From a virus (Duplodnaviria > Caudoviricetes): 64,000 nucleotides of DNA. This document shows, one piece after another, positions 1 to 64,000 of this stretch; position 1 is the first letter of the stretch, and each line of letters opens with the position of its first letter. Made by a program: the position numbers and the translations under genes. The stretch is from positions 128,001-192,000 of IMG/VR virus record IMGVR_UViG_3300015214_000001. One strand, given 5' to 3'. Below the pieces are notes generated by a model. The model had not been told where the DNA came from. It did no database searches and saw only the letters and a list, made by a program, of their open reading frames with translations.

Positions 1-246
1 GGTATTGAGACTCTAGCTTTTCATAACACCTACACGATCAAAAGCGTAGATGAAAATGGGGTAATTGAGTGCTTCAAACATGCTACTATTCAAGCCTTTA
101 TCGCAGAAGAAGATGGTACACTTGAAACACTGGAAGGCCCAAGCGCATTTAAAGTCGGTGACTTTATTGCTATTGGATCAAAAGGTGAGATGTGGGTTGT
201 TGGCGCTAAAGTTCGTGAGCAGTATAAAGAAGTTGCAGATAATTAA
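1..246 (+). CDS. Partial (5'-truncated) PGDYG-like phage protein
   Basis: Frame 1 is open from base 1 to TAA at 244-246 and reads ...GTLETLEGPSAFKVGDFIAIGSKGEMWVVG..., resembling the TLEG..(P)GD(Y/F)I..G..GE.(Y/W) motif. The track's 65..256 ORF is in a different frame. Confidence 0.6.
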   Translation, partial: GIETLAFHNTYTIKSVDENGVIECFKHATIQAFIAEEDGTLETLEGPSAFKVGDFIAIGSKGEMWVVGAKVREQYKEVADN

Positions 247-263
247 GGCCGTATGATATATTT

Positions 264-296
264 AAAAAGCGCCTATGGCAGATCATAGGCGCTTTT
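264..296. terminator. Bidirectional intrinsic terminator
   Basis: AAAAGCGCCTATG-gcagat-CATAGGCGCTTTT between convergent genes. Confidence 0.85.
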
Positions 297-300
297 GCTT

Positions 301-657
301 TTATAACGCTTTAGTCATCGGAGTGACAAACCACTCGCTACCAGATGATATGATGTGATACACAAACTCATCTACCCCACCCACATTTAAAGTCGCAGTG
401 AAACTTTTACCAATATCTTCTGGGTTTCCAAATATAGCAGATAATTCACCTTTTGTCGGCGGCGTTGACGTTATTGCCTCTGAGTATATGTGATTGATCG
501 GTTGCCATTTCATCATATCGCTAACGACATAAAGCGTCTGTGTATTGTTATCCCAATACCATGCTTGCCTTGATGGTGGTGTAGAAGGAAAGTCATCATT
601 GCCATGTCGATTAGCATGTATTGTTACTTTTGGCAAAACCTCATATTTTGAAAACAT
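301..657 (-). CDS. Hypothetical protein, end of tail/fibre cluster
   Basis: 118-aa ORF, last gene of the minus-strand structural operon. Confidence 0.6.
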   Translation of the reverse strand: MFSKYEVLPKVTIHANRHGNDDFPSTPPSRQAWYWDNNTQTLYVVSDMMKWQPINHIYSEAITSTPPTKGELSAIFGNPEDIGKSFTATLNVGGVDEFVYHIISSGSEWFVTPMTKAL

Positions 658-674
658 TTCTTGTTCGCCTTGAC

Positions 675-1622
675 CTAAAGTTGTTCTCTAGCGCTATACC
701 AAGTGATATTCTGCGTGTAGCTTAATATTGAAAATGAGTTTGACGTGTAATTTGCTATGAATAGGTATAAACCGACATCATTTTGTTGGCTATAGAATGG
801 AACGTTAACATTAACTGCATATTTATATTGCTCGGCATATTCAGGGTACTCAGGAGGATAATATTCCGCAACATAATTGACTAGTTGAGCATTACTCATA
901 TCAATATCCGAGTCGTGATCTTGTATTTTAAAATATATCCCAAATGTGACTGAGCTTCCACCACTAGGCAATGATAAAAGTATGTTTGCCTGTATATTGC
1001 CAAAGTTAGTATAGGGTAATATAGGCCCATTCCCGTCATCAGGCATTGCACGCCATACAGTAGTACCATCTATTTCTGTAATAAACGTATTGTTTGAACC
1101 GTTGATAATTGAATGCCTTAAAGTACCGTTATTCGAATCAGGCTGTAACACAACCTTCCAGTTCTCATTCATGCTATCATACGTAGGGATAGAAATTGGC
1201 GATGATCCGAAGTTATCGTAATAACCGCTGCCTAAAATATATCTATTACTCCACCCATTAGATATAGAGTCTTGCGTGACAACTAACGCCTCACCAATTC
1301 TAATAAGTGTAGTTGCCACGTCATTAAGCTCTTCTAGTTGGTTTGGTGGCTTAGGTGTGTTATACCAAGTATCAGTAAGAGCGTCATAACTTAATATATT
1401 TCCATCTTGCGGCGATGCGATGTCTACATCATCTAAATCAGCAAGACTTCCCCCACTTCCGCTCCCCCCACCACTGAGGTTAGTCACTGTCCCATTGTCA
1501 AAAATAACATTTACAGTTTTATTGTTACGAATAAACAACCTAGCTTGTCCCGCGTCAGGAGTTGGTGGATTAACGCTTTGCTCTGATAACTCGATATTGA
1601 TGTCAGTTACTTTTGTTGTCAT
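675..1622 (-). CDS. Putative tail fibre/receptor-binding-associated protein
   Basis: 315 aa; Gly linker, LADLDDV/LEELNDV repeats, DGNILSYD..TW motif; beta-rich C-terminus similar to that of 1638..4166. Confidence 0.55.
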   Translation of the reverse strand: MTTKVTDINIELSEQSVNPPTPDAGQARLFIRNNKTVNVIFDNGTVTNLSGGGSGSGGSLADLDDVDIASPQDGNILSYDALTDTWYNTPKPPNQLEELNDVATTLIRIGEALVVTQDSISNGWSNRYILGSGYYDNFGSSPISIPTYDSMNENWKVVLQPDSNNGTLRHSIINGSNNTFITEIDGTTVWRAMPDDGNGPILPYTNFGNIQANILLSLPSGGSSVTFGIYFKIQDHDSDIDMSNAQLVNYVAEYYPPEYPEYAEQYKYAVNVNVPFYSQQNDVGLYLFIANYTSNSFSILSYTQNITWYSAREQL

Positions 1623-1637
1623 TTTATATTTATCCTA

Positions 1638-4166
1638 TTAGCTAATTGCTGTCCATGTAACTTGTTGATTAAATGTAATGCTTATACTATCACTGCCATT
1701 ATTGACAACATAGAAATAATAAAATCTTGGGTTCAATTCGCCACCAGACCATAATGCAATTTGATTGCATTGTAATGGGTATGTATTATCTGCTGGCGCA
1801 TAGTCGTTATTATGATGCGCCGCGATTTTTGTTCCACCTGATGGCGTTACATTCAAGTTATCGGCAGTAACATCTTGGTAGAATACCTCAAATTCTGCTG
1901 AACTATTGCTTACAGCGCTTATTGATAAGTTAAAGTTACCGACTGCGCTCGATGCTAAAACAGGGTTGATTGATGTAAGCACAAACTCATCAATATCATA
2001 CTCATGTGTTATGTTTGCAGTCTCTAAATGCGTATCAGCATAGGGGTCAAATGATAGCACTGCACTACCCGATTGCGGGATAACAATTGACCTTGAACGC
2101 ACTACCGCATATGTTGTTCCAGCTTCAACCAAACTTACTCTACTCGCTAGTTGATTAATAGCTTCTTGTGCATTATCTGGATTTTCATTATTGATCCAAT
2201 CATTCAAATCGGTGGCTGTATGCGCGATGCGAACTGTATTATCAAAATCAAGAGCCGATTTAATGATTAATTCACCACCTGGCTCAATTGTAATACTTCC
2301 GTTTTCTGTATAGTCTACTGCACCATAATAAACCACTTGATGGTTTGCAAGAATTGTATAATCATCATCAATTAGCGTATTAGATGAGAAGAACCCTGTT
2401 AATGCTTGTGAACCACTTTCAATCGTTTTTACCCTAGACGCAAGTTGATCTAAACCACCTTGTACATAATCGGGGATATTTCCAGTTTCCCAATCTGTAC
2501 TTTCATCTGGCGTATAGGTAACAGTGGTTGCATCACCCCCACCTGTATCATTTTCAATAACTTCTACTCTGGCGGCTAACTCATCTAAAGCCGAACCGAT
2601 GATATTTGGCACAGTATCCCAATTATCATCATCATCAGGTGCATATCGAATAACAGACGCGCCTAATGCGATCACACTGGCTAGGTTATCTAGTGCTTCT
2701 CTGACATCATCAGGCGCTCCAACGATATTGACCCAATCCGCTGGCGTTGTTGGTGCGTAAGAGACAGCTTGTGATGTTCCATTAAAAGTAGCGCTAACAA
2801 TAAGCGCCTGTATGTTGCCTGGTGGGTCATTCTTGACGATATTAATGCCGTTACCTGGCCATATTTTCCCTTCGAGGAAATTGGATTGAAAGTCAGTGGC
2901 AGATACTCTTACTGTGGATAGCTGAGACTCGATGTTTGTTGTTCTGCCTTCTAGGGTGTGTGTTCTTAATGCTAGTCTATCTAATGCCAATTTAACATTA
3001 GCTGGTGAGACACCACCCCAATTGACTTGATTAGCATCTGTATAAGTTACATTAGCCGCATCAGGGTTTGTTGTACTTGACTCCACCGCTTTCAATCGGC
3101 TGGCTAACTGGTCAAGCGCATTATCTGTATCGCCAGGATCAATTCCACCATTCCAGTCTGATAAGTTGGCTGGTGTATAAACAACATCAGCGGCATCAAT
3201 AGCTAAACGATTAATCGTAATTGTTCTGTTAGAGCCAGCAGATTCTACTAGCTGAATACCTGTTCCAGAAAGTAGTTTTTGTCCCAAAAATCCAGATGTT
3301 GAATCGTTAGATGATGTTCTGACAGTACCTTCACCAAATGACTCAACGATTTTCAAGCGACTGGCTAATTGGTCAAGTGCATTATTTGTATTGCCTGGAT
3401 CAATCCCGCCATTCCAGTTAGCTGGCGTATTAGGAACATAACCAACAAATGAAGCATCTAACCCGTTCTGAATGCGATTTGCTAAATAATCAAGCGCCGC
3501 TTTAACTTGCTCAGGGTCAATGCCACCCCAGTTAGCTAATGTGGTAGGAGTAAATGACACCTGTTCAGCAATTGGAGCAACTGTCCCTGCTTCAATTAAT
3601 GTCACACGGCTGGCTAACTGGTCAAGCGCATCATTAACTTCACCTGGGTTAATATCCCCGTCCCAATTGGTTATATCATCAGCCGTGTAATTAACAACAC
3701 TGGCATTGATAGGGAAATTATTTTCAACAACCCTGAGCCTTGCAGCTAATTGGTCTAAACCAGTTTGAACTTCTGCTGGCGCGGGTAAATTCCAATTTGC
3801 AGAAGTTAGAGGGGTATATGTGGTTTCAAGAGCAGAGCCACCCTCAGCATTAATAGTCAATAGCTCATTAGTTGATCCTGACTTTACTAATGAAACGTTA
3901 TTACCTGCAAGTAACTTTTGCTCTAAAGTGCCAGGTGTTTCATCAGCAGTGCTAATTGCCACTGTATTTGCACCCGCAGAAGCAATTGCCGATATTTGAA
4001 TAGATCGGTTGCCACCTTGCGTAATAATATCAAATGACACATTATCGCCAGCAAGTATTTTATCAATAAGATACCCTGCTGTTGCATCATCATTATCTGT
4101 TTTTACGCTCTCGTTATACCTGAGAACATCAACAGCGCTATTCGGCTTTAATATTGATATAGCCAT
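1638..4166 (-). CDS. Repeat-rich putative tail fibre protein
   Basis: 842 aa; 10 copies of Y(T)P..(N/D)W....P..V..ALD.LA.R and 4 copies of V..S..D...G.L..K(L/I)..G..(V/I); located after tail-tip genes. Confidence 0.65.
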   Translation of the reverse strand: MAISILKPNSAVDVLRYNESVKTDNDDATAGYLIDKILAGDNVSFDIITQGGNRSIQISAIASAGANTVAISTADETPGTLEQKLLAGNNVSLVKSGSTNELLTINAEGGSALETTYTPLTSANWNLPAPAEVQTGLDQLAARLRVVENNFPINASVVNYTADDITNWDGDINPGEVNDALDQLASRVTLIEAGTVAPIAEQVSFTPTTLANWGGIDPEQVKAALDYLANRIQNGLDASFVGYVPNTPANWNGGIDPGNTNNALDQLASRLKIVESFGEGTVRTSSNDSTSGFLGQKLLSGTGIQLVESAGSNRTITINRLAIDAADVVYTPANLSDWNGGIDPGDTDNALDQLASRLKAVESSTTNPDAANVTYTDANQVNWGGVSPANVKLALDRLALRTHTLEGRTTNIESQLSTVRVSATDFQSNFLEGKIWPGNGINIVKNDPPGNIQALIVSATFNGTSQAVSYAPTTPADWVNIVGAPDDVREALDNLASVIALGASVIRYAPDDDDNWDTVPNIIGSALDELAARVEVIENDTGGGDATTVTYTPDESTDWETGNIPDYVQGGLDQLASRVKTIESGSQALTGFFSSNTLIDDDYTILANHQVVYYGAVDYTENGSITIEPGGELIIKSALDFDNTVRIAHTATDLNDWINNENPDNAQEAINQLASRVSLVEAGTTYAVVRSRSIVIPQSGSAVLSFDPYADTHLETANITHEYDIDEFVLTSINPVLASSAVGNFNLSISAVSNSSAEFEVFYQDVTADNLNVTPSGGTKIAAHHNNDYAPADNTYPLQCNQIALWSGGELNPRFYYFYVVNNGSDSISITFNQQVTWTAIS

Positions 4167-4480
4167 TATTCTATCTCCGCATAGCTAACCCAATAACCAA
4201 TCGCACTAGGTTGATCGCTCTGCCCAGTGACACTACCATTAGCTATCAATGTTAATTTCGTGTCAAATGTTAAGCTCTCATCTGGTTTAAGGTCTACGTT
4301 GATTATCCGAACAGGATTTATGTTTCCATCATATAGTGATATTCTTACATTTGCATCCTCAGTAGCATGGTTATTATGAAATATCATACTAAAGACGATA
4401 CGTGTATTGGGGCTTGATAATAAAATCGTGCCAGAGCTAGTTGATAGTGATCCGTGACTCTCTTTTAGTTGTATCGCCAT
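4166..4480 (-). CDS. Small virion/tail-associated hypothetical protein
   Basis: 104-aa beta-rich ORF, stop overlaps next start. Confidence 0.55.
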   Translation of the reverse strand: MAIQLKESHGSLSTSSGTILLSSPNTRIVFSMIFHNNHATEDANVRISLYDGNINPVRIINVDLKPDESLTFDTKLTLIANGSVTGQSDQPSAIGYWVSYAEIE

Positions 4481-4483
4481 GTT

Positions 4484-4963
4484 TTACCATCCTAATATTG
4501 CGAATATCATCGCATCTTGACTTTCAGAACCACCGCTACTAGGCTTCCAGTCGATGCCCGTTGTTGTTGAGCTATCTGCTGTCAACACCTCGCCATTTGA
4601 GCCAACTCCAATTGATGATAAGTTTGTACCATCGTAGACAAGAACCGCGCCTTTAGAAGTAGTTGTTACATTAACCCCATCTAAATCATTTAATTCTAAG
4701 GAGTCGTTTACCCAGACTGTGCCGTTATAGCGTAAAATCTGCCCATTAGCTGGAGTTGTTAACGTGACATCATTCAAATCACTTAAAGATGTAGCGCTCC
4801 CACCTCCACCAACAGGGATTATCGAGTTGTCATCTAACCTAATATATAAAGCACTATTTTTAATATATAAATGCGAAAATCCAGCCAGCGGTATATATGA
4901 AGAGTCATCTGGTCTGTTTTGTAAGTTTAAAAATTCTACATTCGCTTCACTAATTCTTGCCAT
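4484..4963 (-). CDS. Putative tail fibre-associated protein
   Basis: LSDLNDV, NGQILRYNGTVWVN and KG..LV..G....VG.NGEVLTADS motifs. Confidence 0.6.
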   Translation of the reverse strand: MARISEANVEFLNLQNRPDDSSYIPLAGFSHLYIKNSALYIRLDDNSIIPVGGGGSATSLSDLNDVTLTTPANGQILRYNGTVWVNDSLELNDLDGVNVTTTSKGAVLVYDGTNLSSIGVGSNGEVLTADSSTTTGIDWKPSSGGSESQDAMIFAILGW

Positions 4964-5005
4964 AATTTCACCTAATGATTTGTTTCATAGGAATGGTCTA
5001 TGTGT

Positions 5006-5671
5006 TTAATAATCCTCAGTCATAACATTTCCATCAGCGTCTACTAATACTTCCCCATCTGCTGTTAATATTAAGTTTGCAGGGAAGTGTATGGCCCATT
5101 TCATACCAAGTGTTTCATTGCTATCTACTACTAATGCAAGATCATCATTACCAACTGGTAAACGGTTAAATAAACTGCCGTTACTAGCCATAATGTCGCC
5201 TTTAGCTTGGGTGAATTGTGCGACATCGACCAGATCACCAAGTGCGCTTACTTTTATTGCGGGTATCCATTGCCCTGATATGATGTCATACGCAATAGTT
5301 CTACCATCTGCAACGCCTGTTACGTTCACATCCAATAATTGACTAAAGTTTCTGGGAATAGCACTTGCTTGCCATAAACCAGTCGCACTGTTATAAGTCA
5401 GAACTTGCCCATTTTGTGCTGCTATGACATCAACGTCTGTCAGATCATTTAGCGTGGTTGCGCCACCCCCCCCCCCACCTGATGAAAATTGTATCCAAGC
5501 ATCGCCATCAGCATTGGTAAGATATAAAGCGCCATTTCCATCCGTGCCACCATCAGCAGCCCAATATACATCCCCGAAGCCTTCGGGGACAGGTGGTAAC
5601 GCAACATCCTCACCACCATCTAGCCGCGATTTATGTAATGTATTAAATGGCAAACTATCGTGAAAAGGCAT
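5006..5671 (-). CDS. Putative tail fibre-associated protein containing an in-frame G11 tract
   Basis: LNDLTDV repeats, NGQVLTYN..TGLW, KGDI...RLPVG motifs; poly-Gly linker encoded by GGT GGG GGG GGG GGT. Confidence 0.6.
   Translation of the reverse strand: MPFHDSLPFNTLHKSRLDGGEDVALPPVPEGFGDVYWAADGGTDGNGALYLTNADGDAWIQFSSGGGGGGATTLNDLTDVDVIAAQNGQVLTYNSATGLWQASAIPRNFSQLLDVNVTGVADGRTIAYDIISGQWIPAIKVSALGDLVDVAQFTQAKGDIMASNGSLFNRLPVGNDDLALVVDSNETLGMKWAIHFPANLILTADGEVLVDADGNVMTEDY
5466..5476 (-). repeat. G11 homopolymer (C11 on + strand), currently in frame
   Basis: 11 consecutive C at 5466-5476. Confidence 0.95.
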
Positions 5672-5731
5672 GACATGACCACCTAAATCTTTTTATTTAA
5701 TAGGTATTGTAGCATGGTTTGAAGCGGGTTT

Positions 5732-6616
5732 TTAAATATATACAACATTTCCAGTTAAGGGGTCAACAACAACTTCACCGTTAGCAGTAACTATATTATC
5801 TAAATTGCTACCATCGCCGTTACCCCCACCAAGCGCTAAGTATTCTTGTAGCGGGATAACGTTTCTTCTTGTTATCTCCGACATGCCATGTGTTAATTGA
5901 ACATATCCAGTTCTAAAACACCCATTGTCAGCATGAGGAACATAGTCACCTGTTTGGCTGTCTAAGGTTAGAACTTGCGAAAAACTTAACTGTGACGGAA
6001 ATATCTCACCATACTTATATTCAAGCTGTTCAGTTTCAAAGTTGACTTGCACTAAAACATATCGGCTACGCAAGTTAGCGATTGGCACTTGGGCATTATG
6101 TGGTGCGATTCCCCAATCAACTGTTTGCATTGTGTTAATGTACTTAAAAACATCATTTAACCGATATGCCCCTTGTATGACCTTAGCTTTCATGCTTGGT
6201 GGAAATGTAGCTGTTAGTAGACCTGGCGCTAATTTTTCATAATAATAAATTACTTCATCTTCTTGCGTCACGCCGTCAAAGAATTGTTGAGCAAAGCGGC
6301 TGTCAAGCTGTATAATTTCCCACTCGCCGCTTAAGGCATCTTTTCTTACGCGAATAGGGGTATTATATCGAATTTGCCATGACGCTAATGCTCCAGGCTG
6401 CATATTCGCTTCGCCTTGATAACCTGTGCCACCTGCTTCATGGAAATAATATCTATTTGGTAAGTCACTGCGATCAGTTGGCACTTGAACATGAACTTGA
6501 CCATTTTCATCCATATACCCAAGTCGTGCAGAAAATGGTTTACGAATAGCATCGCCTAAAACATCATCTAGGCTTCTTTTAAATCTATTAAGATCATCTA
6601 AATAATCGTCTGGCAT
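5732..6616 (-). CDS. Putative minor tail protein
   Basis: 294 aa directly after the large tail protein; C-terminal IVTANGEVVVD..GNV motif shared with 5006..5671. Confidence 0.5.
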   Translation of the reverse strand: MPDDYLDDLNRFKRSLDDVLGDAIRKPFSARLGYMDENGQVHVQVPTDRSDLPNRYYFHEAGGTGYQGEANMQPGALASWQIRYNTPIRVRKDALSGEWEIIQLDSRFAQQFFDGVTQEDEVIYYYEKLAPGLLTATFPPSMKAKVIQGAYRLNDVFKYINTMQTVDWGIAPHNAQVPIANLRSRYVLVQVNFETEQLEYKYGEIFPSQLSFSQVLTLDSQTGDYVPHADNGCFRTGYVQLTHGMSEITRRNVIPLQEYLALGGGNGDGSNLDNIVTANGEVVVDPLTGNVVYI

Positions 6617-6620
6617 TTAT

Positions 6621-9600
6621 TTATCCCCCTTGTTCTGGCATTAGAACGCCTTTTAATACGCGGAATTTTCCACCACCGTCAATAGAAGAATGCCAATCAC
6701 CTAAAACATTTACTGTATTACTGGGGTCTAAAAACCCATCAGTAGAAATCTCTAATCTATTGATGCCCCAAGCAATACCAAAATCACTAGCAATTCTCAG
6801 TCCTCGCAAATCAGTTGCATCAGTGGTAGGTATAAACCAGCTACTACCAAAGTCTTGAGAGAAAGCTAACTGACGCACACCGAATGTATTTCTTTCAAAA
6901 ACTGCGTTAATCGTAGCATTGTCTAAAGGGTCGATAGATAACGCATAAGGCGCAGTTGGCACGGCTCGCGTTTGTGGACTTCCATCTGCGCTATATGTAA
7001 TATCTTCATAATAAGGTACAGTTGTTATATTAAATACACGGAATAGGTCTAATTCTTCCATGATGTAGTTATCTATGGTAAAGTCCCATAAACGCAATGA
7101 TGGCATCGGCGTTCCAAAGCCATTGCTAGATTCTGCTGGCATTTCAAACTTTAATACAACGCGGCGTATATCCTTCATCGCATCTGGGCTTAAATCAGTT
7201 GCATATGTGTTGTAGACATGCAACGGGTCATAGGCATCTGCTGTATCTATGCCCCACCCAAGCCATCCAGCATTTAATGGTAGGTTATCTTCGATTCTAT
7301 AAAACACATTTCTAAGTATGCCGTCACTATCATATAGCTCTAGGAATACGGTATATATACCAACCCAATAGGGATTCATACAACTTGAACCAGTAGTTGA
7401 ATTATATGCGAACCTGCCACCAGTAGAGAAACGCCCCATATCTATTGAACCCCTAAAATCAAAAGTGAAATGTATTTTCACAATTGGAGTCCCACCATCA
7501 AAATCAGATGGCGCACGCACACCACGAAGATTAGGTATCCACCCATCATCTAAAAAGTACGATTCCATATCACCACTGGCGCATATGCCGTATTCCCTGC
7601 CAGTTGGTGTCGGCACACGCCAATCAGTGTATCCAGCAAATGCAGGAAGTTGCGGATCACCTAACCCCAAACCGCTATCAGGCGATCCGCGCCTTGTTAC
7701 GGCAACATCGCTAATATTTAGCCCTCCTGTTGCAGTATGCACTAACGTTGGCACTCTACTCCCTTCTACGCCATATGCTGTTTGAGTGCCTAGTTCCCTA
7801 ACTAATTCTCCTAACTGGCTATTTGTACTACCTTCTGATGCAGTGATACGAGTGGCATAGATAGGCCCTCCTGCGTATGTAGCTTCAACTGTAGGCCATG
7901 AAGTATCACCGATTGGGCTATCAACTGCAAAAACCCAATTTGTAACAGGTGTTGTGAAATACCCTAGTCTATATCCACCTGATGCGCTGCTATATCCAGA
8001 TGACACTAACATGCTTCCTTGAAATGCAAAGTCTATTTCTTTTCTTACAGGAGATAATGAAGCTGTTGGTAAAATATCTCCCATAGCCGTAACACTCCAA
8101 GATGAACCATTAGTAGTTCTATAACAGTAATTACCCCGCGCTGACTGCACAACGCAAGCAACATATCCATTGATCTCAGGGTTGGATCGAATGCGAATTG
8201 ATCCATGAATATCTGATGGCAAAGAGTTTTGATATTGTAAAGTCCAAGTAGGGCTTTGAGCTAATGCGTTGGGTGTATAGTAAATTAATAGCGTGTCAAA
8301 CACACCAGAATTAGAAGCACTTTCTCTGGCTGCGGCAACCCACATCCCTAATGGCCCTTGAGTAAATCCAGATAATGGATAAGCACTAAAGAAGTCAAAT
8401 GCAAAGTCATTAACTCTGACTAGCGCATTTCCATTTCGCATTGAGCCAATATCTACCCAGTTCTTGCCGTTCTTATTACGCGCAAATCGCCCAACAGCAT
8501 TAACAGCAAATAACGCCCCTGTTTCATTCATGATCTGTTCTAAATTGCGATCATCATCATTAATGGCAGTATCTACCAATATGGGAGGCGTAATAGGTGG
8601 ATATGTTGCCCCACCACCTTTATCTAAAATGAAAGTCTCACCTGGTTGCCCAAAAGTTTCTGGTTCAACCGTTAGAATTACGTTTTTTGTGAATACCCCA
8701 TTATCGGATTCTTCCCATGAACGCTCAACTGATACTGGCAATGTGCGAAAGTTAACAAGTTGCTTTCTGGGATTCCAATTTTCTCTAAGATTGAGCCTAG
8801 TCCATAGCATCAACGCGGGATCAAAAAAATCCATATTGCGTTTTAATGATAACGCAATTTCTGGTGTTGGGTTATTTCTTTTTGCCAACATATGACCTGA
8901 TATTTCATTTGTCCTATCTTGGTTGCTTAATCTAAATCCAGGCTGACCTTGTAATATCCCATTATTAGATTTAATGATAATGCTATCTTCATCCTGACTT
9001 CCATTTGCTTGCATTTGGTAATAACCAGGTGCAATTGAGCCAAATGATGCAACGAAGTCCTCACCGCCACCTTGATAAGACATAGAAAATATTTTCAATG
9101 TGCCAACTGGATTAGCATACTGCTTAGGCATTTCAACTGGTGAAACAATATCCACTATGCCAGTTTCTTCATTTGCAGTTATGGTCATTCTGACATCAAG
9201 GCTATCTCGATATGCGCTGCTCTCCACCATTGGATCACGCCTTAGATACAGTGATCCATCAGATATACACCCGATGTTACCTGCGATAACAGAAGCTACC
9301 TGCAATAGATATTCAGCGATTGAACTGCCATTAAATCCCCAGTTCAATTTCCTTTCGTTATCTGGCTCATTTGTTTCAGGATTAACATCCCAATAAAAGC
9401 GATAGTCAAACAACTCTAAATATGTACAATGGTGACGCAAGATATACCAAGCTACAAATTGAGGGATACCTAGCCCCTCACCTATATCTGTCCAAGATGA
9501 TGGCGCGGGGACTTCAACTACAGCTTGACTAACCATCGGTATTTCTTCCATCCTTTGAAATGGGCCTAATACATCGACTGTTGTAGCTTTCTCTCCACTT

Positions 9601-10580
9601 AACAGATCAATCGTGTGTGTTTCAGCGCTGGCAAAACCAGCGAAAGTGGTAATTATGGAATTATCTGACACTGGTATGCCATCAATATACACCGTTTCAG
9701 TATAAAAAATAGGAACACCTGGTAAAAATGTATCTTTATCTAACTCACCAACGAAAGTGACATTTTGTGATCTTCCCTGCCTATTTTGAGTATCAGAGTT
9801 TATCTGAAATGCCATTTGTTCAGATAGGGGTGGGAAGTCATCACCATTAACCCATATGGGCCTAGTTGCTATACTGCTTTTCCCACTGCTATCTGACACA
9901 GTACAGCGGATACGATGAAAACCTTGTGGCAGACGAATAGTAATAACGGGTTCATTGATTGTCCCGCTGACAATAACTGCACCCGTTGGAAGTTGCCACG
10001 AGTACCCCGTTATTAACTTTCCTTGCCAGCCAAAACTATTAGTAGCACTAAATGTGAACTCAGCTACCCCACTGCTGTTGGCCCACGCTTGCCGCCATGA
10101 ACCAATATTGGCAACTGGATTAGGATTGCTACCACTACCATCATAAGGTAGATCAAACTCTTTATAAAATTGACCATCAACAATGCGGCTAACCAGCGAC
10201 CATAATGGTTTTACACTATAAACCATTATTTCTTGTCCAGCATCAAAGGCAGATATTTGTCCCTGTCCGATACCTGGATCACCTCTTGATTTTCCGTCAA
10301 TATATAATTGCAGTTGATTAGCTGTTCCACGCCTAACTACACCATAGGAAACAAGATCACGATTTACCCCTGCTCGAACAATCCATAACATACCAGCTTC
10401 AATGTCTTGATAGCGGCCTCCGTTCCAAGCAACGCTTAATCTGCCGATAGGATATTGCAACGGCGTTTCAGTCAAGTATCCTCTGGCAATCATTTGTGCA
10501 GGCCAATAGTTATAAGTTGGCACAACAACTTGGTTGCCAGAGTTGCGGACTAAATTTAATAATGGGCCAGGAATAGGCAT
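6621..10580 (-). CDS. Large tail tip/hub protein with PKD-like Ig domain
   Basis: 1319 aa two genes after the tape measure; PVANIG...FSATNS...ITGYSW...G.H.I.CTVSDSSG is PKD-like; Asp-box-like (SQDFGSSW, TTNGSSW) motifs in C-terminal half. Confidence 0.65.
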   Translation of the reverse strand: MPIPGPLLNLVRNSGNQVVVPTYNYWPAQMIARGYLTETPLQYPIGRLSVAWNGGRYQDIEAGMLWIVRAGVNRDLVSYGVVRRGTANQLQLYIDGKSRGDPGIGQGQISAFDAGQEIMVYSVKPLWSLVSRIVDGQFYKEFDLPYDGSGSNPNPVANIGSWRQAWANSSGVAEFTFSATNSFGWQGKLITGYSWQLPTGAVIVSGTINEPVITIRLPQGFHRIRCTVSDSSGKSSIATRPIWVNGDDFPPLSEQMAFQINSDTQNRQGRSQNVTFVGELDKDTFLPGVPIFYTETVYIDGIPVSDNSIITTFAGFASAETHTIDLLSGEKATTVDVLGPFQRMEEIPMVSQAVVEVPAPSSWTDIGEGLGIPQFVAWYILRHHCTYLELFDYRFYWDVNPETNEPDNERKLNWGFNGSSIAEYLLQVASVIAGNIGCISDGSLYLRRDPMVESSAYRDSLDVRMTITANEETGIVDIVSPVEMPKQYANPVGTLKIFSMSYQGGGEDFVASFGSIAPGYYQMQANGSQDEDSIIIKSNNGILQGQPGFRLSNQDRTNEISGHMLAKRNNPTPEIALSLKRNMDFFDPALMLWTRLNLRENWNPRKQLVNFRTLPVSVERSWEESDNGVFTKNVILTVEPETFGQPGETFILDKGGGATYPPITPPILVDTAINDDDRNLEQIMNETGALFAVNAVGRFARNKNGKNWVDIGSMRNGNALVRVNDFAFDFFSAYPLSGFTQGPLGMWVAAARESASNSGVFDTLLIYYTPNALAQSPTWTLQYQNSLPSDIHGSIRIRSNPEINGYVACVVQSARGNYCYRTTNGSSWSVTAMGDILPTASLSPVRKEIDFAFQGSMLVSSGYSSASGGYRLGYFTTPVTNWVFAVDSPIGDTSWPTVEATYAGGPIYATRITASEGSTNSQLGELVRELGTQTAYGVEGSRVPTLVHTATGGLNISDVAVTRRGSPDSGLGLGDPQLPAFAGYTDWRVPTPTGREYGICASGDMESYFLDDGWIPNLRGVRAPSDFDGGTPIVKIHFTFDFRGSIDMGRFSTGGRFAYNSTTGSSCMNPYWVGIYTVFLELYDSDGILRNVFYRIEDNLPLNAGWLGWGIDTADAYDPLHVYNTYATDLSPDAMKDIRRVVLKFEMPAESSNGFGTPMPSLRLWDFTIDNYIMEELDLFRVFNITTVPYYEDITYSADGSPQTRAVPTAPYALSIDPLDNATINAVFERNTFGVRQLAFSQDFGSSWFIPTTDATDLRGLRIASDFGIAWGINRLEISTDGFLDPSNTVNVLGDWHSSIDGGGKFRVLKGVLMPEQGG

Positions 10581-10589
10581 ATTAACTTC

Positions 10590-12215
10590 CTATGAAATAT
10601 CATATTTTTGCATTAAATAGTCAAATATAGCTGTTCTCTTAGGCGCATCTAGGTTAGGCGCATAGACGATGATCTCGCTGATAATGCCATTGAAGTAAGC
10701 AGATGCGAATGATGAGCATCCAATGGCTAATCTGCTTGAAAATATATTCATACTTGCGAGACTTGATGTAATGGTATTGATATGAACGCCATTTCGATAT
10801 AAATCAAAAACACCGCTATCTCTAAGTTGAAACAATAATACCTGTGGTGTGTTTGTCGCATTGTTAGAAAAACTTATGCCAGCGCCAGAATTAACACGCA
10901 CCCCTACGCTTGTAAAAGGGGTTAATTGCGTTTTATGTTGCCATTCAGGGGTTGACACCAATACACCACCTTGCAGAGAATTAGATGACATAAGTGTTTC
11001 GTTACCTGGTACACTAGCACTATTTGTTGGATGACACACGATAAAAACGGAATGTTGCGATCCAGTTGTTGATGTTAACCCCGTTGCGAAAAGATTGTCG
11101 TCTAACCCGTCAAAAGTTATACCTGGTAAGCTATTTATTGCACTAGCTGTATAGATGGGGCGCATTGTTATATCCGATTGACTTAATCTAAGATTTTGCG
11201 TACTTGATCGTTCTCCCCATGTAGCAACTGGGTCAGCATCTTGACACAAAATGGTAGCATTAATGTCGCTATACGCTCTCTCTGAGGCATTAAGGTATAA
11301 GTACGGGTTGTAAGCAATTGGGTTAAATGGCTCAACTTGTAAAACATCGCTTTGTATTGCGTCTGTCGCACCAGCAGTTGACGCAGTGAATATAGAATCA
11401 AAGAACGTGGCATTTGAAAATGGTGTAATGGTTAATATAATAGCTCCGCCATTAGTTTGAGGTGGTATAGATGGTGGGTAAATTGCTCGGATATTTGTTA
11501 CATTACTCAGTGGCGGTTGAATTGCCGACCATGTTTCGCCATTATCAGTGCTATATTCAATGTTTATTGATGTGTTAATACTATTCAGCGCCACATTTGC
11601 TGGAATATCCCAGATGAGAGTTGATGTAGATAGCGTGTAATCATCACCGCTATTACGCAAATTAGCAGTAATAGTACCACTAGCCGACTGGAAATACTCA
11701 TCTTGATATTGAACCAATATTGTTAAGTTAGGCCCTTCTGGGGCAGGCTTAACCGCAGTAAATGTAACCATCAAGTCGCTATACCCCCCTGCTTGAGGGG
11801 TTGCCTCAGATGAGACATCAGCAAACTTAGCCCATGTGTGATAAACTTCCCATTGCCCTGATGCGCGGTTGAAAGTCTGCACAGTAATTTTGTTAGACAT
11901 TGATTGTTGATAAAATGGGGTTGCAACTGAGCTTGAAAAAAACTCATCACGGATATATTTCACCATTAGCGGAGATAGATTCACTAAGGGCCATTTAAAA
12001 GTAACCCCGCCGTATGCCCATCTCTGTTGAGTTGGCGTATCAACATATCGCGCATGATAAATAACATCTGCTTCATTACCTGGTCTAATCCAAACGCGCC
12101 CGTTACGCATGTCAGATTGCAGTGGCAATGAAGCCATATTATGCCCATTCAGGTATAACTCAGACCGAGATACCCAACCTTTCATCATGAAAAAGCCATC
12201 TATAATTGTCGGCAT
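10590..12215 (-). CDS. Distal-tail-like protein with C-terminal LamG/concanavalin-like domain
   Basis: Directly after the tape measure; C-terminal FDGLDD, LYRNG, YFNGIISEIIVY...YL..KY pattern; YSTDNGETW Asp-box. Confidence 0.6.
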   Translation of the reverse strand: MPTIIDGFFMMKGWVSRSELYLNGHNMASLPLQSDMRNGRVWIRPGNEADVIYHARYVDTPTQQRWAYGGVTFKWPLVNLSPLMVKYIRDEFFSSSVATPFYQQSMSNKITVQTFNRASGQWEVYHTWAKFADVSSEATPQAGGYSDLMVTFTAVKPAPEGPNLTILVQYQDEYFQSASGTITANLRNSGDDYTLSTSTLIWDIPANVALNSINTSINIEYSTDNGETWSAIQPPLSNVTNIRAIYPPSIPPQTNGGAIILTITPFSNATFFDSIFTASTAGATDAIQSDVLQVEPFNPIAYNPYLYLNASERAYSDINATILCQDADPVATWGERSSTQNLRLSQSDITMRPIYTASAINSLPGITFDGLDDNLFATGLTSTTGSQHSVFIVCHPTNSASVPGNETLMSSNSLQGGVLVSTPEWQHKTQLTPFTSVGVRVNSGAGISFSNNATNTPQVLLFQLRDSGVFDLYRNGVHINTITSSLASMNIFSSRLAIGCSSFASAYFNGIISEIIVYAPNLDAPKRTAIFDYLMQKYDIS

Positions 12216-12265
12216 GATTATCTCTTTTTATCAATCATTACCTATTAATTATACATGGCTTTAAG

Positions 12266-15200
12266 TTAGCTTTTGTTGATGCTACTGTTGAATATATCTA
12301 TTAGCGCCTGTTGCAATAAGTGGAAGTTAGCCATAACTTCATCTCTAGTTATGTTGCCTCCGATTTGGATATTATCAATATTTAACCCCACTGGTGTGGT
12401 GTTTTTATACAAAGCATTTGCAAGGCTTTGTATAACGGCATCGCTTGGATTTCTAACAGCAGGATAGTCAATAGGTTGACCTATCCTATTATATGAATTC
12501 TCGAATGCAGACGCGAAAGCACTCATGGCTTCATTTGGAATACCCCTACTCTTATCAAAAGGAACAACAATTTCAGGGTATTTACCTTCACCTGCAACCA
12601 TAAGTGTTGGCTTATCAACATAAGCCCCTCTAGCAGCCAATAACCCCCTGCCAGACGTAACCTTAACACCACCCGTAGACTTAGTAGATGACTTGGAAGT
12701 TGATGTAGATGAACTTACCTTCATCGAGTTTTGCAATTGTCTTGCTTGATCGGCAATTGCATTAAATCCAGTAGATGTGATTTGAGCAATATTTTGCATC
12801 ATCGTTGAGTGTATTTGGATAACTGAATTAGCGCCTGATGCAGTTGTGCGCTCAACACCCTTCATTAAATCGCGGGTTCTGTTTTGCAGACCTTTAGAGA
12901 ATTGGCTAATATAGTCATCCCACAACTTAGCTATGGTTGCTTGTTGTTCTGTAATTCGTTCTAATTCATTGTTAAAGCGTTCTTCGTTTAATTCAATTAA
13001 TGCTTGCTGATTGGTCTGCTCTAATTCATAAATGGTTTCAAAATGCTTCTGAGTTAACTCTAACACCTTAGATTGATGAGCAGACTCATTCTCTAAGATA
13101 GTATCAAAACTTTGCAATGCAGCATCGGCGCGATCTGTTGAAAATTGGCGCTCATCATCTAATTGTTGCGTCCTAGATTGTGAACCAATTTCTTGCAAGC
13201 TATTCTGATGCTCACTTACTTGACTGGCTTCTTGCTCATTAAAGACAGTCTGTTGAGCAAGAATGTTCTCGTTTGCAAGTGCAGTATTTTCTAATCGTTG
13301 AGAATTCGCAATAGATTCTTGTTCTTGTAACTGGGATAAGGTTGATTGATGGTTATCTAAGACCATCACTTGACCATCTTGTAAGCCACTCTCAATATCT
13401 TTAAACAGATTGGCTGTTTCGCGCGAAAAATCGTCGGCATAAGTCAGATCAATTTTCAATGAATCTTCTAATGCTACGAATTGTTCGTTAATACCTGCGC
13501 TAACGCCATCCATAACAACGTTAACAATATCACTGCCGATAGTTGCATATGCAGGACTATTAATGACCTTTGTAAGATCAACGTGACCAGTTTCAATAGC
13601 GCGGTTAAATTCTTCTAGTGTTTGCGTGACAGCATTAAACTGAGCAATTTGCGCCTCAGTTTCAATACCCCCTTCACGCATACGCTGTAATTCTTTCTCG
13701 AGCGCTGATGCAATTAAGGTGGCTTCTTCTTTGCCGACATCACTACTACCAGTCCTCATAGCATTTTGGAATGCGGAGCGAGCATCAGATATTTTTGTGC
13801 CACGCGAGATGAATTCCATCAAGGCTTCTTCTCGGTTTCGGAAATACTCTAATTCAAGCGCGAACGAATCTTGAAGATGTTGGCGTTGTCGCTGAGTGTT
13901 TTCAGCAAACGCGCGATCTTCTTCGGCGCGAGAACGCTTGTTTTCTTCATATTGTTCACGGCGATGTTTTTCAGCCTCAGACTTTTCTTTCTGGAATGCA
14001 ACTTCTGAGTCACGCATTTGTTCTGCATGGTTTTTCTTCTCTTGTGCAACTGACTCTTCAAATTGCGCCTTAGCTTCTTTCAGACGTTCAACTTGTTCTT
14101 GTCGCATTTGCGCGATGCGCTCTTTATGCTCAGTTGCCATTTCAGCTAAACGCTCTTTATGTTGTTTTGCGTTTTCTGCTTGCTGTTCTTGGAAATCGGA
14201 ACGTGTTTCAGCTAAGTTTTCTTTGTGCGATTCTGCTGCTTCTTGTTCAGTCTTTTCTGCCTCACGACGTAACATAAAGTGCCGCAAGGCATCATTCGCC
14301 ATTTCAGCTTCAAATAGCTGTTCTGCTAGGCTTTTTTGACGTTTCACGCGATCTTTAATGTAATTTTCTTCGATCTTAGCTATCTGTTTTTCGTGTTGTT
14401 CGCGCTGTTTAGCGCGGTTCTCCTGATAGCTTTTGTTAGTATCAGCAACCGACTTGCGATAACTTTCTCTAGTTGTCTCTAGGTTTTTTAAGTGTTGTTG
14501 ATTTGATTTAATTGTACTGTCTTGATACTGTTTATCTAGTTCAACCAAGCGTTTATTATGTGTCGCCTGCATAGACATAACATTCTCTCTGTGGCGAGAT
14601 GATATGTCTAACATTTGCTTATCATGTTCTTCTTGTGCTTTTCGGTCTTGCTCCATCCGTGATTGAATAACGCTACGCATTTCTTCACCGCGTTGCTTTT
14701 CAAGATTGATTAGATCATGACCTAATTCGCGTTGTTGTTTAAATATACTTAAACGATCTTTGCTTAAGTCATCTGTTCTTGAAGCTATTGAATCTTCAAT
14801 AGCAGATGCTTGTCGATCTAGTTCATTTCTGTATTCAGCAAGTGCCAATTTAGCTTGAACAGTTGAGCTTTGCAAGTATTCCATCCGCTTTTGCAACTCA
14901 GCGACTTCTTTATTTGCTTCACTCATTTCCTTGCCAGCTTCACCGTAGATTGTTTCATCCCCGATGGCGTGACCTAAGATAGTCCTGATCTTATCGCTGA
15001 TGCCAGTTAATTTTGTGGAATTTTTATTAACTTCATTGATGTATTCTTGTTGAGCTTGAATTTGCAAGCGTATTGCTTCAACTTCATCATTGATAGCTTC
15101 TCTGGCATTTGAACGACTTAAAGTATCTGTTAATTCGACATTCTCTTGCATCTTACGATTGATAACATCAAGGCTTTTTTTAATTTGATCGGGCGCAGTT

Positions 15201-16225
15201 CCTTGCAACCAATCAACTACTGATACACCCAACTGAATACCATCTATAGCGGCAGTTAAAGGCCCTATTAACTTGGATGCAACTTTAGCAGCTTTACCAA
15301 GTTGTCCTGCGCGTTGCGCTAATTGCCCCATATAAGCCTGTTGCTTCGTTAAAGGGGTATTTGTAGCTTGTAATGCCGCATTTGTTCGCGTTACGTTGCG
15401 TTCAAATCTTTGCATTGAAGCGCTTATATCTCTGAATTGCTTGGTTTGTCCAGCAACCTTATCATATGATGATTTTATCTCACCATATGCGCTTTTTGCG
15501 TTAGATGCAAAATCTATGATTCCCTGAATGGTTGGGATCATAGATTTCAGTGATGTGTCTAAGCCTGCTGTCTTTTTGGTTAAAAGGTCAAAACTTAAGC
15601 CTAAGTTTTTAATCTTTTCCGCATTTGTCTCTGCAAACTTCGTTGTCCACTGTGAATACCCCGATGGAGCATCTGGCGTACTCGGCTCAGACTTTTTAGG
15701 TTCTTTGCTACCACTGCCACCAGCAGGCAAATAACGACCACTGCTATCACGCGGACGCGGAGGCCTTACCTTACTAGCCTCCTTCTGCATTTTTCGGTAT
15801 TCTTCGGTGGTCTGTTTTGCCGCGCCAGTTAAGTCATCTTGAGCTTTTTTAGCTTTATCTAGTGATTCTGGGATTAGCTTTGTTGCTGTTCCTGCACCGC
15901 TATTAAACTTATCTAATTCATTGTTGACATCTTTTAATGTTTCTTCGACATCTTTGTTTGCTGCACTAGTTCTTGAACCGAAATCAGTCATAACCCCACG
16001 AAGTGAGGTTACGCTTTTTTCGATAGTAGACATATCTTTAGCAATCTTGCTAAGAGCTTCTTTGTTGACACCCGTTAGCATATCAGGAAGTGATTTATTG
16101 ACTGCCTTTATGGATTTGCCAACGTTATCAACCTGCTTGCTAAGATTCTGCAATACATTTGCAACTTCTTGCGTTGGGCCAACCTGAATATCAAAGATGA
16201 TTGAGTTGTCGCTTTTATTAGCCAT
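12266..16225 (-). CDS. Tape measure protein
   Basis: 1319 aa, long helical/coiled-coil composition, C-terminal AARGAYVDKPTLMVAGEG..PEIVVP motif, follows tail chaperones. Confidence 0.85.
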   Translation of the reverse strand: MANKSDNSIIFDIQVGPTQEVANVLQNLSKQVDNVGKSIKAVNKSLPDMLTGVNKEALSKIAKDMSTIEKSVTSLRGVMTDFGSRTSAANKDVEETLKDVNNELDKFNSGAGTATKLIPESLDKAKKAQDDLTGAAKQTTEEYRKMQKEASKVRPPRPRDSSGRYLPAGGSGSKEPKKSEPSTPDAPSGYSQWTTKFAETNAEKIKNLGLSFDLLTKKTAGLDTSLKSMIPTIQGIIDFASNAKSAYGEIKSSYDKVAGQTKQFRDISASMQRFERNVTRTNAALQATNTPLTKQQAYMGQLAQRAGQLGKAAKVASKLIGPLTAAIDGIQLGVSVVDWLQGTAPDQIKKSLDVINRKMQENVELTDTLSRSNAREAINDEVEAIRLQIQAQQEYINEVNKNSTKLTGISDKIRTILGHAIGDETIYGEAGKEMSEANKEVAELQKRMEYLQSSTVQAKLALAEYRNELDRQASAIEDSIASRTDDLSKDRLSIFKQQRELGHDLINLEKQRGEEMRSVIQSRMEQDRKAQEEHDKQMLDISSRHRENVMSMQATHNKRLVELDKQYQDSTIKSNQQHLKNLETTRESYRKSVADTNKSYQENRAKQREQHEKQIAKIEENYIKDRVKRQKSLAEQLFEAEMANDALRHFMLRREAEKTEQEAAESHKENLAETRSDFQEQQAENAKQHKERLAEMATEHKERIAQMRQEQVERLKEAKAQFEESVAQEKKNHAEQMRDSEVAFQKEKSEAEKHRREQYEENKRSRAEEDRAFAENTQRQRQHLQDSFALELEYFRNREEALMEFISRGTKISDARSAFQNAMRTGSSDVGKEEATLIASALEKELQRMREGGIETEAQIAQFNAVTQTLEEFNRAIETGHVDLTKVINSPAYATIGSDIVNVVMDGVSAGINEQFVALEDSLKIDLTYADDFSRETANLFKDIESGLQDGQVMVLDNHQSTLSQLQEQESIANSQRLENTALANENILAQQTVFNEQEASQVSEHQNSLQEIGSQSRTQQLDDERQFSTDRADAALQSFDTILENESAHQSKVLELTQKHFETIYELEQTNQQALIELNEERFNNELERITEQQATIAKLWDDYISQFSKGLQNRTRDLMKGVERTTASGANSVIQIHSTMMQNIAQITSTGFNAIADQARQLQNSMKVSSSTSTSKSSTKSTGGVKVTSGRGLLAARGAYVDKPTLMVAGEGKYPEIVVPFDKSRGIPNEAMSAFASAFENSYNRIGQPIDYPAVRNPSDAVIQSLANALYKNTTPVGLNIDNIQIGGNITRDEVMANFHLLQQALIDIFNSSINKS

Positions 16226-16250
16226 ATTTCACCTTTGTATCCAAAAGAAA

Positions 16251-16688
16251 TTATTTTCCGTTAATTCGCCTCATATTTCCCTTTGGGATACTATTGCTTT
16301 GTTGTGTATTATTGCTGCCATCGTTAGAATAAGGGTCAATAGCGCGTAAAGCGCTGATACTTGCTGGCTTATTGCCATTCTGAGCAATCCATTGTTCATA
16401 CAAAGCCATGATAGGCGATGTGTTGCTCTTATGAGAATATATGGTATAGGCAAGTGACATATCACCAATCCACTTAGGATCATAGACCATCACTTCATCT
16501 TGGGTATATAAGCGTTGAAACCCACTCATTTTCCAAAGCCAGAAACCTGTTCTTACTATCTCCCAAGGATAATCAAATGCCCATTCCTCTGGCTCACCGA
16601 ACACGTCTTGTTTTTTATCATTAGCCATGTCTTTGAACCAAGCCCTAACCTCATCTCTAAAGTCGGCTTGGCTCTTAGCTAGTTTGGG
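16251..16688 (-). CDS. Tail assembly chaperone, frameshift extension (GT-like)
   Basis: The -1 frame from CCC AAA CTA GCT AAG... is open and continuous into the track ORF 16251..16628. Confidence 0.8.
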   Translation of the reverse strand, partial: PKLAKSQADFRDEVRAWFKDMANDKKQDVFGEPEEWAFDYPWEIVRTGFWLWKMSGFQRLYTQDEVMVYDPKWIGDMSLAYTIYSHKSNTSPIMALYEQWIAQNGNKPASISALRAIDPYSNDGSNNTQQSNSIPKGNMRRINGK

Positions 16689-17113
16689 TCAATGGGTTCT
16701 CCATCTGTGCCTTTTTGGGTCATTTCTTCCCTGACAGGCTTGTATATCTTCTGTAGACTAGCAAGAGCCTCATCCCATTCTTCAAGGATATGGTAGGGGA
16801 TATTTTCAGAGAAATACTCATAGCATATTTCTAATTGCTCACCTTTCTGAACCATATTCCACCAACTCTCAACATTGTGATATTCTTCGGGCAAGTCTGG
16901 CAAGACATCCCAGTTAAAGATCATATTTGTTGTAAAGACTAATCGCCACGCATAATCTGTAGCCACAGAATCATAAGCATTTGGGAATGCAAGTTTAATT
17001 TGATCCTTGATCCCTTGTAATCTTGTGATTGTCGCAATGGTTTGAAAGGCATTGGACTCAATAGTAATTGCTTTGTGGAAAAAAGTTGCACGTTTGCTCA
17101 TTATATACTCCAT
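16679..17113 (-). CDS. Tail assembly chaperone (G-like)
   Basis: Between major tail and tape measure genes; ends GAC CCA AAC TAG; true start may be the second Met (MSKR). Confidence 0.8.
   Translation of the reverse strand: MEYIMSKRATFFHKAITIESNAFQTIATITRLQGIKDQIKLAFPNAYDSVATDYAWRLVFTTNMIFNWDVLPDLPEEYHNVESWWNMVQKGEQLEICYEYFSENIPYHILEEWDEALASLQKIYKPVREEMTQKGTDGEPIDPN
16682..16688 (-). other. -1 ribosomal frameshift slippery heptamer C CCA AAC
   Basis: X XXY YYZ pattern immediately before the stop, joining the two chaperone ORFs. Confidence 0.85.
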
Positions 17114-17140
17114 TACGGCTTATCAGCGGTATGTTTAATT

Positions 17141-17578
17141 TTAGCTTTCTTTACTTTCAGTTTGTTCAGCATCAACCTGCTTTGTGGTTTTCCCGCCACG
17201 TTTCGTCTCGGATGTGCTTTCTTCTTGGGTCTTATTTTCTTCTAAATAAGGCGCAACGGCAGCATCCACAATAGCTAACAATTCTTCTGACAGTTCATCA
17301 GAAATGCGAGCGTGTCCAGCAGGAACATAATAGAAGAATTGCCCCTTATGTCCAAAATAAACAGTTGTGGGCGTTGCTTCTGCTGTAGATTGCGAATAGA
17401 AAGCGCCATTGGGGTAACGTGTGGGTGTTTGTGAAATGCGATATTCACCCTTATCTGTGATTTCTCGAACCCCAATGCGCTTATCATCAATAGTTCTGAT
17501 ACTAACAGTCATTTCAAACTCTCCATAATGAGGCATCAAGGCAAATAACATGATCTGCCTTGATGCAAATACTAACAA
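17141..17578 (-). CDS. Hypothetical protein (likely start MTVSIR near 17512)
   Basis: ORF after major tail gene; GGAG precedes the internal ATG. Confidence 0.55.
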   Translation of the reverse strand: MLVFASRQIMLFALMPHYGEFEMTVSIRTIDDKRIGVREITDKGEYRISQTPTRYPNGAFYSQSTAEATPTTVYFGHKGQFFYYVPAGHARISDELSEELLAIVDAAVAPYLEENKTQEESTSETKRGGKTTKQVDAEQTESKES

Positions 17579-18498
17579 ACAATAGAGCCAGCGCTTGATG
17601 AAACATAATGTGTTTCATAGAAGATGCCGATGTATTCCCCACCTGCAAACTCTGTAGCAGGCGCTAAAGGACTAATTGTAACTGCGGCAGTTGTAAGTGA
17701 CACTGAATCAGCATCAGCCTTACGACCATTGATGTACGTTTGCAATGAGTCTGTTTCTGAATCGGGCGGCGCACTAATCGGCGCAATTGGCAAGAATGGT
17801 AAAGTAACCGTTTCTGTTGCTTGCGTTGGTCGTGCGATATACCCCACAGTATGAACAGGGTTATCAGTGATGATGTAAACATTTGGGGCCATGTTATTAG
17901 ACAATCCCATATCAGTACAAGCAAATGGCAAGCCCCAAGGGAAACGATCACCAGTAGTCGGCACAACAGTATAGCCTGTAGGCGAGTGAGCTTGGAACGC
18001 AGGCCCAGAAGAAAACCCTTTAGGCGTTGCCCAAGTACGCGGCAATAGAATTGAAATAAATTTATTCGCACCTACCGAGCCAGGGTCTTTTGATTGAATA
18101 CGGAATACAATTAACATCCATGCCTGAGGCGGTGACGATTCCATAATATTATCAGACCAGATTGTTTGACGCGCATTTAATGTTCCGTCAACACGACTGC
18201 CAGATAACATAGCAGATAAGTCAGCATCAGCAGTTGATAAGGTCATTTCAAAAGTGCCGAGTGAAGTGATACCATAGACAAATGCACCAGTCCATACATC
18301 GCCACCCGTGAAGTCGATCACTGTTCTATCTGGCAAAGTTAATGATGCGTCTGTTGCATATCGCACCATATACGGAGACATCATTGTGCCAGGCAACACG
18401 CCAGGGCCAGCCGTTCCGTAGTTATAGCCAGCATCATCAACTAATCCAATAAACACCCTATATAAACCGTGAGCATCACCAGTTCTAATTTGTGCCAT
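17572..18498 (-). CDS. Putative major tail (tube) protein
   Basis: 308 aa, beta-rich, with own upstream promoter and RBS; position between tail terminator and chaperones. Confidence 0.7.
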   Translation of the reverse strand: MAQIRTGDAHGLYRVFIGLVDDAGYNYGTAGPGVLPGTMMSPYMVRYATDASLTLPDRTVIDFTGGDVWTGAFVYGITSLGTFEMTLSTADADLSAMLSGSRVDGTLNARQTIWSDNIMESSPPQAWMLIVFRIQSKDPGSVGANKFISILLPRTWATPKGFSSGPAFQAHSPTGYTVVPTTGDRFPWGLPFACTDMGLSNNMAPNVYIITDNPVHTVGYIARPTQATETVTLPFLPIAPISAPPDSETDSLQTYINGRKADADSVSLTTAAVTISPLAPATEFAGGEYIGIFYETHYVSSSAGSIVC

Positions 18499-18584
18499 CT
18501 CTTTTATCCTCTTAAAATTAATTAATTTATATCTTTAGGCACGATATGATTTATATTGTACCAAAGGTTTTAAGGCATTTTTCA

Positions 18585-18606
18585 AAAACGTGGAGTTCCA
18601 CGTTTT
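18585..18606. repeat. Dispersed palindrome copy 1 (AAAACGTGGAGTTCCACGTTTT)
   Basis: Same element at 39841 and 60927, in opposite orientation. Confidence 0.85.
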
Positions 18607-19111
18607 ATGGTATGCCTGTTTCGTTATATACGATTTGGTTAATAACCGTTAACTCAATAGTAAAGCCCCAAAATGCACCAGCATCTACGCCATCACGAGT
18701 ATAGAGCGTAACCCCACTACGACGATCTAATCGTGTTCGGTTAACACCTGACAGGCTTGTTTGTGGCCCATCCAGCAATCCTCGCCTGTTAGCTACCTGC
18801 AACATGGGGTGTTCTAAGAAGTAGCGAACAGTTGCCACTGCCACTTCTCTAGCTTCTTGCTCATATCGTTGACTTTCAGTGCCACTAGGATCGCTATAAG
18901 TTTTCCCAATGTAAGCAAGTGAATAGCCTTGTTCTGCGAGTTCTTCACCAGCAGACTCTTGTGGATACGCCTCATCCTCAATAAAGACGAGCCAACAAGG
19001 ACGGTTAGCGAGATCAATGTTAGACCTTGTATAGTGATAAGCATTTGTGATGCTTGGGTGTGCATCAACTAGCATGAGTGCCAATCTTGCTGGAACAGTT
19101 AATATTGACAT
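18605..19111 (-). CDS. Putative tail terminator/completion protein
   Basis: 168 aa immediately upstream of the major tail gene. Confidence 0.5.
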   Translation of the reverse strand: MSILTVPARLALMLVDAHPSITNAYHYTRSNIDLANRPCWLVFIEDEAYPQESAGEELAEQGYSLAYIGKTYSDPSGTESQRYEQEAREVAVATVRYFLEHPMLQVANRRGLLDGPQTSLSGVNRTRLDRRSGVTLYTRDGVDAGAFWGFTIELTVINQIVYNETGIP

Positions 19112-19115
19112 AAGG

Positions 19116-19358
19116 TTATCTCTTTTTCACCGTTTTATTGGGGGAATTTAACAACCTTTGGCTATATGTTTTCAGCAATCGTTTAGTTGCTAAGAGTGTT
19201 CCTACAGCCGCTTGTATCTCAGGTTCTCTTTCAGCTTCTTTGCCGAGCATGGCAATTACCTGATCGACTGTATCACTAACAGTTCTCACGTTGAAAACTT
19301 TTTGCGCTTCTAACTGCCCTTCTAGTTCAGCTTGTTTTACCCTGCTTCTATATGACAT
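19116..19358 (-). CDS. Hypothetical protein
   Basis: 80-aa ORF with GGAGG RBS. Confidence 0.6.
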   Translation of the reverse strand: MSYRSRVKQAELEGQLEAQKVFNVRTVSDTVDQVIAMLGKEAEREPEIQAAVGTLLATKRLLKTYSQRLLNSPNKTVKKR

Positions 19359-19375
19359 AAATATTTCCTCCCGCC

Positions 19376-20326
19376 TTATTCTAAAATCATGGAACGTTGA
19401 TAAGACTTGATAATTGTTAATACATCGGCTGGTATTCCCATTTCAACACCAACGCTCATATCAGAGACACCCAACCTACCGCCTGTTTGCAATACAGCTT
19501 CACGCCACGTCTTAGCAACCTGTAAGCAGGCTTGGACTATATCCTCAACAACATTCCACCGATGTATTTCAGTCGTTGAAAGATGACTAGTTGCTATTGT
19601 CCCATTAACGCCACGAATAACAGTCACTTTCGTTTTGTCAACACCAGTTACTTGCATAAACTCATCGCCCATCTTTATAAGTCTACCTTCTAAAAACGCA
19701 CGTTCTCCCCAGTTATCGAAAATAGCATCAGGAGGAACTGTGAATGCAATTTGGCGCGTGACTGCATCAATGTTGGCGTTTAGTGATCCATTTATTTTTA
19801 TCCAGAAATCATGGGGGTAAGATCGGCTAGGTCTGCTCTCCGCATATCCCCAAATGCCATCTATTTTTATTACACCTTCGTTAACTCTAGCTGCATAAGG
19901 ATAAGAATATCCCCATCCCCCACCCCATGCTTTAGGGAATTTCAACCCTACTGCATAATGTGGTTTTGTATTCAATGGCAACAAATAATAGTCTTTATCG
20001 GTTAATAGCTGTTCGCCATTTTTTATCTCATTAATGGCAATGAGGTCAGCATCAACAATCAATTCAGCAAATGGAAGTCGTCGCCTAGATAAATCAAAAA
20101 AAGAATTAGGGATAGGATATTCCCTAACTTGTCGGCTCGGGAAAAAGCTACGCCTTGTATAAGTTTCGATATACCTAGTGGCGTGGCGCAGATAATCGCG
20201 TATCTTCTCATCATTAATTTGAGTACGATTATCTTTTAAATTCATGTCCTCAACAATACCACCCGTATTGCCGATGTCTTTTGCTTGTTCAAAGTCACTG
20301 ATAAGTGCATATGTTAGGCTGCTCAT
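19376..20326 (-). CDS. Head-tail adaptor/connector protein
   Basis: YA...F; ATRYIETYTRRSF; IKIDGIWGY; DIVQACL; IPADVLTIIKSY - gp6/gp15-like ends with an inserted RGVNGT.A..H domain. Confidence 0.75.
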   Translation of the reverse strand: MSSLTYALISDFEQAKDIGNTGGIVEDMNLKDNRTQINDEKIRDYLRHATRYIETYTRRSFFPSRQVREYPIPNSFFDLSRRRLPFAELIVDADLIAINEIKNGEQLLTDKDYYLLPLNTKPHYAVGLKFPKAWGGGWGYSYPYAARVNEGVIKIDGIWGYAESRPSRSYPHDFWIKINGSLNANIDAVTRQIAFTVPPDAIFDNWGERAFLEGRLIKMGDEFMQVTGVDKTKVTVIRGVNGTIATSHLSTTEIHRWNVVEDIVQACLQVAKTWREAVLQTGGRLGVSDMSVGVEMGIPADVLTIIKSYQRSMILE

Positions 20327-20328
20327 AT

Positions 20329-20751
20329 TTAACCCCCAGTGACGCTTGTGTGAGTAAAAAACGCATAGGCGCTAATTGCCCCTTCAGTTCCACCTGATAA
20401 TCTTGCTCTGAAATAAGTATTTCTAAGTACAGGTATCACGTATGATGTGCCATCAGAAGGGGTTACTGACGCATTTATTGTCGCTTGATCGCCCATTTCA
20501 AACCCTTCTATCGGAAACCAGACCTCACCATCGGGACTTGTTTCAAAGTTAACAGTGCCATCGTAGCCTTCCAATGTTTCAAACCACACCCATACTGCAT
20601 TAAAATTGCCATTAGACAGCAACATCCCGTTTAATGGGTGTTCTGGATTTGTTAATGGAATAGGTGGATCAGGCTGACTGCCATCATAAGGTGTTTCGTT
20701 GTGTAATGTAAAAACTGTACCATTTGATGCTGATTTGATAAATTCTGACAC
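20329..20751 (-). CDS. Hypothetical virion protein
   Basis: Track ORF 20329..20790; better start is GTG at 20751 after CAGGAG; GTVNFETSPDG..WF and YFRARLS motifs. Confidence 0.55.
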   Translation of the reverse strand: MSEFIKSASNGTVFTLHNETPYDGSQPDPPIPLTNPEHPLNGMLLSNGNFNAVWVWFETLEGYDGTVNFETSPDGEVWFPIEGFEMGDQATINASVTPSDGTSYVIPVLRNTYFRARLSGGTEGAISAYAFFTHTSVTGG

Positions 20752-20770
20752 GACATATCTCCTGAAATTA

Positions 20771-20812
20771 AAACAGCCGATAGCCGACAATTTCTGTGGC
20801 TATCGGCTGTTT
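20771..20812 (-). terminator. Intrinsic terminator hairpin
   Basis: AAACAGCCGATAGCC...GGCTATCGGCTGTTT. Confidence 0.7.
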
Positions 20813-20831
20813 CGCTTAATTGTATAAGCTA

Positions 20832-21692
20832 TTAAGAAACGTTCGGGTTTTCACCTACCATAGAAAGGTAGTCAATACTTCCCTCAACTTCACCCGCCGC
20901 TAATGTGTGCAATGAACCCCACGGGGTTATTTGTACATTTAAGGCGATGGCTTCTTCGATTATATGGATTAAGCGATTGCCAACATAGAACAAAGCATCG
21001 CCAGTAGGTGTGATAACAATCCCTAATTGCGTCCAAACATTAAGTTCAACAGGAATACCTGTATCATATGCTTGATTAAAGCCATTTCTTGCGGTGTTTA
21101 AAACCCAATTAGGACTCGCTTCATTTGGATCGAAAGCGAATATTGTCGCATTATCAGCCACAGATGTGACTGCATCAACAGAGTGATCTGAGAATGCAAA
21201 CCCGTCAGTCATAGTAACGTAGTCAGCGATGCCGAACTCAAACACCACATCAGCTAAAGCACCAACCTTGACGTTTGTATTAAAGTAGATATAACCAGCA
21301 TCATTGAATGCGCCAGTGTACCAATTTAAACCCGCTGCAATTGAGACATAATCATCTGCATCTGGGCCAGCTACTAACTTTAATACCCCGCCAGGCTCAC
21401 CCGACAATGTAGCCGCGCTATCATCACCAACCGTTTGACCAAAACCACCTGGATTGACACTAGGTGAATTAACAATAAAGTGGTCAAATAATGCGACATG
21501 GTTTGGTGAACCCAATGCCAATGCAGTTAAACCGCCTTGCCACGGCACAAAAGTTGGGATGCCAGCGCGTGCGCCAAAGACGAATGCTTCGTTGTTAGCG
21601 TCATTTGCGCCAATTTGCCTTTGAGCGATATTAGAGTTATTTTGTTGCCAATATTTTAAATCATTTGTTGCCATAATGCCCTCGCTTGTCAT
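20832..21692 (-). CDS. Putative virion beta-sandwich protein (paralog of 40472..41407)
   Basis: FDHF...IYFNTNVKV..LADVVFEFG...ALFYV...IDY pattern shared with 40472..41407. Confidence 0.6.
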   Translation of the reverse strand: MTSEGIMATNDLKYWQQNNSNIAQRQIGANDANNEAFVFGARAGIPTFVPWQGGLTALALGSPNHVALFDHFIVNSPSVNPGGFGQTVGDDSAATLSGEPGGVLKLVAGPDADDYVSIAAGLNWYTGAFNDAGYIYFNTNVKVGALADVVFEFGIADYVTMTDGFAFSDHSVDAVTSVADNATIFAFDPNEASPNWVLNTARNGFNQAYDTGIPVELNVWTQLGIVITPTGDALFYVGNRLIHIIEEAIALNVQITPWGSLHTLAAGEVEGSIDYLSMVGENPNVS

Positions 21693-21863
21693 GTCACCTT
21701 ATTTAAATTGCCTTGACCGCAACCCATACGCGGCGGGTATTGCATCGTCAAGGCAAAAATAAAAAGATATAGTTTGCGTTTTTGTGTTTTTGTGTAATTA
21801 TCTGTGCTTGTTTAATATGGAATTGCAGTCGCCTTCTTAAATTTTAACGACTGCAACAACACA

Positions 21864-22328
21864 TTAGTATGCAACAAACACCGCGACTTGTTCGTTATAG
21901 GTTTCATCCTGACCGTATTCGCCTGGGTTTCTTAACTCATGGTTAACCACAGATAAGCCCCAAACAGCAGTGCCACTAGAGAAAACAACACGCGCCTGAA
22001 CATACTTATAGCCTTGAGCATCAATGAATGCACCAGGTGCAATTTCAATTGATTTCCATGCGCCGTCATTAGTCTCATCAACTACAAACGCAGCCTCAGT
22101 AATCACCCTTGCATCAGTTCCAGTTGCATCTTTAGCTTGCCATAACTGTACAGCGACAGTTTGCCCTGTTGTTAATTGGTCAAACCAGAACAAGAAAACC
22201 GATCTATTTGCGTTGCCATGAACGCCACCAGTTGCAAAGGGGGATAACCAAGGGCTATTCAGTGAACCTTGAGCGATTGGTTTGATTAAAGAACGCAATT
22301 TATTACTACCGTCCCAATTGTGTGCCAT
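21864..22328 (-). CDS. Putative capsid accessory/decoration protein
   Basis: 154 aa directly after capsid gene; QA.DATGTDA..I and YKYVQARV motifs. Confidence 0.55.
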   Translation of the reverse strand: MAHNWDGSNKLRSLIKPIAQGSLNSPWLSPFATGGVHGNANRSVFLFWFDQLTTGQTVAVQLWQAKDATGTDARVITEAAFVVDETNDGAWKSIEIAPGAFIDAQGYKYVQARVVFSSGTAVWGLSVVNHELRNPGEYGQDETYNEQVAVFVAY

Positions 22329-22367
22329 TATATTTTAACTCCTATAGACAGTTGTTGATAAGATGAT

Positions 22368-22389
22368 AGTGGGGCTTTTACACCCCACT
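22368..22389 (-). terminator. Hairpin after capsid gene
   Basis: AGTGGGG-cttttaca-CCCCACT; weak U-tract. Confidence 0.45.
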
Positions 22390-22395
22390 GGTTAA

Positions 22396-25380
22396 CTAGT
22401 TCATGCCGATTTTCAAGACTTTCAACGCGGCTGGTTGCCAGACTTGACCGCCGACACGCGCACGAGCAAGGAACAACACTTGATTTCTCATTGCATAGTA
22501 GCTGTCATCGAAGCGTTGGATAGAGAATTCAACGCGCTTGCCAATTAAATAACCTCTTTGCAAGTCACCGAAGATAATCGGGAAGTTGCCTTCTACTGCG
22601 TCATCAGCCCATTCATTGTACACAATAGGGCGACCATATAAGAGTTCAGGCATTTGATGGCCATACATGCCGCTGTTGCGATCAAAGAATAAAGGATCGC
22701 CATTAGCATTCTTTAATTCCATCAATTGACGACCAGTATCTTGGCTCATGTACCACTTTGCATTTTTTCTATAACCCGCTGGTAAATGCTGGTACATCCT
22801 GACTAGCGCATCAGTGTTGGTCAACCCATAAATACTGCCTGATGGAACATAACCGCCGACTGTAGCAGTGCCTAGTGACTCATGACCAGTAACTTGCTCG
22901 TTAGTAACAATACCTTGAGGTTTACCTTGCCCATCACCACTCCAGACAAAAGTGTCATAATCGACTGCCATAGCTTCCGCAAACGTTTGACTAATGTAGT
23001 CTTGCGTGTTGAAGCTCGCGTCCTCTAGCATGTTATTTGACACAACGTCATGTAACATTGCTAAGTGGATAGGAAGTTTCAACTGCGAAAACGTGCTGGA
23101 TTCTGTGCTATGAACTAATGTTGGATCAGCAACTTGCTCATCGCCTGGCCAGCGAACAACAGCGCTACCAGCACGACGCGCATCAGTAGTGATAACATTA
23201 GGCTGGATTAACGTATCGGACGTTGTAGTACGAGTGCGACATTCTGCTGCCATCGCGGTAGCAGCCATGATGTTGGTATTCAACTCATCTGCCCAATCGG
23301 GAGGAACAGCAAAACCACCAGATGGATCAACGCTACCAAAATAGCCCTTAACTGCTGGATCGCCTAACCAAGAAGTACCACGAACATCAGAGTTATTCAT
23401 TGTGCCTTTAGCGTATAAAATACGCTTTTCTGTTTCGCTCATGGGGTTTAATCCACCGCGCATCCATGATTTAAACGCACGAGTATAAGCGCCTTCACGG
23501 TCTGCCTCATCCGTGATACTTCCAATTCTTGAGAACCCACCGCGCTGATTTGGAGCTTCTGCTTGTTCAGCTTTAATTGCGCGTTGTCTCCAATATTCAG
23601 CGCTATTTGTGTCAACGCTTTTAGCAGCTTTAGCACGATAACGCTTTTCGCCTAATACATCGCTCAAGATGGCTTCATCTTCATCAGACGCAAACCCTTC
23701 TTGTTGCTTTAAGCGTTTCAACGTCTTGCGGTAAGCAGCGCGACGCACAGAAGCGATAGCTTCATCTTCATCGTCACTTCTATAGCCGCCATAAGATGCA
23801 ACAGCTTCTTCGAGATCATCTTCATCAAAATCTTCTTCGTCGTCAAAATCTTCTTCAATCACGTCAATATCCTCATCACGCCATGCACGCCTTTGTGCAT
23901 TCTTGCGACGCATTGCGGCACGCTTAGAAGCAAGATTTTCAACATCTTCCACTGTAGCGCCGTCAATTTCAATGTCAGCTGGTTCAATGACATCTGTTTG
24001 TGTTTTACGACGTAACGCAGAGCGCTTTCCATTCGCATATGCTTTTTCAGCAATCAGTTCAACTAATGCGGCATCATCTGTGCGAGCAGCTTCATTGTCA
24101 TAGCGTAATTCTTCAATTTCGCTACGTAATGCAGATTGGTCATTACGAATTTCATCCAGTGAAGTCAAGATTGCCTCATTAACATCAGCGTTTCTGCGTG
24201 CATAACCACGTCTTGACCTACCATAGCGTTTTTCACTGGCAAAATCGCCTAATGGTTCTTCATCCCCAACGCCACCGATAGTAGATTCGTAATCCCCCTC
24301 AATAGTCGCTTCTAAGTCATTTGTCGCAGGAGCTAATTGCTTTGCGCGTCTCAACGCTTTTTGGCGAATTGCGCGGTAATACTTGTTGAATTCTTCGTCA
24401 AATTCTTCTTCCAGATCAACATCTTTTGAACGTGAAACGCTACGGAAGCGACGAACCATTTCTTTTTCAGCTAAATCAGATGCCAGCGCTTCGATTTCTT
24501 CTTCTACTTCAACTGACATGATTGCTTCTAATTCTTGCGCTTCTTGATTTTTCCTACTACGTGCTGAACGATTAATCTTCATTACAGAACTCTCCTGTGT
24601 CATTTCATCTTCAAGGCCAGCTAATGTTTCCTCATTCTCGGATTGCATTTTTGCCAGCGTTTCGTTAATTGTTTCTTGATAAGCATCTTTAGTAGGCCGA
24701 TGCGGGCCTGTTCTTTTAGAAGATTTACTGTCCTGTACTCTAACCCTATTCTCGAGTCCTCTTACAAAGTCAATATCTTCTTTAAGTACCGATTTAAAGG
24801 CGCGATATGATACTGATGGAACAAATGTTCTATTAGATTTCATCGCACGCACAGCCGTCTTACTAGGCTGTGCTGGTGTAGGGGTAATACTTCCCTCAAT
24901 TAATGGCCATACGGCAATTTCGCCACTATCTGCGATTTTAACAAGGTGATCGACACTTCCTGAACTCCATCCGAAATCAGCAGATTTAACCATGTCATAC
25001 ACAGCCCGAGAATACCTATCTCTTAAATCTAGCTGTGCAGTAACCCACAAACCCAACTCATCAGTTACTACAGACTTGATCTTGCCAATCTTTCGTAACC
25101 CCGCCTCACCATCTAAGCCATGATGATACAAGACTGGTCTTTCTACAAACCAATCAAGGCAAAACTCGGTATTAGGGGTGAAATATTCGCCTTGCAAATC
25201 TGTGTCTTGAGGCGAACCCCACGAAACAAGATACCCTTCTACGAAGCCATAATTGCCATCTTCTGATACATATGACTTAATTGCCTTTGTATCACCCGAT
25301 TTATGTATCAAATTTGCTTGGATTGTTTGCATGTTATCTTTAGTCTTGTTATTTTCAGTCATTATGATATGCTCATGCAA
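22396..25380 (-). CDS. Prohead protease-scaffold-major capsid protein fusion (HK97 fold)
   Basis: N-term VEGY..DLQGEYF...LYHHG...GLWV...GWSSGS...E.SITPTPA (HK97-type protease); charged low-complexity middle; C-term GGFAVP, GDGQGKPQGI, LYGRPIV, IIFGD, RVGGQV..P.A (HK97 capsid). Confidence 0.9.
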   Translation of the reverse strand: MHEHIIMTENNKTKDNMQTIQANLIHKSGDTKAIKSYVSEDGNYGFVEGYLVSWGSPQDTDLQGEYFTPNTEFCLDWFVERPVLYHHGLDGEAGLRKIGKIKSVVTDELGLWVTAQLDLRDRYSRAVYDMVKSADFGWSSGSVDHLVKIADSGEIAVWPLIEGSITPTPAQPSKTAVRAMKSNRTFVPSVSYRAFKSVLKEDIDFVRGLENRVRVQDSKSSKRTGPHRPTKDAYQETINETLAKMQSENEETLAGLEDEMTQESSVMKINRSARSRKNQEAQELEAIMSVEVEEEIEALASDLAEKEMVRRFRSVSRSKDVDLEEEFDEEFNKYYRAIRQKALRRAKQLAPATNDLEATIEGDYESTIGGVGDEEPLGDFASEKRYGRSRRGYARRNADVNEAILTSLDEIRNDQSALRSEIEELRYDNEAARTDDAALVELIAEKAYANGKRSALRRKTQTDVIEPADIEIDGATVEDVENLASKRAAMRRKNAQRRAWRDEDIDVIEEDFDDEEDFDEDDLEEAVASYGGYRSDDEDEAIASVRRAAYRKTLKRLKQQEGFASDEDEAILSDVLGEKRYRAKAAKSVDTNSAEYWRQRAIKAEQAEAPNQRGGFSRIGSITDEADREGAYTRAFKSWMRGGLNPMSETEKRILYAKGTMNNSDVRGTSWLGDPAVKGYFGSVDPSGGFAVPPDWADELNTNIMAATAMAAECRTRTTTSDTLIQPNVITTDARRAGSAVVRWPGDEQVADPTLVHSTESSTFSQLKLPIHLAMLHDVVSNNMLEDASFNTQDYISQTFAEAMAVDYDTFVWSGDGQGKPQGIVTNEQVTGHESLGTATVGGYVPSGSIYGLTNTDALVRMYQHLPAGYRKNAKWYMSQDTGRQLMELKNANGDPLFFDRNSGMYGHQMPELLYGRPIVYNEWADDAVEGNFPIIFGDLQRGYLIGKRVEFSIQRFDDSYYAMRNQVLFLARARVGGQVWQPAALKVLKIGMN

Positions 25381-25471
25381 ATTCCTACCTAATAAATAAT
25401 TGATAACTTATGAGATAAACTATGGTTAAAATAATGTTTAATCTCAATAAAATTTATTCTAACACACTTTT

Positions 25472-25771
25472 TTAACCTTTTTTCAATGTTTTAGAAGGTT
25501 TCACATTGCGATATTTGCGCTTATTACATGGTATATTTAAAGATTTCTCTATGTGTCTTATCATCTGCAATGTAGATAGCCGTCTTTGTTCAGCATTTTT
25601 CTTGATTGCATCAACTAATGCTGGATCGCTTTTATCCCCTTCTGATGACAAATAAGCTGTAAGTGTTTCGTCAGCGCGTACACTTTGAAGTAAGGCGCGA
25701 CGTAATAACATATATGTATCTTTATGCTGTTGATCTAAAGGCAACATAATTATCCTCTTTAGCGAAACCAT
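25472..25771 (-). CDS. Hypothetical protein
   Basis: 99-aa ORF in head module. Confidence 0.5.
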   Translation of the reverse strand: MVSLKRIIMLPLDQQHKDTYMLLRRALLQSVRADETLTAYLSSEGDKSDPALVDAIKKNAEQRRLSTLQMIRHIEKSLNIPCNKRKYRNVKPSKTLKKG

Positions 25772-26319
25772 TCACGGATTGTCGCGTTTACTTTTTTCTC
25801 GGCTCGCGCTATATATTTTTGGACTGGGATATAAGCAGGTTGGTAGCCAGTAATCTTATTAAATTCTTGAATATCGCGGGTATATCGCCTAATAGAGCTT
25901 TGGCTTTTACCTAGTCCGATTAAACCAACCACATATTTTGACGATTCGCTCGTGTTTTCAATTTTTATTGACACGCGACCGTCTCTAACCTTTATTTTAT
26001 ATTCATAACTATCAACAATTTCATTTGTCTGTTCATATGGAACGCCATCCGATAAAATTGCCCACCAAACATACCTTCGTTGCTTCTCAGTTGTGTATTC
26101 AATAGGATATTGGTCTGGATACATGCGCTTTGGCGGTTGCTTCTTTAATTCACGTATCATGGGTCGCACATAGAATACTTCAACGTGTCGGCTTAACTTC
26201 CTCAATCGCCTATTTCTTTCTGTCACACTGATAGAACCTAAATTTGATAGGTTCTTTAGTGATCGCTGTAACGCTTGGGGATTTCTAAAATCAATAAGTA
26301 TCCTGTGTGCAGCCATCAC
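25759..26319 (-). CDS. Putative neck/morphogenesis protein
   Basis: Basic 186 aa; (S/T)EKQRRY, YEQT..I, I.N...SKYV pattern seen in phage morphogenesis proteins. Confidence 0.45.
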   Translation of the reverse strand: MMAAHRILIDFRNPQALQRSLKNLSNLGSISVTERNRRLRKLSRHVEVFYVRPMIRELKKQPPKRMYPDQYPIEYTTEKQRRYVWWAILSDGVPYEQTNEIVDSYEYKIKVRDGRVSIKIENTSESSKYVVGLIGLGKSQSSIRRYTRDIQEFNKITGYQPAYIPVQKYIARAEKKVNATIREWFR

Positions 26320-27458
26320 TTATCCAACCGTTTTATATCTGTAGTATGAAATTCCCTAGTGCTACCATCATTGAATACAACCTTATATAGCGGTCTGTTG
26401 CTTTTACTATCGCGCCTCATACCAATAACTCTGCCATTGCGTTTATCTGATGACTTAACCATATCTCCGAGTTTAAAACGATAGCTAGGCAAAATCACCG
26501 TAGATGGTTTTTGTTTATGTTCTTCAATCGACTTGGTACGTGTTTCTTGTAAGTTGACATTCTTCTTTTGCCAATAACCGCGTAAAGCATCTAAAACAAT
26601 TACTGAATCGCTTTTTTGCATTGCAAGATTTTTCCAACTTGCAATTGTATCTGGATATTCTTTACTTAAAATATCATTGATCCCTTCAATAGCTTTTGAA
26701 ACAGATTCGATGTCAAATTGATCTGCTTCAACTTTTTCCAAGTCAGACTTACATAGCTTAAGCAATTTAATAATTGTGTTCAATTCAGGTATCAAACCGC
26801 GATTAATAGTCGCCTTTAACTTATCAATCGCTTTATTTGTAAAGGTTAAGATGTTATTTCCCGACTTTAATTGTTTGTTGATATTATATACATCAGGAAT
26901 AAATGCAGATTTTCGCTCATCATCATATGCTTGCTTATCTAACAGCCTAGCTACTTCATTTTTCCACTCCCGTTTTAAATGAAGTAATTGAGGCAGAATT
27001 TCATCATATATAGATTTAGAAAATACAATAAGTTGATCGCCTAAAGTATTTGCATATATAGCAGGGTCAACATCTGTTCCGTCGCTGGATTCCCATGCAA
27101 TAATGTTGTTTTTAAAATCTTCATTGTGTTGCAATAAATTAGCGCAATTAGTTAATCTTGCTAATCTTTGCTCTAATTTCTCTAGTCTAGGTGACATAGG
27201 ATTCGGTATGTGATTGCTGATAGTCCCAAATGGCATATGAGGGTGGTATTGGCTATTTAAAACAATAGCTAGATCATCAACAAACCTTTCAAAAGGGCAA
27301 CCTAAGTAAACAGGCATTCCATCAATATCTTCTACTGTAGACTTCGAGCTTGATAATACTTTCCCAGTGCTATGTAGACCATTTGCCCATGACTGCACAT
27401 CTCTAATGGCGCTATCTAATAAATCTATTTGCGTGTTTGAATTGTCACTAATGCTCAT
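26316..27458 (-). CDS. Hypothetical head-module protein with C-terminal KOW/SH3-like domain
   Basis: 380 aa helical, KS/KA-rich; FKLGDMV....GRVI.....YKVVFNDG at C-terminus. Confidence 0.55.
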   Translation of the reverse strand: MSISDNSNTQIDLLDSAIRDVQSWANGLHSTGKVLSSSKSTVEDIDGMPVYLGCPFERFVDDLAIVLNSQYHPHMPFGTISNHIPNPMSPRLEKLEQRLARLTNCANLLQHNEDFKNNIIAWESSDGTDVDPAIYANTLGDQLIVFSKSIYDEILPQLLHLKREWKNEVARLLDKQAYDDERKSAFIPDVYNINKQLKSGNNILTFTNKAIDKLKATINRGLIPELNTIIKLLKLCKSDLEKVEADQFDIESVSKAIEGINDILSKEYPDTIASWKNLAMQKSDSVIVLDALRGYWQKKNVNLQETRTKSIEEHKQKPSTVILPSYRFKLGDMVKSSDKRNGRVIGMRRDSKSNRPLYKVVFNDGSTREFHTTDIKRLDK

Positions 27459-27459
27459 A

Positions 27460-30400
27460 TTAACCTCCTAACAGGTCTTGTTTTATCTTTGCAAATATGC
27501 CTTCAATATCTGGGGCGCTTTCGACCAATGCCGACTTCACTTTATCAGCTAATACCTCGTCTATATGAAGTGTCTCAAAGCGTAAACCCTTGTTAATGCC
27601 ATGTTTCAGCGTTGCTTTACGCCACTTGTTCAGTTCGGCAAGTGCTTTTCGAGTTGTCTCAACATCTTTAATATCAAAAAGTCTTATTTGTCCATCATAC
27701 TTGCCACTTGATATATTATCTTTGATTCGTTGCTCGCTCGATGAAACATCGTTAACAAATTCTAGCAAATCTGCTTGCATTGGTGGCGGCAATTGATTTA
27801 CATCAAAGCCTTGCTGATCTTGGATGTATCGGCTTAGTTTATGGAGGAGATTACTTCGTTCATACCCAATATAAAGCGCGTTCAGTTCTCTTTTTTCAAC
27901 ATCGCTCATCCACTTTTCAGACATATCTTTAACATCATCTTTAACAAATGATTTGCCACTATAATCCTCAAGCATAGTTAAAAATGGGACTTCATTTACA
28001 ACTTCATAATCCCCCCTGCTGACATATAACCCCATAGGACGAATAACCATCGGTGTTTCATGTCGCCTTACAAATGTATTTGGCGGGGCATATGCTAATG
28101 TAATATGTGGTGTAAAATTGCTAATTTTGCTATGTTGTGACAATGGTAAATTTAATGCCTGCATCCGCGTGATGACAGATGCTTGTAATGCTTTTAGATC
28201 ATCGGTTAATTCTACCGACGCATATATAACAGTAGCATCTGGGTTATCGAAAATATCAATATGAGACACGTAGATATTTAATGGAACTAATTCACTTGGC
28301 AATAACCCCATTAGGTGTTTCTCTGCATCACCATCAGCACTTAAGGCATACCCAAGTGTTATATGGAATGTGTCAGGTCTTTGCCATTCGATAGCAGTAT
28401 CATCACCTAATTCTGCGCTTAATTGGTCTTGTAGTTCAATCAAGCGTTCTTCATCACCAATCCACAATGATAAATATAGTTCTTGATTTTCTGACGTGCC
28501 GTCAGTTTGAGTTGCTATATTCTCGTAATAACTGCCGTTATCTGTATCAATATCCAACGTTTGTTCATCTAGCCATTCTTCAAACTCATCTGTTACACCT
28601 TCCACTTCATCGGCTACAGGTAGTGCGCTAGATGGCATAATATCTACCTCTCCACCATATAAAGGTGATAATGGCAATGGATCATTATCGCTGTTGTCAA
28701 TGACTAGTGTTTCCTCTGCTGCGCCGATTGGCCCATCAGTTCTAAGTGTTTGATTCCCCAAATAATCATTAAATGTCAATTGGCCGTCTGGTGAACCACC
28801 TAATGTTTTTTCTAAAAGCATATCTAACTCATCATCACGATTGCCTTGATGAGTAAAGCCACTTGGTGGGGTATCTGTTGGCTCAAGAGTTTCATCTGGA
28901 ATAGCGCGAACGCCATCATTGGCTTCTTCGATATTATCTTTAGACATCAATTCTTGAGCATAAGCATCATCTAACACATTAGCCACGCGCTTATATCCTG
29001 TTGTGGTATTATCTACAGGAATAGATAGTGCATCTTGAACGATGTCGCGCTTTACTAAATCATTATTGTAATACTCTAGTATTCTTTCGACACGTTGAGT
29101 ATCATGGTTCATCAGTTTATCTAACTTGACGCGAACTTCATCCGCATAACCATCAATGATATTGTCATCTGGGGGCAATCCTAGCTCTTGTCTTACTTCA
29201 CTACGTTTTAATATATTACCGCCCCATAATTCCATCACATTGCTGCGCTGTTCACCCACTTCATCTATGTAACCATCAACACCCTTTGGCCCTTCTTCTA
29301 TGTCTAATAGCGAGCGAGCTTCACCACGTTTAATAAGTTTTTCTCGCCATAAATCTTTAACTTGCTCGGCAAAGTCAGCGCCTCGTTCTAATTCTGATTG
29401 ATAACCATCTTCAAACTCTCTACCTTCTGGTACTGGCAAATTTAGTGCGCGTAGTGTCTGCGATTTTAAGGCTAAATCGCTATTCCAAGCATCTAAGGCA
29501 AATTGCTTTGATTGTTCAAGGTCTGAGCGATAGCCATCTGGCATACCAGGAGGCAACTCATGACCAAGCATCCTTAAAACTTCGCTTTTTAAGGCAAGGT
29601 CATTTGCCCATAACCAATCGGCATAAGTTTGTTGGCGCTGTGTAGGTAAATTTCCCGATGAGACAATCCTATCTAAAGGGGTTAATACACCGTCGTGAAG
29701 ATACCACCCATCAAGCTCTTTGACTGGTGGCATCTTCATCCGCACTCTAGCTTCATTGTAAGCCTGTAATTGACTATCAAAGAGGCTTACTTCAACACCA
29801 GCCCTATCGTCGCGATCAGCATCAAGTTCCGATATTTCACTTAAATCTATGACTAGCCGCATCCCATCGCGCAAGCCAAAGTCTCTAGCTAATGCTTCGA
29901 CGTAGCGTTCAGCTAGGGGGATAACGGTGTCATCCCATGCCCTTTTAATTAAGTCGGCATGTCGATCATGAGAACCACCAGAAGGCGTAACTATCAACTC
30001 CCTATCTAAGCCGATAGTTGTCGCAATGCCTTCTAAGGCTGTATCGTTCAAATCAGGAGCGCCAATCTCGCTGGCGCTAATTCCTACTTGCTCAATGCTT
30101 AATTTTTTATCTGTTACCATAGCACGCAAACTGGCATCCATGCCTTGCCAGTTGTCCTCAAATGCACGCTTTAATTTCAGCACATCCGAGTCTGTCATCA
30201 ACATAGAATCTTCTTCGCCTGATGACACTAAAATAAATGGCATCGCGCCACGAGTAAAATACTCTGCCATCCACTGAGCGATAGCAGAGTTAGCTACTGC
30301 TTCATGGATACAGACAGAAACCAATGATGTTCCACGAACGGGGTTAGCTGGATTCCATCGTGTAACATAAATAAATTCTTTACGTGTTAAGTAGGTTCGG

Positions 30401-31050
30401 TCTTTTAGAATGTCGCTTGTGGTGTTATAGCGATTAACGTTAACGCCATCAATGTCACCATAGATAGTCGTTATGTTCGCATCCCACATCGGCTTATCTA
30501 TCACATAAATACCAGCTACAGCGCCATCCTTGTAAGAATAAATCGGATTGCCTTCTCGATCTGCTATAACAGCGCGATTAGTTTTTACTTTATAGGCGAC
30601 AGAAGCTCCATAGATTGATTCGTTCAGCCAAGTTCTTGACAAATACTCAGCGCCATCTTTGCTGAGTATTTTATTTAAGCGGTCAGTTTCAGGTAAACGC
30701 ACCCATTGACCATCTTTTTCAATCTCAGCGACAATGTTTACACGCCTGATTAAATTCGCAACGCGGTTAATAGCCGCGTGCAAATAGACAGACGTTAAAT
30801 ATGCTGTTAAAACTTGGTTTTCAGAATAACCCAAGTTTCCAGCAGAGGCATTAATAAATGAACTAATGTGAGAGCTAAAAACATCAAAGCTCTTTATAGA
30901 TTGAGACGGGTCTATCAGTTTTATACCCCCGCCGCGATTGTCTGTATTATTCTGGTACAGAGCAGGGGAGTTAGGTTTTGAATAAGGCTTCTGAGAAGGC
31001 TTATTATTATCAAATTGTTGCACCATTGAGGTGATCGCTTTTATAACCAT
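27460..31050 (-). CDS. Portal protein with tandem crown-like repeats and fused 2H phosphoesterase domain
   Basis: N-term portal motifs (VYLHAAINRVA, NP.NPVRG.S, YFTRGAMP, TVIPLA, NEARVRMKMPP); two HxT motifs FHITLGY and PHITLAY near C-terminus. Confidence 0.85.
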   Translation of the reverse strand: MVIKAITSMVQQFDNNKPSQKPYSKPNSPALYQNNTDNRGGGIKLIDPSQSIKSFDVFSSHISSFINASAGNLGYSENQVLTAYLTSVYLHAAINRVANLIRRVNIVAEIEKDGQWVRLPETDRLNKILSKDGAEYLSRTWLNESIYGASVAYKVKTNRAVIADREGNPIYSYKDGAVAGIYVIDKPMWDANITTIYGDIDGVNVNRYNTTSDILKDRTYLTRKEFIYVTRWNPANPVRGTSLVSVCIHEAVANSAIAQWMAEYFTRGAMPFILVSSGEEDSMLMTDSDVLKLKRAFEDNWQGMDASLRAMVTDKKLSIEQVGISASEIGAPDLNDTALEGIATTIGLDRELIVTPSGGSHDRHADLIKRAWDDTVIPLAERYVEALARDFGLRDGMRLVIDLSEISELDADRDDRAGVEVSLFDSQLQAYNEARVRMKMPPVKELDGWYLHDGVLTPLDRIVSSGNLPTQRQQTYADWLWANDLALKSEVLRMLGHELPPGMPDGYRSDLEQSKQFALDAWNSDLALKSQTLRALNLPVPEGREFEDGYQSELERGADFAEQVKDLWREKLIKRGEARSLLDIEEGPKGVDGYIDEVGEQRSNVMELWGGNILKRSEVRQELGLPPDDNIIDGYADEVRVKLDKLMNHDTQRVERILEYYNNDLVKRDIVQDALSIPVDNTTTGYKRVANVLDDAYAQELMSKDNIEEANDGVRAIPDETLEPTDTPPSGFTHQGNRDDELDMLLEKTLGGSPDGQLTFNDYLGNQTLRTDGPIGAAEETLVIDNSDNDPLPLSPLYGGEVDIMPSSALPVADEVEGVTDEFEEWLDEQTLDIDTDNGSYYENIATQTDGTSENQELYLSLWIGDEERLIELQDQLSAELGDDTAIEWQRPDTFHITLGYALSADGDAEKHLMGLLPSELVPLNIYVSHIDIFDNPDATVIYASVELTDDLKALQASVITRMQALNLPLSQHSKISNFTPHITLAYAPPNTFVRRHETPMVIRPMGLYVSRGDYEVVNEVPFLTMLEDYSGKSFVKDDVKDMSEKWMSDVEKRELNALYIGYERSNLLHKLSRYIQDQQGFDVNQLPPPMQADLLEFVNDVSSSEQRIKDNISSGKYDGQIRLFDIKDVETTRKALAELNKWRKATLKHGINKGLRFETLHIDEVLADKVKSALVESAPDIEGIFAKIKQDLLGG

Positions 31051-31087
31051 AAGTCACCTGTGACGTTGAGTAAAAAGAAGGTGAAAC

Positions 31088-33124
31088 TTAAACACTTACC
31101 GAGAATAAGACTGTTGATTTGAGATTGTCGGCATTTGTGTTTTCAGTTGATGTAGAAATGACATTCGATTTGATATATTTAATATCCCCTGTATGTCGAT
31201 CTGTTACTGCAATCCCATTCAGATCGCCAATGTCCTTTAATGTCGTCTCTACTGCTTTTTGGTCATCGGCAAATCGCACGACTTCAATCAGGACATAACC
31301 ATCAGGCGGGTTATCTTGTGGCAAACGATAACTGTTATGCGCCACAGAATCAATCGCAAGGTCAATAATAGCATCATTAATGTGATGACCTGTGTATTTT
31401 TTAATGCCAGGCGCTTCATCGCCATGCGTTGCTGATGGTAAAGTTAAGCAGTCAGCAACCTTTTGCAGGGCATTCTCTAATCTATCAAGAGCTTTGTTTT
31501 GCCCGTCAATGATTTCCTCTGCGATCATCTTTTTTGGCTCATCAGCATTTTGTCTCTTACCTGCTTCAATTAGAGCTTGATGTAAAACAATGCGTGCTGA
31601 ACCAATACTATAGGTCGCATCTTGTAACGCACGGAAATATTTCCGCTTAGGCCCCGTTGTTACATTGGCCCATAATGGCAATGCCATTACTTGTAGCATG
31701 TGTTTATTTAAAGGGCTGATTAAATTAGCATAGCTAATCGGGTTAGCAGTAATGTCTTTATGGTCATCCACAATGCGTTTTAGTGTATCATGAACATCGC
31801 GGGTAATTTCGATCATGCTATCAATATCATCAGATGATTTAATAACGATCTTATTGTTTTTACGACTCTTAGTTGCCCCACGACCTCTTGGCTCTAAATC
31901 TGCGCCGAGCGTAATTGCCGAACCAGCACTTTCACCCTGCTCATTGATGAACCTTAGTTCATAACACTTCTGCCCATCAATATCAGAAACGCCAGTTACC
32001 TCTGCTAACGTCCTAAACATCTTTGAATAGACTATATCGCCAGGTAAAAATCGTTTCACTAAATAGCGATAAGTTTGCGTATCATGTTTATATTGCGTTT
32101 CGCGTATGATTTCAAAGCGCAAATCTTCTATTGGGACAGGATCAACCCGACGACCAATAACACTAATGTCGCCAGTAACATCCCTGCTAAAATTACGTCT
32201 TTCGATGTTAATTGGGGCATTCGCTGTTTTTACCGTCTCATTTCTAACCATCGTGTGAGAGCCAGATAACCGCTTTGCTTGCCACGCATCACAAACATAA
32301 TTATCTTTTGCTGAAAAATCAAAGACGACACATTCGCCGCGCCCACCGTCTTGCGCTTTATAAAAACGGCATGTTTGGCATTGTCTTGGTGAGTCGTCTA
32401 TAGATAGCCTATAATTAGGAACATTATCAGGCACTGAAATATTTGCGTTGCCATCGTCAGCCTTAGCTGTAAACTGTTCTTCTAGGACATCATTTGATTT
32501 GTTTTTCAGTGTTTGATGTAATTCAGATAAAATCCGTTCGCAATCGGATTGATACTTATCAGACTCACCCATAAAAGTGTTATGGGTGTTAAGCACATCA
32601 CCATAGCCAGTCAAGTGACATTCTTCTAATTCATTGACGACATTATCGACACTAGTTATGAGTGCCTCCCACTTTTCATCTTGAGAGACAATGCTTTCAT
32701 CGCCAATTTCATTTATTTCTGACAGCAACACTGGCAATGGCGCATAAGCAAGCGCCATTGGGATATTCATTTCTGCTTCTGCTTTTTGAATAGAAGCCAG
32801 CCATCTTTTAGCTGTATCTCGAAAAGCAGTTACAATATCATGATCTTCCTTTTCTGGTCTATCTCTTATTGTGTCAGAGATAGTTTTAGATAAGTTTAAA
32901 AGGACAGGCAAAGCATTTTTTTGAGCATCTAAAGCATATGTGGCATTAGCCAACGCTGATGCAATTAATTTGCCTTTAGTTTCTAAGTCCATCGCGCGTT
33001 GTCGCAACGGACTATCTTCTGGTAAATGCGAATAATGGCTACTCGAAAGAGTAGCCTTATTGCGCGGGTGAGTAGCAAAGCCTCCGCTACTATCTTGGCT
33101 AGAATAATATCCTTTATTCTGCAT
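31088..33124 (-). CDS. Hypothetical head-module protein with 4-Cys (HiPIP-like) and KOW-like modules
   Basis: PNYR...CQTCRFY...GECVVF...VCDAW; FLPGDIV...EVTGV...YELRF. Confidence 0.55.
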   Translation of the reverse strand: MQNKGYYSSQDSSGGFATHPRNKATLSSSHYSHLPEDSPLRQRAMDLETKGKLIASALANATYALDAQKNALPVLLNLSKTISDTIRDRPEKEDHDIVTAFRDTAKRWLASIQKAEAEMNIPMALAYAPLPVLLSEINEIGDESIVSQDEKWEALITSVDNVVNELEECHLTGYGDVLNTHNTFMGESDKYQSDCERILSELHQTLKNKSNDVLEEQFTAKADDGNANISVPDNVPNYRLSIDDSPRQCQTCRFYKAQDGGRGECVVFDFSAKDNYVCDAWQAKRLSGSHTMVRNETVKTANAPINIERRNFSRDVTGDISVIGRRVDPVPIEDLRFEIIRETQYKHDTQTYRYLVKRFLPGDIVYSKMFRTLAEVTGVSDIDGQKCYELRFINEQGESAGSAITLGADLEPRGRGATKSRKNNKIVIKSSDDIDSMIEITRDVHDTLKRIVDDHKDITANPISYANLISPLNKHMLQVMALPLWANVTTGPKRKYFRALQDATYSIGSARIVLHQALIEAGKRQNADEPKKMIAEEIIDGQNKALDRLENALQKVADCLTLPSATHGDEAPGIKKYTGHHINDAIIDLAIDSVAHNSYRLPQDNPPDGYVLIEVVRFADDQKAVETTLKDIGDLNGIAVTDRHTGDIKYIKSNVISTSTENTNADNLKSTVLFSVSV

Positions 33125-33383
33125 TGTTTTTGCCTCGCTCTATATTTAACGACTTGGCGCGACGATTAGTTTCGTCTTTATCGCTTAATGTTACATCATC
33201 ACTGTGCAGAATAACTGTATCTTGACTTACTGGCAGTGCTTCGATAATTGCGCCATCGCTTGTTATTTGAACGCTTTTAATTAAATATTGGCGTTTCTGA
33301 TATGTAACAACATCATTTGTCTTTAATGGTATTAAGGACATTTTGCACTCCTGACGATCTAATAGGCGTAATTGTGCGTCCAT
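33114..33383 (-). CDS. Hypothetical protein (likely start MSLIPLK)
   Basis: CAGGAG precedes the internal ATG. Confidence 0.5.
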   Translation of the reverse strand: MDAQLRLLDRQECKMSLIPLKTNDVVTYQKRQYLIKSVQITSDGAIIEALPVSQDTVILHSDDVTLSDKDETNRRAKSLNIERGKNNAE

Positions 33384-34429
33384 TTTGCATTAGCATGACG
33401 TAAATACAACTCGATCTTGCTTAACGCATCTTGTAAGTTTTCCAATAGATCATATAATGGCGGGTAACTCCAACTATCGAGCCTATCAAATGGAACGTTA
33501 TCTAGTGTGTTGATTAAGCGGTAAGCCTGACCAGCAAAGTCAAATAACAAATTGGCGTTATCGTTTAATTCTCTATCATGGTAAATAGATGCAATGTCTT
33601 TGATTTTCTTTGCACTTACCGTTATCTTGCCTAATAATTCATCAGGAGAATAAAAAGGCTTCTCTGCTAAGTTGCGATTAATAGAGCGAACAAGGTCAGA
33701 CATCTCAGTAACGCCCCTTGAATCTAAATCTGCCTTATAGTCATAAGGCTTTTCATTGTTCCTGACAGCATTAATCGCCTGAGCTACGGCTGCGATTGCC
33801 TCATCAAACAAAACTTCTTTGATGCTACTCTTGTAACCAACATTAGAAGCAACATATAACTTATGACTAACGTTAGTTAGTAAGTTTTTAATGTCATCGT
33901 CTTGTTCTCGGAAGCTAATGACCTGATCCACATCGGCTTTTGTTTGTAATAACGACTTCACAGGAATACGCTGGTTGGCAGGCATACTCTTGAAAGATAA
34001 CAGAGACTTCTTAATGCCATCCAGCTTAATTTCTAACGCGCTTTTGACTGTTTCATAAACTGCTCGCTTACCATAAATTTCTTGCGCTTGGCGACGTTCG
34101 CTGCTACTTAATGGCTTATCAACCCTAGTTTCATCTTCAATAGCACATAAAGACTTATAGGCCTTATGCGCCAATTCGCGTGCTTCGTCGCTATTCTTGC
34201 CGCGTTTTTGATATGCCTCTTGCAAACTTTTTTGTGCATTAAACACGCTAGGAACACTCAGTTCTTTATGGTTTTTTAGCTTACCAGCTTCTTCATTCCA
34301 AGTAGTAATAGCGTTGATAACATCACTTGGAGATGGCGAATATTGTTCCCAGTGTTTAAGTTTTTGTTGCATTAAATTACGCAATGTTTTAATGCGTTGG
34401 TATCCTTGAGTATGAGTTAAATTTGTCAT
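33359..34429 (-). CDS. Hypothetical helical head-module protein
   Basis: 356 aa, many xK(S/A/T) motifs, between terminase and portal. Confidence 0.6.
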   Translation of the reverse strand: MTNLTHTQGYQRIKTLRNLMQQKLKHWEQYSPSPSDVINAITTWNEEAGKLKNHKELSVPSVFNAQKSLQEAYQKRGKNSDEARELAHKAYKSLCAIEDETRVDKPLSSSERRQAQEIYGKRAVYETVKSALEIKLDGIKKSLLSFKSMPANQRIPVKSLLQTKADVDQVISFREQDDDIKNLLTNVSHKLYVASNVGYKSSIKEVLFDEAIAAVAQAINAVRNNEKPYDYKADLDSRGVTEMSDLVRSINRNLAEKPFYSPDELLGKITVSAKKIKDIASIYHDRELNDNANLLFDFAGQAYRLINTLDNVPFDRLDSWSYPPLYDLLENLQDALSKIELYLRHANAKWTHNYAY

Positions 34430-34490
34430 GTGTACACCCTCATTAACTTATCTAATTATTTTACAACATAAAAAACACGCTTTTTAACTA

Positions 34491-36173
34491 TCAGACAACG
34501 GATATACCGCCTGCTGTTTTATGGTATGCGTATAGTGCTAACATTAACGACTCTGCTAGGTCTGGACTTTCACCAATACGCTTCCTAACAACTTCCTTGC
34601 GTTCCACTTTAATGACATCGTTTATTGTACGCTCAAACTTAATGGATGTTAGTTGCCTTCTGAGTTTCTTTGAGATAGGCATTGTTATAAGATCGTCCCC
34701 TTCTGGGTCTAATGCTTCTCGCAAGCGCCACCATAATTCGGTTCTCTTATTAAAGAACCCGAACAAGCCATCTTTATCTTTTGCTCGAGATACATTTGAT
34801 CCTTTTATTGGGATAACTCGGTATCCTTTAGATTTTAATTGAGCGATAACGGCAAGGCCTACCCCAATAGCATCAACAAATATAAAATGCTCTTTGTTGT
34901 TATTCATCAATCTAATGATTTCATTGGCTTGTAATATCGGCACTTTCGCCAACTCTAATGTCTCTACTTCTATTTCCTCAGTCCACTGAACATACTTACC
35001 TGTTATTTTTACTAATGGGGTTATATCTCCACCCATTTCAGAAACATCTAACCCATAGACTGGTGTTAACTTGCTTGCTTCCTCAAACGCACCTTCTTTT
35101 AATGCTTCTTCATACCTTTTTTCAGCGCGATCAATCCAAGCATCAGGGATTAACTGCCAAGGGTCAGGCTTAGAAGATAAACTAAAGTCGCCATTTAACA
35201 TCTGACTTCTAAAGGGTTCAGGCATGTTTTGAAGAACTGCTTCATACTCACCATCCGCAGATAGAAATGGGTTATCGGATAGTTTAGCTGGAACAAATGT
35301 TCTTGACTTAGGCCTAACTGTAAGCACATTGCCGTTTTTTTCAGTGTACTGAAATGGCTTTCCTTCTGCGCCTTCTGGACTTATTTCTTTCGTTATCTCA
35401 ACATCATTGCCATCTAACGTAGCAAACCAGCGCAATTCACCAGGCAATGCAGGATTTTTATGCTTGGGATCAAGCCATGGCGACCACCTACGAATAACCC
35501 ATCGCCCCTCCGTTGTTGTCGGCGGGTTTCCAGCAACAACAACCCGAACGGGAACGCCTTCTTGAGCAGTACGCGCCCAACCAATTAAGAAGGTATAAAC
35601 TTCTTCTGGAATGTCTGGTACTTCATCAAAAAGTTTTAGGTCATGAGGACGACCTTTATATTTCTGAGCAGCTAGGAAGTTTGCCGCACTTCCAATTTCT
35701 AATACTTTATTGTCAGGTAAACCGACAAAAGACTGAACATTACCATCACGATATTGAGCCTTAGAGTATCCACTATCTGCTAATACTTGTTTAGCGCGAC
35801 TGATAAAGTGTTTATGCTCAGGGTATGATCTACGAAAGCAGATTGCATTTTTGTGCGGTGAGAGGCGGCTTAATGATAGTCCGATCATTAAATCTGTTTT
35901 ACCCCCACCAGCAGCGCCACCATAGAATAATTCATCAGCCTTGCTATAGAAAGCCATAGTCTGTGGGCCTTCTAATGGCTTCCATATGATGTTTGTGTCA
36001 TCGGCGCTTGGTTGAAGCTGGTCAGCAAAAGAGCTTAAGAAGTTGGCAATTAAGTTATCGCCTGTTCCCACCATTGACCTAATATCATTCGCTTTAGCAG
36101 ATTCGTCACTATCATTAGTGGTTTCTTCTTCTAAGGTTTCTTCTTCATCAAACAGATCATCATATTGTTCCAT
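34491..36173 (-). CDS. terL: Terminase large subunit
   Basis: Walker A YGGAAGGGKT, Walker B LFDE, GNP, DNPFL, nuclease GLDV, DAIGVG, SPDLAES. Confidence 0.93.
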   Translation of the reverse strand: MEQYDDLFDEEETLEEETTNDSDESAKANDIRSMVGTGDNLIANFLSSFADQLQPSADDTNIIWKPLEGPQTMAFYSKADELFYGGAAGGGKTDLMIGLSLSRLSPHKNAICFRRSYPEHKHFISRAKQVLADSGYSKAQYRDGNVQSFVGLPDNKVLEIGSAANFLAAQKYKGRPHDLKLFDEVPDIPEEVYTFLIGWARTAQEGVPVRVVVAGNPPTTTEGRWVIRRWSPWLDPKHKNPALPGELRWFATLDGNDVEITKEISPEGAEGKPFQYTEKNGNVLTVRPKSRTFVPAKLSDNPFLSADGEYEAVLQNMPEPFRSQMLNGDFSLSSKPDPWQLIPDAWIDRAEKRYEEALKEGAFEEASKLTPVYGLDVSEMGGDITPLVKITGKYVQWTEEIEVETLELAKVPILQANEIIRLMNNNKEHFIFVDAIGVGLAVIAQLKSKGYRVIPIKGSNVSRAKDKDGLFGFFNKRTELWWRLREALDPEGDDLITMPISKKLRRQLTSIKFERTINDVIKVERKEVVRKRIGESPDLAESLMLALYAYHKTAGGISVV

Positions 36174-36191
36174 AACAACTCTCTTGGCTTA

Positions 36192-36971
36192 TTAATCAAA
36201 TAATGAGCTATAAATGGTTGGTAATTCTTGCTCTATGCTTTCAATATCAACACCTGCTTCAACTTCATTACTTTGCTCACCATCAATAGCGCTGTTACCT
36301 GTTGATTCTTCCTCATCATCTTCGCTTCCACCTTCCTCATCATCGGAAAACTCAAATTCAAATTCGATCTCAATTTTATCAATCTCACCTGCTTTAAAGC
36401 GATCAATCATTTCAGACAAGTTAGGCAATATATCATTTCTTAAATATCTTTGCACACCAGTTAGTTCAGTGACATATGTTTCTAGGTAGTCTACTAAACT
36501 CACATAGCTTTCGTGCGACAACGCATAATGCCTTGTCGCACCTTCAAGCAACTCTGACAAATCTAGCGCTGAGACATTTTTATCAGATAAGATGCGTTTT
36601 GTCTCACTATCAAAGCGACCTAGTGCATTAAATGAAGCATAGCTGCTATGCAATTTCCTATTTGCGTCAGAAGCATTCTTTACACAGGCATCCAAATAAC
36701 GCAGGTAATCACTTAGTCTAGTACGAACCTGATCTGCTATTAAGACCTCTTTTTGACGTTCTCTATCTTCGATCTCTGATGGGTTCTTGCCACGCCTAAA
36801 CCAATCAAAAACATTCAGTTTAGCCTGTGTTTTATTAACTAATTCTTCTTTGATCTGAGCTTTAATTTCTTCTTTAATCTGAGCTTTAATTTTATTTTTA
36901 TCCATCTCAATCACCTTTTTATTTTTAATATTCTTCTGGTGGTGGGGGCGCAGCGTTTGTATTTGTGTCAT
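36192..36971 (-). CDS. Hypothetical protein with acidic C-terminus
   Basis: 259 aa; IKAQIKEE tandem repeat (24-bp duplication); likely start MDKNK. Confidence 0.55.
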   Translation of the reverse strand: MTQIQTLRPHHQKNIKNKKVIEMDKNKIKAQIKEEIKAQIKEELVNKTQAKLNVFDWFRRGKNPSEIEDRERQKEVLIADQVRTRLSDYLRYLDACVKNASDANRKLHSSYASFNALGRFDSETKRILSDKNVSALDLSELLEGATRHYALSHESYVSLVDYLETYVTELTGVQRYLRNDILPNLSEMIDRFKAGEIDKIEIEFEFEFSDDEEGGSEDDEEESTGNSAIDGEQSNEVEAGVDIESIEQELPTIYSSLFD

Positions 36972-37815
36972 TCAGATACTTAGCAATGTCCTTACTTGTA
37001 CTCGCTAATATTTTATTGGCTGTTTCCATATCGGCATACTTATAAGTCCAATCTTTGAACACGCTAACGATAAAGCCTAGCATCGACATCGCTTGTTCAG
37101 CGGTCATAACTTGTTTGTTCTGGTTTAGGTGTTTTCTTTCACTTTCAATTAGCTTCTTTTGTGTTTCCATCAAACGACTAATCTCATTCCAATTCTGGTG
37201 CTTCCCTAAACCCTTTGTGATAATAGTGCCGATATTGTTTAAAGCATCTGTCACCTTATCTTTTTTGCCTTCACGAGTCGCTTTTAACATTGCATCATAT
37301 TCTTTTCTTAGTTGTCTCCACGCAGCATAAGTGTCGCCAGTTTCAACATGCTTGAGAACATCACCGAGACGCGCAGTAAGGATAGCGATCTCATCACGCA
37401 TTCCTAGTAACTCTTTATCCTTACGTGCATCCTCATAGCGTTGAGATAAGGCTATGCCGACCATATCACGCGAATACTTTAAATGCGTAGCGTTGTGGTG
37501 AACGATCCCGCGAGGTGTTTTACCCCCGTGAAAGTGACAGCGGTTTCTGTCTGTAACAGGTTTCTTGCGACAAGGTTTACCTTCGCGTGTAACTGCACCG
37601 CATATCTGCTGACCATTTTCATCGTATGTGTAGATTAAACGATCACCTTTGCGCTTAACCTTTTTAATGCCAACCCAAGCATCCTCATCAATGGGTATCT
37701 TTCGAGGCTCTGATAATACGTCAATTTCTTCTTCGATGTCACCATTGCGCTGTTGTAGCTCAATGTCTGAGTGAGATTGAGCCAATGTTATGTAGTTATT
37801 TACTTCATCAGACAT
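36925..37815 (-). CDS. Putative terminase small subunit (HGGxSTG-type Zn motif)
   Basis: CGAVTREGKPC.....RCHFHGGKTP.G; upstream of terL. Confidence 0.7.
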   Translation of the reverse strand: MSDEVNNYITLAQSHSDIELQQRNGDIEEEIDVLSEPRKIPIDEDAWVGIKKVKRKGDRLIYTYDENGQQICGAVTREGKPCRKKPVTDRNRCHFHGGKTPRGIVHHNATHLKYSRDMVGIALSQRYEDARKDKELLGMRDEIAILTARLGDVLKHVETGDTYAAWRQLRKEYDAMLKATREGKKDKVTDALNNIGTIITKGLGKHQNWNEISRLMETQKKLIESERKHLNQNKQVMTAEQAMSMLGFIVSVFKDWTYKYADMETANKILASTSKDIAKYLNDTNTNAAPPPPEEY

Positions 37816-37909
37816 AATGCACCTACTTTAAATAACTAAAAGGCAGCATGACATCTTATGACATCACGCCTATCTTATTGTACACAAGTTTATAGGTCAT
37901 TTTAAAAGA

Positions 37910-37935
37910 AAAAGGACACCCTTAGATGTCCTTTT
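37910..37935 (-). terminator. Intrinsic terminator
   Basis: AAAAGGACA...TGTCCTTTT. Confidence 0.6.
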
Positions 37936-37944
37936 AAGTCAGAA

Positions 37945-38271
37945 TTATTTCAATGTTTTGTATTGATTGTACCTAGCGCCCATCTGTCTAATACTATGTT
38001 GACTGCTTCTCAAGAACTGACGCTGCTTAGGTGATAATTGTAATTTATCTGATTGGATAGATCGCAATGTGTCAGTATCCAAAGTTGCGATATTAGCGAT
38101 GGTGGATTGGATTAAGCCGTTAATAGATGACATTGACGCATCTAATTCTGGCGCTTCTGCTACAATTTTTCTCAACACCTTCTCTACATTTTGCGCCGAC
38201 TTCTTCAATTCTTTCATAGCTACTGAGTATTCTTGAGATAATACCCTGCGTTTTGTCCTATCAATTGACAT
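37945..38271 (-). CDS. Hypothetical protein
   Basis: 108-aa ORF. Confidence 0.6.
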   Translation of the reverse strand: MSIDRTKRRVLSQEYSVAMKELKKSAQNVEKVLRKIVAEAPELDASMSSINGLIQSTIANIATLDTDTLRSIQSDKLQLSPKQRQFLRSSQHSIRQMGARYNQYKTLK

Positions 38272-38285
38272 GGGTTATAGATACC

Positions 38286-38807
38286 TTATATGAAAATACG
38301 GTCTGTTATTGCGTTCTCTACATCACGGTTAAATTTATTTAATTCTTCTCGAACTTTACCGCCAATTGCTCCACGCGCATAGCCTAGCGCTTTTGTCATC
38401 TCTTGTTCTTGGCTGCGTGTTAGGGTTTTGCTTAATTCGCCAGTTCCATCAGTCCATTCAAGACCAGTAAAGGGTATATCATATTTGAGATCAGTGAGTT
38501 TAAATGCTATTCCATTTCCAATCGGGTGAGAAAAGTTTGCTTGTCCAGTAAACTTGATAGTCATTGTTGCACGGTCAGTATTTTCATCATATTTAAAATT
38601 AGTGACCTTACCCGTTAACTCATATTCCACATTTTTACCGCCACGCAACTCATACAACTCAATGTCGCCACGACTCGCGTCTCTTGCTGTGATGGATTGC
38701 TTGTTAGTCTTGACTGAACCCATCAATTTCAATGTCTTAGCTGTTAAATTATTCTTCAATCTTGAACTCATCTTACACACTCCGTTAAGGTGATATACGC
38801 TTAGCAT
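38286..38807 (-). CDS. Hypothetical protein, paralog of 38817..39284 (likely start MSSRLK)
   Basis: RGDIELYE...ELTGKVTNFKYD..TDR..TI..TG. Confidence 0.6.
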   Translation of the reverse strand: MLSVYHLNGVCKMSSRLKNNLTAKTLKLMGSVKTNKQSITARDASRGDIELYELRGGKNVEYELTGKVTNFKYDENTDRATMTIKFTGQANFSHPIGNGIAFKLTDLKYDIPFTGLEWTDGTGELSKTLTRSQEQEMTKALGYARGAIGGKVREELNKFNRDVENAITDRIFI

Positions 38808-38816
38808 TATATCAGA

Positions 38817-39284
38817 TTATATATGTCCAAATTTATCAACAGATCGGTTAATCTGGTTTCTAGTGTTATTCCATTCATCTTTACTTATATTTTTAAGCTG
38901 GTGATGCGCCATAGAAAAAAGCCCATTTAGAGCATCTGTTTGCTGTTTAGTCGGCTTATTCGCATTAGGCGTATAATTGCCGCCAAACCAGTTATCAATA
39001 GTTTCTGTGTCGGTAAAACGCGAATTAACAACCAATGGCAACCGATGACCATCAATACTAATCCAGACATTCCCTATCCATTGGATTGTGATTTTTAATC
39101 GGTCATCCATGAGTGAATAATCATAGTTCGTTGTTGATCCAGTTAGTTCTATATCAAGTGTATTATCCCAACAAGTCTCTTTAAATGAGATTTGTCCGCG
39201 TTGAAGGTTAGACACCGACACATTACGATTAACCGTTTTCGCACCTAAAATCTTTTTTGTTGCTTGAGTTAGTTTTATTGACAT
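38817..39284 (-). CDS. Hypothetical protein, paralog of 38286..38807
   Basis: RGQISFKE...ELTGSTTNYDY..DDR..TI..IG. Confidence 0.6.
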   Translation of the reverse strand: MSIKLTQATKKILGAKTVNRNVSVSNLQRGQISFKETCWDNTLDIELTGSTTNYDYSLMDDRLKITIQWIGNVWISIDGHRLPLVVNSRFTDTETIDNWFGGNYTPNANKPTKQQTDALNGLFSMAHHQLKNISKDEWNNTRNQINRSVDKFGHI

Positions 39285-39323
39285 ATTATCTCCAGTGGTC
39301 TTTTCTTAATGTGCAAAATTATA

Positions 39324-39788
39324 TCATGTGAAAAAGACAACACCATAACTTATTAAAAAGAGAATAATGTTAAATGCAAATTCCTGATAAGCAATCAATA
39401 GCGCATCGCCTTTGTAATTAACAATACCTTGATCCTTAACAATGCTTTCTAACAACAGACCTTCAATGTAATTCAATCTATCTTGTATGATTAAATTTTC
39501 TCTTGATTTATTTAAGTATTTTAGCTCATCTGAGATAGCAATGATGTCAGTCATTTTCGCAGGCCATAATGCATATAGTGCGAGGGATATTTGTATCAGT
39601 AGGCCAAACAGCAAGAACAGGTTCAAAATGCCTAAGAAGTGGGATGTGATTATCAATAGCATCGAACTAACAAGCAATGTAGAGGCTTTATTATTATGGG
39701 AATTAAAACGGTCAGTAATACCTTGATGTTTATAGCGTAGGATATTTATTAAATCATTGTTTGCTGTTGGGAAAGTGTTTTTACGCAT
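39324..39788 (-). CDS. Membrane protein (3 predicted TM segments)
   Basis: NKASTLL + two hydrophobic helices ending LWP, C-terminal hydrophobic helix. Confidence 0.6.
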   Translation of the reverse strand: MRKNTFPTANNDLINILRYKHQGITDRFNSHNNKASTLLVSSMLLIITSHFLGILNLFLLFGLLIQISLALYALWPAKMTDIIAISDELKYLNKSRENLIIQDRLNYIEGLLLESIVKDQGIVNYKGDALLIAYQEFAFNIILFLISYGVVFFT

Positions 39789-39840
39789 AAAATTCTCTCT
39801 GATATATTAGTAATGTCAATTATAACATATCAGAGAGGTA

Positions 39841-39862
39841 AAAACGTGGAACTCTACGTTTT
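39841..39862. repeat. Dispersed palindrome copy 2 (AAAACGTGGAACTCTACGTTTT)
   Basis: One mismatch to the consensus. Confidence 0.8.
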
Positions 39863-40383
39863 TATTGCGTGGTTGCAGTATCAGGCTTATTAGCATCGGA
39901 GATATGTGATAGGAAGTCTGTCATTAGTAGTAAATGAGCCGCCATTGCGTCCATTTCAACAATCAACTTATCAATATAAGCATTCAGATATTGCTTCAAT
40001 AAAATCATCATGGCATCCAAGTCTTGATACGGAATATCTTCTGCATCTGTGTAAGGCTTCAAAGGGGTATTATGCTCAAGTTCTAAGGTTGCGCCTCGCT
40101 CTACATCCAGGCGCATTGATAGGTGATTATTACTGGCGTTTTTAAGCAAGAAATGAGTATCATCAAAAATGAGATTCACTCTATATTCTTTATCTTGACT
40201 ACGACCAGTGTCAGTCAAGAAGATGACTAAATGGATATATAATCCCCCTCTAGCATATCCACGCGCTACCATTTTTATAGTTGGCAACTCGTCATCATTA
40301 TAATACTTAATAGGTGTAGATGCTGTAACCGATAACTCTAATTTATTCCATGTTTCTTCTACTGATGTTTTTTGAATTGCCAT
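39862..40383 (-). CDS. Hypothetical protein
   Basis: 173-aa ORF. Confidence 0.55.
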   Translation of the reverse strand: MAIQKTSVEETWNKLELSVTASTPIKYYNDDELPTIKMVARGYARGGLYIHLVIFLTDTGRSQDKEYRVNLIFDDTHFLLKNASNNHLSMRLDVERGATLELEHNTPLKPYTDAEDIPYQDLDAMMILLKQYLNAYIDKLIVEMDAMAAHLLLMTDFLSHISDANKPDTATTQ

Positions 40384-40403
40384 CGTATTTATCTCATGTC
40401 CTT

Positions 40404-40443
40404 TACTAAAATAAGCTCATATAACGATGAGCTTATTTTAGTA
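40404..40443. terminator. 17-bp perfect inverted repeat, probable terminator
   Basis: TACTAAAATAAGCTCAT-ataacg-ATGAGCTTATTTTAGTA. Confidence 0.6.
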
Positions 40444-40471
40444 CATATAGCTTATAATTCAATGAGCAATT

Positions 40472-41407
40472 TTATCTCATCTGTGTGATACGTATATAGT
40501 CTGCATCAAGCATGACAGGATCGCCGTTCAATGTCTTTGCGCTTAACCATACATAGGTTGGCAATTCTATGCCGATGCTATCTTGAAATGTTGCCACAAC
40601 AAGATTATTTACAAAAAAGCTGGCATCCGTTTTATCGCCATTAATTGCAATAGCGATAGATAAGTTAACATATTCATTAGGGATAGGCACGATAGGGTTA
40701 TTTTGAAATAGCCCAATAGAGCGAGGAAACCCATCTTTAATTGAACATGCGTACCACCTATCTGATGGTTCAGTGGGGCTATTATGATAAGCAAATGTGA
40801 CTGCGTTCTGAGTATTGGTTACAACAGGGGAAACTGAGCTTACCAACGTCCCATCGGCATTGCTGTGGGTATCTGAAAAACCAAACTCGATATGACAATC
40901 AGCAATTTGGTTAACACGAATTCTAGCCTCCAGGTAGATCATTTTAGGACTAGATATAAATGCTTGAATACTCGTCATTGTCGCATGATTATTAGCCACA
41001 TTGTCTGTATTAAGTTGCACAACCGTATAGCCTAAATTAGGTTGAGTAACACTGCCACCTGATGTATCCGTGAGCCATGTCTCATTACTCAGATTAACAC
41101 CAATAAAATCATCAAATATACCAAATGAGCCAATCGGCTGAATACCTAACAAGTGCATAATAGAATTGACATCGCCAATGGCACTAACAATGCCGATTAA
41201 TGCCAGCAACTCCGATTCAAGTGTGCCTGATATTTCACCGAGTGATGTAATTCCGACTGGTAAAGCCACAAAATAATCGCAATTTAAATAGTATATCGTA
41301 CTGATTGCTAAATCGCCGTAGTTAAAAGGTGTGCCATCAGCATATTGTGATGGAAGATATTTAATTTCGCCATATGAATTACGGTAGCCTAATCTTGGGT
41401 CTAGCAT
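40472..41407 (-). CDS. Putative virion beta-sandwich protein (paralog of 20832..21692)
   Basis: FDDF...IYLEARIRV..IADCHIEFG...ASFFVN...DADY. Confidence 0.6.
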   Translation of the reverse strand: MLDPRLGYRNSYGEIKYLPSQYADGTPFNYGDLAISTIYYLNCDYFVALPVGITSLGEISGTLESELLALIGIVSAIGDVNSIMHLLGIQPIGSFGIFDDFIGVNLSNETWLTDTSGGSVTQPNLGYTVVQLNTDNVANNHATMTSIQAFISSPKMIYLEARIRVNQIADCHIEFGFSDTHSNADGTLVSSVSPVVTNTQNAVTFAYHNSPTEPSDRWYACSIKDGFPRSIGLFQNNPIVPIPNEYVNLSIAIAINGDKTDASFFVNNLVVATFQDSIGIELPTYVWLSAKTLNGDPVMLDADYIRITQMR

Positions 41408-41418
41408 TGTCTATCCTT

Positions 41419-42171
41419 TTACCCTAACCGAACACTTTTCCAACGCACTGAGGCAACTTCTTTGATCCAATCTTTGAGTGCATCCTCAAATTCAGCTATT
41501 TCATCTGCATGGCAAGTCAGAAAAATTTTCTCCATTTCAGAGGTAAATGCTGGTTCTGCATCTGCATCATCGCTTTCTTGACTAAGTTTCTCTAAAGATG
41601 ATTCTTTATCACTAAGTAATTCTTGGGCAAGTAAGTGGTGTTCGGCGCGATCATCATCTGCGTTATATAATGTGTGAGAAAAATTATCAATAATCGCATT
41701 AATGTCTCCATCATCAAATGATACAAGGTGTTCACCACCTTCGACCAAGTTTGATAAAACGTGTTGTAAGCCCCTGTCATCCCACATCCGTGAAATGTCA
41801 TATAACGTAAAGTCACCGCCGATCATCGTTAGATTATTGTGGTCAATTGCATAAGACCATGCCATTTCTTTAGTTAAGGCATTAACACCAAAATTGATAG
41901 GCATTAGCCATTCGCCTGTTTGACGGTCAACGATAATCCCTCTAGGAACTGGTTTATTATCTAATTCCATAAGCCGTAATGCAGTTGCGCGGCCATTCCC
42001 CTCAATTAATGCGCCTAGTGTCGCATCATAGCTTGGCGGGTCTCTAAATCCATTCTTCTCAATTGACATCATAATAGCGCCGAGATCATGTTGCTTCGGG
42101 TTCTCATCCCACAATGTGGCTTCTGCTACAGGGATATATTTTATCTCTAATCGTTCTTCGTTATTCATCAT
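41419..42171 (-). CDS. ParB/Srx-like N-terminal domain protein
   Basis: NPKQHD...I..SI...GF.DP...LIEGNGR..AL...A..HN. Confidence 0.75.
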   Translation of the reverse strand: MMNNEERLEIKYIPVAEATLWDENPKQHDLGAIMMSIEKNGFRDPPSYDATLGALIEGNGRATALRLMELDNKPVPRGIIVDRQTGEWLMPINFGVNALTKEMAWSYAIDHNNLTMIGGDFTLYDISRMWDDRGLQHVLSNLVEGGEHLVSFDDGDINAIIDNFSHTLYNADDDRAEHHLLAQELLSDKESSLEKLSQESDDADAEPAFTSEMEKIFLTCHADEIAEFEDALKDWIKEVASVRWKSVRLG

Positions 42172-42372
42172 GGTTACATATCAACCGATTATTTAATAAA
42201 TAGTTATTGAAATTGTACCATGTGAGTTTATCTAAAAATAAGCAAAAAACGTGTTATAATGTTTTTATAGAAAGCAACCTATATAGAGTAATACAGTAGC
42301 TTGTTTTCTACAGTTGGGTTTTTGTTTTCTCTATGCTCGTTTTTCATTGTATTTCTTCCTTTCTTTCTATGC

Positions 42373-42411
42373 AAAAACGCCACTGATAATGCTCCTGTCA
42401 GTGGCGTTTTT
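42373..42411. terminator. Bidirectional intrinsic terminator
   Basis: AAAAACGCCACTGA...TCAGTGGCGTTTTT. Confidence 0.8.
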
Positions 42412-42437
42412 GTGTTAAGTGGAAATGATATTATTTT

Positions 42438-43826
42438 CTACTTGCGTTTATAGGTATTTGGTTCTGCCATTCTAACGATGGTTGGCGTAAACTTCCCTAC
42501 AATCCTGATATATGGCTGATGAGATAAAACTTCCTTAGCTGACTTATAAACTGCTGGCAGTTCATCTACCCCACCGCCAATCAAGTAGATGTTATGTTTA
42601 TCTTTGATGTGTTGATGAACATCAAGTGATCCGAATTTCTCAATAGCTTGTCGCCTGCTCATTACTCGGCCCGCGCCATGTGACGCGCTGTTATAGCTAT
42701 AATCCATACTTGCAGATGGTATATGGTCAACAATATACGCGCCTTCTGCCATCGTTGCTGGAATTACCCCTCTCTGCCCACTAACTAGTTCAGTAGCACC
42801 TTTGCGATGAATATATAATGTGTTGCCTTCACTATCTACAATTTCTGACGCAAAGTTATGCACACTATAGACGATTGTATGGCGAGTATCTGCTGATACA
42901 TTTGGGGATATAGCCTCCCATAGTCGCTTATGAACATACGCATGGCTATGACGAGCAAACTTTCTAGCAAAGGCCATCATAGCCATATAGTCATTAATTA
43001 ATTGCTTATCCATAAGAGGAGCAGCGGTAATACCCTTAGGCATTTTGAATTGTTTACGTGCTACTTCCTCAAAGTGTTTAGCGATAACTGCACCAATCCC
43101 ACGACTGCCGAAATGAGACAATAACGCGGGACTAGGTTGGTCATCACCTAATCGGCGTGTATAGTATCCATATTCTACAAAATGATTTCCATCACCCGAT
43201 GTGCCAAACTGGGTAGGAACTAATTGCTTGAAGGCATTATAAGTAGCGATACCTTCTTTGGTCACTAACTCTGTGGATAATTCATCTAAGGCAAGATCAA
43301 GACCATAGGTTTTATATGCCTCAAGGTCAGGTTGTTGACTATGACCAAAGAATGTGTTATTGAGAATTGCATCAACAACAACATCATGCGCTACATCTTC
43401 AAAAGACTCAGGACTACTGAAATAAACAGAACAAGCTAAGTCAGCGCTTGCCCATTCTGGAACAGGATGCTTACTGGCGATTACACCACCAACAGGCATC
43501 CCATTTTCCCTTGTGCGATGTGCATCAGGCATTAATGCGCCACCAACAACTGTTTCTAGCGATAACATGGCATTCATGTCAGCAATTGCCGATGGCTCAA
43601 TCAGCGAACCACCAAATACGGTCATATCAGGTTTATGTTTATGTAATGGTAAATCTTTTGGCGCATTATTCTTTAAGAATTGCGCTTTTTCCTTCAACCA
43701 TACCCAAACATCATCGTAACTATGACCTTCATTAAGCATCTTAAACGGGATGCTATGATCTGGAAACTGATGTTTCTTCATGTAATCTTGGATAGCTTGG
43801 TTTGATGTTTTATTGCTCATTAGCAT
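42438..43826 (-). CDS. rtcB: RtcB-family RNA ligase
   Basis: MPDAH, PVGG, ADLAC, GTSGDGNHFVE, HFGSRG, HN, HRKGAT, SHGAGR.MSR, DE.P..YK motifs. Confidence 0.92.
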   Translation of the reverse strand: MLMSNKTSNQAIQDYMKKHQFPDHSIPFKMLNEGHSYDDVWVWLKEKAQFLKNNAPKDLPLHKHKPDMTVFGGSLIEPSAIADMNAMLSLETVVGGALMPDAHRTRENGMPVGGVIASKHPVPEWASADLACSVYFSSPESFEDVAHDVVVDAILNNTFFGHSQQPDLEAYKTYGLDLALDELSTELVTKEGIATYNAFKQLVPTQFGTSGDGNHFVEYGYYTRRLGDDQPSPALLSHFGSRGIGAVIAKHFEEVARKQFKMPKGITAAPLMDKQLINDYMAMMAFARKFARHSHAYVHKRLWEAISPNVSADTRHTIVYSVHNFASEIVDSEGNTLYIHRKGATELVSGQRGVIPATMAEGAYIVDHIPSASMDYSYNSASHGAGRVMSRRQAIEKFGSLDVHQHIKDKHNIYLIGGGVDELPAVYKSAKEVLSHQPYIRIVGKFTPTIVRMAEPNTYKRK

Positions 43827-44761
43827 CCCCTCAGTTCAGCTACTTTGAATTTAATCTCATCTATGAAAAAGTTGTCTGCTGATCCCTTTAAACGGTTGAT
43901 GCTAAATTCATCTTTGGCGTGGGCTACAAACTCATTATAATCTCCCCATTTGCCATAGATTTCATCAGCCAATTGATTGCGCCAAATAATAGCATCCTTG
44001 ATAGAGACGTTGCCAGTCCTAATGCCCTTAAGTGTTTCTTGTTCATCACCAACCATCGCAGTTTGCATAAAAGCATCCCCAGTAGTAGAAGCGTATCTGT
44101 GACGAAACATTGATACGTCAATATATCTACTGATGCTTGATAAGCGCTCGGCTATACGTGCAGTGTCTCTTTCACTATCAGCGGATGTCAATATGCTTTT
44201 AGCTACGATAATGCGCCGAATAGCATCAGCTAAATCTTTGCGACATTCAACTTCATTGCCCTGAGAATAATGATAAAATGCTTGAGCTAATTTGCTAGAA
44301 CGCTTACTAGACAAACACAATGAAGGGTCATCACACCACAACAATAAGGTTTTGCTATCAAAGTTTCCTGATCCACCTAGTAACCTAAACACTGTCTTTT
44401 TAGAGATCAGCTTAGGTGCTAACAGACGTGCTAATTTTCCCACAGCGTCTTGTTTCCAAACATGCGATTCATCAGCAAATAAAACATCAAAATATTCTGG
44501 TGTCCCCTTGCTATAAATAGCATCAAAGAAATCTGACACAAAATAAGTTGTCATGTCAACATTGGCAATTTTACTACTCTGACTTCTGCTGACTGTTTCC
44601 CCGCCAACATTTAACAGCTTGCGATAACCTACGGAAAAGAACCCCCGCAAATCAGTATCGCTTACCTTTAATGGCAATGAAGATTGATTAACATCATTTT
44701 CGGTGATCTGTAATCCATATAGGATACTGCCGACTTTAGTTACTAAATGCAACATTTCCAT
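43820..44761 (-). CDS. DNA polymerase beta-superfamily nucleotidyltransferase (RlaP-like)
   Basis: GSILYGL...SDTDLRG catalytic motif; overlaps rtcB start. Confidence 0.7.
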   Translation of the reverse strand: MEMLHLVTKVGSILYGLQITENDVNQSSLPLKVSDTDLRGFFSVGYRKLLNVGGETVSRSQSSKIANVDMTTYFVSDFFDAIYSKGTPEYFDVLFADESHVWKQDAVGKLARLLAPKLISKKTVFRLLGGSGNFDSKTLLLWCDDPSLCLSSKRSSKLAQAFYHYSQGNEVECRKDLADAIRRIIVAKSILTSADSERDTARIAERLSSISRYIDVSMFRHRYASTTGDAFMQTAMVGDEQETLKGIRTGNVSIKDAIIWRNQLADEIYGKWGDYNEFVAHAKDEFSINRLKGSADNFFIDEIKFKVAELRGC

Positions 44762-44764
44762 AAG

Positions 44765-45316
44765 CTATTTCAACCTAACTGAAATATCACCAGTAATTGA
44801 CACTTCTGCACCAGCAAATAACTTTTGCACTGTATCTGCTGGAAGGCTAACGCGATGATTAACATCGGCACGGCTTACTAATAGATGGAGGACACCGTAA
44901 GATGGGTAATCTTCATCAGTCATTTCTTCTCGATCTTCCCATTCATTCTTACTCAATTCTGGTAAGACTAAAAACCCTTCTGCGCCTTCACCACCACCAC
45001 GAATGAACACATCATAAGTCAGATATGATGTGCGCCACATGCGGCTGCTTTGCAAGTACACTTTATGAGCATCAATGTCACTTACCTGATAAAGAACGGC
45101 AAGTGTTTCTTTCTGCCTATTCATCGAAATAATAACAGGTGGCACTCCAGTTTCATGAGCCATTTCTAAAGCATCCAGGAATGGACTAGTTACTGAGCGT
45201 GGTAGCGTAATGTCATCATAGCCGACACGCAATTGAATATTGCCATCAGCATCTGTTGCTTTCTTGAGGCGATCTAGCGCCCACGAAAATTGATCGTTAT
45301 CGTTGGTGTTATTCAT
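44765..45316 (-). CDS. Hypothetical protein
   Basis: 183 aa with AAGGAG RBS; first gene of the rtcB operon. Confidence 0.6.
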   Translation of the reverse strand: MNNTNDNDQFSWALDRLKKATDADGNIQLRVGYDDITLPRSVTSPFLDALEMAHETGVPPVIISMNRQKETLAVLYQVSDIDAHKVYLQSSRMWRTSYLTYDVFIRGGGEGAEGFLVLPELSKNEWEDREEMTDEDYPSYGVLHLLVSRADVNHRVSLPADTVQKLFAGAEVSITGDISVRLK

Positions 45317-45348
45317 TGAAATTTCTCCTTATAATTCGTGCAAATATC

Positions 45349-45377
45349 ATATTACCAGTTCAAAGAATATTGGTCAA
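45349..45377 (-). promoter_or_regulatory. Sigma70-like promoter for rtcB operon
   Basis: TTGACC-17 bp-TAATAT. Confidence 0.55.
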
Positions 45378-45414
45378 TAGGGAAGGGATGATCTTAATCA
45401 CCCCTTTCACACGA

Positions 45415-46884
45415 TTAGCTACCATCACCTAGAATTGAACCATCACTTACTGCGCGGTTAAATTCGCCATTTAAATCTTTATCTTTCCACATCAAATGAA
45501 TAGTGCCTTTTTTGTACACACGACAATTGAAGAATTCACTCTCAAACACATCGCTGTAAGTAGATTGGTTTTTGCGACACTTATCACTATGATCTTTTAG
45601 CGCGTCACCGACTGAGTATATGGTTGTTGGATCAACCCCACGTAACCAGCACAAGATTTTTTCTAAATCTTCAATAGCGGATTTAGACCAGTTCTGGTAA
45701 GAGTAAGACCAGCTTATCCCCCATGTATCTACACTTACAGCATAGGGGAAGATATTCTTCATGGCGATTTTCCATGATTTATTGTTCTTCCAAGTTTCGC
45801 CATTTTTCCCATCAATGCTCATCATTGTTTTAGCAACTGCATAGGCGGCCTCTTGCATCAAACGGTCTTTATTGAACATAAACGCTTCTAAGACTAGATA
45901 GATGTTTTTTACAGTAAAAGCCGTTCTCATACCATGCTGTTGTACTTCCTGTAAAAACTTCTGACGATATTCATGTGTGGTTTGTTGACCGAAGCGAGTA
46001 GCTTGAAAAACAGCTTCCCAGAAACGAACCTTGATATTTTTAATTTCTGCATTAACACTTTCATATCCATCATTCTTGAATTGAACGATTTCGCCAGTGG
46101 TTGTTCTTAAGACTTCTTCATAGTGCTTAAGCTGTTTTAATGCTTCAATTGCTCGGTTATAGCGTTCAACCAATAGCGTGATGCTATCTGCACGAATAAC
46201 CAACCCACCAGATACTTCGTCTTGATCGGCAACTGTAAAGTCATCACGGCTATCCATTTCTTGCCAATTAACGCCCGAGCTTGTTTCTTCCTTATCAGGC
46301 TTGTACAGCCAAATAATAACAGTCTCGATATTTGTTTTACGAATTGCTTCTGAAAACCCACCTTGAACATATTCGCAGTTCCCGAAAATATCAATCAAAT
46401 CTACTAGCTTTTTGCGGTCATGTGTGGAAGGGTTCTTGACTGCATCCGCGTTCAATAATACAACCATCTTGCCGCCTGGCGCTAAAATATCCCACATTTT
46501 TAATACGTGCTGCACACCATTATTAAATGGTGGATTTGCCACGATAACATCAATAAGAAACGGGTCACTTTCAGCCAAAAAGTCAGTGCCGATTACAGTA
46601 TAACCTTTTGATTCAAGTATTCGACTACGTTCAGGATTGACTTCGTAGACCAACATATGTTCAACATTAACACCTGTTCGTTTTAAGTAATCTAGGATAT
46701 GTCCTTCACCTGCGCTTGGTTCGAGCAGTGAATATTTAACAGGCAATGATCTACGAATGTGTTCCCCACGCTTTGTTTCTAGGATAAATGGCGCTACCAT
46801 TTTTTGAATTAATGGCAGTGGGGTTGGGTAAAACTGTTCTTCATCGTGATACACGTTATGCTCCTTAATGTATATTGCACTCAA
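45415..46884 (-). CDS. Amino-(N6A/N4C) DNA methyltransferase with DUF4942-like C-terminus
   Basis: FYPTP, LLEPSAGEG, DFL, NPPF; C-term F..RVYKKGTIHL. Confidence 0.85.
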   Translation of the reverse strand: MSAIYIKEHNVYHDEEQFYPTPLPLIQKMVAPFILETKRGEHIRRSLPVKYSLLEPSAGEGHILDYLKRTGVNVEHMLVYEVNPERSRILESKGYTVIGTDFLAESDPFLIDVIVANPPFNNGVQHVLKMWDILAPGGKMVVLLNADAVKNPSTHDRKKLVDLIDIFGNCEYVQGGFSEAIRKTNIETVIIWLYKPDKEETSSGVNWQEMDSRDDFTVADQDEVSGGLVIRADSITLLVERYNRAIEALKQLKHYEEVLRTTTGEIVQFKNDGYESVNAEIKNIKVRFWEAVFQATRFGQQTTHEYRQKFLQEVQQHGMRTAFTVKNIYLVLEAFMFNKDRLMQEAAYAVAKTMMSIDGKNGETWKNNKSWKIAMKNIFPYAVSVDTWGISWSYSYQNWSKSAIEDLEKILCWLRGVDPTTIYSVGDALKDHSDKCRKNQSTYSDVFESEFFNCRVYKKGTIHLMWKDKDLNGEFNRAVSDGSILGDGS

Positions 46885-47729
46885 CTATACAATCGCTTTC
46901 AATATCATCTAAAAACATCATTCGCAATTGCTTAGGTTTATCTCTATCGGCTCGCATAGTTTCTATAAATAATTCTACCAGTGGATAAGGCTTTTTAACA
47001 CCGTCAATTGTTCGCGTCAAAATGGCATAATCGGCATATTTAGGGTTACTTCTCATCTTATTCTCCCAAACCATTGCACGCATGAAATTTGGTAAATTGA
47101 AATAGATCGCTCCACGCCAATATTTAGTACCAGCTTTAAAACAAGTACCGCCACAATTGCCAGTTACCATATTACCCAGTTCGCGTTCATAGTAGCTAAT
47201 CGGCAATTTGATATTATGTTGTTCACAGTATGCTAATGGGTCTTTTATTCGTGGGTAAAACCAGAGAGGGTATTTAACATATACATTGCGTTTAGACCAA
47301 TTTTCGATGGGCGCTGGCAATCTTCCGTATGGCTTGTCAGTTCTGGCGCGTTGATACCGATCCTTCATGTTGTAACCAATCAACATGAAAACCTTATTGT
47401 ACCCCCCCCATAATACGAATAGTTTCAACATACTGTTGAATAGGCTTTACTTTTAGCTCAATCGTGCAATTGGCAACACGGCTATTAAATATCATGCCTT
47501 GTTCTTCTGATATGTCATAGGGAGTTTTCCCGCTATTTAAGCGATGGATTTTAATCCTCAATAGGTTTTCAAGGTCACGCAAAAATCTATGATGATCTTC
47601 ATGCTCTATATTGGTGTCGGCAAATACAGGGTAAATATGTTCATGGGGATATAGTTCATAAGCTCTAATTAGGGCAGCTGCGCTTGATGCGCCACTTGAC
47701 ACTGAAACGATATAAGCCGATTTTTCCAT
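46865..47729 (-). pseudogene. PAPS-reductase/PP-loop family gene 1, frameshifted at G8 (would be 287 aa with G7)
   Basis: 5' half VSVSSGASSA, FADT..EHED..RFL, C..ELK; 3' half IGY, PL, NCGGTCFKAG..YW; the halves change frame within ATG GGG GGG GTA CAA TAA. Confidence 0.8.
47402..47409 (-). repeat. G8 homopolymer at frameshift
   Basis: 8 consecutive C on + strand. Confidence 0.95.
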
Positions 47730-47761
47730 GTATATCCTTTATCCTTTTCTATAATAAAAAT

Positions 47762-47802
47762 AGAACGCACTAAGTTTAACTTGCCTTAGTGCGTTCTGTC
47801 AA
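47762..47802 (-). promoter_or_regulatory. Inverted repeat overlapping a TTGACA -35 upstream of PP-loop gene 1
   Basis: AGAACGCACTAAG...CTTAGTGCGTTCT; minus strand TTGACA-18-TAAACT and T-tract. Confidence 0.5.
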
Positions 47803-47823
47803 ATAAATTATTATTGTTGCAGG

Positions 47824-48024
47824 CTATGTCAAATCTTTAATAACCTGGAAGCTAAGGTTATCAATTGGCATAATCCATGCACCATCTTTCGCGCTGTTCT
47901 TTTGTAGTTCGCGCACGTTAGGGTGAAACGTTTTTCCACCAACGGGATATAATGTCCCGTTCTTATGGGTAATAAAGCCGATAACGCCGTTTGGCGCGGG
48001 TGATGCAATTACTTTTTCACTCAT
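47824..48024 (-). CDS. Hypothetical protein
   Basis: 66 aa with GAGGGG RBS. Confidence 0.55.
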   Translation of the reverse strand: MSEKVIASPAPNGVIGFITHKNGTLYPVGGKTFHPNVRELQKNSAKDGAWIMPIDNLSFQVIKDLT

Positions 48025-48075
48025 TTCCCCTCTTTTCTATTTTTGTGATCTTGTACTCGATCTTAAAAAATAAAA

Positions 48076-48342
48076 TTAACTAAACAACTCACGGATTACA
48101 GCATTGCTGACTACGGTGATGCTATTAGATACAGGCAATGATTTGCCATCAATCACTTGATGCTCACCGCATTCTTGTCGTAAAGCATCGCACGTAAACA
48201 TGCGAATTGTCGGCATGTACGTAATTCGCACGACTTTGGTACGAAACACGATTGAACCAAAGAACGGGTCAGTTGTGTTCATCAAGTTTTTAATTGCTGT
48301 CACAACTTCTTGTTGTGATGTGACGTTGAATGTATTGCTCAT
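48076..48342 (-). CDS. Hypothetical protein, paralog of 53826..54230
   Basis: V.S....AI......P(F/Y).G.I.F...Y....F.C.ALR...DGK..PV...RE shared. Confidence 0.65.
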   Translation of the reverse strand: MSNTFNVTSQQEVVTAIKNLMNTTDPFFGSIVFRTKVVRITYMPTIRMFTCDALRQECGEHQVIDGKSLPVSNSITVVSNAVIRELFS

Positions 48343-48649
48343 TTTTACCCCTTTAGTTGGTAGATATACTACAAGGCTACTATGCAGGTTAGGTAAATGT
48401 CAACATAAGGTTTTGTTAAGAAATGTTAAATTTAGAATTAATACCCCTATGGTGATGTTTTCTGATACTAGGTGCAGTGAGTAGAAAACAAATTAGAACA
48501 AAAAATATTATCATTAATTCAACGCTTTTAAATGTATCGCATAAGGGCTTGGATTTTACCCTCTATTAATTGTTAAGATTGTGTAAATCTTCCCTAAAAA
48601 TTGGATATTCACCCTAGATAACCACTACCTAAACTGCTATCATATAGGG

Positions 48650-49120
48650 GTGTTGAATGATTGTTTTCAACACAGCACGTTAACAACACAAGGGGAAACA
48701 GCTATGTCCTATTACTACTTAGATCAAACTAGCTTGCCTATTGAACCGATTAGCTTTGTGCAAATGTGGTTCATGCGATATATGCAAATGCCGTTAACGG
48801 AAGGTCAAGCGGAGTCCATACGTCAAGACCTATTATCCCGACAGGCAAAATTGCTACAATGTGCTAACTTTGACCATAAAACAAAGCAATTTGTCGAATG
48901 GTGGGAATATCGCACATTGAACAAAGAAGCATTTATCTTAGGCATGTCTAGCCAAGTGGTAATTCTAAATCGGTCTGTGCTGAGACTAAATAACAATATG
49001 ATTTACCCATTGTTACGCGCCTCAGTATGGGAAAGCACCTACGAAACTTTCGACAATCGCTATATATTCAATATTGGCGAGTCGGTTGCTCAACACATCC
49101 CTCACGAAAGTTTCGCCTGA
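48650..49120 (+). CDS. Hypothetical protein (likely start MSYYY)
   Basis: AAGGGG RBS before internal ATG; first gene of + strand island. Confidence 0.55.
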   Translation: MLNDCFQHSTLTTQGETAMSYYYLDQTSLPIEPISFVQMWFMRYMQMPLTEGQAESIRQDLLSRQAKLLQCANFDHKTKQFVEWWEYRTLNKEAFILGMSSQVVILNRSVLRLNNNMIYPLLRASVWESTYETFDNRYIFNIGESVAQHIPHESFA

Positions 49121-49127
49121 TTATTCA

Positions 49128-49158
49128 TACTTGACAGATAGTTACTATCTGTCAAGTA
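49128..49158. repeat. 14-bp perfect inverted repeat
   Basis: TACTTGACAGATAG-tta-CTATCTGTCAAGTA upstream of clamp gene. Confidence 0.75.
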
Positions 49159-49197
49159 ATATTTTTATCAAACAAACACAAGGAAAAGGAAATAAAA

Positions 49198-51594
49198 ATG
49201 TCCAATGTTAATGCAATTATTCACGGAACAAAGTTTAATCGCTTCGTAGACTTAGCCAAGCGATTAAAGACATGGTATGGGCAAAAGGATATTGAAGTAT
49301 CCATTTACAATAACAAAGTGTATGTGTCGATGTTTCAAGGCGATTTAGTCGCTATCATCGGCAATACATATAATGAGGAAAATCTTTGCTTTTCGTTTCA
49401 GTTGGATGAAATCACAAGTAAGATCGCTAGTCTTGCTGATATAAGGTTAGAACTGTCCGTGCCGATTGATGGTGGTAATGCCACATTGTCAGACAGTGGT
49501 GCTACAATCAACATTCCAGCTGTTAAGCCACTAGGTCTTATCAGTAAAGAAATTACCAGCTATGATGATAGGCTAAATGTGACACAATTCATGACTTTAG
49601 ATAAAAAGGTTATGAAAGAACTAATCAAGTCTATCTCAGCAACATCACATGAGGTTTTATTTATTATTGGTGATGGTTCTAAAGTTCGGTTTATGACATA
49701 TGATGGTTTGGGCATTTCGCAAATCATTGTTGATGTTGAAGCTCATGAACCGTTCCAACGGTCTTATTATGCAAAGCCAGTTTTAACAGCGCTTAAGGGA
49801 CTATCTCTAAGCAAAGATGTTAAAACAATCAACTTGTCCTTAAATGAAAACGATGGTTTTCTAGTGTATGCCGATGATGAATTGACATACTTAGTGAGAA
49901 CCGACCACAATAAAGACGATTATAACCCTGAGAAATACCCATTAAATTTTCAAAGCAAAATTGACTTTATGATCGTTAATGAGCAAGCGCAATTTGTCAA
50001 CCTTAACGGAAAGTCAATGTCATTAGCGCAAGTCATCAGCGATAAAGGCTTAGATAAGCAAACCTGTTGGATTACGGCTAATGCGCTATCTGAAACCATC
50101 ACAATAGCAAATATTATTGGTGGTTACAATGATGTAACATTCCCTGCATTTGTCAAAAATGGGACTGAAATTGCTGTAGGCATTAATGGCAAACTGCTAA
50201 AAAGTTTGCTCACGACTTATGGTGACTTAATGTTTAGTATCCGTGATGATGCTCTTGTTATCACAGTTAATGGTCAAGGTGGCTTTGAAGTAAACAGCAT
50301 TATCGCACCGATGGCACTTGACTTTAACAATGATGTGGCGCGTAACGTAATTAAGCCTGTTATGAGTGTGAATCCAGCCACATACATTGACGCGAATGAG
50401 TTCTATGCTATTATTCAAGCATTGCTCAACAATAGTGATAGTGGGACGATCTCTATCTACAATAGAGATAATGGGTTACAAGTCATTAGTGGCAATGGGG
50501 TTAAGTATGAGGTTGGCTTTGTGACAAATAAGCCAATTGAGGGGATGCCAATTAACGCTCGCGCTAACTCGAATGCGTTCTTCAAACCTAGCGATAAGAA
50601 GTCTTTATCGGCAAAGTTTAGCAATCTAACTAGTAGCATGTTGAGCGTGTACGTTATCGACAATAGCATTAAGCTATATGACGAAAACAATGAGATTATC
50701 ACATTGCCCTTTTATGTCAATGATGACACCAAAGAAGTTGTTATTACAAACTATAAGCGTACTGAGTTCTTCAATAGCAAACAAAAGGCAGTTGTCACAT
50801 TAACCAGCGATGACTTTAGAAATGCCGTTAACATCGCTAGTAAATTCGCGGCAACCGATAACAATAGACCTACAATCAATAGTGTGCATTTCTCTTTCCG
50901 TAAATCAGAAGTTGAAATTGTTGGCACTGATGGTTATAGGCTGAGTGTAGATACCAGAAATAACCTAGCGGGTACTGTTGATGCTGATGGTTTGTGCCTT
51001 GAGCCTAACGCACTGCTTAATACGCTTAAATCAATTGCTAACGCTTATATCTCATTAGTGCTGGTTAATGATGGTGATACTGTAGCTATTATCGGACATG
51101 ATGAACCAGATAACCTAACATCTGACAGTAGCAAAACTATCACCTATCTGTTTATCATTCCTGGTAGATTTCCTGATTATTCAGTAATCTTACCTGCTAA
51201 ATCAAGCATGATCTATTTTGAAGAAATTGAGATCACGTCTGATAAAATCACAAGTAATGGTGATAGTTTTGAAACAGTGTTTGAGCGTGCAAATAAACTA
51301 TCAAGCGACAATCATTTTCTAGGTGTATTCACTGTAAAGAGATATACAAGTACAGTTACATTCAGTGTCCCTCATGCCGACAAAAAAGCACAAGGTCATG
51401 CTCTATCGCTAGACATCCCCGCGCAAAATATTCATGCTGATTACAATATCGGTGTGAATATAAAATACTTGTTAGATGCTGTGAAGTTAAGCGATAAGCA
51501 CAAACATATGTTGTACTTTAGAGAACAACGCGACTATCTAATTGGTAAGTTTGGAACAGTTACATACGTTATCATGCCAATGTTGAACGCCTAA
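49198..51594 (+). CDS. Double-length DNA polymerase III beta (sliding clamp)-like protein
   Basis: C-half: FAATDNNRPTINSVHF, VGTDGYRLS, GRFPDY..ILP, IGVNIKYLLDAVK, YVIMPM; N-half has degenerate equivalents (MTYDG, VGINGKLLKSLL, SIIAPM). Confidence 0.8.
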   Translation: MSNVNAIIHGTKFNRFVDLAKRLKTWYGQKDIEVSIYNNKVYVSMFQGDLVAIIGNTYNEENLCFSFQLDEITSKIASLADIRLELSVPIDGGNATLSDSGATINIPAVKPLGLISKEITSYDDRLNVTQFMTLDKKVMKELIKSISATSHEVLFIIGDGSKVRFMTYDGLGISQIIVDVEAHEPFQRSYYAKPVLTALKGLSLSKDVKTINLSLNENDGFLVYADDELTYLVRTDHNKDDYNPEKYPLNFQSKIDFMIVNEQAQFVNLNGKSMSLAQVISDKGLDKQTCWITANALSETITIANIIGGYNDVTFPAFVKNGTEIAVGINGKLLKSLLTTYGDLMFSIRDDALVITVNGQGGFEVNSIIAPMALDFNNDVARNVIKPVMSVNPATYIDANEFYAIIQALLNNSDSGTISIYNRDNGLQVISGNGVKYEVGFVTNKPIEGMPINARANSNAFFKPSDKKSLSAKFSNLTSSMLSVYVIDNSIKLYDENNEIITLPFYVNDDTKEVVITNYKRTEFFNSKQKAVVTLTSDDFRNAVNIASKFAATDNNRPTINSVHFSFRKSEVEIVGTDGYRLSVDTRNNLAGTVDADGLCLEPNALLNTLKSIANAYISLVLVNDGDTVAIIGHDEPDNLTSDSSKTITYLFIIPGRFPDYSVILPAKSSMIYFEEIEITSDKITSNGDSFETVFERANKLSSDNHFLGVFTVKRYTSTVTFSVPHADKKAQGHALSLDIPAQNIHADYNIGVNIKYLLDAVKLSDKHKHMLYFREQRDYLIGKFGTVTYVIMPMLNA

Positions 51595-51615
51595 CAAATA
51601 TCAGCACAATATTAA

Positions 51616-51655
51616 ACAAAAAGAGCAAGCTATTGATATGGCTTGCTCTTTTTGT
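51616..51655 (+). terminator. Intrinsic terminator
   Basis: ACAAAAAGAGCAAGC...GCTTGCTCTTTTTGT. Confidence 0.85.
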
Positions 51656-51849
51656 ATTCTATGGGGGATACAGTCATTATATAACAACTAACTGCATTTG
51701 CCTAATCGCGCTAATAATAGAAAATTTTGTTCTAAAAACAAAAAAATCTTCTTGGTTGTTGAAATTATTTGTTTGTCTGACATAGGGCTTTCTCACAGAG
51801 GGGTATAATCAGGCTCATTATACGTTTGTGCTAATGAGCCTGATAGATG

Positions 51850-52794
51850 TTATTCTAGCATTTGAACGTGTTTAGATGCACCAAAGTCAAGCAACTCATT
51901 AGGAAGTTGATTAAGTCTTACCTGTTGCTCATACCACTTGATAACACTTGCATTCCAGATCACAGCAGCTAAGTGATCTTCTGATGTATCCTCATTAGCA
52001 AATGCAATAACATGACGCAACATAGAAGCATAAACCCTACTAACGTTAATGCCCTTTTGCCAATTATTGACACCATATTTAGCAGCGCCGACATAGTATA
52101 GCCTAGCAACGTGATTCAACGCGATTTTAGGGATTAATGTGTAATCGCACTCTGATGTATTATAAAGTTCGGCAAACTGGGGTTTATCGCTGTTATATAG
52201 TGCCTGATCGGTAGCGCATCCACCATACCCACTTTGCAAAGTTTTCAGCACATCTAATGGGATTAGATGATACATTGGCTTGCCTTGCTGATTATCTCTG
52301 TGAGCGCCTGTTGTAAACTCGTCAGTTACATTGCCACCCTTGACAATTGGCTTATCGCTGTCAAGTTCTAACTGAGGAATCACATCGCCTAGTGTTTTGT
52401 TGGTCATATTGAATTGATGAATAAGCTCATCTAGGCCACCATCTTCATAATAGTGTTTCCAGCGAACCTCTTTAGTCTCAGGGTCAATCCATGCGTGAGA
52501 TAGAGCAGACCATGAGTAATAACCCTCATTATCCATTGAATACGTTTTCTCATCAGCACATGAGCCTTTTATGAATTTCACTTCTCCTTCGGCAATGTCG
52601 TAAACCCATAGCGTATTTGTCATTGCTACAATTAAAGCCTCATGCACATGATCGACAAAAACAGCTATCGGCTTATATTGATTAACAGATTCGTAAGGAT
52701 ATTTCCATTTTTTCTCTGATATGTGCCGATAGTATAGTGAACGATCACGATGCACTAACTCATAATCTTTAAATCTTACGTACTTTACTGACAT
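51850..52794 (-). CDS. dATP/dGTP diphosphohydrolase (DUF5664-like) domain protein
   Basis: TGAHRD..GKP.Y.LIP, GAAKYG.NNWQKG, SMLRH, EDHLAAVIWNA. Confidence 0.8.
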   Translation of the reverse strand: MSVKYVRFKDYELVHRDRSLYYRHISEKKWKYPYESVNQYKPIAVFVDHVHEALIVAMTNTLWVYDIAEGEVKFIKGSCADEKTYSMDNEGYYSWSALSHAWIDPETKEVRWKHYYEDGGLDELIHQFNMTNKTLGDVIPQLELDSDKPIVKGGNVTDEFTTGAHRDNQQGKPMYHLIPLDVLKTLQSGYGGCATDQALYNSDKPQFAELYNTSECDYTLIPKIALNHVARLYYVGAAKYGVNNWQKGINVSRVYASMLRHVIAFANEDTSEDHLAAVIWNASVIKWYEQQVRLNQLPNELLDFGASKHVQMLE

Positions 52795-53814
52795 TCTTGC
52801 GCCCCTTGAACGATTGTGTTACAGGATTTAATGCTAAGTCAATATCAAGCCCACCAGTGCCATCAAATGCCCTTTGACCGATGCAAGATTGACACAGATT
52901 AAAGGGGTCTTGATTATCCAATTCTTCTGGCTTAATCGACTTTTGTAAATGCCACCCTTGAGTCAATCTGTCAGGGTGTAAGGTCATATCTTCTTCATCC
53001 CATATTCCTGATTGAACTAAGGCTAATTGTAATTCATATGCCGTTTGAACTAGTTTTTCACGCAATTGATCTATAGTTTCATACTCTGGACTAACAATTG
53101 CGCGTCGTTCACGTTCACCGATGCTCAAATTCGCATAACATTGACATTCATAAGAATGCTTCATGTAATCAGCATATTCGTTGCGCGGGATGTTAAGTAT
53201 CTCTATTGCTAAATCGCGTTCTTGAATGTGCCAATCAAAGATGGGGTTAGCTAGAGATTTAATGACTTTGCCACGCTTATCCTTTTTAAGCATCATCAAA
53301 TCAACAAAGCTATTTCGACGTGAGCTTTCAGCTTTCCGTAAGCCTGAAATTTGCATTACTTCACTCTGTTTGACCTCTAACTTTTTTGCCACTTGAGAGA
53401 ATAACTGATCGAGTAGCTTACCCTTCAATTCACGATACATAATAGAGTGATAGGCTGGTGATGGAAAACCCCATGAAATAATCAATTGCTCATATCTGCC
53501 TTTTTGTGGTGGCTTGCCAATTCTTAATTCCCATTGATATAAATTGGCAATATCATAGATGTATTGTTTAGTTTCTTTAGCGCCTGTTAGCGTATTAGCC
53601 CAACAAGCGCCGACAAAACTATCAGGGAAAGCCAGTTGAGCGATTCTTCCTGCTAAAACAGAATCGTGACCACCAGACCACGATACAGCTACGCCTTTAA
53701 ATTCGTAAAGATGGTATTCTTTGCGAATCCTCTCAATTGTTTCATGTATTTTCTGTTCTACCCCCCCCGATTTGTTTCAAAGTGGGTTGTATCCTGAACA
53801 GTTTTGTTATTCAT
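52769..53814 (-). pseudogene. PAPS-reductase/PP-loop family gene 2, frameshifted at G8 (would be 348 aa with G9)
   Basis: ATG at 53814 gives MNNKTVQDTTHFETNRGG*; the frame after the tract reads VEQKIHET...VAVSWSGGHDS...NTLTG...GFP.P..H..Y.ELK...SGLRKAESSRR...NPIFDW...ECQC. The track ORF 52769..53485 is only the 3' part. Confidence 0.85.
53761..53768 (-). repeat. G8 homopolymer at frameshift
   Basis: 8 consecutive C on + strand. Confidence 0.95.
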
Positions 53815-53825
53815 TATAGCCCTTT

Positions 53826-54230
53826 CTAGCTATCAGCTTCAATGTAATAGCCTTCTTTGTGTACATCATACGCGGGTAAATCAATTAATGACTTACCCAT
53901 TTCACGGTTTAATGCAGAGATAACTTGTTCAGTATCTCGTGTGACTGGTTGCCACTTCCCATCACTGCTGAAATCACCTTCATTGAACTGCTTTCTTAAT
54001 GCAGAGCAATAAAAGCCTGTAGGCTTTAGGTATGATAGCTCACAACAAACGCGATATTCGCCTTGATCGAACCATATCAAACCTAAGTAAGGTTCTTCTG
54101 ATAAAATAATCCCATCAATCGCTTGCCTAATATCAGGCAAGGATTGCACTACAATGTTTCTTTTGGACATTATATCCTCTCTTTTTGATCTATGCACCCC
54201 TCTAACGATATAACCACAATTATACAACAT
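53826..54230 (-). CDS. Hypothetical protein, paralog of 48076..48342 (likely start MSKRNI at 54170)
   Basis: GAGG RBS before internal ATG; motif alignment with 48076 protein. Confidence 0.65.
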   Translation of the reverse strand: MLYNCGYIVRGVHRSKREDIMSKRNIVVQSLPDIRQAIDGIILSEEPYLGLIWFDQGEYRVCCELSYLKPTGFYCSALRKQFNEGDFSSDGKWQPVTRDTEQVISALNREMGKSLIDLPAYDVHKEGYYIEADS

Positions 54231-54300
54231 TCTTAATCATGAACAGATATAAATATAATATGAATATATTAATTGTCTGTTCATGGCGCTCATTATGCCA

Positions 54301-55044
54301 CTAGCTAACGATAAGCGCAAGCGTCAAATCATCAATAACGCCATCGGATTCACCACAAATAACATAGTCTAATGAATACTGGCTCAAATATAGCAAGTCC
54401 TCATATTCATCTTCCCCATCGAAATTAAATTGATCTTTAAAGCACTCATTAATCCATTCTGACTCATGCCTTGCATAAATCAAAATATCATCCTTGCCTC
54501 TTGCCAGATCATTAACAGCATCTATTGTACCTAGTATGTCTTTTGCATTACATAAGTAACGATTGCTGGCATCAGTAAATAAAGTCGGCAATAAACCGAC
54601 TTCTTCGGTGTTAATAATCGAAACATTGATAGGCGCTGATAGAATAATGACTTCTAACGGGTTAGGCCTTTCATCATATGTCAAATCTGACCGACGTTGA
54701 AAGACATTGCCGCGCCAAAATTGAGGGTCATCTATTCCCTTAGGGAGATTATCAATCATGACCTCCCTAACAATTATTGATGATTGATTGCTTATCCACT
54801 TCAAATCATCGGAAGGGTTTGACCAATGACATTTGATAACTTTTCGTTCCCACGCGATTCCATCAATTTTAGCCTCTACTCTTTCCTCAGTGATCGTTGG
54901 GTAACTGACGATATACCCCCTAAGACCAAAGCGTAAAGAAGTTCTGGTTATATCAATGCCATGAAATTTCTTCTCATCTCTATGTTTAAGCCGATGTTTA
55001 GTCGGATTATTTTCATCCCTTTCTATCAGAATTATATTTACCAT
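54301..55044 (-). CDS. Hypothetical protein
   Basis: 247-aa ORF overlapping upstream stop. Confidence 0.6.
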   Translation of the reverse strand: MVNIILIERDENNPTKHRLKHRDEKKFHGIDITRTSLRFGLRGYIVSYPTITEERVEAKIDGIAWERKVIKCHWSNPSDDLKWISNQSSIIVREVMIDNLPKGIDDPQFWRGNVFQRRSDLTYDERPNPLEVIILSAPINVSIINTEEVGLLPTLFTDASNRYLCNAKDILGTIDAVNDLARGKDDILIYARHESEWINECFKDQFNFDGEDEYEDLLYLSQYSLDYVICGESDGVIDDLTLALIVS

Positions 55045-55724
55045 TGTTTTCTGTCCTTAATATCATTCTTCTCAGATATTTTACCCCAGTTCTCAAGTAA
55101 CCGCTGGATATATGCGTATTTGTTGTTTCCGTGTGAGTGATACATAATATAAGATACATTTGCCATGATCTTCTGCATGAGCAGTAACAAAGCACCTGTG
55201 CTTATATGGTGCGTAGTCACATAGCGCCCCATTTCCCATGCGACCATAATCCACTCATCATTGACATATTCAATGATGCCATGAGAGCCTGGCACGATCA
55301 CAATTTCTTTTTGTGTTTCTTCATCGACACCATATAGCGTAGCCGTATTGATGACTTCTGCCTTTACTTCCCATTCAGGCGTACTTATATTCAAATCTAT
55401 AAACCCACCCGATGCTTTTTTAATGAAGATAACCCTAACTGGGTCTTGATAGTCTGATAAGTTATCTTTATCAGATAATGAAAATGTTACTTCTAATTGG
55501 CCATCGGGTTGATCCCATTCTCCATCTTCTGTTTCAATGCCATCTGGTTTCAATGCTATTTGTTCACCGCGAAACATTTTATCTGGACTAGATAAAATAT
55601 CTTTTGCTTCTGCATATCGCATAGAAATAATTTGCCAACCATCAGCAATCCATCTTAGCAACTCTTGATCGGCTTTTATCATTCCAAGATCATTAATACG
55701 CTGTAATAGTGTGCGTTCATTCAT
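55038..55724 (-). CDS. Hypothetical protein with SH3-like module
   Basis: IVPGSHGIIEYVNDEWIMVAW. Confidence 0.55.
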   Translation of the reverse strand: MNERTLLQRINDLGMIKADQELLRWIADGWQIISMRYAEAKDILSSPDKMFRGEQIALKPDGIETEDGEWDQPDGQLEVTFSLSDKDNLSDYQDPVRVIFIKKASGGFIDLNISTPEWEVKAEVINTATLYGVDEETQKEIVIVPGSHGIIEYVNDEWIMVAWEMGRYVTTHHISTGALLLLMQKIMANVSYIMYHSHGNNKYAYIQRLLENWGKISEKNDIKDRKQW

Positions 55725-55726
55725 CC

Positions 55727-56341
55727 TTATTTATCTCCTTCCGATCTTGTCCACATGGCAAGCCTTTGAATTAGTGTAGATGCCACAATAGAGCGCTGTT
55801 TGAGGATATTACATTTAGGGTATGTCTCATTAAGTGATACATGCTTTAATTCGTTGCCCTCATATTTTCTTACTAATGTTACGTGGTCAGAATATCGGCT
55901 ACTCATAAATTTCTGTGTCCATATCATCTCATGTGTGCGAGGGTGGATTGTATGCGATTGGTTGTATTCTACGCCATTCTTGATTAGTTGCATTTGGTTG
56001 TACTTTGTATCCCACGATGTTGTTTCTTCACTAATAAGTGATAAGAGTGTTGGGAAACAGATATGTCTTACTTGGTCAAGAACGGCAATCGCAGCGCTGT
56101 CCATTGCGATCCCACCAAATTCAACTGTGTACTCACAACTAATAACCGTATTAACTTTGACGCGGATATATTGTCTGCCTAAATGTTCAGGTGACATCAA
56201 CAATAAGTGAACCAGACTGCCAGATGGGTGTTCAGCGTATAAATCATTTCCATCTCGGATAAGCCAAGATGGGTAGCTGATATTATCATCTCCTTTGAAA
56301 AAATTAAGGATTAACTTGCCATCAGTGTTTTTGCTGTTCAT
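55727..56341 (-). CDS. Hypothetical protein
   Basis: 204 aa, AAGGA RBS. Confidence 0.6.
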   Translation of the reverse strand: MNSKNTDGKLILNFFKGDDNISYPSWLIRDGNDLYAEHPSGSLVHLLLMSPEHLGRQYIRVKVNTVISCEYTVEFGGIAMDSAAIAVLDQVRHICFPTLLSLISEETTSWDTKYNQMQLIKNGVEYNQSHTIHPRTHEMIWTQKFMSSRYSDHVTLVRKYEGNELKHVSLNETYPKCNILKQRSIVASTLIQRLAMWTRSEGDK

Positions 56342-56492
56342 TGTGTTTTGTCCTTTATTGTGTGATATAATCTATATTTTATACCCGCCAAGCCTCTATT
56401 TACATAATATGCTCAGTGGCGGGTTTTGCATTTGAGGGCAAATATTGAAGCCCCATTGCTGCAAACTTCGTTAGCAACAGGGCAAATGGCGA

Positions 56493-56675
56493 TTATTGAT
56501 TTTGACTGTTTATATCAAAATCTAATAACATTTGATCTTCGACTTGCTTCTTCTTTAACGCTTCCATAATGTTATCTGGCTCGTCATTGTCAAGCTCACC
56601 ATCATCAAAAAGGGGTGGTAATAGATTTGCTTTGCGTTTTTGTAAAAGCGCTCTGAGTAGATCGTGGTTACTCAT
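56493..56675 (-). CDS. Hypothetical protein
   Basis: 60 aa, ATGA overlap with upstream gene. Confidence 0.5.
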   Translation of the reverse strand: MSNHDLLRALLQKRKANLLPPLFDDGELDNDEPDNIMEALKKKQVEDQMLLDFDINSQNQ

Positions 56676-56854
56676 GATGCTAATGGCAATTCGCGCTTAT
56701 TGAATTCAGCGATAACAAGTTTTAGATTTTTCTGAACAACGCTGACTTTTTGAGTATCGCCCTTGCATGTAGCAATAGCTTCTTCATAGTAGAGTTTATC
56801 TAGTAACTCCCATAGTTCAAAACTGCTCATTCCACCTAAATCTTTCCCTGACAC
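56672..56854 (-). CDS. Hypothetical protein
   Basis: 60 aa, GTG start after AAGGA. Confidence 0.5.
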   Translation of the reverse strand: MSGKDLGGMSSFELWELLDKLYYEEAIATCKGDTQKVSVVQKNLKLVIAEFNKRELPLAS

Positions 56855-56858
56855 TGAA

Positions 56859-57455
56859 TTATCCTTTCTGAGCTAATTTAATGTAATTGAAAAAGCGCTT
56901 AGGGTTATAATACAGTTCACCATTTCCACCCCAAGTCACAACAATTGAGCGATTATCTGCTCTAGTAACGATCCCTATTTCCCCAACCGTTACAGAGATA
57001 TGCTTATTAATCACACCTTGATGACCTTTGATATACTCGACATGACTACCAAACTTCAATAATTTTTCTGCCATGTTTTCGACTAATTCAAACTCGATGG
57101 CATAAACTTCTACGTCCAACGTGGGGTGTATATCTAACCACAATTTGAAAAAATCATCAATGGTTGCAACGCCTTCAAGATTCGCATCGTGCAATGAAAT
57201 GTCTTTCACACGTTCCAGCTTGATGCTTTTAATTCTGGTTCTGCCAATCGCTGGTTTTCCGCGTTGTGCTTGAACCGCATAATCTTTACCCACCTCTAGC
57301 CATTTTCTGTTACTGCGAATGATTGCAGTAATTTCGTGGTTATCGTTATATTCTAATTTGTCGCTAGGCTTTGTGAGGCGGCGGGTTGCTTGCTTGGGCT
57401 TTCCAGTATGTGGACTGACATCCAGCACTTGCTTCCATGTATGAGCGTAGATCAA
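56859..57455 (-). CDS. ASCH domain protein with C-terminal SH3-like module
   Basis: KQATRR...VGKDYAVQ..RG...IG..RI..I..ERV.DIS..DA..EG...F..LW..I...V..IEF. Confidence 0.75.
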   Translation of the reverse strand: MIYAHTWKQVLDVSPHTGKPKQATRRLTKPSDKLEYNDNHEITAIIRSNRKWLEVGKDYAVQAQRGKPAIGRTRIKSIKLERVKDISLHDANLEGVATIDDFFKLWLDIHPTLDVEVYAIEFELVENMAEKLLKFGSHVEYIKGHQGVINKHISVTVGEIGIVTRADNRSIVVTWGGNGELYYNPKRFFNYIKLAQKG

Positions 57456-57480
57456 CTAAAACTTCTTTGGTTGATAAATA

Positions 57481-57513
57481 TTCACCCTCTTATAATATGG
57501 CTAAGAGGGTGAA
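57481..57513 (-). terminator. Hairpin/terminator
   Basis: TTCACCCTCTTA...TAAGAGGGTGAA. Confidence 0.55.
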
Positions 57514-57518
57514 AGCGA

Positions 57519-57746
57519 TTAAGATGTAAATTGATTAAGGCACATTTCTACTTGTTGCCGATTAAGCGTGCCGTCGGCTGCAACAAGGCGCTGATTCCAT
57601 GTTGGCGATAATTTTTGTCGATGGATAAGTTCGTCTCCAACGTATTGAGTGATTTCAAATGCACCTAATACTTGAGTAAGAAAAATGCTTTTTTGGGAGA
57701 ATGGGATAGCTCCAACGGCTTTATTCCCATTAATGGTAACGATCAT
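57519..57746 (-). CDS. Hypothetical protein
   Basis: 75 aa, TAATG overlap. Confidence 0.5.
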   Translation of the reverse strand: MIVTINGNKAVGAIPFSQKSIFLTQVLGAFEITQYVGDELIHRQKLSPTWNQRLVAADGTLNRQQVEMCLNQFTS

Positions 57747-58084
57747 TACGCTACGCTTTCTACTAATAAACGAACGATTGGTAAACCACTTAGTAACGCC
57801 ACCAGTTCTTGGGCGTCATATGCGAATTGGTGGTTCTCGATGGAGATGACATTATTCACTTCTGGATGTTCCGCTGAACTAATTGTTTCAATGATGTAGG
57901 GAATTCCATTCTCATCTTCTGCCGTAACATGAATTGTAACGACATTCTTGCCATGAGACAGGTTCAACATAACTTTATCTGTAACGTTGCCAGCTTTTCG
58001 CCAAGTGGCAACCAACGATGAATTTGAGATGTTCTCAATCTCTACTGCACAACCATCTTTTTCCCAAAACATAGATGTATTCAC
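57746..58084 (-). CDS. Hypothetical protein
   Basis: 112 aa. Confidence 0.55.
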   Translation of the reverse strand: MNTSMFWEKDGCAVEIENISNSSLVATWRKAGNVTDKVMLNLSHGKNVVTIHVTAEDENGIPYIIETISSAEHPEVNNVISIENHQFAYDAQELVALLSGLPIVRLLVESVA

Positions 58085-58102
58085 TAATTTCCCTTTCTTC
58101 TC

Positions 58103-58330
58103 TTAAAGCTCTCCGTGTTTGTTCTTCCGAGATTCATAGGCTTTTTGACGTATTTCCCAAGCGCCTGTTTCCTCTCCGTCCATATCTAATAAAATTAATA
58201 GATACTTCGTTTTACCTTTGTTTCCCCAGTTCTTAACCTCTGTGACTAGACCTAAACCTAGATCAAGAACTTCTGCACCAGTAAGTATTCCATACTCACC
58301 TGTGTCTACTAAATCCGCGAGTTTTATCAT
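58103..58330 (-). CDS. Hypothetical protein
   Basis: 75 aa, GGAAGGA RBS, behind a consensus promoter. Confidence 0.6.
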   Translation of the reverse strand: MIKLADLVDTGEYGILTGAEVLDLGLGLVTEVKNWGNKGKTKYLLILLDMDGEETGAWEIRQKAYESRKNKHGEL

Positions 58331-58356
58331 TAACTATCCTTCCTGTATTAGGGAGG

Positions 58357-58385
58357 ATTATAGCGCATTGAAAAAGTTTTATCAA
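58357..58385 (-). promoter_or_regulatory. Sigma70-like promoter
   Basis: TTGATA-17 bp-TATAAT. Confidence 0.7.
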
Positions 58386-58646
58386 GGGGAAATATCGGCT
58401 AATTGTCTCATCAGCAGCTTATAGGCAAGTTGCAATGCCTTAGCGCCTTCATCATTAGTCCATATATTTAAATCTTCAATGATGGTATCAACTAATGTGG
58501 CAGATGATTGTTTCACTAATCGAAACGCCCCATTTTGGCGTTCATATAATTGAATGGCTTGTCCATCACCATCAATAGGTAACTTAACCTTTAAAAAATG
58601 ATAGTTGGTGTGGTGGGGCTGTGCGACAAAATATACGTCTAACATC
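58382..58646 (-). CDS. Hypothetical protein (start MLDVYF)
   Basis: Track ORF 58382..58795; CAGGAG RBS before ATG at 58646. Confidence 0.5.
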
Positions 58647-59195
58647 TTATTCTCCTGCATATTCTGACAATGCGTATTTGTCATTATCGTAATGGAAGTA
58701 AACAATATCGTCCTCAATTGACCAATGCCAGTTGAGATATTGCAAAAGCAAACCAAGCAATGCTCTAATGTGATCCGATGGGATTGCTTTTGCAATATCT
58801 GTCACTTTATCTTGCAAGGCAGTCACAATTGAGTCGTGTAGCTGTTGGCTTACAGTGAAGCAATCGGCGCGATATTTAGTTACGTCTATCGCCACTGTAA
58901 GCACTTCCTCTCCAATGAATTTGGAACGTTTTCCGCTAACATCATACAATGATGCTTGAAGCGTGAATACGCCGCTAGGTGTTTCATTCACATTGATAAT
59001 CTCACGCGATAAGCCACCGCGCAAGACTACCCCAATAGATTTATTATAAGTACGCCATTGAACTACGCACTGGATTTCCTCATCCTCTGAGGAAATGATC
59101 TCTTTCCCTTGCGGTTGCTTCTTTAGTAGCTTGCCCTCCATATGGCGAACATAGGAATTCGCAACTCTGCTAAAGAATTTCGATAAGATATTCAT
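58647..59195 (-). CDS. Hypothetical protein
   Basis: 182 aa, AAGGAG RBS. Confidence 0.6.
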   Translation of the reverse strand: MNILSKFFSRVANSYVRHMEGKLLKKQPQGKEIISSEDEEIQCVVQWRTYNKSIGVVLRGGLSREIINVNETPSGVFTLQASLYDVSGKRSKFIGEEVLTVAIDVTKYRADCFTVSQQLHDSIVTALQDKVTDIAKAIPSDHIRALLGLLLQYLNWHWSIEDDIVYFHYDNDKYALSEYAGE

Positions 59196-59218
59196 GATTG
59201 CTCCTTTACGTTTTCTCT

Positions 59219-59247
59219 ATTATGGCGACGATGGTACTTGATGTCAA
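59219..59247 (-). promoter_or_regulatory. Sigma70-like promoter
   Basis: TTGACA-17 bp-CATAAT. Confidence 0.7.
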
Positions 59248-59313
59248 TAGCAAAAAAGGCAACTCTATAATTAGAATTGCCTTCTCTGTTAAAATTCCTA
59301 GAAATTTTAACTA

Positions 59314-59628
59314 TTAAATTTCTACTCGGTCACCTGGTTTCTTATTCTTTAGTTCACGCATCCCTTTTTCAATGTGGCGCGGTACTAGTTCTCCCGACCA
59401 TTCAAACATATCTCTATTCAAGTCGCCAAAGCGTCGAATGTCTTGTTTATACAAATATGTATCACCAAAACTATCACTGACTACTTTGTACAACTCATCC
59501 CGATTCCCGCCACGCTCAAGATGCCATAGCACATTGCCGTCAACATCATACCCACGCCATTCATATGCTTTTGTCGATGAGCTTTTATGAGGTGAAATAA
59601 GCCGTTTAGTTCTTGGAGTTAATCACAT
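59314..59628 (-). pseudogene. Small gene with in-frame TGA at codon 2
   Basis: GGGAGG-cgagtt-ATG TGA TTA ACT CCA... continues in frame into track ORF 59314..59532. Confidence 0.5.
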
Positions 59629-59660
59629 AACTCGCCTCCCTGTATTAAAGTACAAGATTA

Positions 59661-60419
59661 TTATACGTGACTTTTATAACGGATTTGCATCGCTAAATCC
59701 ATAGCTTTAAGTCCCAATTTGTAGAGCGCTGGTGTACTTGGCTTAATTTCAGTAACCCATTTGTTATATAACCTACCAGCAACAGATTCTCTAGTAAGTG
59801 GTCTATTGTTCACAAGCCACTTGTCATGCTCATTTAGTTCTTCTTGTCCTTCTAACCAATTTGCCATCTTTGCAACTAACTTGCAGAACTCAGGGTCATG
59901 GTTTAAGTAGCGTAGTTCTGCGAAGTGGATTTTATAATTAGTAAGCCATTTATTACTGATAGTCATGCTAGTGATTTGAAGGCGATATAACAGGCGATGC
60001 TGATTTTTAATATTAGCATCATATAAGTACATTGTTATATTTTGCCCACTATGAAGGACAATTATTATATAACGGTTCAAGTAATCTGACTGTGTAATGA
60101 TCGCTAAATTCCTTAGTGCAGCATAAAACAGACTGATGTCACAATCGTGATCTGGCTGGTATGGATAATTTTCCATTAATTCATCTGCTGAGTTGACCTC
60201 AATAATATGTGGCGAACCGTTTATAAAAGGCTCAACATAGTTTGATGTCTGTTTGATTTGTCCCATCGCCAAGCAGACTCGACAATCATTATTGGCAAGA
60301 CTTAAAAGTGCTTCTGCTGCAAAAATCTCATTAGATAGAACATCGGCTGCGTAGTCGTTGTATGACCAATCTCCCACATCTCCAAATTCTAGGTATGTGT
60401 GTTGATTAATTAAAGCCAT
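59661..60419 (-). CDS. Hypothetical protein
   Basis: 252 aa. Confidence 0.6.
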   Translation of the reverse strand: MALINQHTYLEFGDVGDWSYNDYAADVLSNEIFAAEALLSLANNDCRVCLAMGQIKQTSNYVEPFINGSPHIIEVNSADELMENYPYQPDHDCDISLFYAALRNLAIITQSDYLNRYIIIVLHSGQNITMYLYDANIKNQHRLLYRLQITSMTISNKWLTNYKIHFAELRYLNHDPEFCKLVAKMANWLEGQEELNEHDKWLVNNRPLTRESVAGRLYNKWVTEIKPSTPALYKLGLKAMDLAMQIRYKSHV

Positions 60420-60422
60420 TGA

Positions 60423-60899
60423 TTATTGCCCCTTTTTTTGAACTGAATCCCAAATCACGCTTAATTGTTCTTTGGTTGTTTTGGCAGTTACTAGATATGC
60501 GCTATTAGCATTTACTCCACGTTTAGCATATAAATACCCCGCATATGTTCCTTCGCTACTTTCATTCCAGACAAACAGACTTACATCCGCTAAATCAATC
60601 ATATGCTGATCGCGCTGACCATACATGATCTTAGCTGAACGGTTTTTCTGCAATGGGACATTGATATATTTTGACGGCTCAATATTTGTATTACGTGGTT
60701 GTTTTGAAATTCCGTAGGCCGCATAATCAACGCCGAAACCTATACACAGTTGAACAACCATAGCATCAACACCTAATGGGTTATCACCAACAACAATTAG
60801 CAACCCCAGTTCTTTAGCTTTTTCTATAGCCATTATTACAACTCGGTCAAGCGCGTTATCGTGATAACGTGATCCAGCGATTAGTAACTTGTGCTTCAT
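60423..60899 (-). CDS. SLOG-superfamily (DUF2493/YspA-like) protein
   Basis: LLIAGSR, VGD.P.GVD, RD..M...AD, W...SEGT. Confidence 0.75.
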   Translation of the reverse strand: MKHKLLIAGSRYHDNALDRVVIMAIEKAKELGLLIVVGDNPLGVDAMVVQLCIGFGVDYAAYGISKQPRNTNIEPSKYINVPLQKNRSAKIMYGQRDQHMIDLADVSLFVWNESSEGTYAGYLYAKRGVNANSAYLVTAKTTKEQLSVIWDSVQKKGQ

Positions 60900-60921
60900 A
60901 GATAGTCCTTTTTAACAGAAT

Positions 60922-60951
60922 AAGATAAACGTGGAACTCCACGTTTATCTT
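60922..60951. repeat. Dispersed palindrome copy 3 (AAGATAAACGTGGAACTCCACGTTTATCTT)
   Basis: Core identical to the reverse complement of copy 1; stem extended to 14 bp. Confidence 0.85.
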
Positions 60952-60955
60952 TGTG

Positions 60956-61360
60956 CTATTCGGTGATGTTTCGATATTTAGCATTAAGTGGCAATTCGCG
61001 CAGGTACATCCAGAGCGTATCGCTATCATCGACTAAACCACAAATAACGCCTGAGCCGATGTCATGCGAAATATAAGCCCCTTCAATATTGCCTTCTTTG
61101 ACTTTATCTTCTAAATAAGCAATTGCAGATTTTTCAGAGTCAAAGTATTCCATGCTGGCAATTGGCTCAAAATCAACATCGAATGATGTAACTAAAATGT
61201 AGACAGTTGGTGGTCTCTTAACCATATCACCTAAATAGCCGATTACCATCTGCAAATTAGATAATGCGTATGCTTTATCTTCTTCAATGATATTATCTCT
61301 ATCCAGCAATGATAAAGTTTGTTCAGCTAATCGTTTCATGATTATGAGTTCGTTAAACAT
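60956..61360 (-). CDS. Hypothetical protein
   Basis: 134 aa, AGGAG RBS. Confidence 0.55.
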   Translation of the reverse strand: MFNELIIMKRLAEQTLSLLDRDNIIEEDKAYALSNLQMVIGYLGDMVKRPPTVYILVTSFDVDFEPIASMEYFDSEKSAIAYLEDKVKEGNIEGAYISHDIGSGVICGLVDDSDTLWMYLRELPLNAKYRNITE

Positions 61361-61934
61361 TTAATTCTCCTGTGATAGCACCCCATTTGACAAATGCCTT
61401 ACAGATAAGAACAAAAGCTTCATACAACCCGTACCAGAGCATCGCATTGCCATTCATAGATAAATGGCAGTCACCATTCCAAGCAGTAACAGTTAATAAT
61501 TCCATCGGAAAATTACCTGTTAAAGGTCTGAATGTGTAGCTCAATTTAATGTCATCCAAGTTGAACTCAACACCAATACCCCTATCCTTTAACTCTTTGA
61601 AGTATTCAAAAAGCGTCGCAGGATGAGGGTATTCATATTGGTCTGGGTCAATCATTTCTAAGACAAGACAAAACGACTTGATAGATGGATAATTGTCTAA
61701 GAAATAATTAATGCACTCAAGGTCAAGTGGTTTATGAATATCAAGTACGAAACCTGACATATAGAAGTAATCCCCATCCATCCGCAGTGCCAATTCATTG
61801 ACTTCACAGTACAGACAATCATCATCAAAAAACGCATCAGGACATAGTGCATATAATTCAGGACTAACCGTGCGTGCTTTATATGATTCAATAATGATGC
61901 TAGATAGCGTCTGTGTCATCGTTAATCCTTTCAA
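61353..61934 (-). CDS. Hypothetical protein
   Basis: About 190 aa; likely start MTQTL. Confidence 0.55.
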   Translation of the reverse strand: MKGLTMTQTLSSIIIESYKARTVSPELYALCPDAFFDDDCLYCEVNELALRMDGDYFYMSGFVLDIHKPLDLECINYFLDNYPSIKSFCLVLEMIDPDQYEYPHPATLFEYFKELKDRGIGVEFNLDDIKLSYTFRPLTGNFPMELLTVTAWNGDCHLSMNGNAMLWYGLYEAFVLICKAFVKWGAITGELNV

Positions 61935-62475
61935 GCAAGCTGTCTAAAGCGAATTGGATTTCATCGCTATCATAGCGCAAGGGCAATAGGTCATCATCAG
62001 CATTTGATAATTCTCTGGCAGCGTTAACATCGCCATTAATCAAAGAGATACACTCTACCATTGCAGTGCCAGAGTGAGCAGTCCAAGCGATACATAACAT
62101 ATCGCTATATTCTCTATATTTCCAAAATGCGAACGCTCTATTTTCTTTGCTAAAGGTCAATACCAGTTGATCGTTAACCTTGTATAACATGCCAAACAAA
62201 TGCGGGTACTCCTTAGCAAGGAAGCTATCTTGCGCTTCCTTGATCTTATCCTTGATGTGTTCTTGCTGGATTGCCCAACTTGAGTTATTAACAGAATGAA
62301 CCAGTGCTTCATACTGCTCTACTGATGTTAGCATCGGCATGGCGAGCTTTGCCTCAATTGCTTTTTGCTCCATATCGGCATATTCTAAGTCGCCATTCAG
62401 TCTCCGAATATATGCAGATGTATGTACACAGTCGAGAACTGCCAGCATTTCTTTAGTCAGATCACTTGATCTCAA
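61900..62475 (-). CDS. Hypothetical protein
   Basis: 191 aa, TAAGGAG RBS + TTG start. Confidence 0.6.
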   Translation of the reverse strand: MRSSDLTKEMLAVLDCVHTSAYIRRLNGDLEYADMEQKAIEAKLAMPMLTSVEQYEALVHSVNNSSWAIQQEHIKDKIKEAQDSFLAKEYPHLFGMLYKVNDQLVLTFSKENRAFAFWKYREYSDMLCIAWTAHSGTAMVECISLINGDVNAARELSNADDDLLPLRYDSDEIQFALDSLLERINDDTDAI

Positions 62476-62504
62476 AACGTACTCCTTAATTTATTAATAA
62501 AAGC

Positions 62505-62533
62505 ATTATAGCGGGTGTCTTATCGTTTCGCAA
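62505..62533 (-). promoter_or_regulatory. Sigma70-like promoter (leftward)
   Basis: TTGCGA-17 bp-TATAAT. Confidence 0.65.
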
Positions 62534-62548
62534 TAGCTGGTTTATGGC

Positions 62549-62577
62549 TTGTTTAAGCCAGTGTGATTCCGTATAAT
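62549..62577 (+). promoter_or_regulatory. Sigma70-like promoter (rightward, divergent)
   Basis: TTGTTT-17 bp-TATAAT. Confidence 0.55.
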
Positions 62578-62605
62578 TAGTTGGTTAATAGTAGAGGGGA
62601 TAAAT

Positions 62606-63133
62606 ATGTTTGAAATTGAATTTGATCTAGGTGAATATAAAGTGATCTATGGGTGTTATGGTAGAAACACATGGGGCTATACCCTTAACCCAAAATTGAC
62701 ATATAAAGACAGGCTATATAAAATCAATGGGAGTTTTTACCCCAATTACCCTCAAACATGGCTGAGTGACCTAACTACTGATATTTATATCGGTGATGAT
62801 CGAATATCTAAATGCGCTAAAGGGTTATCGGCGCACGCATTATCGACATTGAAGCCATTTCATTCATTTGTAGCTGATAAAGGTATTACTTTCTGGCAAG
62901 ATGAGGGACAGCAAATTGCAGTTAGAAGGGCATTAAAAGTGTTGGAAGATGAAATGAAGGTCATCATTAAGTTAAGAAATGCGCTTAATCAAGTCGGTGA
63001 ATCTTTAGGGGAGATGAACATAGACGATAACAATGAAAGAGAATTATGGCAGATGCGCTATCATAACACACCATCGACTGGCAAGATACGAGACTTGCTG
63101 AAAAGATTTAATATTGATGAAAATGATTTATAG
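62606..63133 (+). CDS. Hypothetical protein
   Basis: 175 aa, GAGGG RBS, own promoter and terminator. Confidence 0.65.
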   Translation: MFEIEFDLGEYKVIYGCYGRNTWGYTLNPKLTYKDRLYKINGSFYPNYPQTWLSDLTTDIYIGDDRISKCAKGLSAHALSTLKPFHSFVADKGITFWQDEGQQIAVRRALKVLEDEMKVIIKLRNALNQVGESLGEMNIDDNNERELWQMRYHNTPSTGKIRDLLKRFNIDENDL

Positions 63134-63138
63134 CAAAG

Positions 63139-63164
63139 AAAAGGGGACTATCAATCCCCCTTTT
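63139..63164. terminator. Bidirectional terminator
   Basis: AAAAGGGG...CCCCTTTT between convergent genes. Confidence 0.7.
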
Positions 63165-63168
63165 AACA

Positions 63169-63411
63169 TCAGTCTAATGAGATAATGCCATGCTCTACAT
63201 CAGATGTCTTATGTCTTAGCTCAAATGGTTCTTTAGAATAAGTATTGCCATCCCAGTTGACATAAAATTCGTCACCAATAACACCCGTGATATGCCCAGT
63301 GTCACCAACGTTAACAATGAATACTGCGCGAGTGCTTCTTCGCGTATTTGCACTACCGCTAAATATGGTATTTCGAGCTGTTACTTGTTGCCCAATTTTA
63401 AAATCTGCCAT
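63169..63411 (-). CDS. Small SH3/KOW-like protein
   Basis: FKIGQQV...VNVGDTGHITGV....YVNWD. Confidence 0.55.
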   Translation of the reverse strand: MADFKIGQQVTARNTIFSGSANTRRSTRAVFIVNVGDTGHITGVIGDEFYVNWDGNTYSKEPFELRHKTSDVEHGIISLD

Positions 63412-63422
63412 TATCTCTATCC

Positions 63423-64000
63423 TTATTGAAGAAATGCGTCCTTCTCAATGACGTTCCACCATCTATGAAGCATAGTTTCAATGCAGGTGTCCAAGACCCT
63501 GAAATGGTCAGCTATACCAGCATCTAATCGTCTACCCATCCATCCCAATTGTGCTTTTCGGTCAATCCAAGTAGACACGCTGGCGAGTCCATCTGCTATT
63601 GACTTAGCTTTATCTTTGCCGTGAAAATACTGTACTGCATGGTTAGTAGGCCATGTATCGGCAATAAACTCTAAATCCATTGATAGCAGGGTTGCGCTGA
63701 TAGATGTCGCATAAATATCTTTGCGTATGTTCTTATCAATGGTGATACATAACATTAGAACATATCTGCACCCATCGCTTAAATGAACAACATCCCATAT
63801 ATATTGTCGCCACAGATTAACACCATAATCTTTATCGGCAGAAACTTTAATGTTCATGCGATCTAAATGCAATAGAGCGCCTTCCCCTTTATTGCCTAGT
63901 GGGAGATACGTTAGCTCATGCTTTAATGTCTGAATTGCCGCCTTATTTAACTGCTTCTTAGCTTTATTAATGCGCCATGATGCAATTGACGCCGCAGTGC
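63423..64000 (-). CDS. Partial hypothetical protein (5' end outside window)
   Basis: The frame of track ORF 63423..63872 stays open to the window edge. Confidence 0.55.
   Translation of the reverse strand, partial: TAASIASWRINKAKKQLNKAAIQTLKHELTYLPLGNKGEGALLHLDRMNIKVSADKDYGVNLWRQYIWDVVHLSDGCRYVLMLCITIDKNIRKDIYATSISATLLSMDLEFIADTWPTNHAVQYFHGKDKAKSIADGLASVSTWIDRKAQLGWMGRRLDAGIADHFRVLDTCIETMLHRWWNVIEKDAFLQ

Follow-up and report, generated by a model that had tools for sequence, protein, structure and literature searches.

Two PP-loop genes of an uncultivated phage are out of frame at G8 tracts and may be poly-G contingency loci

In the genome of an uncultivated phage (208,458 bp, 39.5% GC), two genes of the PAPS-reductase/PP-loop family are out of frame, each at a run of eight G residues. 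Both are OFF as the majority genotype of every sampled population. We somewhat favor the reading that both G8 runs are part of a larger set of hypermutable poly-G tracts spread over the genome and toggle the PP-loop genes, which would make them contingency loci. Such loci are already known in phages (Campylobacter phages, T2 agt), and this genome is a further variant. Since both tracts are G8 in every assembly of the phage, we infer the switching at these two sites, as we do a DNA-modification activity of the genes and a benefit against host defences.

Two PP-loop genes and their neighbors

The window analyzed is a stretch of 64,000 nucleotides (positions 128,001 to 192,000 of IMG/VR record IMGVR_UViG_3300015214_000001). 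The features below are given in window positions.

45415..46884, minus strand: amino-methyltransferase (NPPF motif) fused to DUF4942, immediately downstream of gene 1
46865..47401, minus strand: C-part of gene 1, read in the +1 frame; four Cys are conserved
47394..47729, minus strand: gene 1 N-part, 111 aa, with the PP-loop region, ending in TAA two codons past the tract
47402..47409, minus strand: G8 tract 1 (C8 on the plus strand), in the Gly-Gly codons of a gene 1 loop that is variable; the frame reopens with G7 or G10
48076..48342, minus strand: 88-aa protein upstream of gene 1, no family match, paralog of the 134-aa protein
51850..52794, minus strand: 314-aa protein with a MazZ-like dATP/dGTP diphosphohydrolase domain, its gene sharing 26 nt with the end of gene 2
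52769..53776, minus strand: gene 2 main frame, 335 codons from stop to stop, with SGGHDS and a 4-Cys set
53758..53814, minus strand: gene 2 leader frame, 19 codons (18 sense and the stop), ATG at 53814, AAGGG ribosome-binding site
53761..53768, minus strand: G8 tract 2 (C8 on the plus strand), at the 5' end of gene 2; G9 or G6 reopens the frame
53826..54230, minus strand: 134-aa protein, no family match, ending 11 nt before the gene 2 leader

A first-pass annotation had placed both breaks exactly at G8 runs, and C8 is indeed read at each position. Gene 1 is OFF at G8 because a stop follows two codons past the tract; an internal ATG of the C-part lies at 47386, 7 nt past the N-part stop. Gene 2, whose tract is flanked as TTGAAA-N6-G8-TAGAAC, is OFF because the leader frame ends at a TAG (53758-53760) immediately past the tract and the main frame itself offers no start codon ahead of residue 97. 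The repairs proposed in that annotation also hold. Removal of one G from gene 1 gives a 287-aa protein (P0152) that aligns end to end with its relatives, and G9 or G6 in gene 2 gives 348 aa that include the SGGHDS motif of the main frame. Gain or loss of a single G is thus enough to yield a full-length, otherwise intact gene in both cases. The relatives of P0152 are full-length proteins of 278-298 aa with 51-57% identity, and of the 93 columns with at least 90% conservation in this set, repaired gene 1 keeps 89. Repaired gene 2 keeps 25 of 26 such columns, the single deviation being the start Met.

Both proteins score above the curated Pfam cut-off for PAPS_reduct (PF01507; 22.5 bits), the N-part of gene 1 with 24 bits (4e-5) and the main frame of gene 2 with 33.4 bits (6e-8). 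The SGGxDS motif of PP-loop ATP pyrophosphatases is present, with a deviating loop in gene 1, where SSGASS stands in place of the SGGxSS of relatives. Ser thereby replaces one invariant PP-loop Gly and Asn replaces another invariant Gly, which may reflect decay. The structure model of gene 2 has a mean pLDDT of 87.1, and a model of the gene 1 family, built on the relative P0154 rather than on gene 1 itself, one of 86.8. Fold searches with the PP-loop proteins lead to the class of CysH, APS-reductase, TtuA and GMP-synthetase. Once repaired, both proteins are intact PP-loop enzymes, and both have relatives of full length. From the alignment and the family model, tract 1 falls in a variable loop that joins a helix to a strand. 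Tract 2 lies where the homologues begin; a loop and a gene start are both typical sites for contingency tracts. The relatives of gene 1 have neither a tract nor Gly-Gly at the corresponding loop of the alignment.

Gene 1 hits the SspD model of PADLOC (8e-13) and gene 2, weakly, that of BrxP (1e-4), each over the nucleotide-binding half only. On this family resemblance a role in DNA modification is plausible for the two genes. By sequence, the gene 1 family is matched best by 'PptA' (PDB 21fy). Several more specific assignments were rejected. CysH, the assimilatory PAPS/APS reductase, does not fit: the NCBIfam cysH models give 16-21 bits against cut-offs of 154-165, and the C-terminal halves differ, with 4-Cys sets instead of the ECGLH catalytic Cys motif. 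The two genes are not close paralogs of each other, as BLASTP between them gave no significant match. No DndD/SspC/BrxC-type ATPase, nickase or desulfurase was recognized among the flanking genes scanned with Pfam and/or PHROGs, and membership of Dnd, Ssp or BREX type 4 was discarded on the missing partner NTPase among these genes together with the partial nature of the SspD and BrxP matches. A Z-genome (2-aminoadenine) pathway was likewise rejected: the MazZ-like domain is present by itself, and PF00709 (PurZ) is absent genome-wide while all control genomes match it.

The small proteins upstream of the two PP-loop genes are paralogs (31% identity, E 1e-8), as had been noticed at first reading. 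Each PP-loop gene was also said to overlap the start of a downstream enzyme. This is so for gene 2. For gene 1 it depends on where the amino-methyltransferase starts, with a 20-nt overlap at a TTG start or a 10-nt gap at the start called in other assemblies.

Poly-G tracts across the genome and between assemblies

The genome holds 39 G/C runs of at least 8 (38 unique) where 0.7-3.3 are expected; with runs of 7 admitted, the unique tracts number 41. Run lengths peak at 8-9, and G8-9 runs are ~12-55x above expectation. A/T runs of at least 8 are ~10-fold depleted genome-wide (2 vs 21-25 expected), and the window has none above 7, in agreement with the first-pass annotation. The same annotation listed one further G/C run of at least 8, which is true of the window, yet the genome has 39. 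This third run in the window is C11 on the plus strand (5466..5476, G11 on the minus strand) and stands in frame in a tail-fibre-like gene (5006-5671). Both PP-loop tracts are thus homopolymers of ~7 or more bases within a reading frame, of a class over-represented for the base composition, as in simple-sequence contingency loci.

Fourteen tracts are coding. Eight of these throw their gene out of frame; besides the two PP-loop genes they affect two C5-methyltransferases, two tail-fibre paralogs, an SNF2 helicase and one unknown gene. The C-part of one broken C5-methyltransferase still matches PF00145 at 8.7e-71, and the broken helicase adjoins an N6/N4 methyltransferase gene; tract breaks in the two C5-methyltransferases and the helicase fit the theme of switchable DNA modification. 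The two tail-fibre paralogs have identical flanks around G8 and G7, respectively, and a third, intact paralog marks G9/G6 as the open frame.

About 18-20 of the tracts lie in the spacer of a conserved promoter, TTGACA-N7-G8/9-TAGAAT, with spacers of mostly 15-16 bp in near-consensus copies, and TA directly follows nearly all tracts. The tracts are not special to the PP-loop genes. Half of them all belong to promoter spacers, and the flanks of both PP-loop tracts resemble promoters. On a weight matrix built from 18 clear poly-G promoters, the downstream half of the gene 1 site scores 9.4 (>99.9th percentile) with a -35 score of -13.6, and the upstream half of the gene 2 site scores 5.6 (>99th percentile), while the fibre and C5-methyltransferase tracts score at background. 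A generic sigma-70 scan of the region is uninformative: it found 46 sites vs 42 in shuffles and disallows spacers of 14-15 bp such as the tract motif has.

We compared ~190 kb with five other assemblies of the same phage (six in all, from at least four read sets and three assemblers). Outside homopolymers they are 100% identical. The differences are four poly-G tracts that change by ±1, one substitution within the G11 tract, which reads G5-C-G5 in two other assemblies, and one T6/T7. The four variable tracts are as follows.

1253: G9 or G8
15414: C8 or C7
33423: G9 or G8
116431: G7 or G6, the G6 form being called as a 316-aa gene

The G7 to G6 change switches a tail-fibre gene ON. Because otherwise identical assemblies differ only at homopolymers, the poly-G tracts look truly hypermutable, as judged from consensus assemblies. 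The PP-loop tracts themselves showed no variation in length and read G8 (OFF) in five of the five other assemblies, which are consensus sequences in which minority variants are invisible. No protein cluster for the ON alleles was found in a collection of 15 billion proteins. Searches in which the phage's own and near-identical records were probably masked returned no near relative by megablast against phage records, no viral contig with both PP-loop genes by peptide-pattern scans, no relative by a scan for the promoter motif and no match in a metagenome scan for the gene 1 tract at variable length.

A switching model and its alternatives

In the model of toggled PP-loop genes, slipped-strand mispairing during phage DNA replication would gain or lose one G, and ±1 G in a coding tract would toggle the reading frame. 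Minority genomes with G7 in gene 1 or G9 in gene 2 would then encode full-length PP-loop ATP-pyrophosphatases. These ON alleles would probably regain translational coupling to the downstream amino-methyltransferase or MazZ-like dNTP diphosphohydrolase, and progeny would differ in DNA or nucleotide modification. The first-pass annotation had proposed phase-variable DNA-modification loci. Its frameshifts are real and recur in the five other assemblies, the repaired proteins are intact and other tracts vary; at the two tracts at issue no variation was seen, and modification is suggested by family resemblance. If the cassettes do switch, the phage could hedge modified against unmodified DNA in the face of restriction systems that attack either form, and the cassettes would be candidates for new modification chemistry.

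A bolder version, which we hold to be rather improbable, is a virus-encoded 'phasevarion' with PP-loop cassettes that make an undescribed DNA or nucleotide modification. Switching independently of one another, the ~38 tracts would control at least five DNA-modification enzymes, three receptor-binding fibres and about twenty early promoters, and every burst would release progeny that combine epigenotype, host range and early-expression programme in many ways. A cassette would comprise the PP-loop enzyme, its small paralogous partner and the coupled methyltransferase or dNTP diphosphohydrolase, with sulfur or amine substitution following adenylation of base or backbone as candidate chemistry.

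The tracts could instead record a fixed loss of function, with slippage having killed two dispensable accessory genes that are now young pseudogenes free of adaptive switching. The OFF state is identical in all assemblies, gene 1 lacks two invariant Gly, one of them in the PP-loop, a relative of gene 2 (L006) has an in-frame TAA, which implies that this family is sometimes inactivated, and a 13.4-kb deletion variant shows accessory DNA-modification genes to be dispensable. Still, both genes are intact apart from the frameshift, with nearly all conserved residues present. Tract mutability elsewhere in the genome would lead one to expect frequent reversion, so a 'fixed' state is hard to sustain, and eight tract frameshifts clustered in DNA-modification and fibre genes form a pattern unlike random decay. 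Fixed loss is an unlikely explanation.

We give a smaller chance to G8 being the expressed state, through ribosomal slippage (-1 in gene 2, +1 in gene 1), RNA-polymerase slippage or, for gene 1, a two-piece enzyme made by re-initiation at the ATG 7 nt past the TAA stop. The sequence G GGG GGG permits perfect re-pairing of tRNA-Gly in both directions, the TAG of gene 2 follows its tract immediately, the stop of gene 1 is followed by AAGG-N5-ATG in the C-part frame, a 9-11 bp hairpin begins 12 nt past the gene 1 tract, and G8 is stable across assemblies. Against this, the two genes would require opposite shifts, and the fibre paralogs with G6, G7 or G8 between identical flanks point to change at the DNA level rather than a tuned recoding signal. 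RNA folds computed for the sequence past the tracts do not beat shuffles (z about -1) unless the tract is included; the z of -4.3 for gene 1 with its tract is not trusted because the G run itself pairs. A core alpha/beta domain cut at residue 108 would also, on the model, be an unlikely enzyme design.

Lower still in probability is that the tracts are mainly internal copies of the poly-G promoter that drive the downstream methyltransferase and diphosphohydrolase genes, the frameshift being a side effect. The half-site scores of both PP-loop tracts speak for it, as do the background scores of the fibre and C5-methyltransferase tracts and the TA after nearly all tracts. But gene 1 is without any -35 element, the -35-like hexamer of gene 2 lies one base too near, the generic sigma-70 scan is no richer than shuffles, and intact PP-loop frames on both sides of each tract would be left unexplained. 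Internal promoters are compatible with switching of the PP-loop genes and do not exclude it.

Sequencing or assembly errors, with real lengths of G7 and G9, are hardly credible: all assembly differences do fall in homopolymers, where errors also concentrate, but G8 is read at both sites in all six assemblies, genes as long as 1319, 1196 and 994 aa run unbroken elsewhere, and the two sites would need errors in opposite directions.

Relation to known phase-variable systems

Hypermutable poly-G tracts have been described in Campylobacter Fletchervirus phages (Sorensen 2021, Cell Rep 35:109214; cited in PMC10877375 and PMC12823448). As far as these accounts go, those are, like the present phage, large phages of lytic type with several tracts of G8 or longer in genes, and varying tract length within the population turns receptor-binding proteins ON and OFF, as the tail-fibre genes suggest here. 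The present genome differs in its ~38 tracts, half of them in promoter spacers and many in DNA-modification genes (C5-methyltransferases, helicase, PP-loop enzymes). The comparison with ~38 uses the tract numbers that the 2021 study reportedly gave.

In T2 and T4, contingency loci include an A9 run in agt (Gomez, Barrick, Waters, bioRxiv 10.1101/2025.10.21.683753). The T2 case, a homopolymer in a DNA-modification gene whose reversible frameshifts allow escape from modification-dependent or modification-sensitive restriction, follows the logic first proposed for the PP-loop genes. The T2/T4 loci are poly-A runs no commoner in the genome than usual, mutants make up a fraction near 1e-3 and the majority is ON, whereas here the tracts are poly-G and strongly enriched, the majority state is OFF, and the genome avoids long runs of A/T.

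Bacterial phasevarions and phase-variable restriction-modification methyltransferases, such as the C. jejuni Type IIG enzyme (PMC4889913), provide another parallel. There, poly-G in methyltransferase genes switches methylation stochastically, and methyltransferases carry tracts here as well. Unlike those systems, the present one is virus-encoded, involves several unrelated modification genes in one genome and has no cognate restriction partner that we saw. In the phase-variable promoters of Neisseria porA and opc and Bordetella fim, a poly-G/C homopolymer between -35 and -10 sets spacer length; the phage differs in having a family of ~18-20 near-identical tract promoters.

DndC, SspD and BrxP are PAPS-reductase-domain enzymes of DNA phosphorothioation whose gene lies beside a DndD/SspC/BrxC-type NTPase (PMC12914056). 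Genes 1 and 2 share with them the PP-loop ATP-pyrophosphatase fold and conserved Cys, but have a methyltransferase and a dNTP diphosphohydrolase as neighbors.

Recognition of phage contingency loci is recent (Campylobacter phages in 2021, T-even phages in 2025), and this genome would be an extreme case, with slippery A/T runs purged and G8-9 runs retained in promoters, receptor-binding proteins and a panel of DNA-modification genes. All eight out-of-frame genes come out of gene calling split or truncated, and such phages are therefore systematically mis-annotated.

Two PP-loop genes interrupted at G8 tracts

The G/C runs of at least eight in the window are given below; because the local genes lie on the minus strand, the C tracts at the PP-loop genes are read as G8.

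47402-47409, + strand: C8, gene 1 tract
53761-53768, + strand: C8, gene 2 tract
5466-5476, + strand: C11, in-frame G11 of a fibre-like gene

The first-pass annotation, which had both PAPS-reductase-family genes broken exactly at a G8 run, is confirmed by these coordinates. It was also right that the C11 is the only other G/C run of eight or more (the remainder are six or shorter) and, as a run count shows, that A/T runs above seven are absent from the window.

Gene 1 is split into an N-terminal part, a 111-aa frame at 47394-47729 (PAPS_reduct, 4e-5), and a C-terminal part whose frame extends down to 46865. Removal of one G yields the proposed 287-aa protein (P0152), which shares 51-57% identity with eleven relatives (278-298 aa) across 98-100% of its length. 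A perfect 9-11 bp hairpin (window 47342-47401, minus strand; TTCATGTTG...CAACATGAA) begins 12 nt past the tract and encloses an internal ATG at 47386. In gene 2, a leader frame of 19 codons (18 sense and a stop) starts at an ATG at 53814, with AAGGG ahead of it, and runs to a TAG immediately 3' of the tract. The main frame of 335 codons (52769-53776; PAPS_reduct, 6e-8) bears SGGHDS and has no ATG, GTG or TTG upstream of residue 97, so the PP-loop is untranslatable without a shift. Repair by G9 or G6 gives 348 aa, as had been proposed.

The small upstream proteins (134 and 88 aa), claimed to be paralogs, do form one family (E 1e-8). Of the claimed overlaps with downstream enzyme genes, that of gene 2 is 26 nt into a MazZ-like diphosphohydrolase gene; gene 1 either reaches 20 nt inside the amino-methyltransferase gene (NPPF methyltransferase-DUF4942) or ends 10 nt before it. 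Genes 1 and 2 as close paralogs of each other were ruled out.

Poly-G tracts across the genome and between assemblies

The virus record, of which the window covers bases 128001-192000, is 208,458 bp long, with a 123-bp terminal overlap that starts within a poly-C tract. Genome-wide there are 39 G/C runs of at least eight, 38 of them unique (29 of length 8, nine of 9 and one of 11), and only three of length 7. Markov models of order 0 to 3 lead one to expect 0.7-3.3 runs of at least eight, an enrichment of 12-55-fold; A/T runs of at least eight are depleted about 10-fold (2 observed versus 21-25 expected). The genome retains G8-9 runs and avoids long A/T runs. Read on the G strand, nearly all tracts have TA next. 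Fourteen lie in coding sequences, eight out of frame and six in frame.

Coding-sequence tracts (genome positions unless stated)
38068: out of frame; unknown gene, two frames of 184 codons
69395: out of frame; C5-methyltransferase 2, C8 on coding strand
72518: out of frame; C5-methyltransferase 1, motif I upstream of tract, downstream part matching PF00145 positions 44-323 (8.7e-71)
114638 (G8), 116431 (G7): out of frame; two tail-fibre-like paralogs
123532 (G9): out of frame; SNF2/DEAD helicase adjoining N6/N4 methyltransferase
Gene 1, gene 2: out of frame; PP-loop genes
73645, 81637, 92759, 127929, 133466, 193314: in frame

Eighteen tracts sit in near-identical copies of a conserved motif, TTGACA-N7-G8/9-TA(G/A)AAT, often with N5-TATAAG next and with a ribosome-binding site and start codon within the next 30-40 nt (for example L007:4608-4615, L008:10920-10927 and L008:11322-11329). 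These motifs, which from their sequence we infer to be promoters of the sigma-70 type whose spacer holds the tract, concentrate at genome 1-50 kb and 202-208 kb, with none in the window. Spacers of near-consensus copies are mostly 15-16 bp, and three copies differ by one G between assemblies.

Exact-protein look-ups found the same phage in ENA ERZ27247376 (208,473 bp), ENA ERZ27247346, JGI 3300028603 (195,068 bp), Logan SRR8449813 and Logan SRR6484323. Across the ~190 kb compared, identity is 100% except at six sites, with no ordinary SNPs.

Differences between assemblies (genome positions)
1253: G9 here; G8 in SRR8449813
15414: C8 here; C7 in ERZ27247376
33423: G9 here and in the JGI contig; G8 in ERZ27247376 and SRR8449813
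51520 (L009:11520), near an AAA_21 ATPase gene start: T6 here; T7 in ERZ27247346; the only difference outside G/C tracts
116431: G7 here; G6 in ERZ27247376 and SRR6484323, the fibre then called intact at 316 aa
133471, within the in-frame G11 tract: G here; C in ERZ27247376 and SRR8449813 (giving G5-C-G5)

Taking the terminal overlaps as 123 bp and 141 bp (the latter a guess based on k141 in the name of the contig) leaves a 3-nt difference between the two complete contigs, equal to the three tract contractions. Such differences would be expected of hypermutable tracts with at least three haplotypes, in a comparison where homopolymers are also error-prone and some assemblies may share reads.

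Phage contingency loci are known already, from poly-G tracts in Campylobacter Fletchervirus phages (Sorensen 2021, as cited in PMC10877375 and PMC12823448) and from T2/T4 poly-A runs, including one in the DNA-glucosylation gene agt (bioRxiv 10.1101/2025.10.21.683753); therefore, the phase variation proposed here is not new in kind. What is unusual is how extensive and deliberate-looking the set of tracts is, the promoter family with poly-G spacers, and the concentration of tracts in DNA-modification genes.

The PP-loop enzymes and the state of their genes

Both genes are assigned to phrog_424 (PAPS reductase), and both families have four conserved cysteines in the C-terminal half. Models of gene 2 (mean pLDDT 87.1) and of the gene 1 family (from its relative P0154; 86.8) hit nothing more specific in fold searches than the PP-loop class at large (CysH/APS reductase, TtuA, GMP synthetase, LarE, YcfA, Cap9). 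Gene 1 matches PADLOC SspD at 8e-13 with the N-terminal half covered, its family matches a PDB chain named PptA, and gene 2 matches BrxP weakly. From these fold and family matches, the predicted chemistry is ATP-dependent adenylation of some carbonyl or phosphate, with DNA or a nucleotide as a plausible substrate suggested by the neighbour genes. CysH identity was rejected, as equivalog scores were far under the cut-off; PurZ is absent, and none of the flanking genes scanned was recognisable as a Dnd/Ssp/BrxC-type ATPase. A gene 2 relative on a different phage-like contig (L006:1044-2072, 42% identity) has an in-frame TAA where another relative, P0004, has Glu, its frame being otherwise intact. 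Window 49198-51594 (+) encodes a 798-aa protein with beta-sliding-clamp domains confined to its C-terminal half (residues 535-795); its N-terminal half had no family match.

The proposal that these are contingency loci is partly supported: lengths differ at other tracts, but both PP-loop tracts are G8 in every assembly, and a large protein collection held no cluster of a full-length ON protein. We nevertheless consider it the most likely reading, and on balance a probable one, that both act as slippage switches in the way of the tracts seen to vary. The majority state of both genes would then be OFF, and minorities with G7 (gene 1) or G9 (gene 2) would produce the enzyme and re-establish coupling with the gene downstream.

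That the two are instead young pseudogenes is rather unlikely. Once repaired, gene 1 agrees with its relatives at 89 of 93 well-conserved columns, its deviations including Ser at an invariant PP-loop Gly and Asn at another invariant Gly, and its tract supplies Gly-Gly codons in a variable loop joining helix and strand, where relatives have unrelated residues. Gene 2 agrees at 25 of 26, the start Met being the sole exception. Its homologues start roughly at the tract; thus its 18-residue N-terminal stretch, which comes from the leader frame and includes the tract glycines, is lineage-specific and replaced the ancestral start. Less likely again is expression of the G8 state itself, by ribosomal or transcriptional slippage or, in gene 1, by termination and re-initiation, for which an in-frame ATG lies 7 nt past the TAA of the N-terminal part, with AAGG ahead of it and the hairpin after. 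Internal promoter copies, an idea compatible with slippage switches, are improbable; the flanks of both PP-loop tracts score above the 99th percentile on a weight matrix from the 18 poly-G promoters, and scores for the fibre and C5-methyltransferase tracts stay at background level. Assembly error at the PP-loop tracts is very improbable.

Tail-fibre and C5-methyltransferase 3 loci

Three tandem tail-fibre-like paralogs lie at L012:13827-17589 (genome 113827-117589), and for two of them the next gene encodes 277-281 aa and belongs to no known family. In two paralogs a G tract occupies the Gly hinge and leaves the gene out of frame (G8 in one, G7 in the other); the third, tract-free, has LSGGGSGG at the equivalent position, so G9 or G6 is the open frame for both broken genes. 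A polymorphism like that within the G11 tract is seen in a distant relative (G10 in L028, G6-A-G3 in L027); interruption would stabilise such a tract.

C5-methyltransferase 3 (L014:1061-2008; genome 193061-194008, minus strand) has a 312-aa frame open throughout. A second frame of 231 codons, which overlaps the first and also crosses the G9 tract, holds the target-recognition and motif IX-like text (NWATPAARDW, LNPEWVEMLMGYPVGWTD). The JGI 3300028603 contig lacks 13.4 kb (genome 184546-197948), joining window 56545 to genome 197949 (L003:6896-6905) with a 10-nt overlap at the junction; the deletion takes out C5-methyltransferase 3 and two tracts.

Follow-up and report, generated by a model that had tools for sequence, protein, structure and literature searches.

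The window, a stretch of 64,000 nucleotides of phage DNA, carries an open reading frame, P0001, encoding a tandem double beta-clamp. The locus comprises the following features.

48704..49120, + strand: 138-aa ORF located 5' of the clamp gene in the same orientation, without a family match
49128..49158, + strand: 14-bp hairpin in the gap separating the 138-aa ORF from the clamp gene, with a T-rich run behind it (dG -17.7 kcal/mol, z -5.8)
49180..49192, + strand: Shine-Dalgarno-like purine-rich stretch, AAGGAAAAGGAAA, directly 5' of the P0001 ATG, read from the sequence
49198..51594, + strand: P0001, tandem double beta-clamp (ATG start, 798 aa, stop included)
49198..50322, + strand: N module, residues 1-375, a degenerate three-domain beta-clamp fold with the partner pocket mostly lost
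50323..50373, + strand: linker joining the two modules, residues 376-392, DFNNDVARNVIKPVMSV, left uncovered by the ESM-aligned ranges (1-375 and 393-798)
50374..51591, + strand: C module, residues 393-798, a diverged DnaN-type clamp with a pocket intact by sequence
51616..51655, no strand assigned: intrinsic terminator hairpin with an A-run 5' and a U-run 3' (dG -26.4 kcal/mol, z -8.77)

The 138-aa ORF and the clamp gene form a + strand island with minus-strand genes around it. Both this island and its own terminator had been proposed in a sequence-only reading of the same DNA, and both were recovered here: in folding calculations, none of 200 shuffled sequences was as stable as the hairpin at 51616-51655, which is placed to serve both convergent genes. 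The hairpin upstream of the clamp gene is terminator-like or attenuator-like. The two flanking PAPS-reductase-like cassettes show no sequence similarity to each other (tblastn, E 0.01). A separate C-half product starting at the internal ATG at 50362 (Met389) was considered and rejected, because inspection of the sequence revealed no Shine-Dalgarno sequence 5' of this codon.

Judged from its residues, the C module is clearly a beta clamp of the DnaN type, although a diverged one; all three domains are present, and its partner-binding pocket is intact. The motifs TDGYRL (577-582), GRFPDY (656-661), IGVNIKYLLDA (750-760), and YVIMPM (790-795) are present as quoted in the sequence-only reading, and all of them lie on conserved clamp columns. 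The module matches the clamp profile with an hhalign probability of 99.7% (E 7.7e-27; extended alignment 3-412 against profile 1-367) and phrog_947 with an E-value of 1.4e-18, while its TIGR00663 score of 69.7 bits is under the cut-off of 137.65. It shares 23% identity with the phage's own DnaN over domains II-III (BLASTP, E 6e-14). Three tandem clamp domains are present according to both hhalign and the ESM Atlas single-sequence model, the latter superimposing on DnaN with a TM of 0.81 over 358 residues; comparison with DnaN structures by VIA gave a Z of about 30.8. The cleft between domains II and III, lined by the TDGxRL, GxFPDY, N..Y, and IMPM columns, is what we take to be the hydrophobic partner-binding site, and the residues kept there are T577, D578, G579, R581, L582, G656, F658, P659, Y661, N754, Y757, I792, M793, and P794.

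The N module has the full three-domain clamp fold, as judged from profile alignment and structure models, and has lost most of the conserved pocket residues. When residues of this half alone were compared with a profile of 45 clamps, they aligned collinearly (1-380 against 1-372) with an hhalign E-value of 2.2e-5 and a score of 42.1 over 261 columns; 30 shuffled sequences scored 11.0-21.7 over at most 76 columns, and the reversed sequence scored 18.9, so that the match clearly exceeds chance. Alternative alignments shifted by one domain also appear, as expected from the three-fold internal repeat of the clamp. The landmarks YDGLGI (168-173), VGINGKLLKSLL (327-338), and SIIAPM (367-372) fall on homologous columns of this alignment, in the beta order. 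In the ESM Atlas single-sequence model, residues 1-375 superimpose on DnaN with a TM of 0.75 over 349 residues. An MSA-guided AF2 model of the module (pLDDT 80.1, pTM 0.80) repeats the helix-and-strand pattern three times, and its best VIA match to DnaN has a Z of 26.4 and an rmsd of 3.2 A over 337 aligned residues, although this model is partly circular because a clamp alignment guided it. At the sequence level the module has no Pfam match even at E 10, no NCBIfam match, and no PDB sequence match, and only 12 of the 49 conserved clamp positions are kept. The pocket columns are occupied by Y168, D169, G170, G172, I173, K239, D240, Y242, N330, L333, I369, A370, and P371, most of which are replacements. 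Overall, the two modules have acidic pI values (5.0 and 5.6), while several of their predicted helices are K/R-rich, as in clamps.

The central claim of the earlier reading, namely two beta-clamp protomers in one 798-aa chain, thus stands, since both modules match clamps by hhalign and in ESM Atlas, and the N half does not represent an unrelated fold. The same applies to its more specific statements about degenerate N-half landmarks, a short linker (about 17 residues), asymmetric modules, and a single conserved partner-binding pocket, the pocket columns being kept only in the C module. Asymmetry is such that no direct similarity between the N half and the C half was detected by BLASTP or hhalign. 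The N half also showed no match to the phage's own DnaN with the same tools, so that an origin of the two modules by duplication is indistinguishable from one by fusion.

P0001 is a singleton, one orphan gene in one uncultured phage lineage. P0001 itself was the sole result when 5.8 billion proteins were screened by word-indexed search. Exhaustive HMMER searching of 1.84 billion cluster representatives gave neither a full-length nor an N-half homologue, and the 54 hits were ordinary clamps only, all aligned on residues ~470-796 with E-values of 2.8e-7 or weaker. There was no tblastn match in 50,697 phage records, no relative in IMG/VR in a back-translated scan, and no match to a linker-spanning wobble-degenerate pattern in viral or metagenome contigs. 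Among proteins of 703-2005 aa, a clamp profile found no other long clamp fusion at E 1e-5, a threshold at which P0001 was also missed. The only longer clamp match, P0032 (547 aa), was rejected as a tandem: it is one clamp, lengthened at the N terminus by ~167 aa. Single clamps also account for all of the 30 nearest ESM Atlas models. A natural tandem or single-chain beta clamp was not found in the literature, and a survey of jumbo phages (PMC7824862) makes no mention of one; no natural precedent for the arrangement was found. As P0001 has neither a full-length nor an N-module homologue among the 1.84 billion representatives, there is no conservation or covariation sign of selection on the fusion.

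This singleton status, together with an N half at 12/49 conserved positions, would agree with artefact or decay, that is, two neighbouring clamp genes joined through an error in sequencing or assembly or through a recent mutation, or an N half that is a dead remnant with no function. We regard such an origin as highly improbable. The reading frame of 2397 nt is uninterrupted, GC and GC3 are uniform across the N and C halves, and the internal Met389 has no Shine-Dalgarno sequence ahead of it. Moreover, 2 contigs are recorded as encoding the identical protein, and two predictors give the N half a confident clamp fold, which is unexpected for a drifting sequence.

The phage genome (208 kb, direct terminal repeats) is rated complete, and its host probably belongs to Anaerolineae bacteria. 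It encodes a Pol III alpha and a canonical DnaN, P0058 (381 aa, G000:C1:61321-62451), which keeps 37/49 conserved clamp positions, is 45-56% identical to Anaerolineae DnaN proteins, and passes TIGR00663 with 256 bits against the cut-off of 137.65. A 205-kb relative carries a DnaN (P0059) that shares a 90% cluster with P0058. Because a canonical host-like DnaN and Pol III alpha are already present, P0001 is an extra clamp rather than the only one of the phage. It resembles P0058 in being encoded by the same genome and in belonging to the same family; unlike P0001, P0058 is of single length and passes the family cut-off. No clamp loader was detected in the phage genome with PF13177, TIGR02397, or PF06144.

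An extra clamp could also be a mimic or decoy that sequesters host clamp-binding proteins (the loader, polymerases, or repair and defence factors) for host takeover, either through the intact C-module pocket or through mixed rings with host beta, and that is no processivity ring for the phage. In favour of this, a canonical, host-like DnaN is already available for replication, P0001 is a fast-evolving orphan, as is common for host-interaction genes, and it has a single functional-looking pocket. However, both modules keep the full three-domain fold and K/R-rich helices, neither of which a peptide-pocket decoy needs, and no known anti-clamp protein has a tandem-clamp form; the phage Twort inhibitor Gp168 (PDB 7evp) is listed as a molecule separate from the beta clamp. 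On balance, we consider a decoy rather unlikely; if it were one, P0001 would represent a new type of phage takeover factor directed against the host clamp interaction network.

The linker spans ~17 residues (376-392), or ~23 when counted strand to strand. In the AF2 model, the inter-domain connectors of the N module have 18 and 21 residues, and the connector from the N to the C module has ~23, as would be expected for a sixth junction built like the others of a ring. Full-length predictions were of lower quality (pTM 0.49-0.55). In the full-length AF2 model (pLDDT 58.6, pTM 0.55), which contains an artefact from a misplaced MSA segment, the N half has a pLDDT of 25-62 and is uninformative, and the linker region 360-400 falls below 50. 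The MAFFT alignment used for this model set the N-terminal ~28 residues of most clamps against query positions 274-301, and the apparent start of the C module, in which residues 289-310 are borrowed as the first strand and helix (VIA ranges 289..797), was rejected as an artefact.

The flexible, low-confidence linker and the full-length pTM of only 0.49-0.55 would be compatible with intermolecular assembly, in which each N module finds its C-module partner on a different chain. The products would be either domain-swapped dimers, with two rings linked to each other, or open chains running head to tail, and they might connect two DNA segments or two partners. Nevertheless, a connector of ~23 residues that matches the intra-module connectors of 18 and 21 favours an adjacent position in one ring, and entropy favours closure in cis, which makes assembly between chains unlikely in our view.

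According to PMC4858162, known sliding clamps consist of two or three identical chains that together supply six clamp domains, and DnaN is a symmetric homodimer of ~370-aa chains with two pockets and two equivalent interfaces. P0001 shares with DnaN (PF00712/PF02767/PF02768, TIGR00663) the three-domain fold in both modules and, in the C module, the TDGxRL, GxFPDY, N..Y, and IMPM pocket motifs. In contrast, it is not a head-to-tail homodimer of identical chains: its "protomers" lie in one chain and are dissimilar in sequence, leaving one pocket and one tethered interface. It also differs from DnaN in scoring under every curated Pfam and NCBIfam cut-off, the whole protein reaching 25.5 for PF02767 (cut-off 27), 20.3 for PF00712 (cut-off 24.4), and 19.8 for PF02768 (cut-off 27). 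P0001 is a new architectural variant of the DnaN-type clamp.

A slight preference goes to P0001 being a covalent pseudo-dimer of two three-domain DnaN-fold modules arranged head to tail, which closes a single-chain ring and acts as a host-loaded, long-lived platform. Ring closure within the chain is what we infer from the arrangement of the modules. All six ring domains would be contributed by one 798-aa chain closing on itself, with a single non-covalent gate between domain III of the C module and domain I of the N module, and the single partner pocket, in the C module, would adjoin this gate. The host clamp loader, invoked because the phage has no detectable loader, would open the gate via the C-module pocket and put the ring on DNA. 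In structures of the E. coli loader-clamp complex, the protomer whose pocket is bound by delta is the one pulled away on ring opening (PMC11436948). From the order of subunits around the ring, the opened interface presumably involves domain III of the delta-bound protomer; the pocket kept in P0001 would then adjoin the one interface that is untethered. An intact pocket on the module with the untethered domain III would thus provide the polarity needed by a clamp loader.

A comparable system is the engineered E. coli beta+/betaC heterodimer (Scouten Ponticelli, Duzen and Sutton 2009, PMC2685083; Sutton et al. 2010, PMC3022782), a ring that likewise has one working cleft and the other disabled and that supports viability. 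Both its loading and its support of Pol III are normal, whereas its unloading is severely impaired (PMC2685083). Unlike P0001, a natural fusion of two highly diverged modules, beta+/betaC was made in the laboratory and consists of two separate chains, distinguished by a deletion of five residues. A one-cleft clamp in which one of the interfaces is tethered would load and support a polymerase and would be unlikely to be unloaded easily or to fall apart. P0001 may therefore serve as a long-lived, one-partner DNA-tracking platform beside the ordinary DnaN of the phage. Candidate partners are a late-transcription factor, Pol III alpha of the phage, or an enzyme that modifies DNA and is encoded nearby. 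More tentatively, it may be the first natural sliding clamp whose ring is formed by a single polypeptide, with one gate and an adjoining pocket, acting as a host-loaded, unloading-resistant, single-client platform apart from the replicative DnaN.

Since known clamps are symmetric, questions about cleft number and the opening interface have needed engineered heterodimers; if the reading holds, an asymmetric beta clamp that occurs in nature as a single chain could be used for them as it is, with one gate, one cleft, and defined polarity. It would also point to beta-type clamps having a second role, outside replication, in large phages already equipped with a replicative clamp, and would show that evolution has explored the one-chain clamp solution. 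PCNA and T4 gp45, which belong to the PCNA lineage and not to DnaN, are trimers of two-domain subunits and have the same six-domain ring built from a different number of chains. The series would then be completed: three chains of two domains (PCNA, gp45), two of three (beta), and one of six. That phages remodel clamp domains into new architectures is illustrated by Rhc of Chimalliviridae (bioRxiv 10.64898/2026.10.01.755736). Rhc itself fuses one clamp-derived domain of the PCNA lineage to RNase H and does not amount to a complete single-chain ring.

The 798-aa product of the ORF at 49198..51594 (the double clamp) is very probably a tandem of two beta-clamp modules, N (residues 1-375) and C (residues 393-798), separated by a linker (residues 376-392). 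Profile alignments and structure models of both halves bear out the fusion proposed in the sequence-only reading. The gene and its surroundings are organized as follows:

48704-49120, + strand, ORF without known family (138 aa), upstream partner of the double-clamp gene
49198..51594, + strand, double-clamp ORF (798 aa)
51616-51655, 3' of the double-clamp gene, strong hairpin with an A-run 5' and a U-run 3' (dG -26.4 kcal/mol, z -8.8)

The two ORFs form a small + strand island, the surrounding genes lying on the minus strand, and a Shine-Dalgarno-like purine-rich stretch precedes the double-clamp ORF. This layout and the hairpin, a terminator that can serve both the double-clamp gene and the convergent minus-strand gene, agree with the earlier description of an island with its own terminator. 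The virus record (208,458 bp, with the window at C1:128001-192000) has direct terminal repeats and is rated complete. The double clamp is a singleton, on record from two contigs, and GC and GC3 are equal between its halves; an artefact is very improbable. A perfect 14-bp hairpin followed by a T-rich run (49128-49158) lies directly after the 138-aa ORF, 40 nt 5' of the double-clamp start codon, and could attenuate read-through into that gene.

Family and PDB sequence searches (Pfam, PHROGs, NCBIfam, PDB) detected only residues ~530-795, corresponding to clamp domains II and III. The C half was matched by phrog_947 ("DNA polymerase processivity factor", E 1.4e-18) and by TIGR00663 below cut-off (69.7 bits, cut-off 137.65); the three DnaN Pfam domains each scored slightly below gathering score, and PDB beta clamps gave E 8e-4 or weaker. 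In hhalign, used for both halves with a profile of 45 clamps, the C half aligned with a probability of 99.7% (E 7.7e-27), and a permissive threshold extended the alignment to 3-412 against profile 1-367, including domain I. The beta-clamp motifs previously noticed in this half were recovered as an intact pocket (TDGYRL 577-582, GRFPDY 656-661, N754, Y757, IMPM 792-795), and the ESM Atlas model of residues 393-798 superposed on DnaN with TM 0.81 over 358 residues.

The N half (residues 1-386 in these searches) gave no Pfam match even at E 10 and no meaningful NCBIfam match, and no homologue of any length was found among 1.84 billion representatives. Three lines of evidence, hhalign, the ESM Atlas model and AF2, nevertheless identify it as a clamp. 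Aligned alone, it matched the clamp profile with E 2.2e-5 (score 42.1, 261 collinear columns, 90-375 vs 92-367), extending to 1-380 vs 1-372, while 30 shuffled versions scored 11.0-21.7 over no more than 76 columns and reversing the sequence gave 18.9. Its secondary alignments were offset by exactly one domain, the signature of the three-fold internal repeat of clamps. The ESM Atlas's own single-sequence model of the double clamp (pTM 0.49, pLDDT 0.66), which is independent of any clamp alignment, placed residues 1-375 on a DnaN cluster with TM 0.75 over 349 residues. AF2 predicted a helix-and-strand pattern repeated three times (pLDDT 80.1, pTM 0.80), matching solved DnaN chains in VIA-align (Z 26.4, rmsd 3.2 A, 337 aligned residues over 2..374), a partly circular result because the MSA was taken from clamps.

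The modules are unequal. Among 49 clamp columns with strong conservation, 12 are retained in the N half and 25 in the C half, against 37 in the separate canonical DnaN of the phage. Most pocket columns of the N half are replaced, with YDGLGI in place of TDGxRL, KD in place of the FP of GxFPDY, L in place of the Y of N..Y, and IAP in place of IMP; the proposal of one conserved pocket therefore holds at the sequence level. Since no similarity was detectable between the two halves or between the N half and phage DnaN, duplication and fusion are not separable.

Sliding clamps are still described as trimers of two-domain or dimers of three-domain subunits (PMC4858162), whereas the double clamp carries six domains in one chain. 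The literature searched, including a comparative jumbo-phage survey (PMC7824862), yielded no beta clamp that is naturally tandem or single-chain; nor did the 30 closest ESM Atlas models or, as weak evidence, the long proteins with word matches to the clamp profile. Strong BFVD matches were all single clamps of 320-470 aa. An uncharacterised 804-aa archaeal-virus protein (A0A1C7A3Q1_1, from Haloarcula californiae icosahedral virus 1) shared 686 columns with the full-length model (Foldseek E 1.4e-12) but superposed poorly (TM 0.31, rmsd 21 A); it could have several clamp domains too, or the match could simply be driven by repeats.

The earlier interpretation is partly supported: the observation itself is confirmed, and we lean slightly towards a ring that the single chain would close by itself, working as an asymmetric clamp. 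Closure in cis is favoured indirectly, by connector length and by loading polarity. From the final strand of domain III in the N module (365-369) to the C-module start (~393), the connector has ~23 residues, near the 18 and 21 residues between adjacent domains within the N module, so that the sixth junction resembles the others around a pseudo-six-fold ring. In E. coli loader-clamp structures, delta occupies the canonical pocket of the protomer pulled away at opening, with subsequent extension of domain I in the other protomer (PMC11436948); from the subunit order, we infer a gate between domain III of the delta-bound protomer and domain I of the other. In the double clamp, the only interface without a linker bridge (C-module domain III/N-module domain I) adjoins the only intact pocket, the right polarity for loading, which is modest evidence because the prior chance was one in two. 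Assembly in trans from several chains is unlikely. AF2 on the full-length protein gave a weak model (pLDDT 58.6, pTM 0.55), distorted by the alignment, in which MAFFT had shifted the N-terminal ~28 residues of most clamps to query positions 274-301; an apparent start of the C module at residues 289-310 (VIA ranges 289..797) was traced to this misplacement and discarded.

The phage also encodes a canonical clamp:

G000:C1:61321-62451 of the full virus record (L001 1495-2640, another stretch of the genome), minus strand, canonical DnaN (clamp profile, TIGR00663)

This 381-aa protein (332.7 bits to the clamp profile, TIGR00663 256 bits) shares 45-56% identity with DnaN from genomes and MAGs of Anaerolineae and other Chloroflexota, which suggests, from sequence identity, such a host lineage for the 208-kb phage; its 90%-identity cluster mate on a 205,306-bp contig implies a 205-kb relative. 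Pol III alpha (ORF ~1110 aa), RecJ-like, DnaB-like, primase-helicase and ribonucleotide reductase genes are present. A family A polymerase was not found, nor was a clamp loader with PF13177, TIGR02397 or PF06144, which did match control genomes; the phage thus has the double clamp in addition to an ordinary one, and would need the host loader for any loading of it. When only one cleft of an E. coli beta dimer works, the heterodimer still binds the loader, is loaded and stimulates Pol III normally, whereas its unloading is severely impaired (PMC2685083); in vivo, too, one cleft is enough (PMC3022782). A natural one-cleft clamp with one tethered interface would therefore be loadable and long-lived on DNA. 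Each module is acidic as a whole, with several predicted K/R-rich helices, as in DNA-encircling clamps. A decoy or mimic, raised earlier for host clamp-binding proteins, is rather unlikely, if a little less so than assembly in trans.

The neighbours are nucleotide- and DNA-modification-type genes, among which a client of the double clamp is conceivable:

RtcB and a nucleotidyltransferase (see below)
45415-46884, methyltransferase with DUF4942
47394-47729 and 52769-53485, PAPS-reductase-like fragments (weak PAPS_reduct matches) on both sides of the island
51850-52794, protein with a dATP/dGTP diphosphohydrolase N-terminal domain

The flanking modification-type genes span 45415-47729 and 51850-54230, and no sequence similarity was found between the two sides. 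C8 tracts, which are G8 on the coding strand, occur at 47402-47409, at an ORF overlap, and at 53761-53768. An RtcB-type RNA ligase, a nucleotidyltransferase and a tRNA nucleotidyltransferase (CCA-adding type), encoded by the phage at 42438-44761 and at L006 15134-16630 (L006 being another stretch of the genome), suggest a tRNA repair module. Several structural genes are unusually long: within the set 22396-25380, 27460-31050, 6621-10580 and 12266-16225, two ORFs have exactly 1319 aa each, one without a tape-measure match and one with a weak one, the portal match covers residues 175-466 of a 1196-aa ORF, and the major-head-protein match covers only residues 478-991 of a 994-aa ORF.
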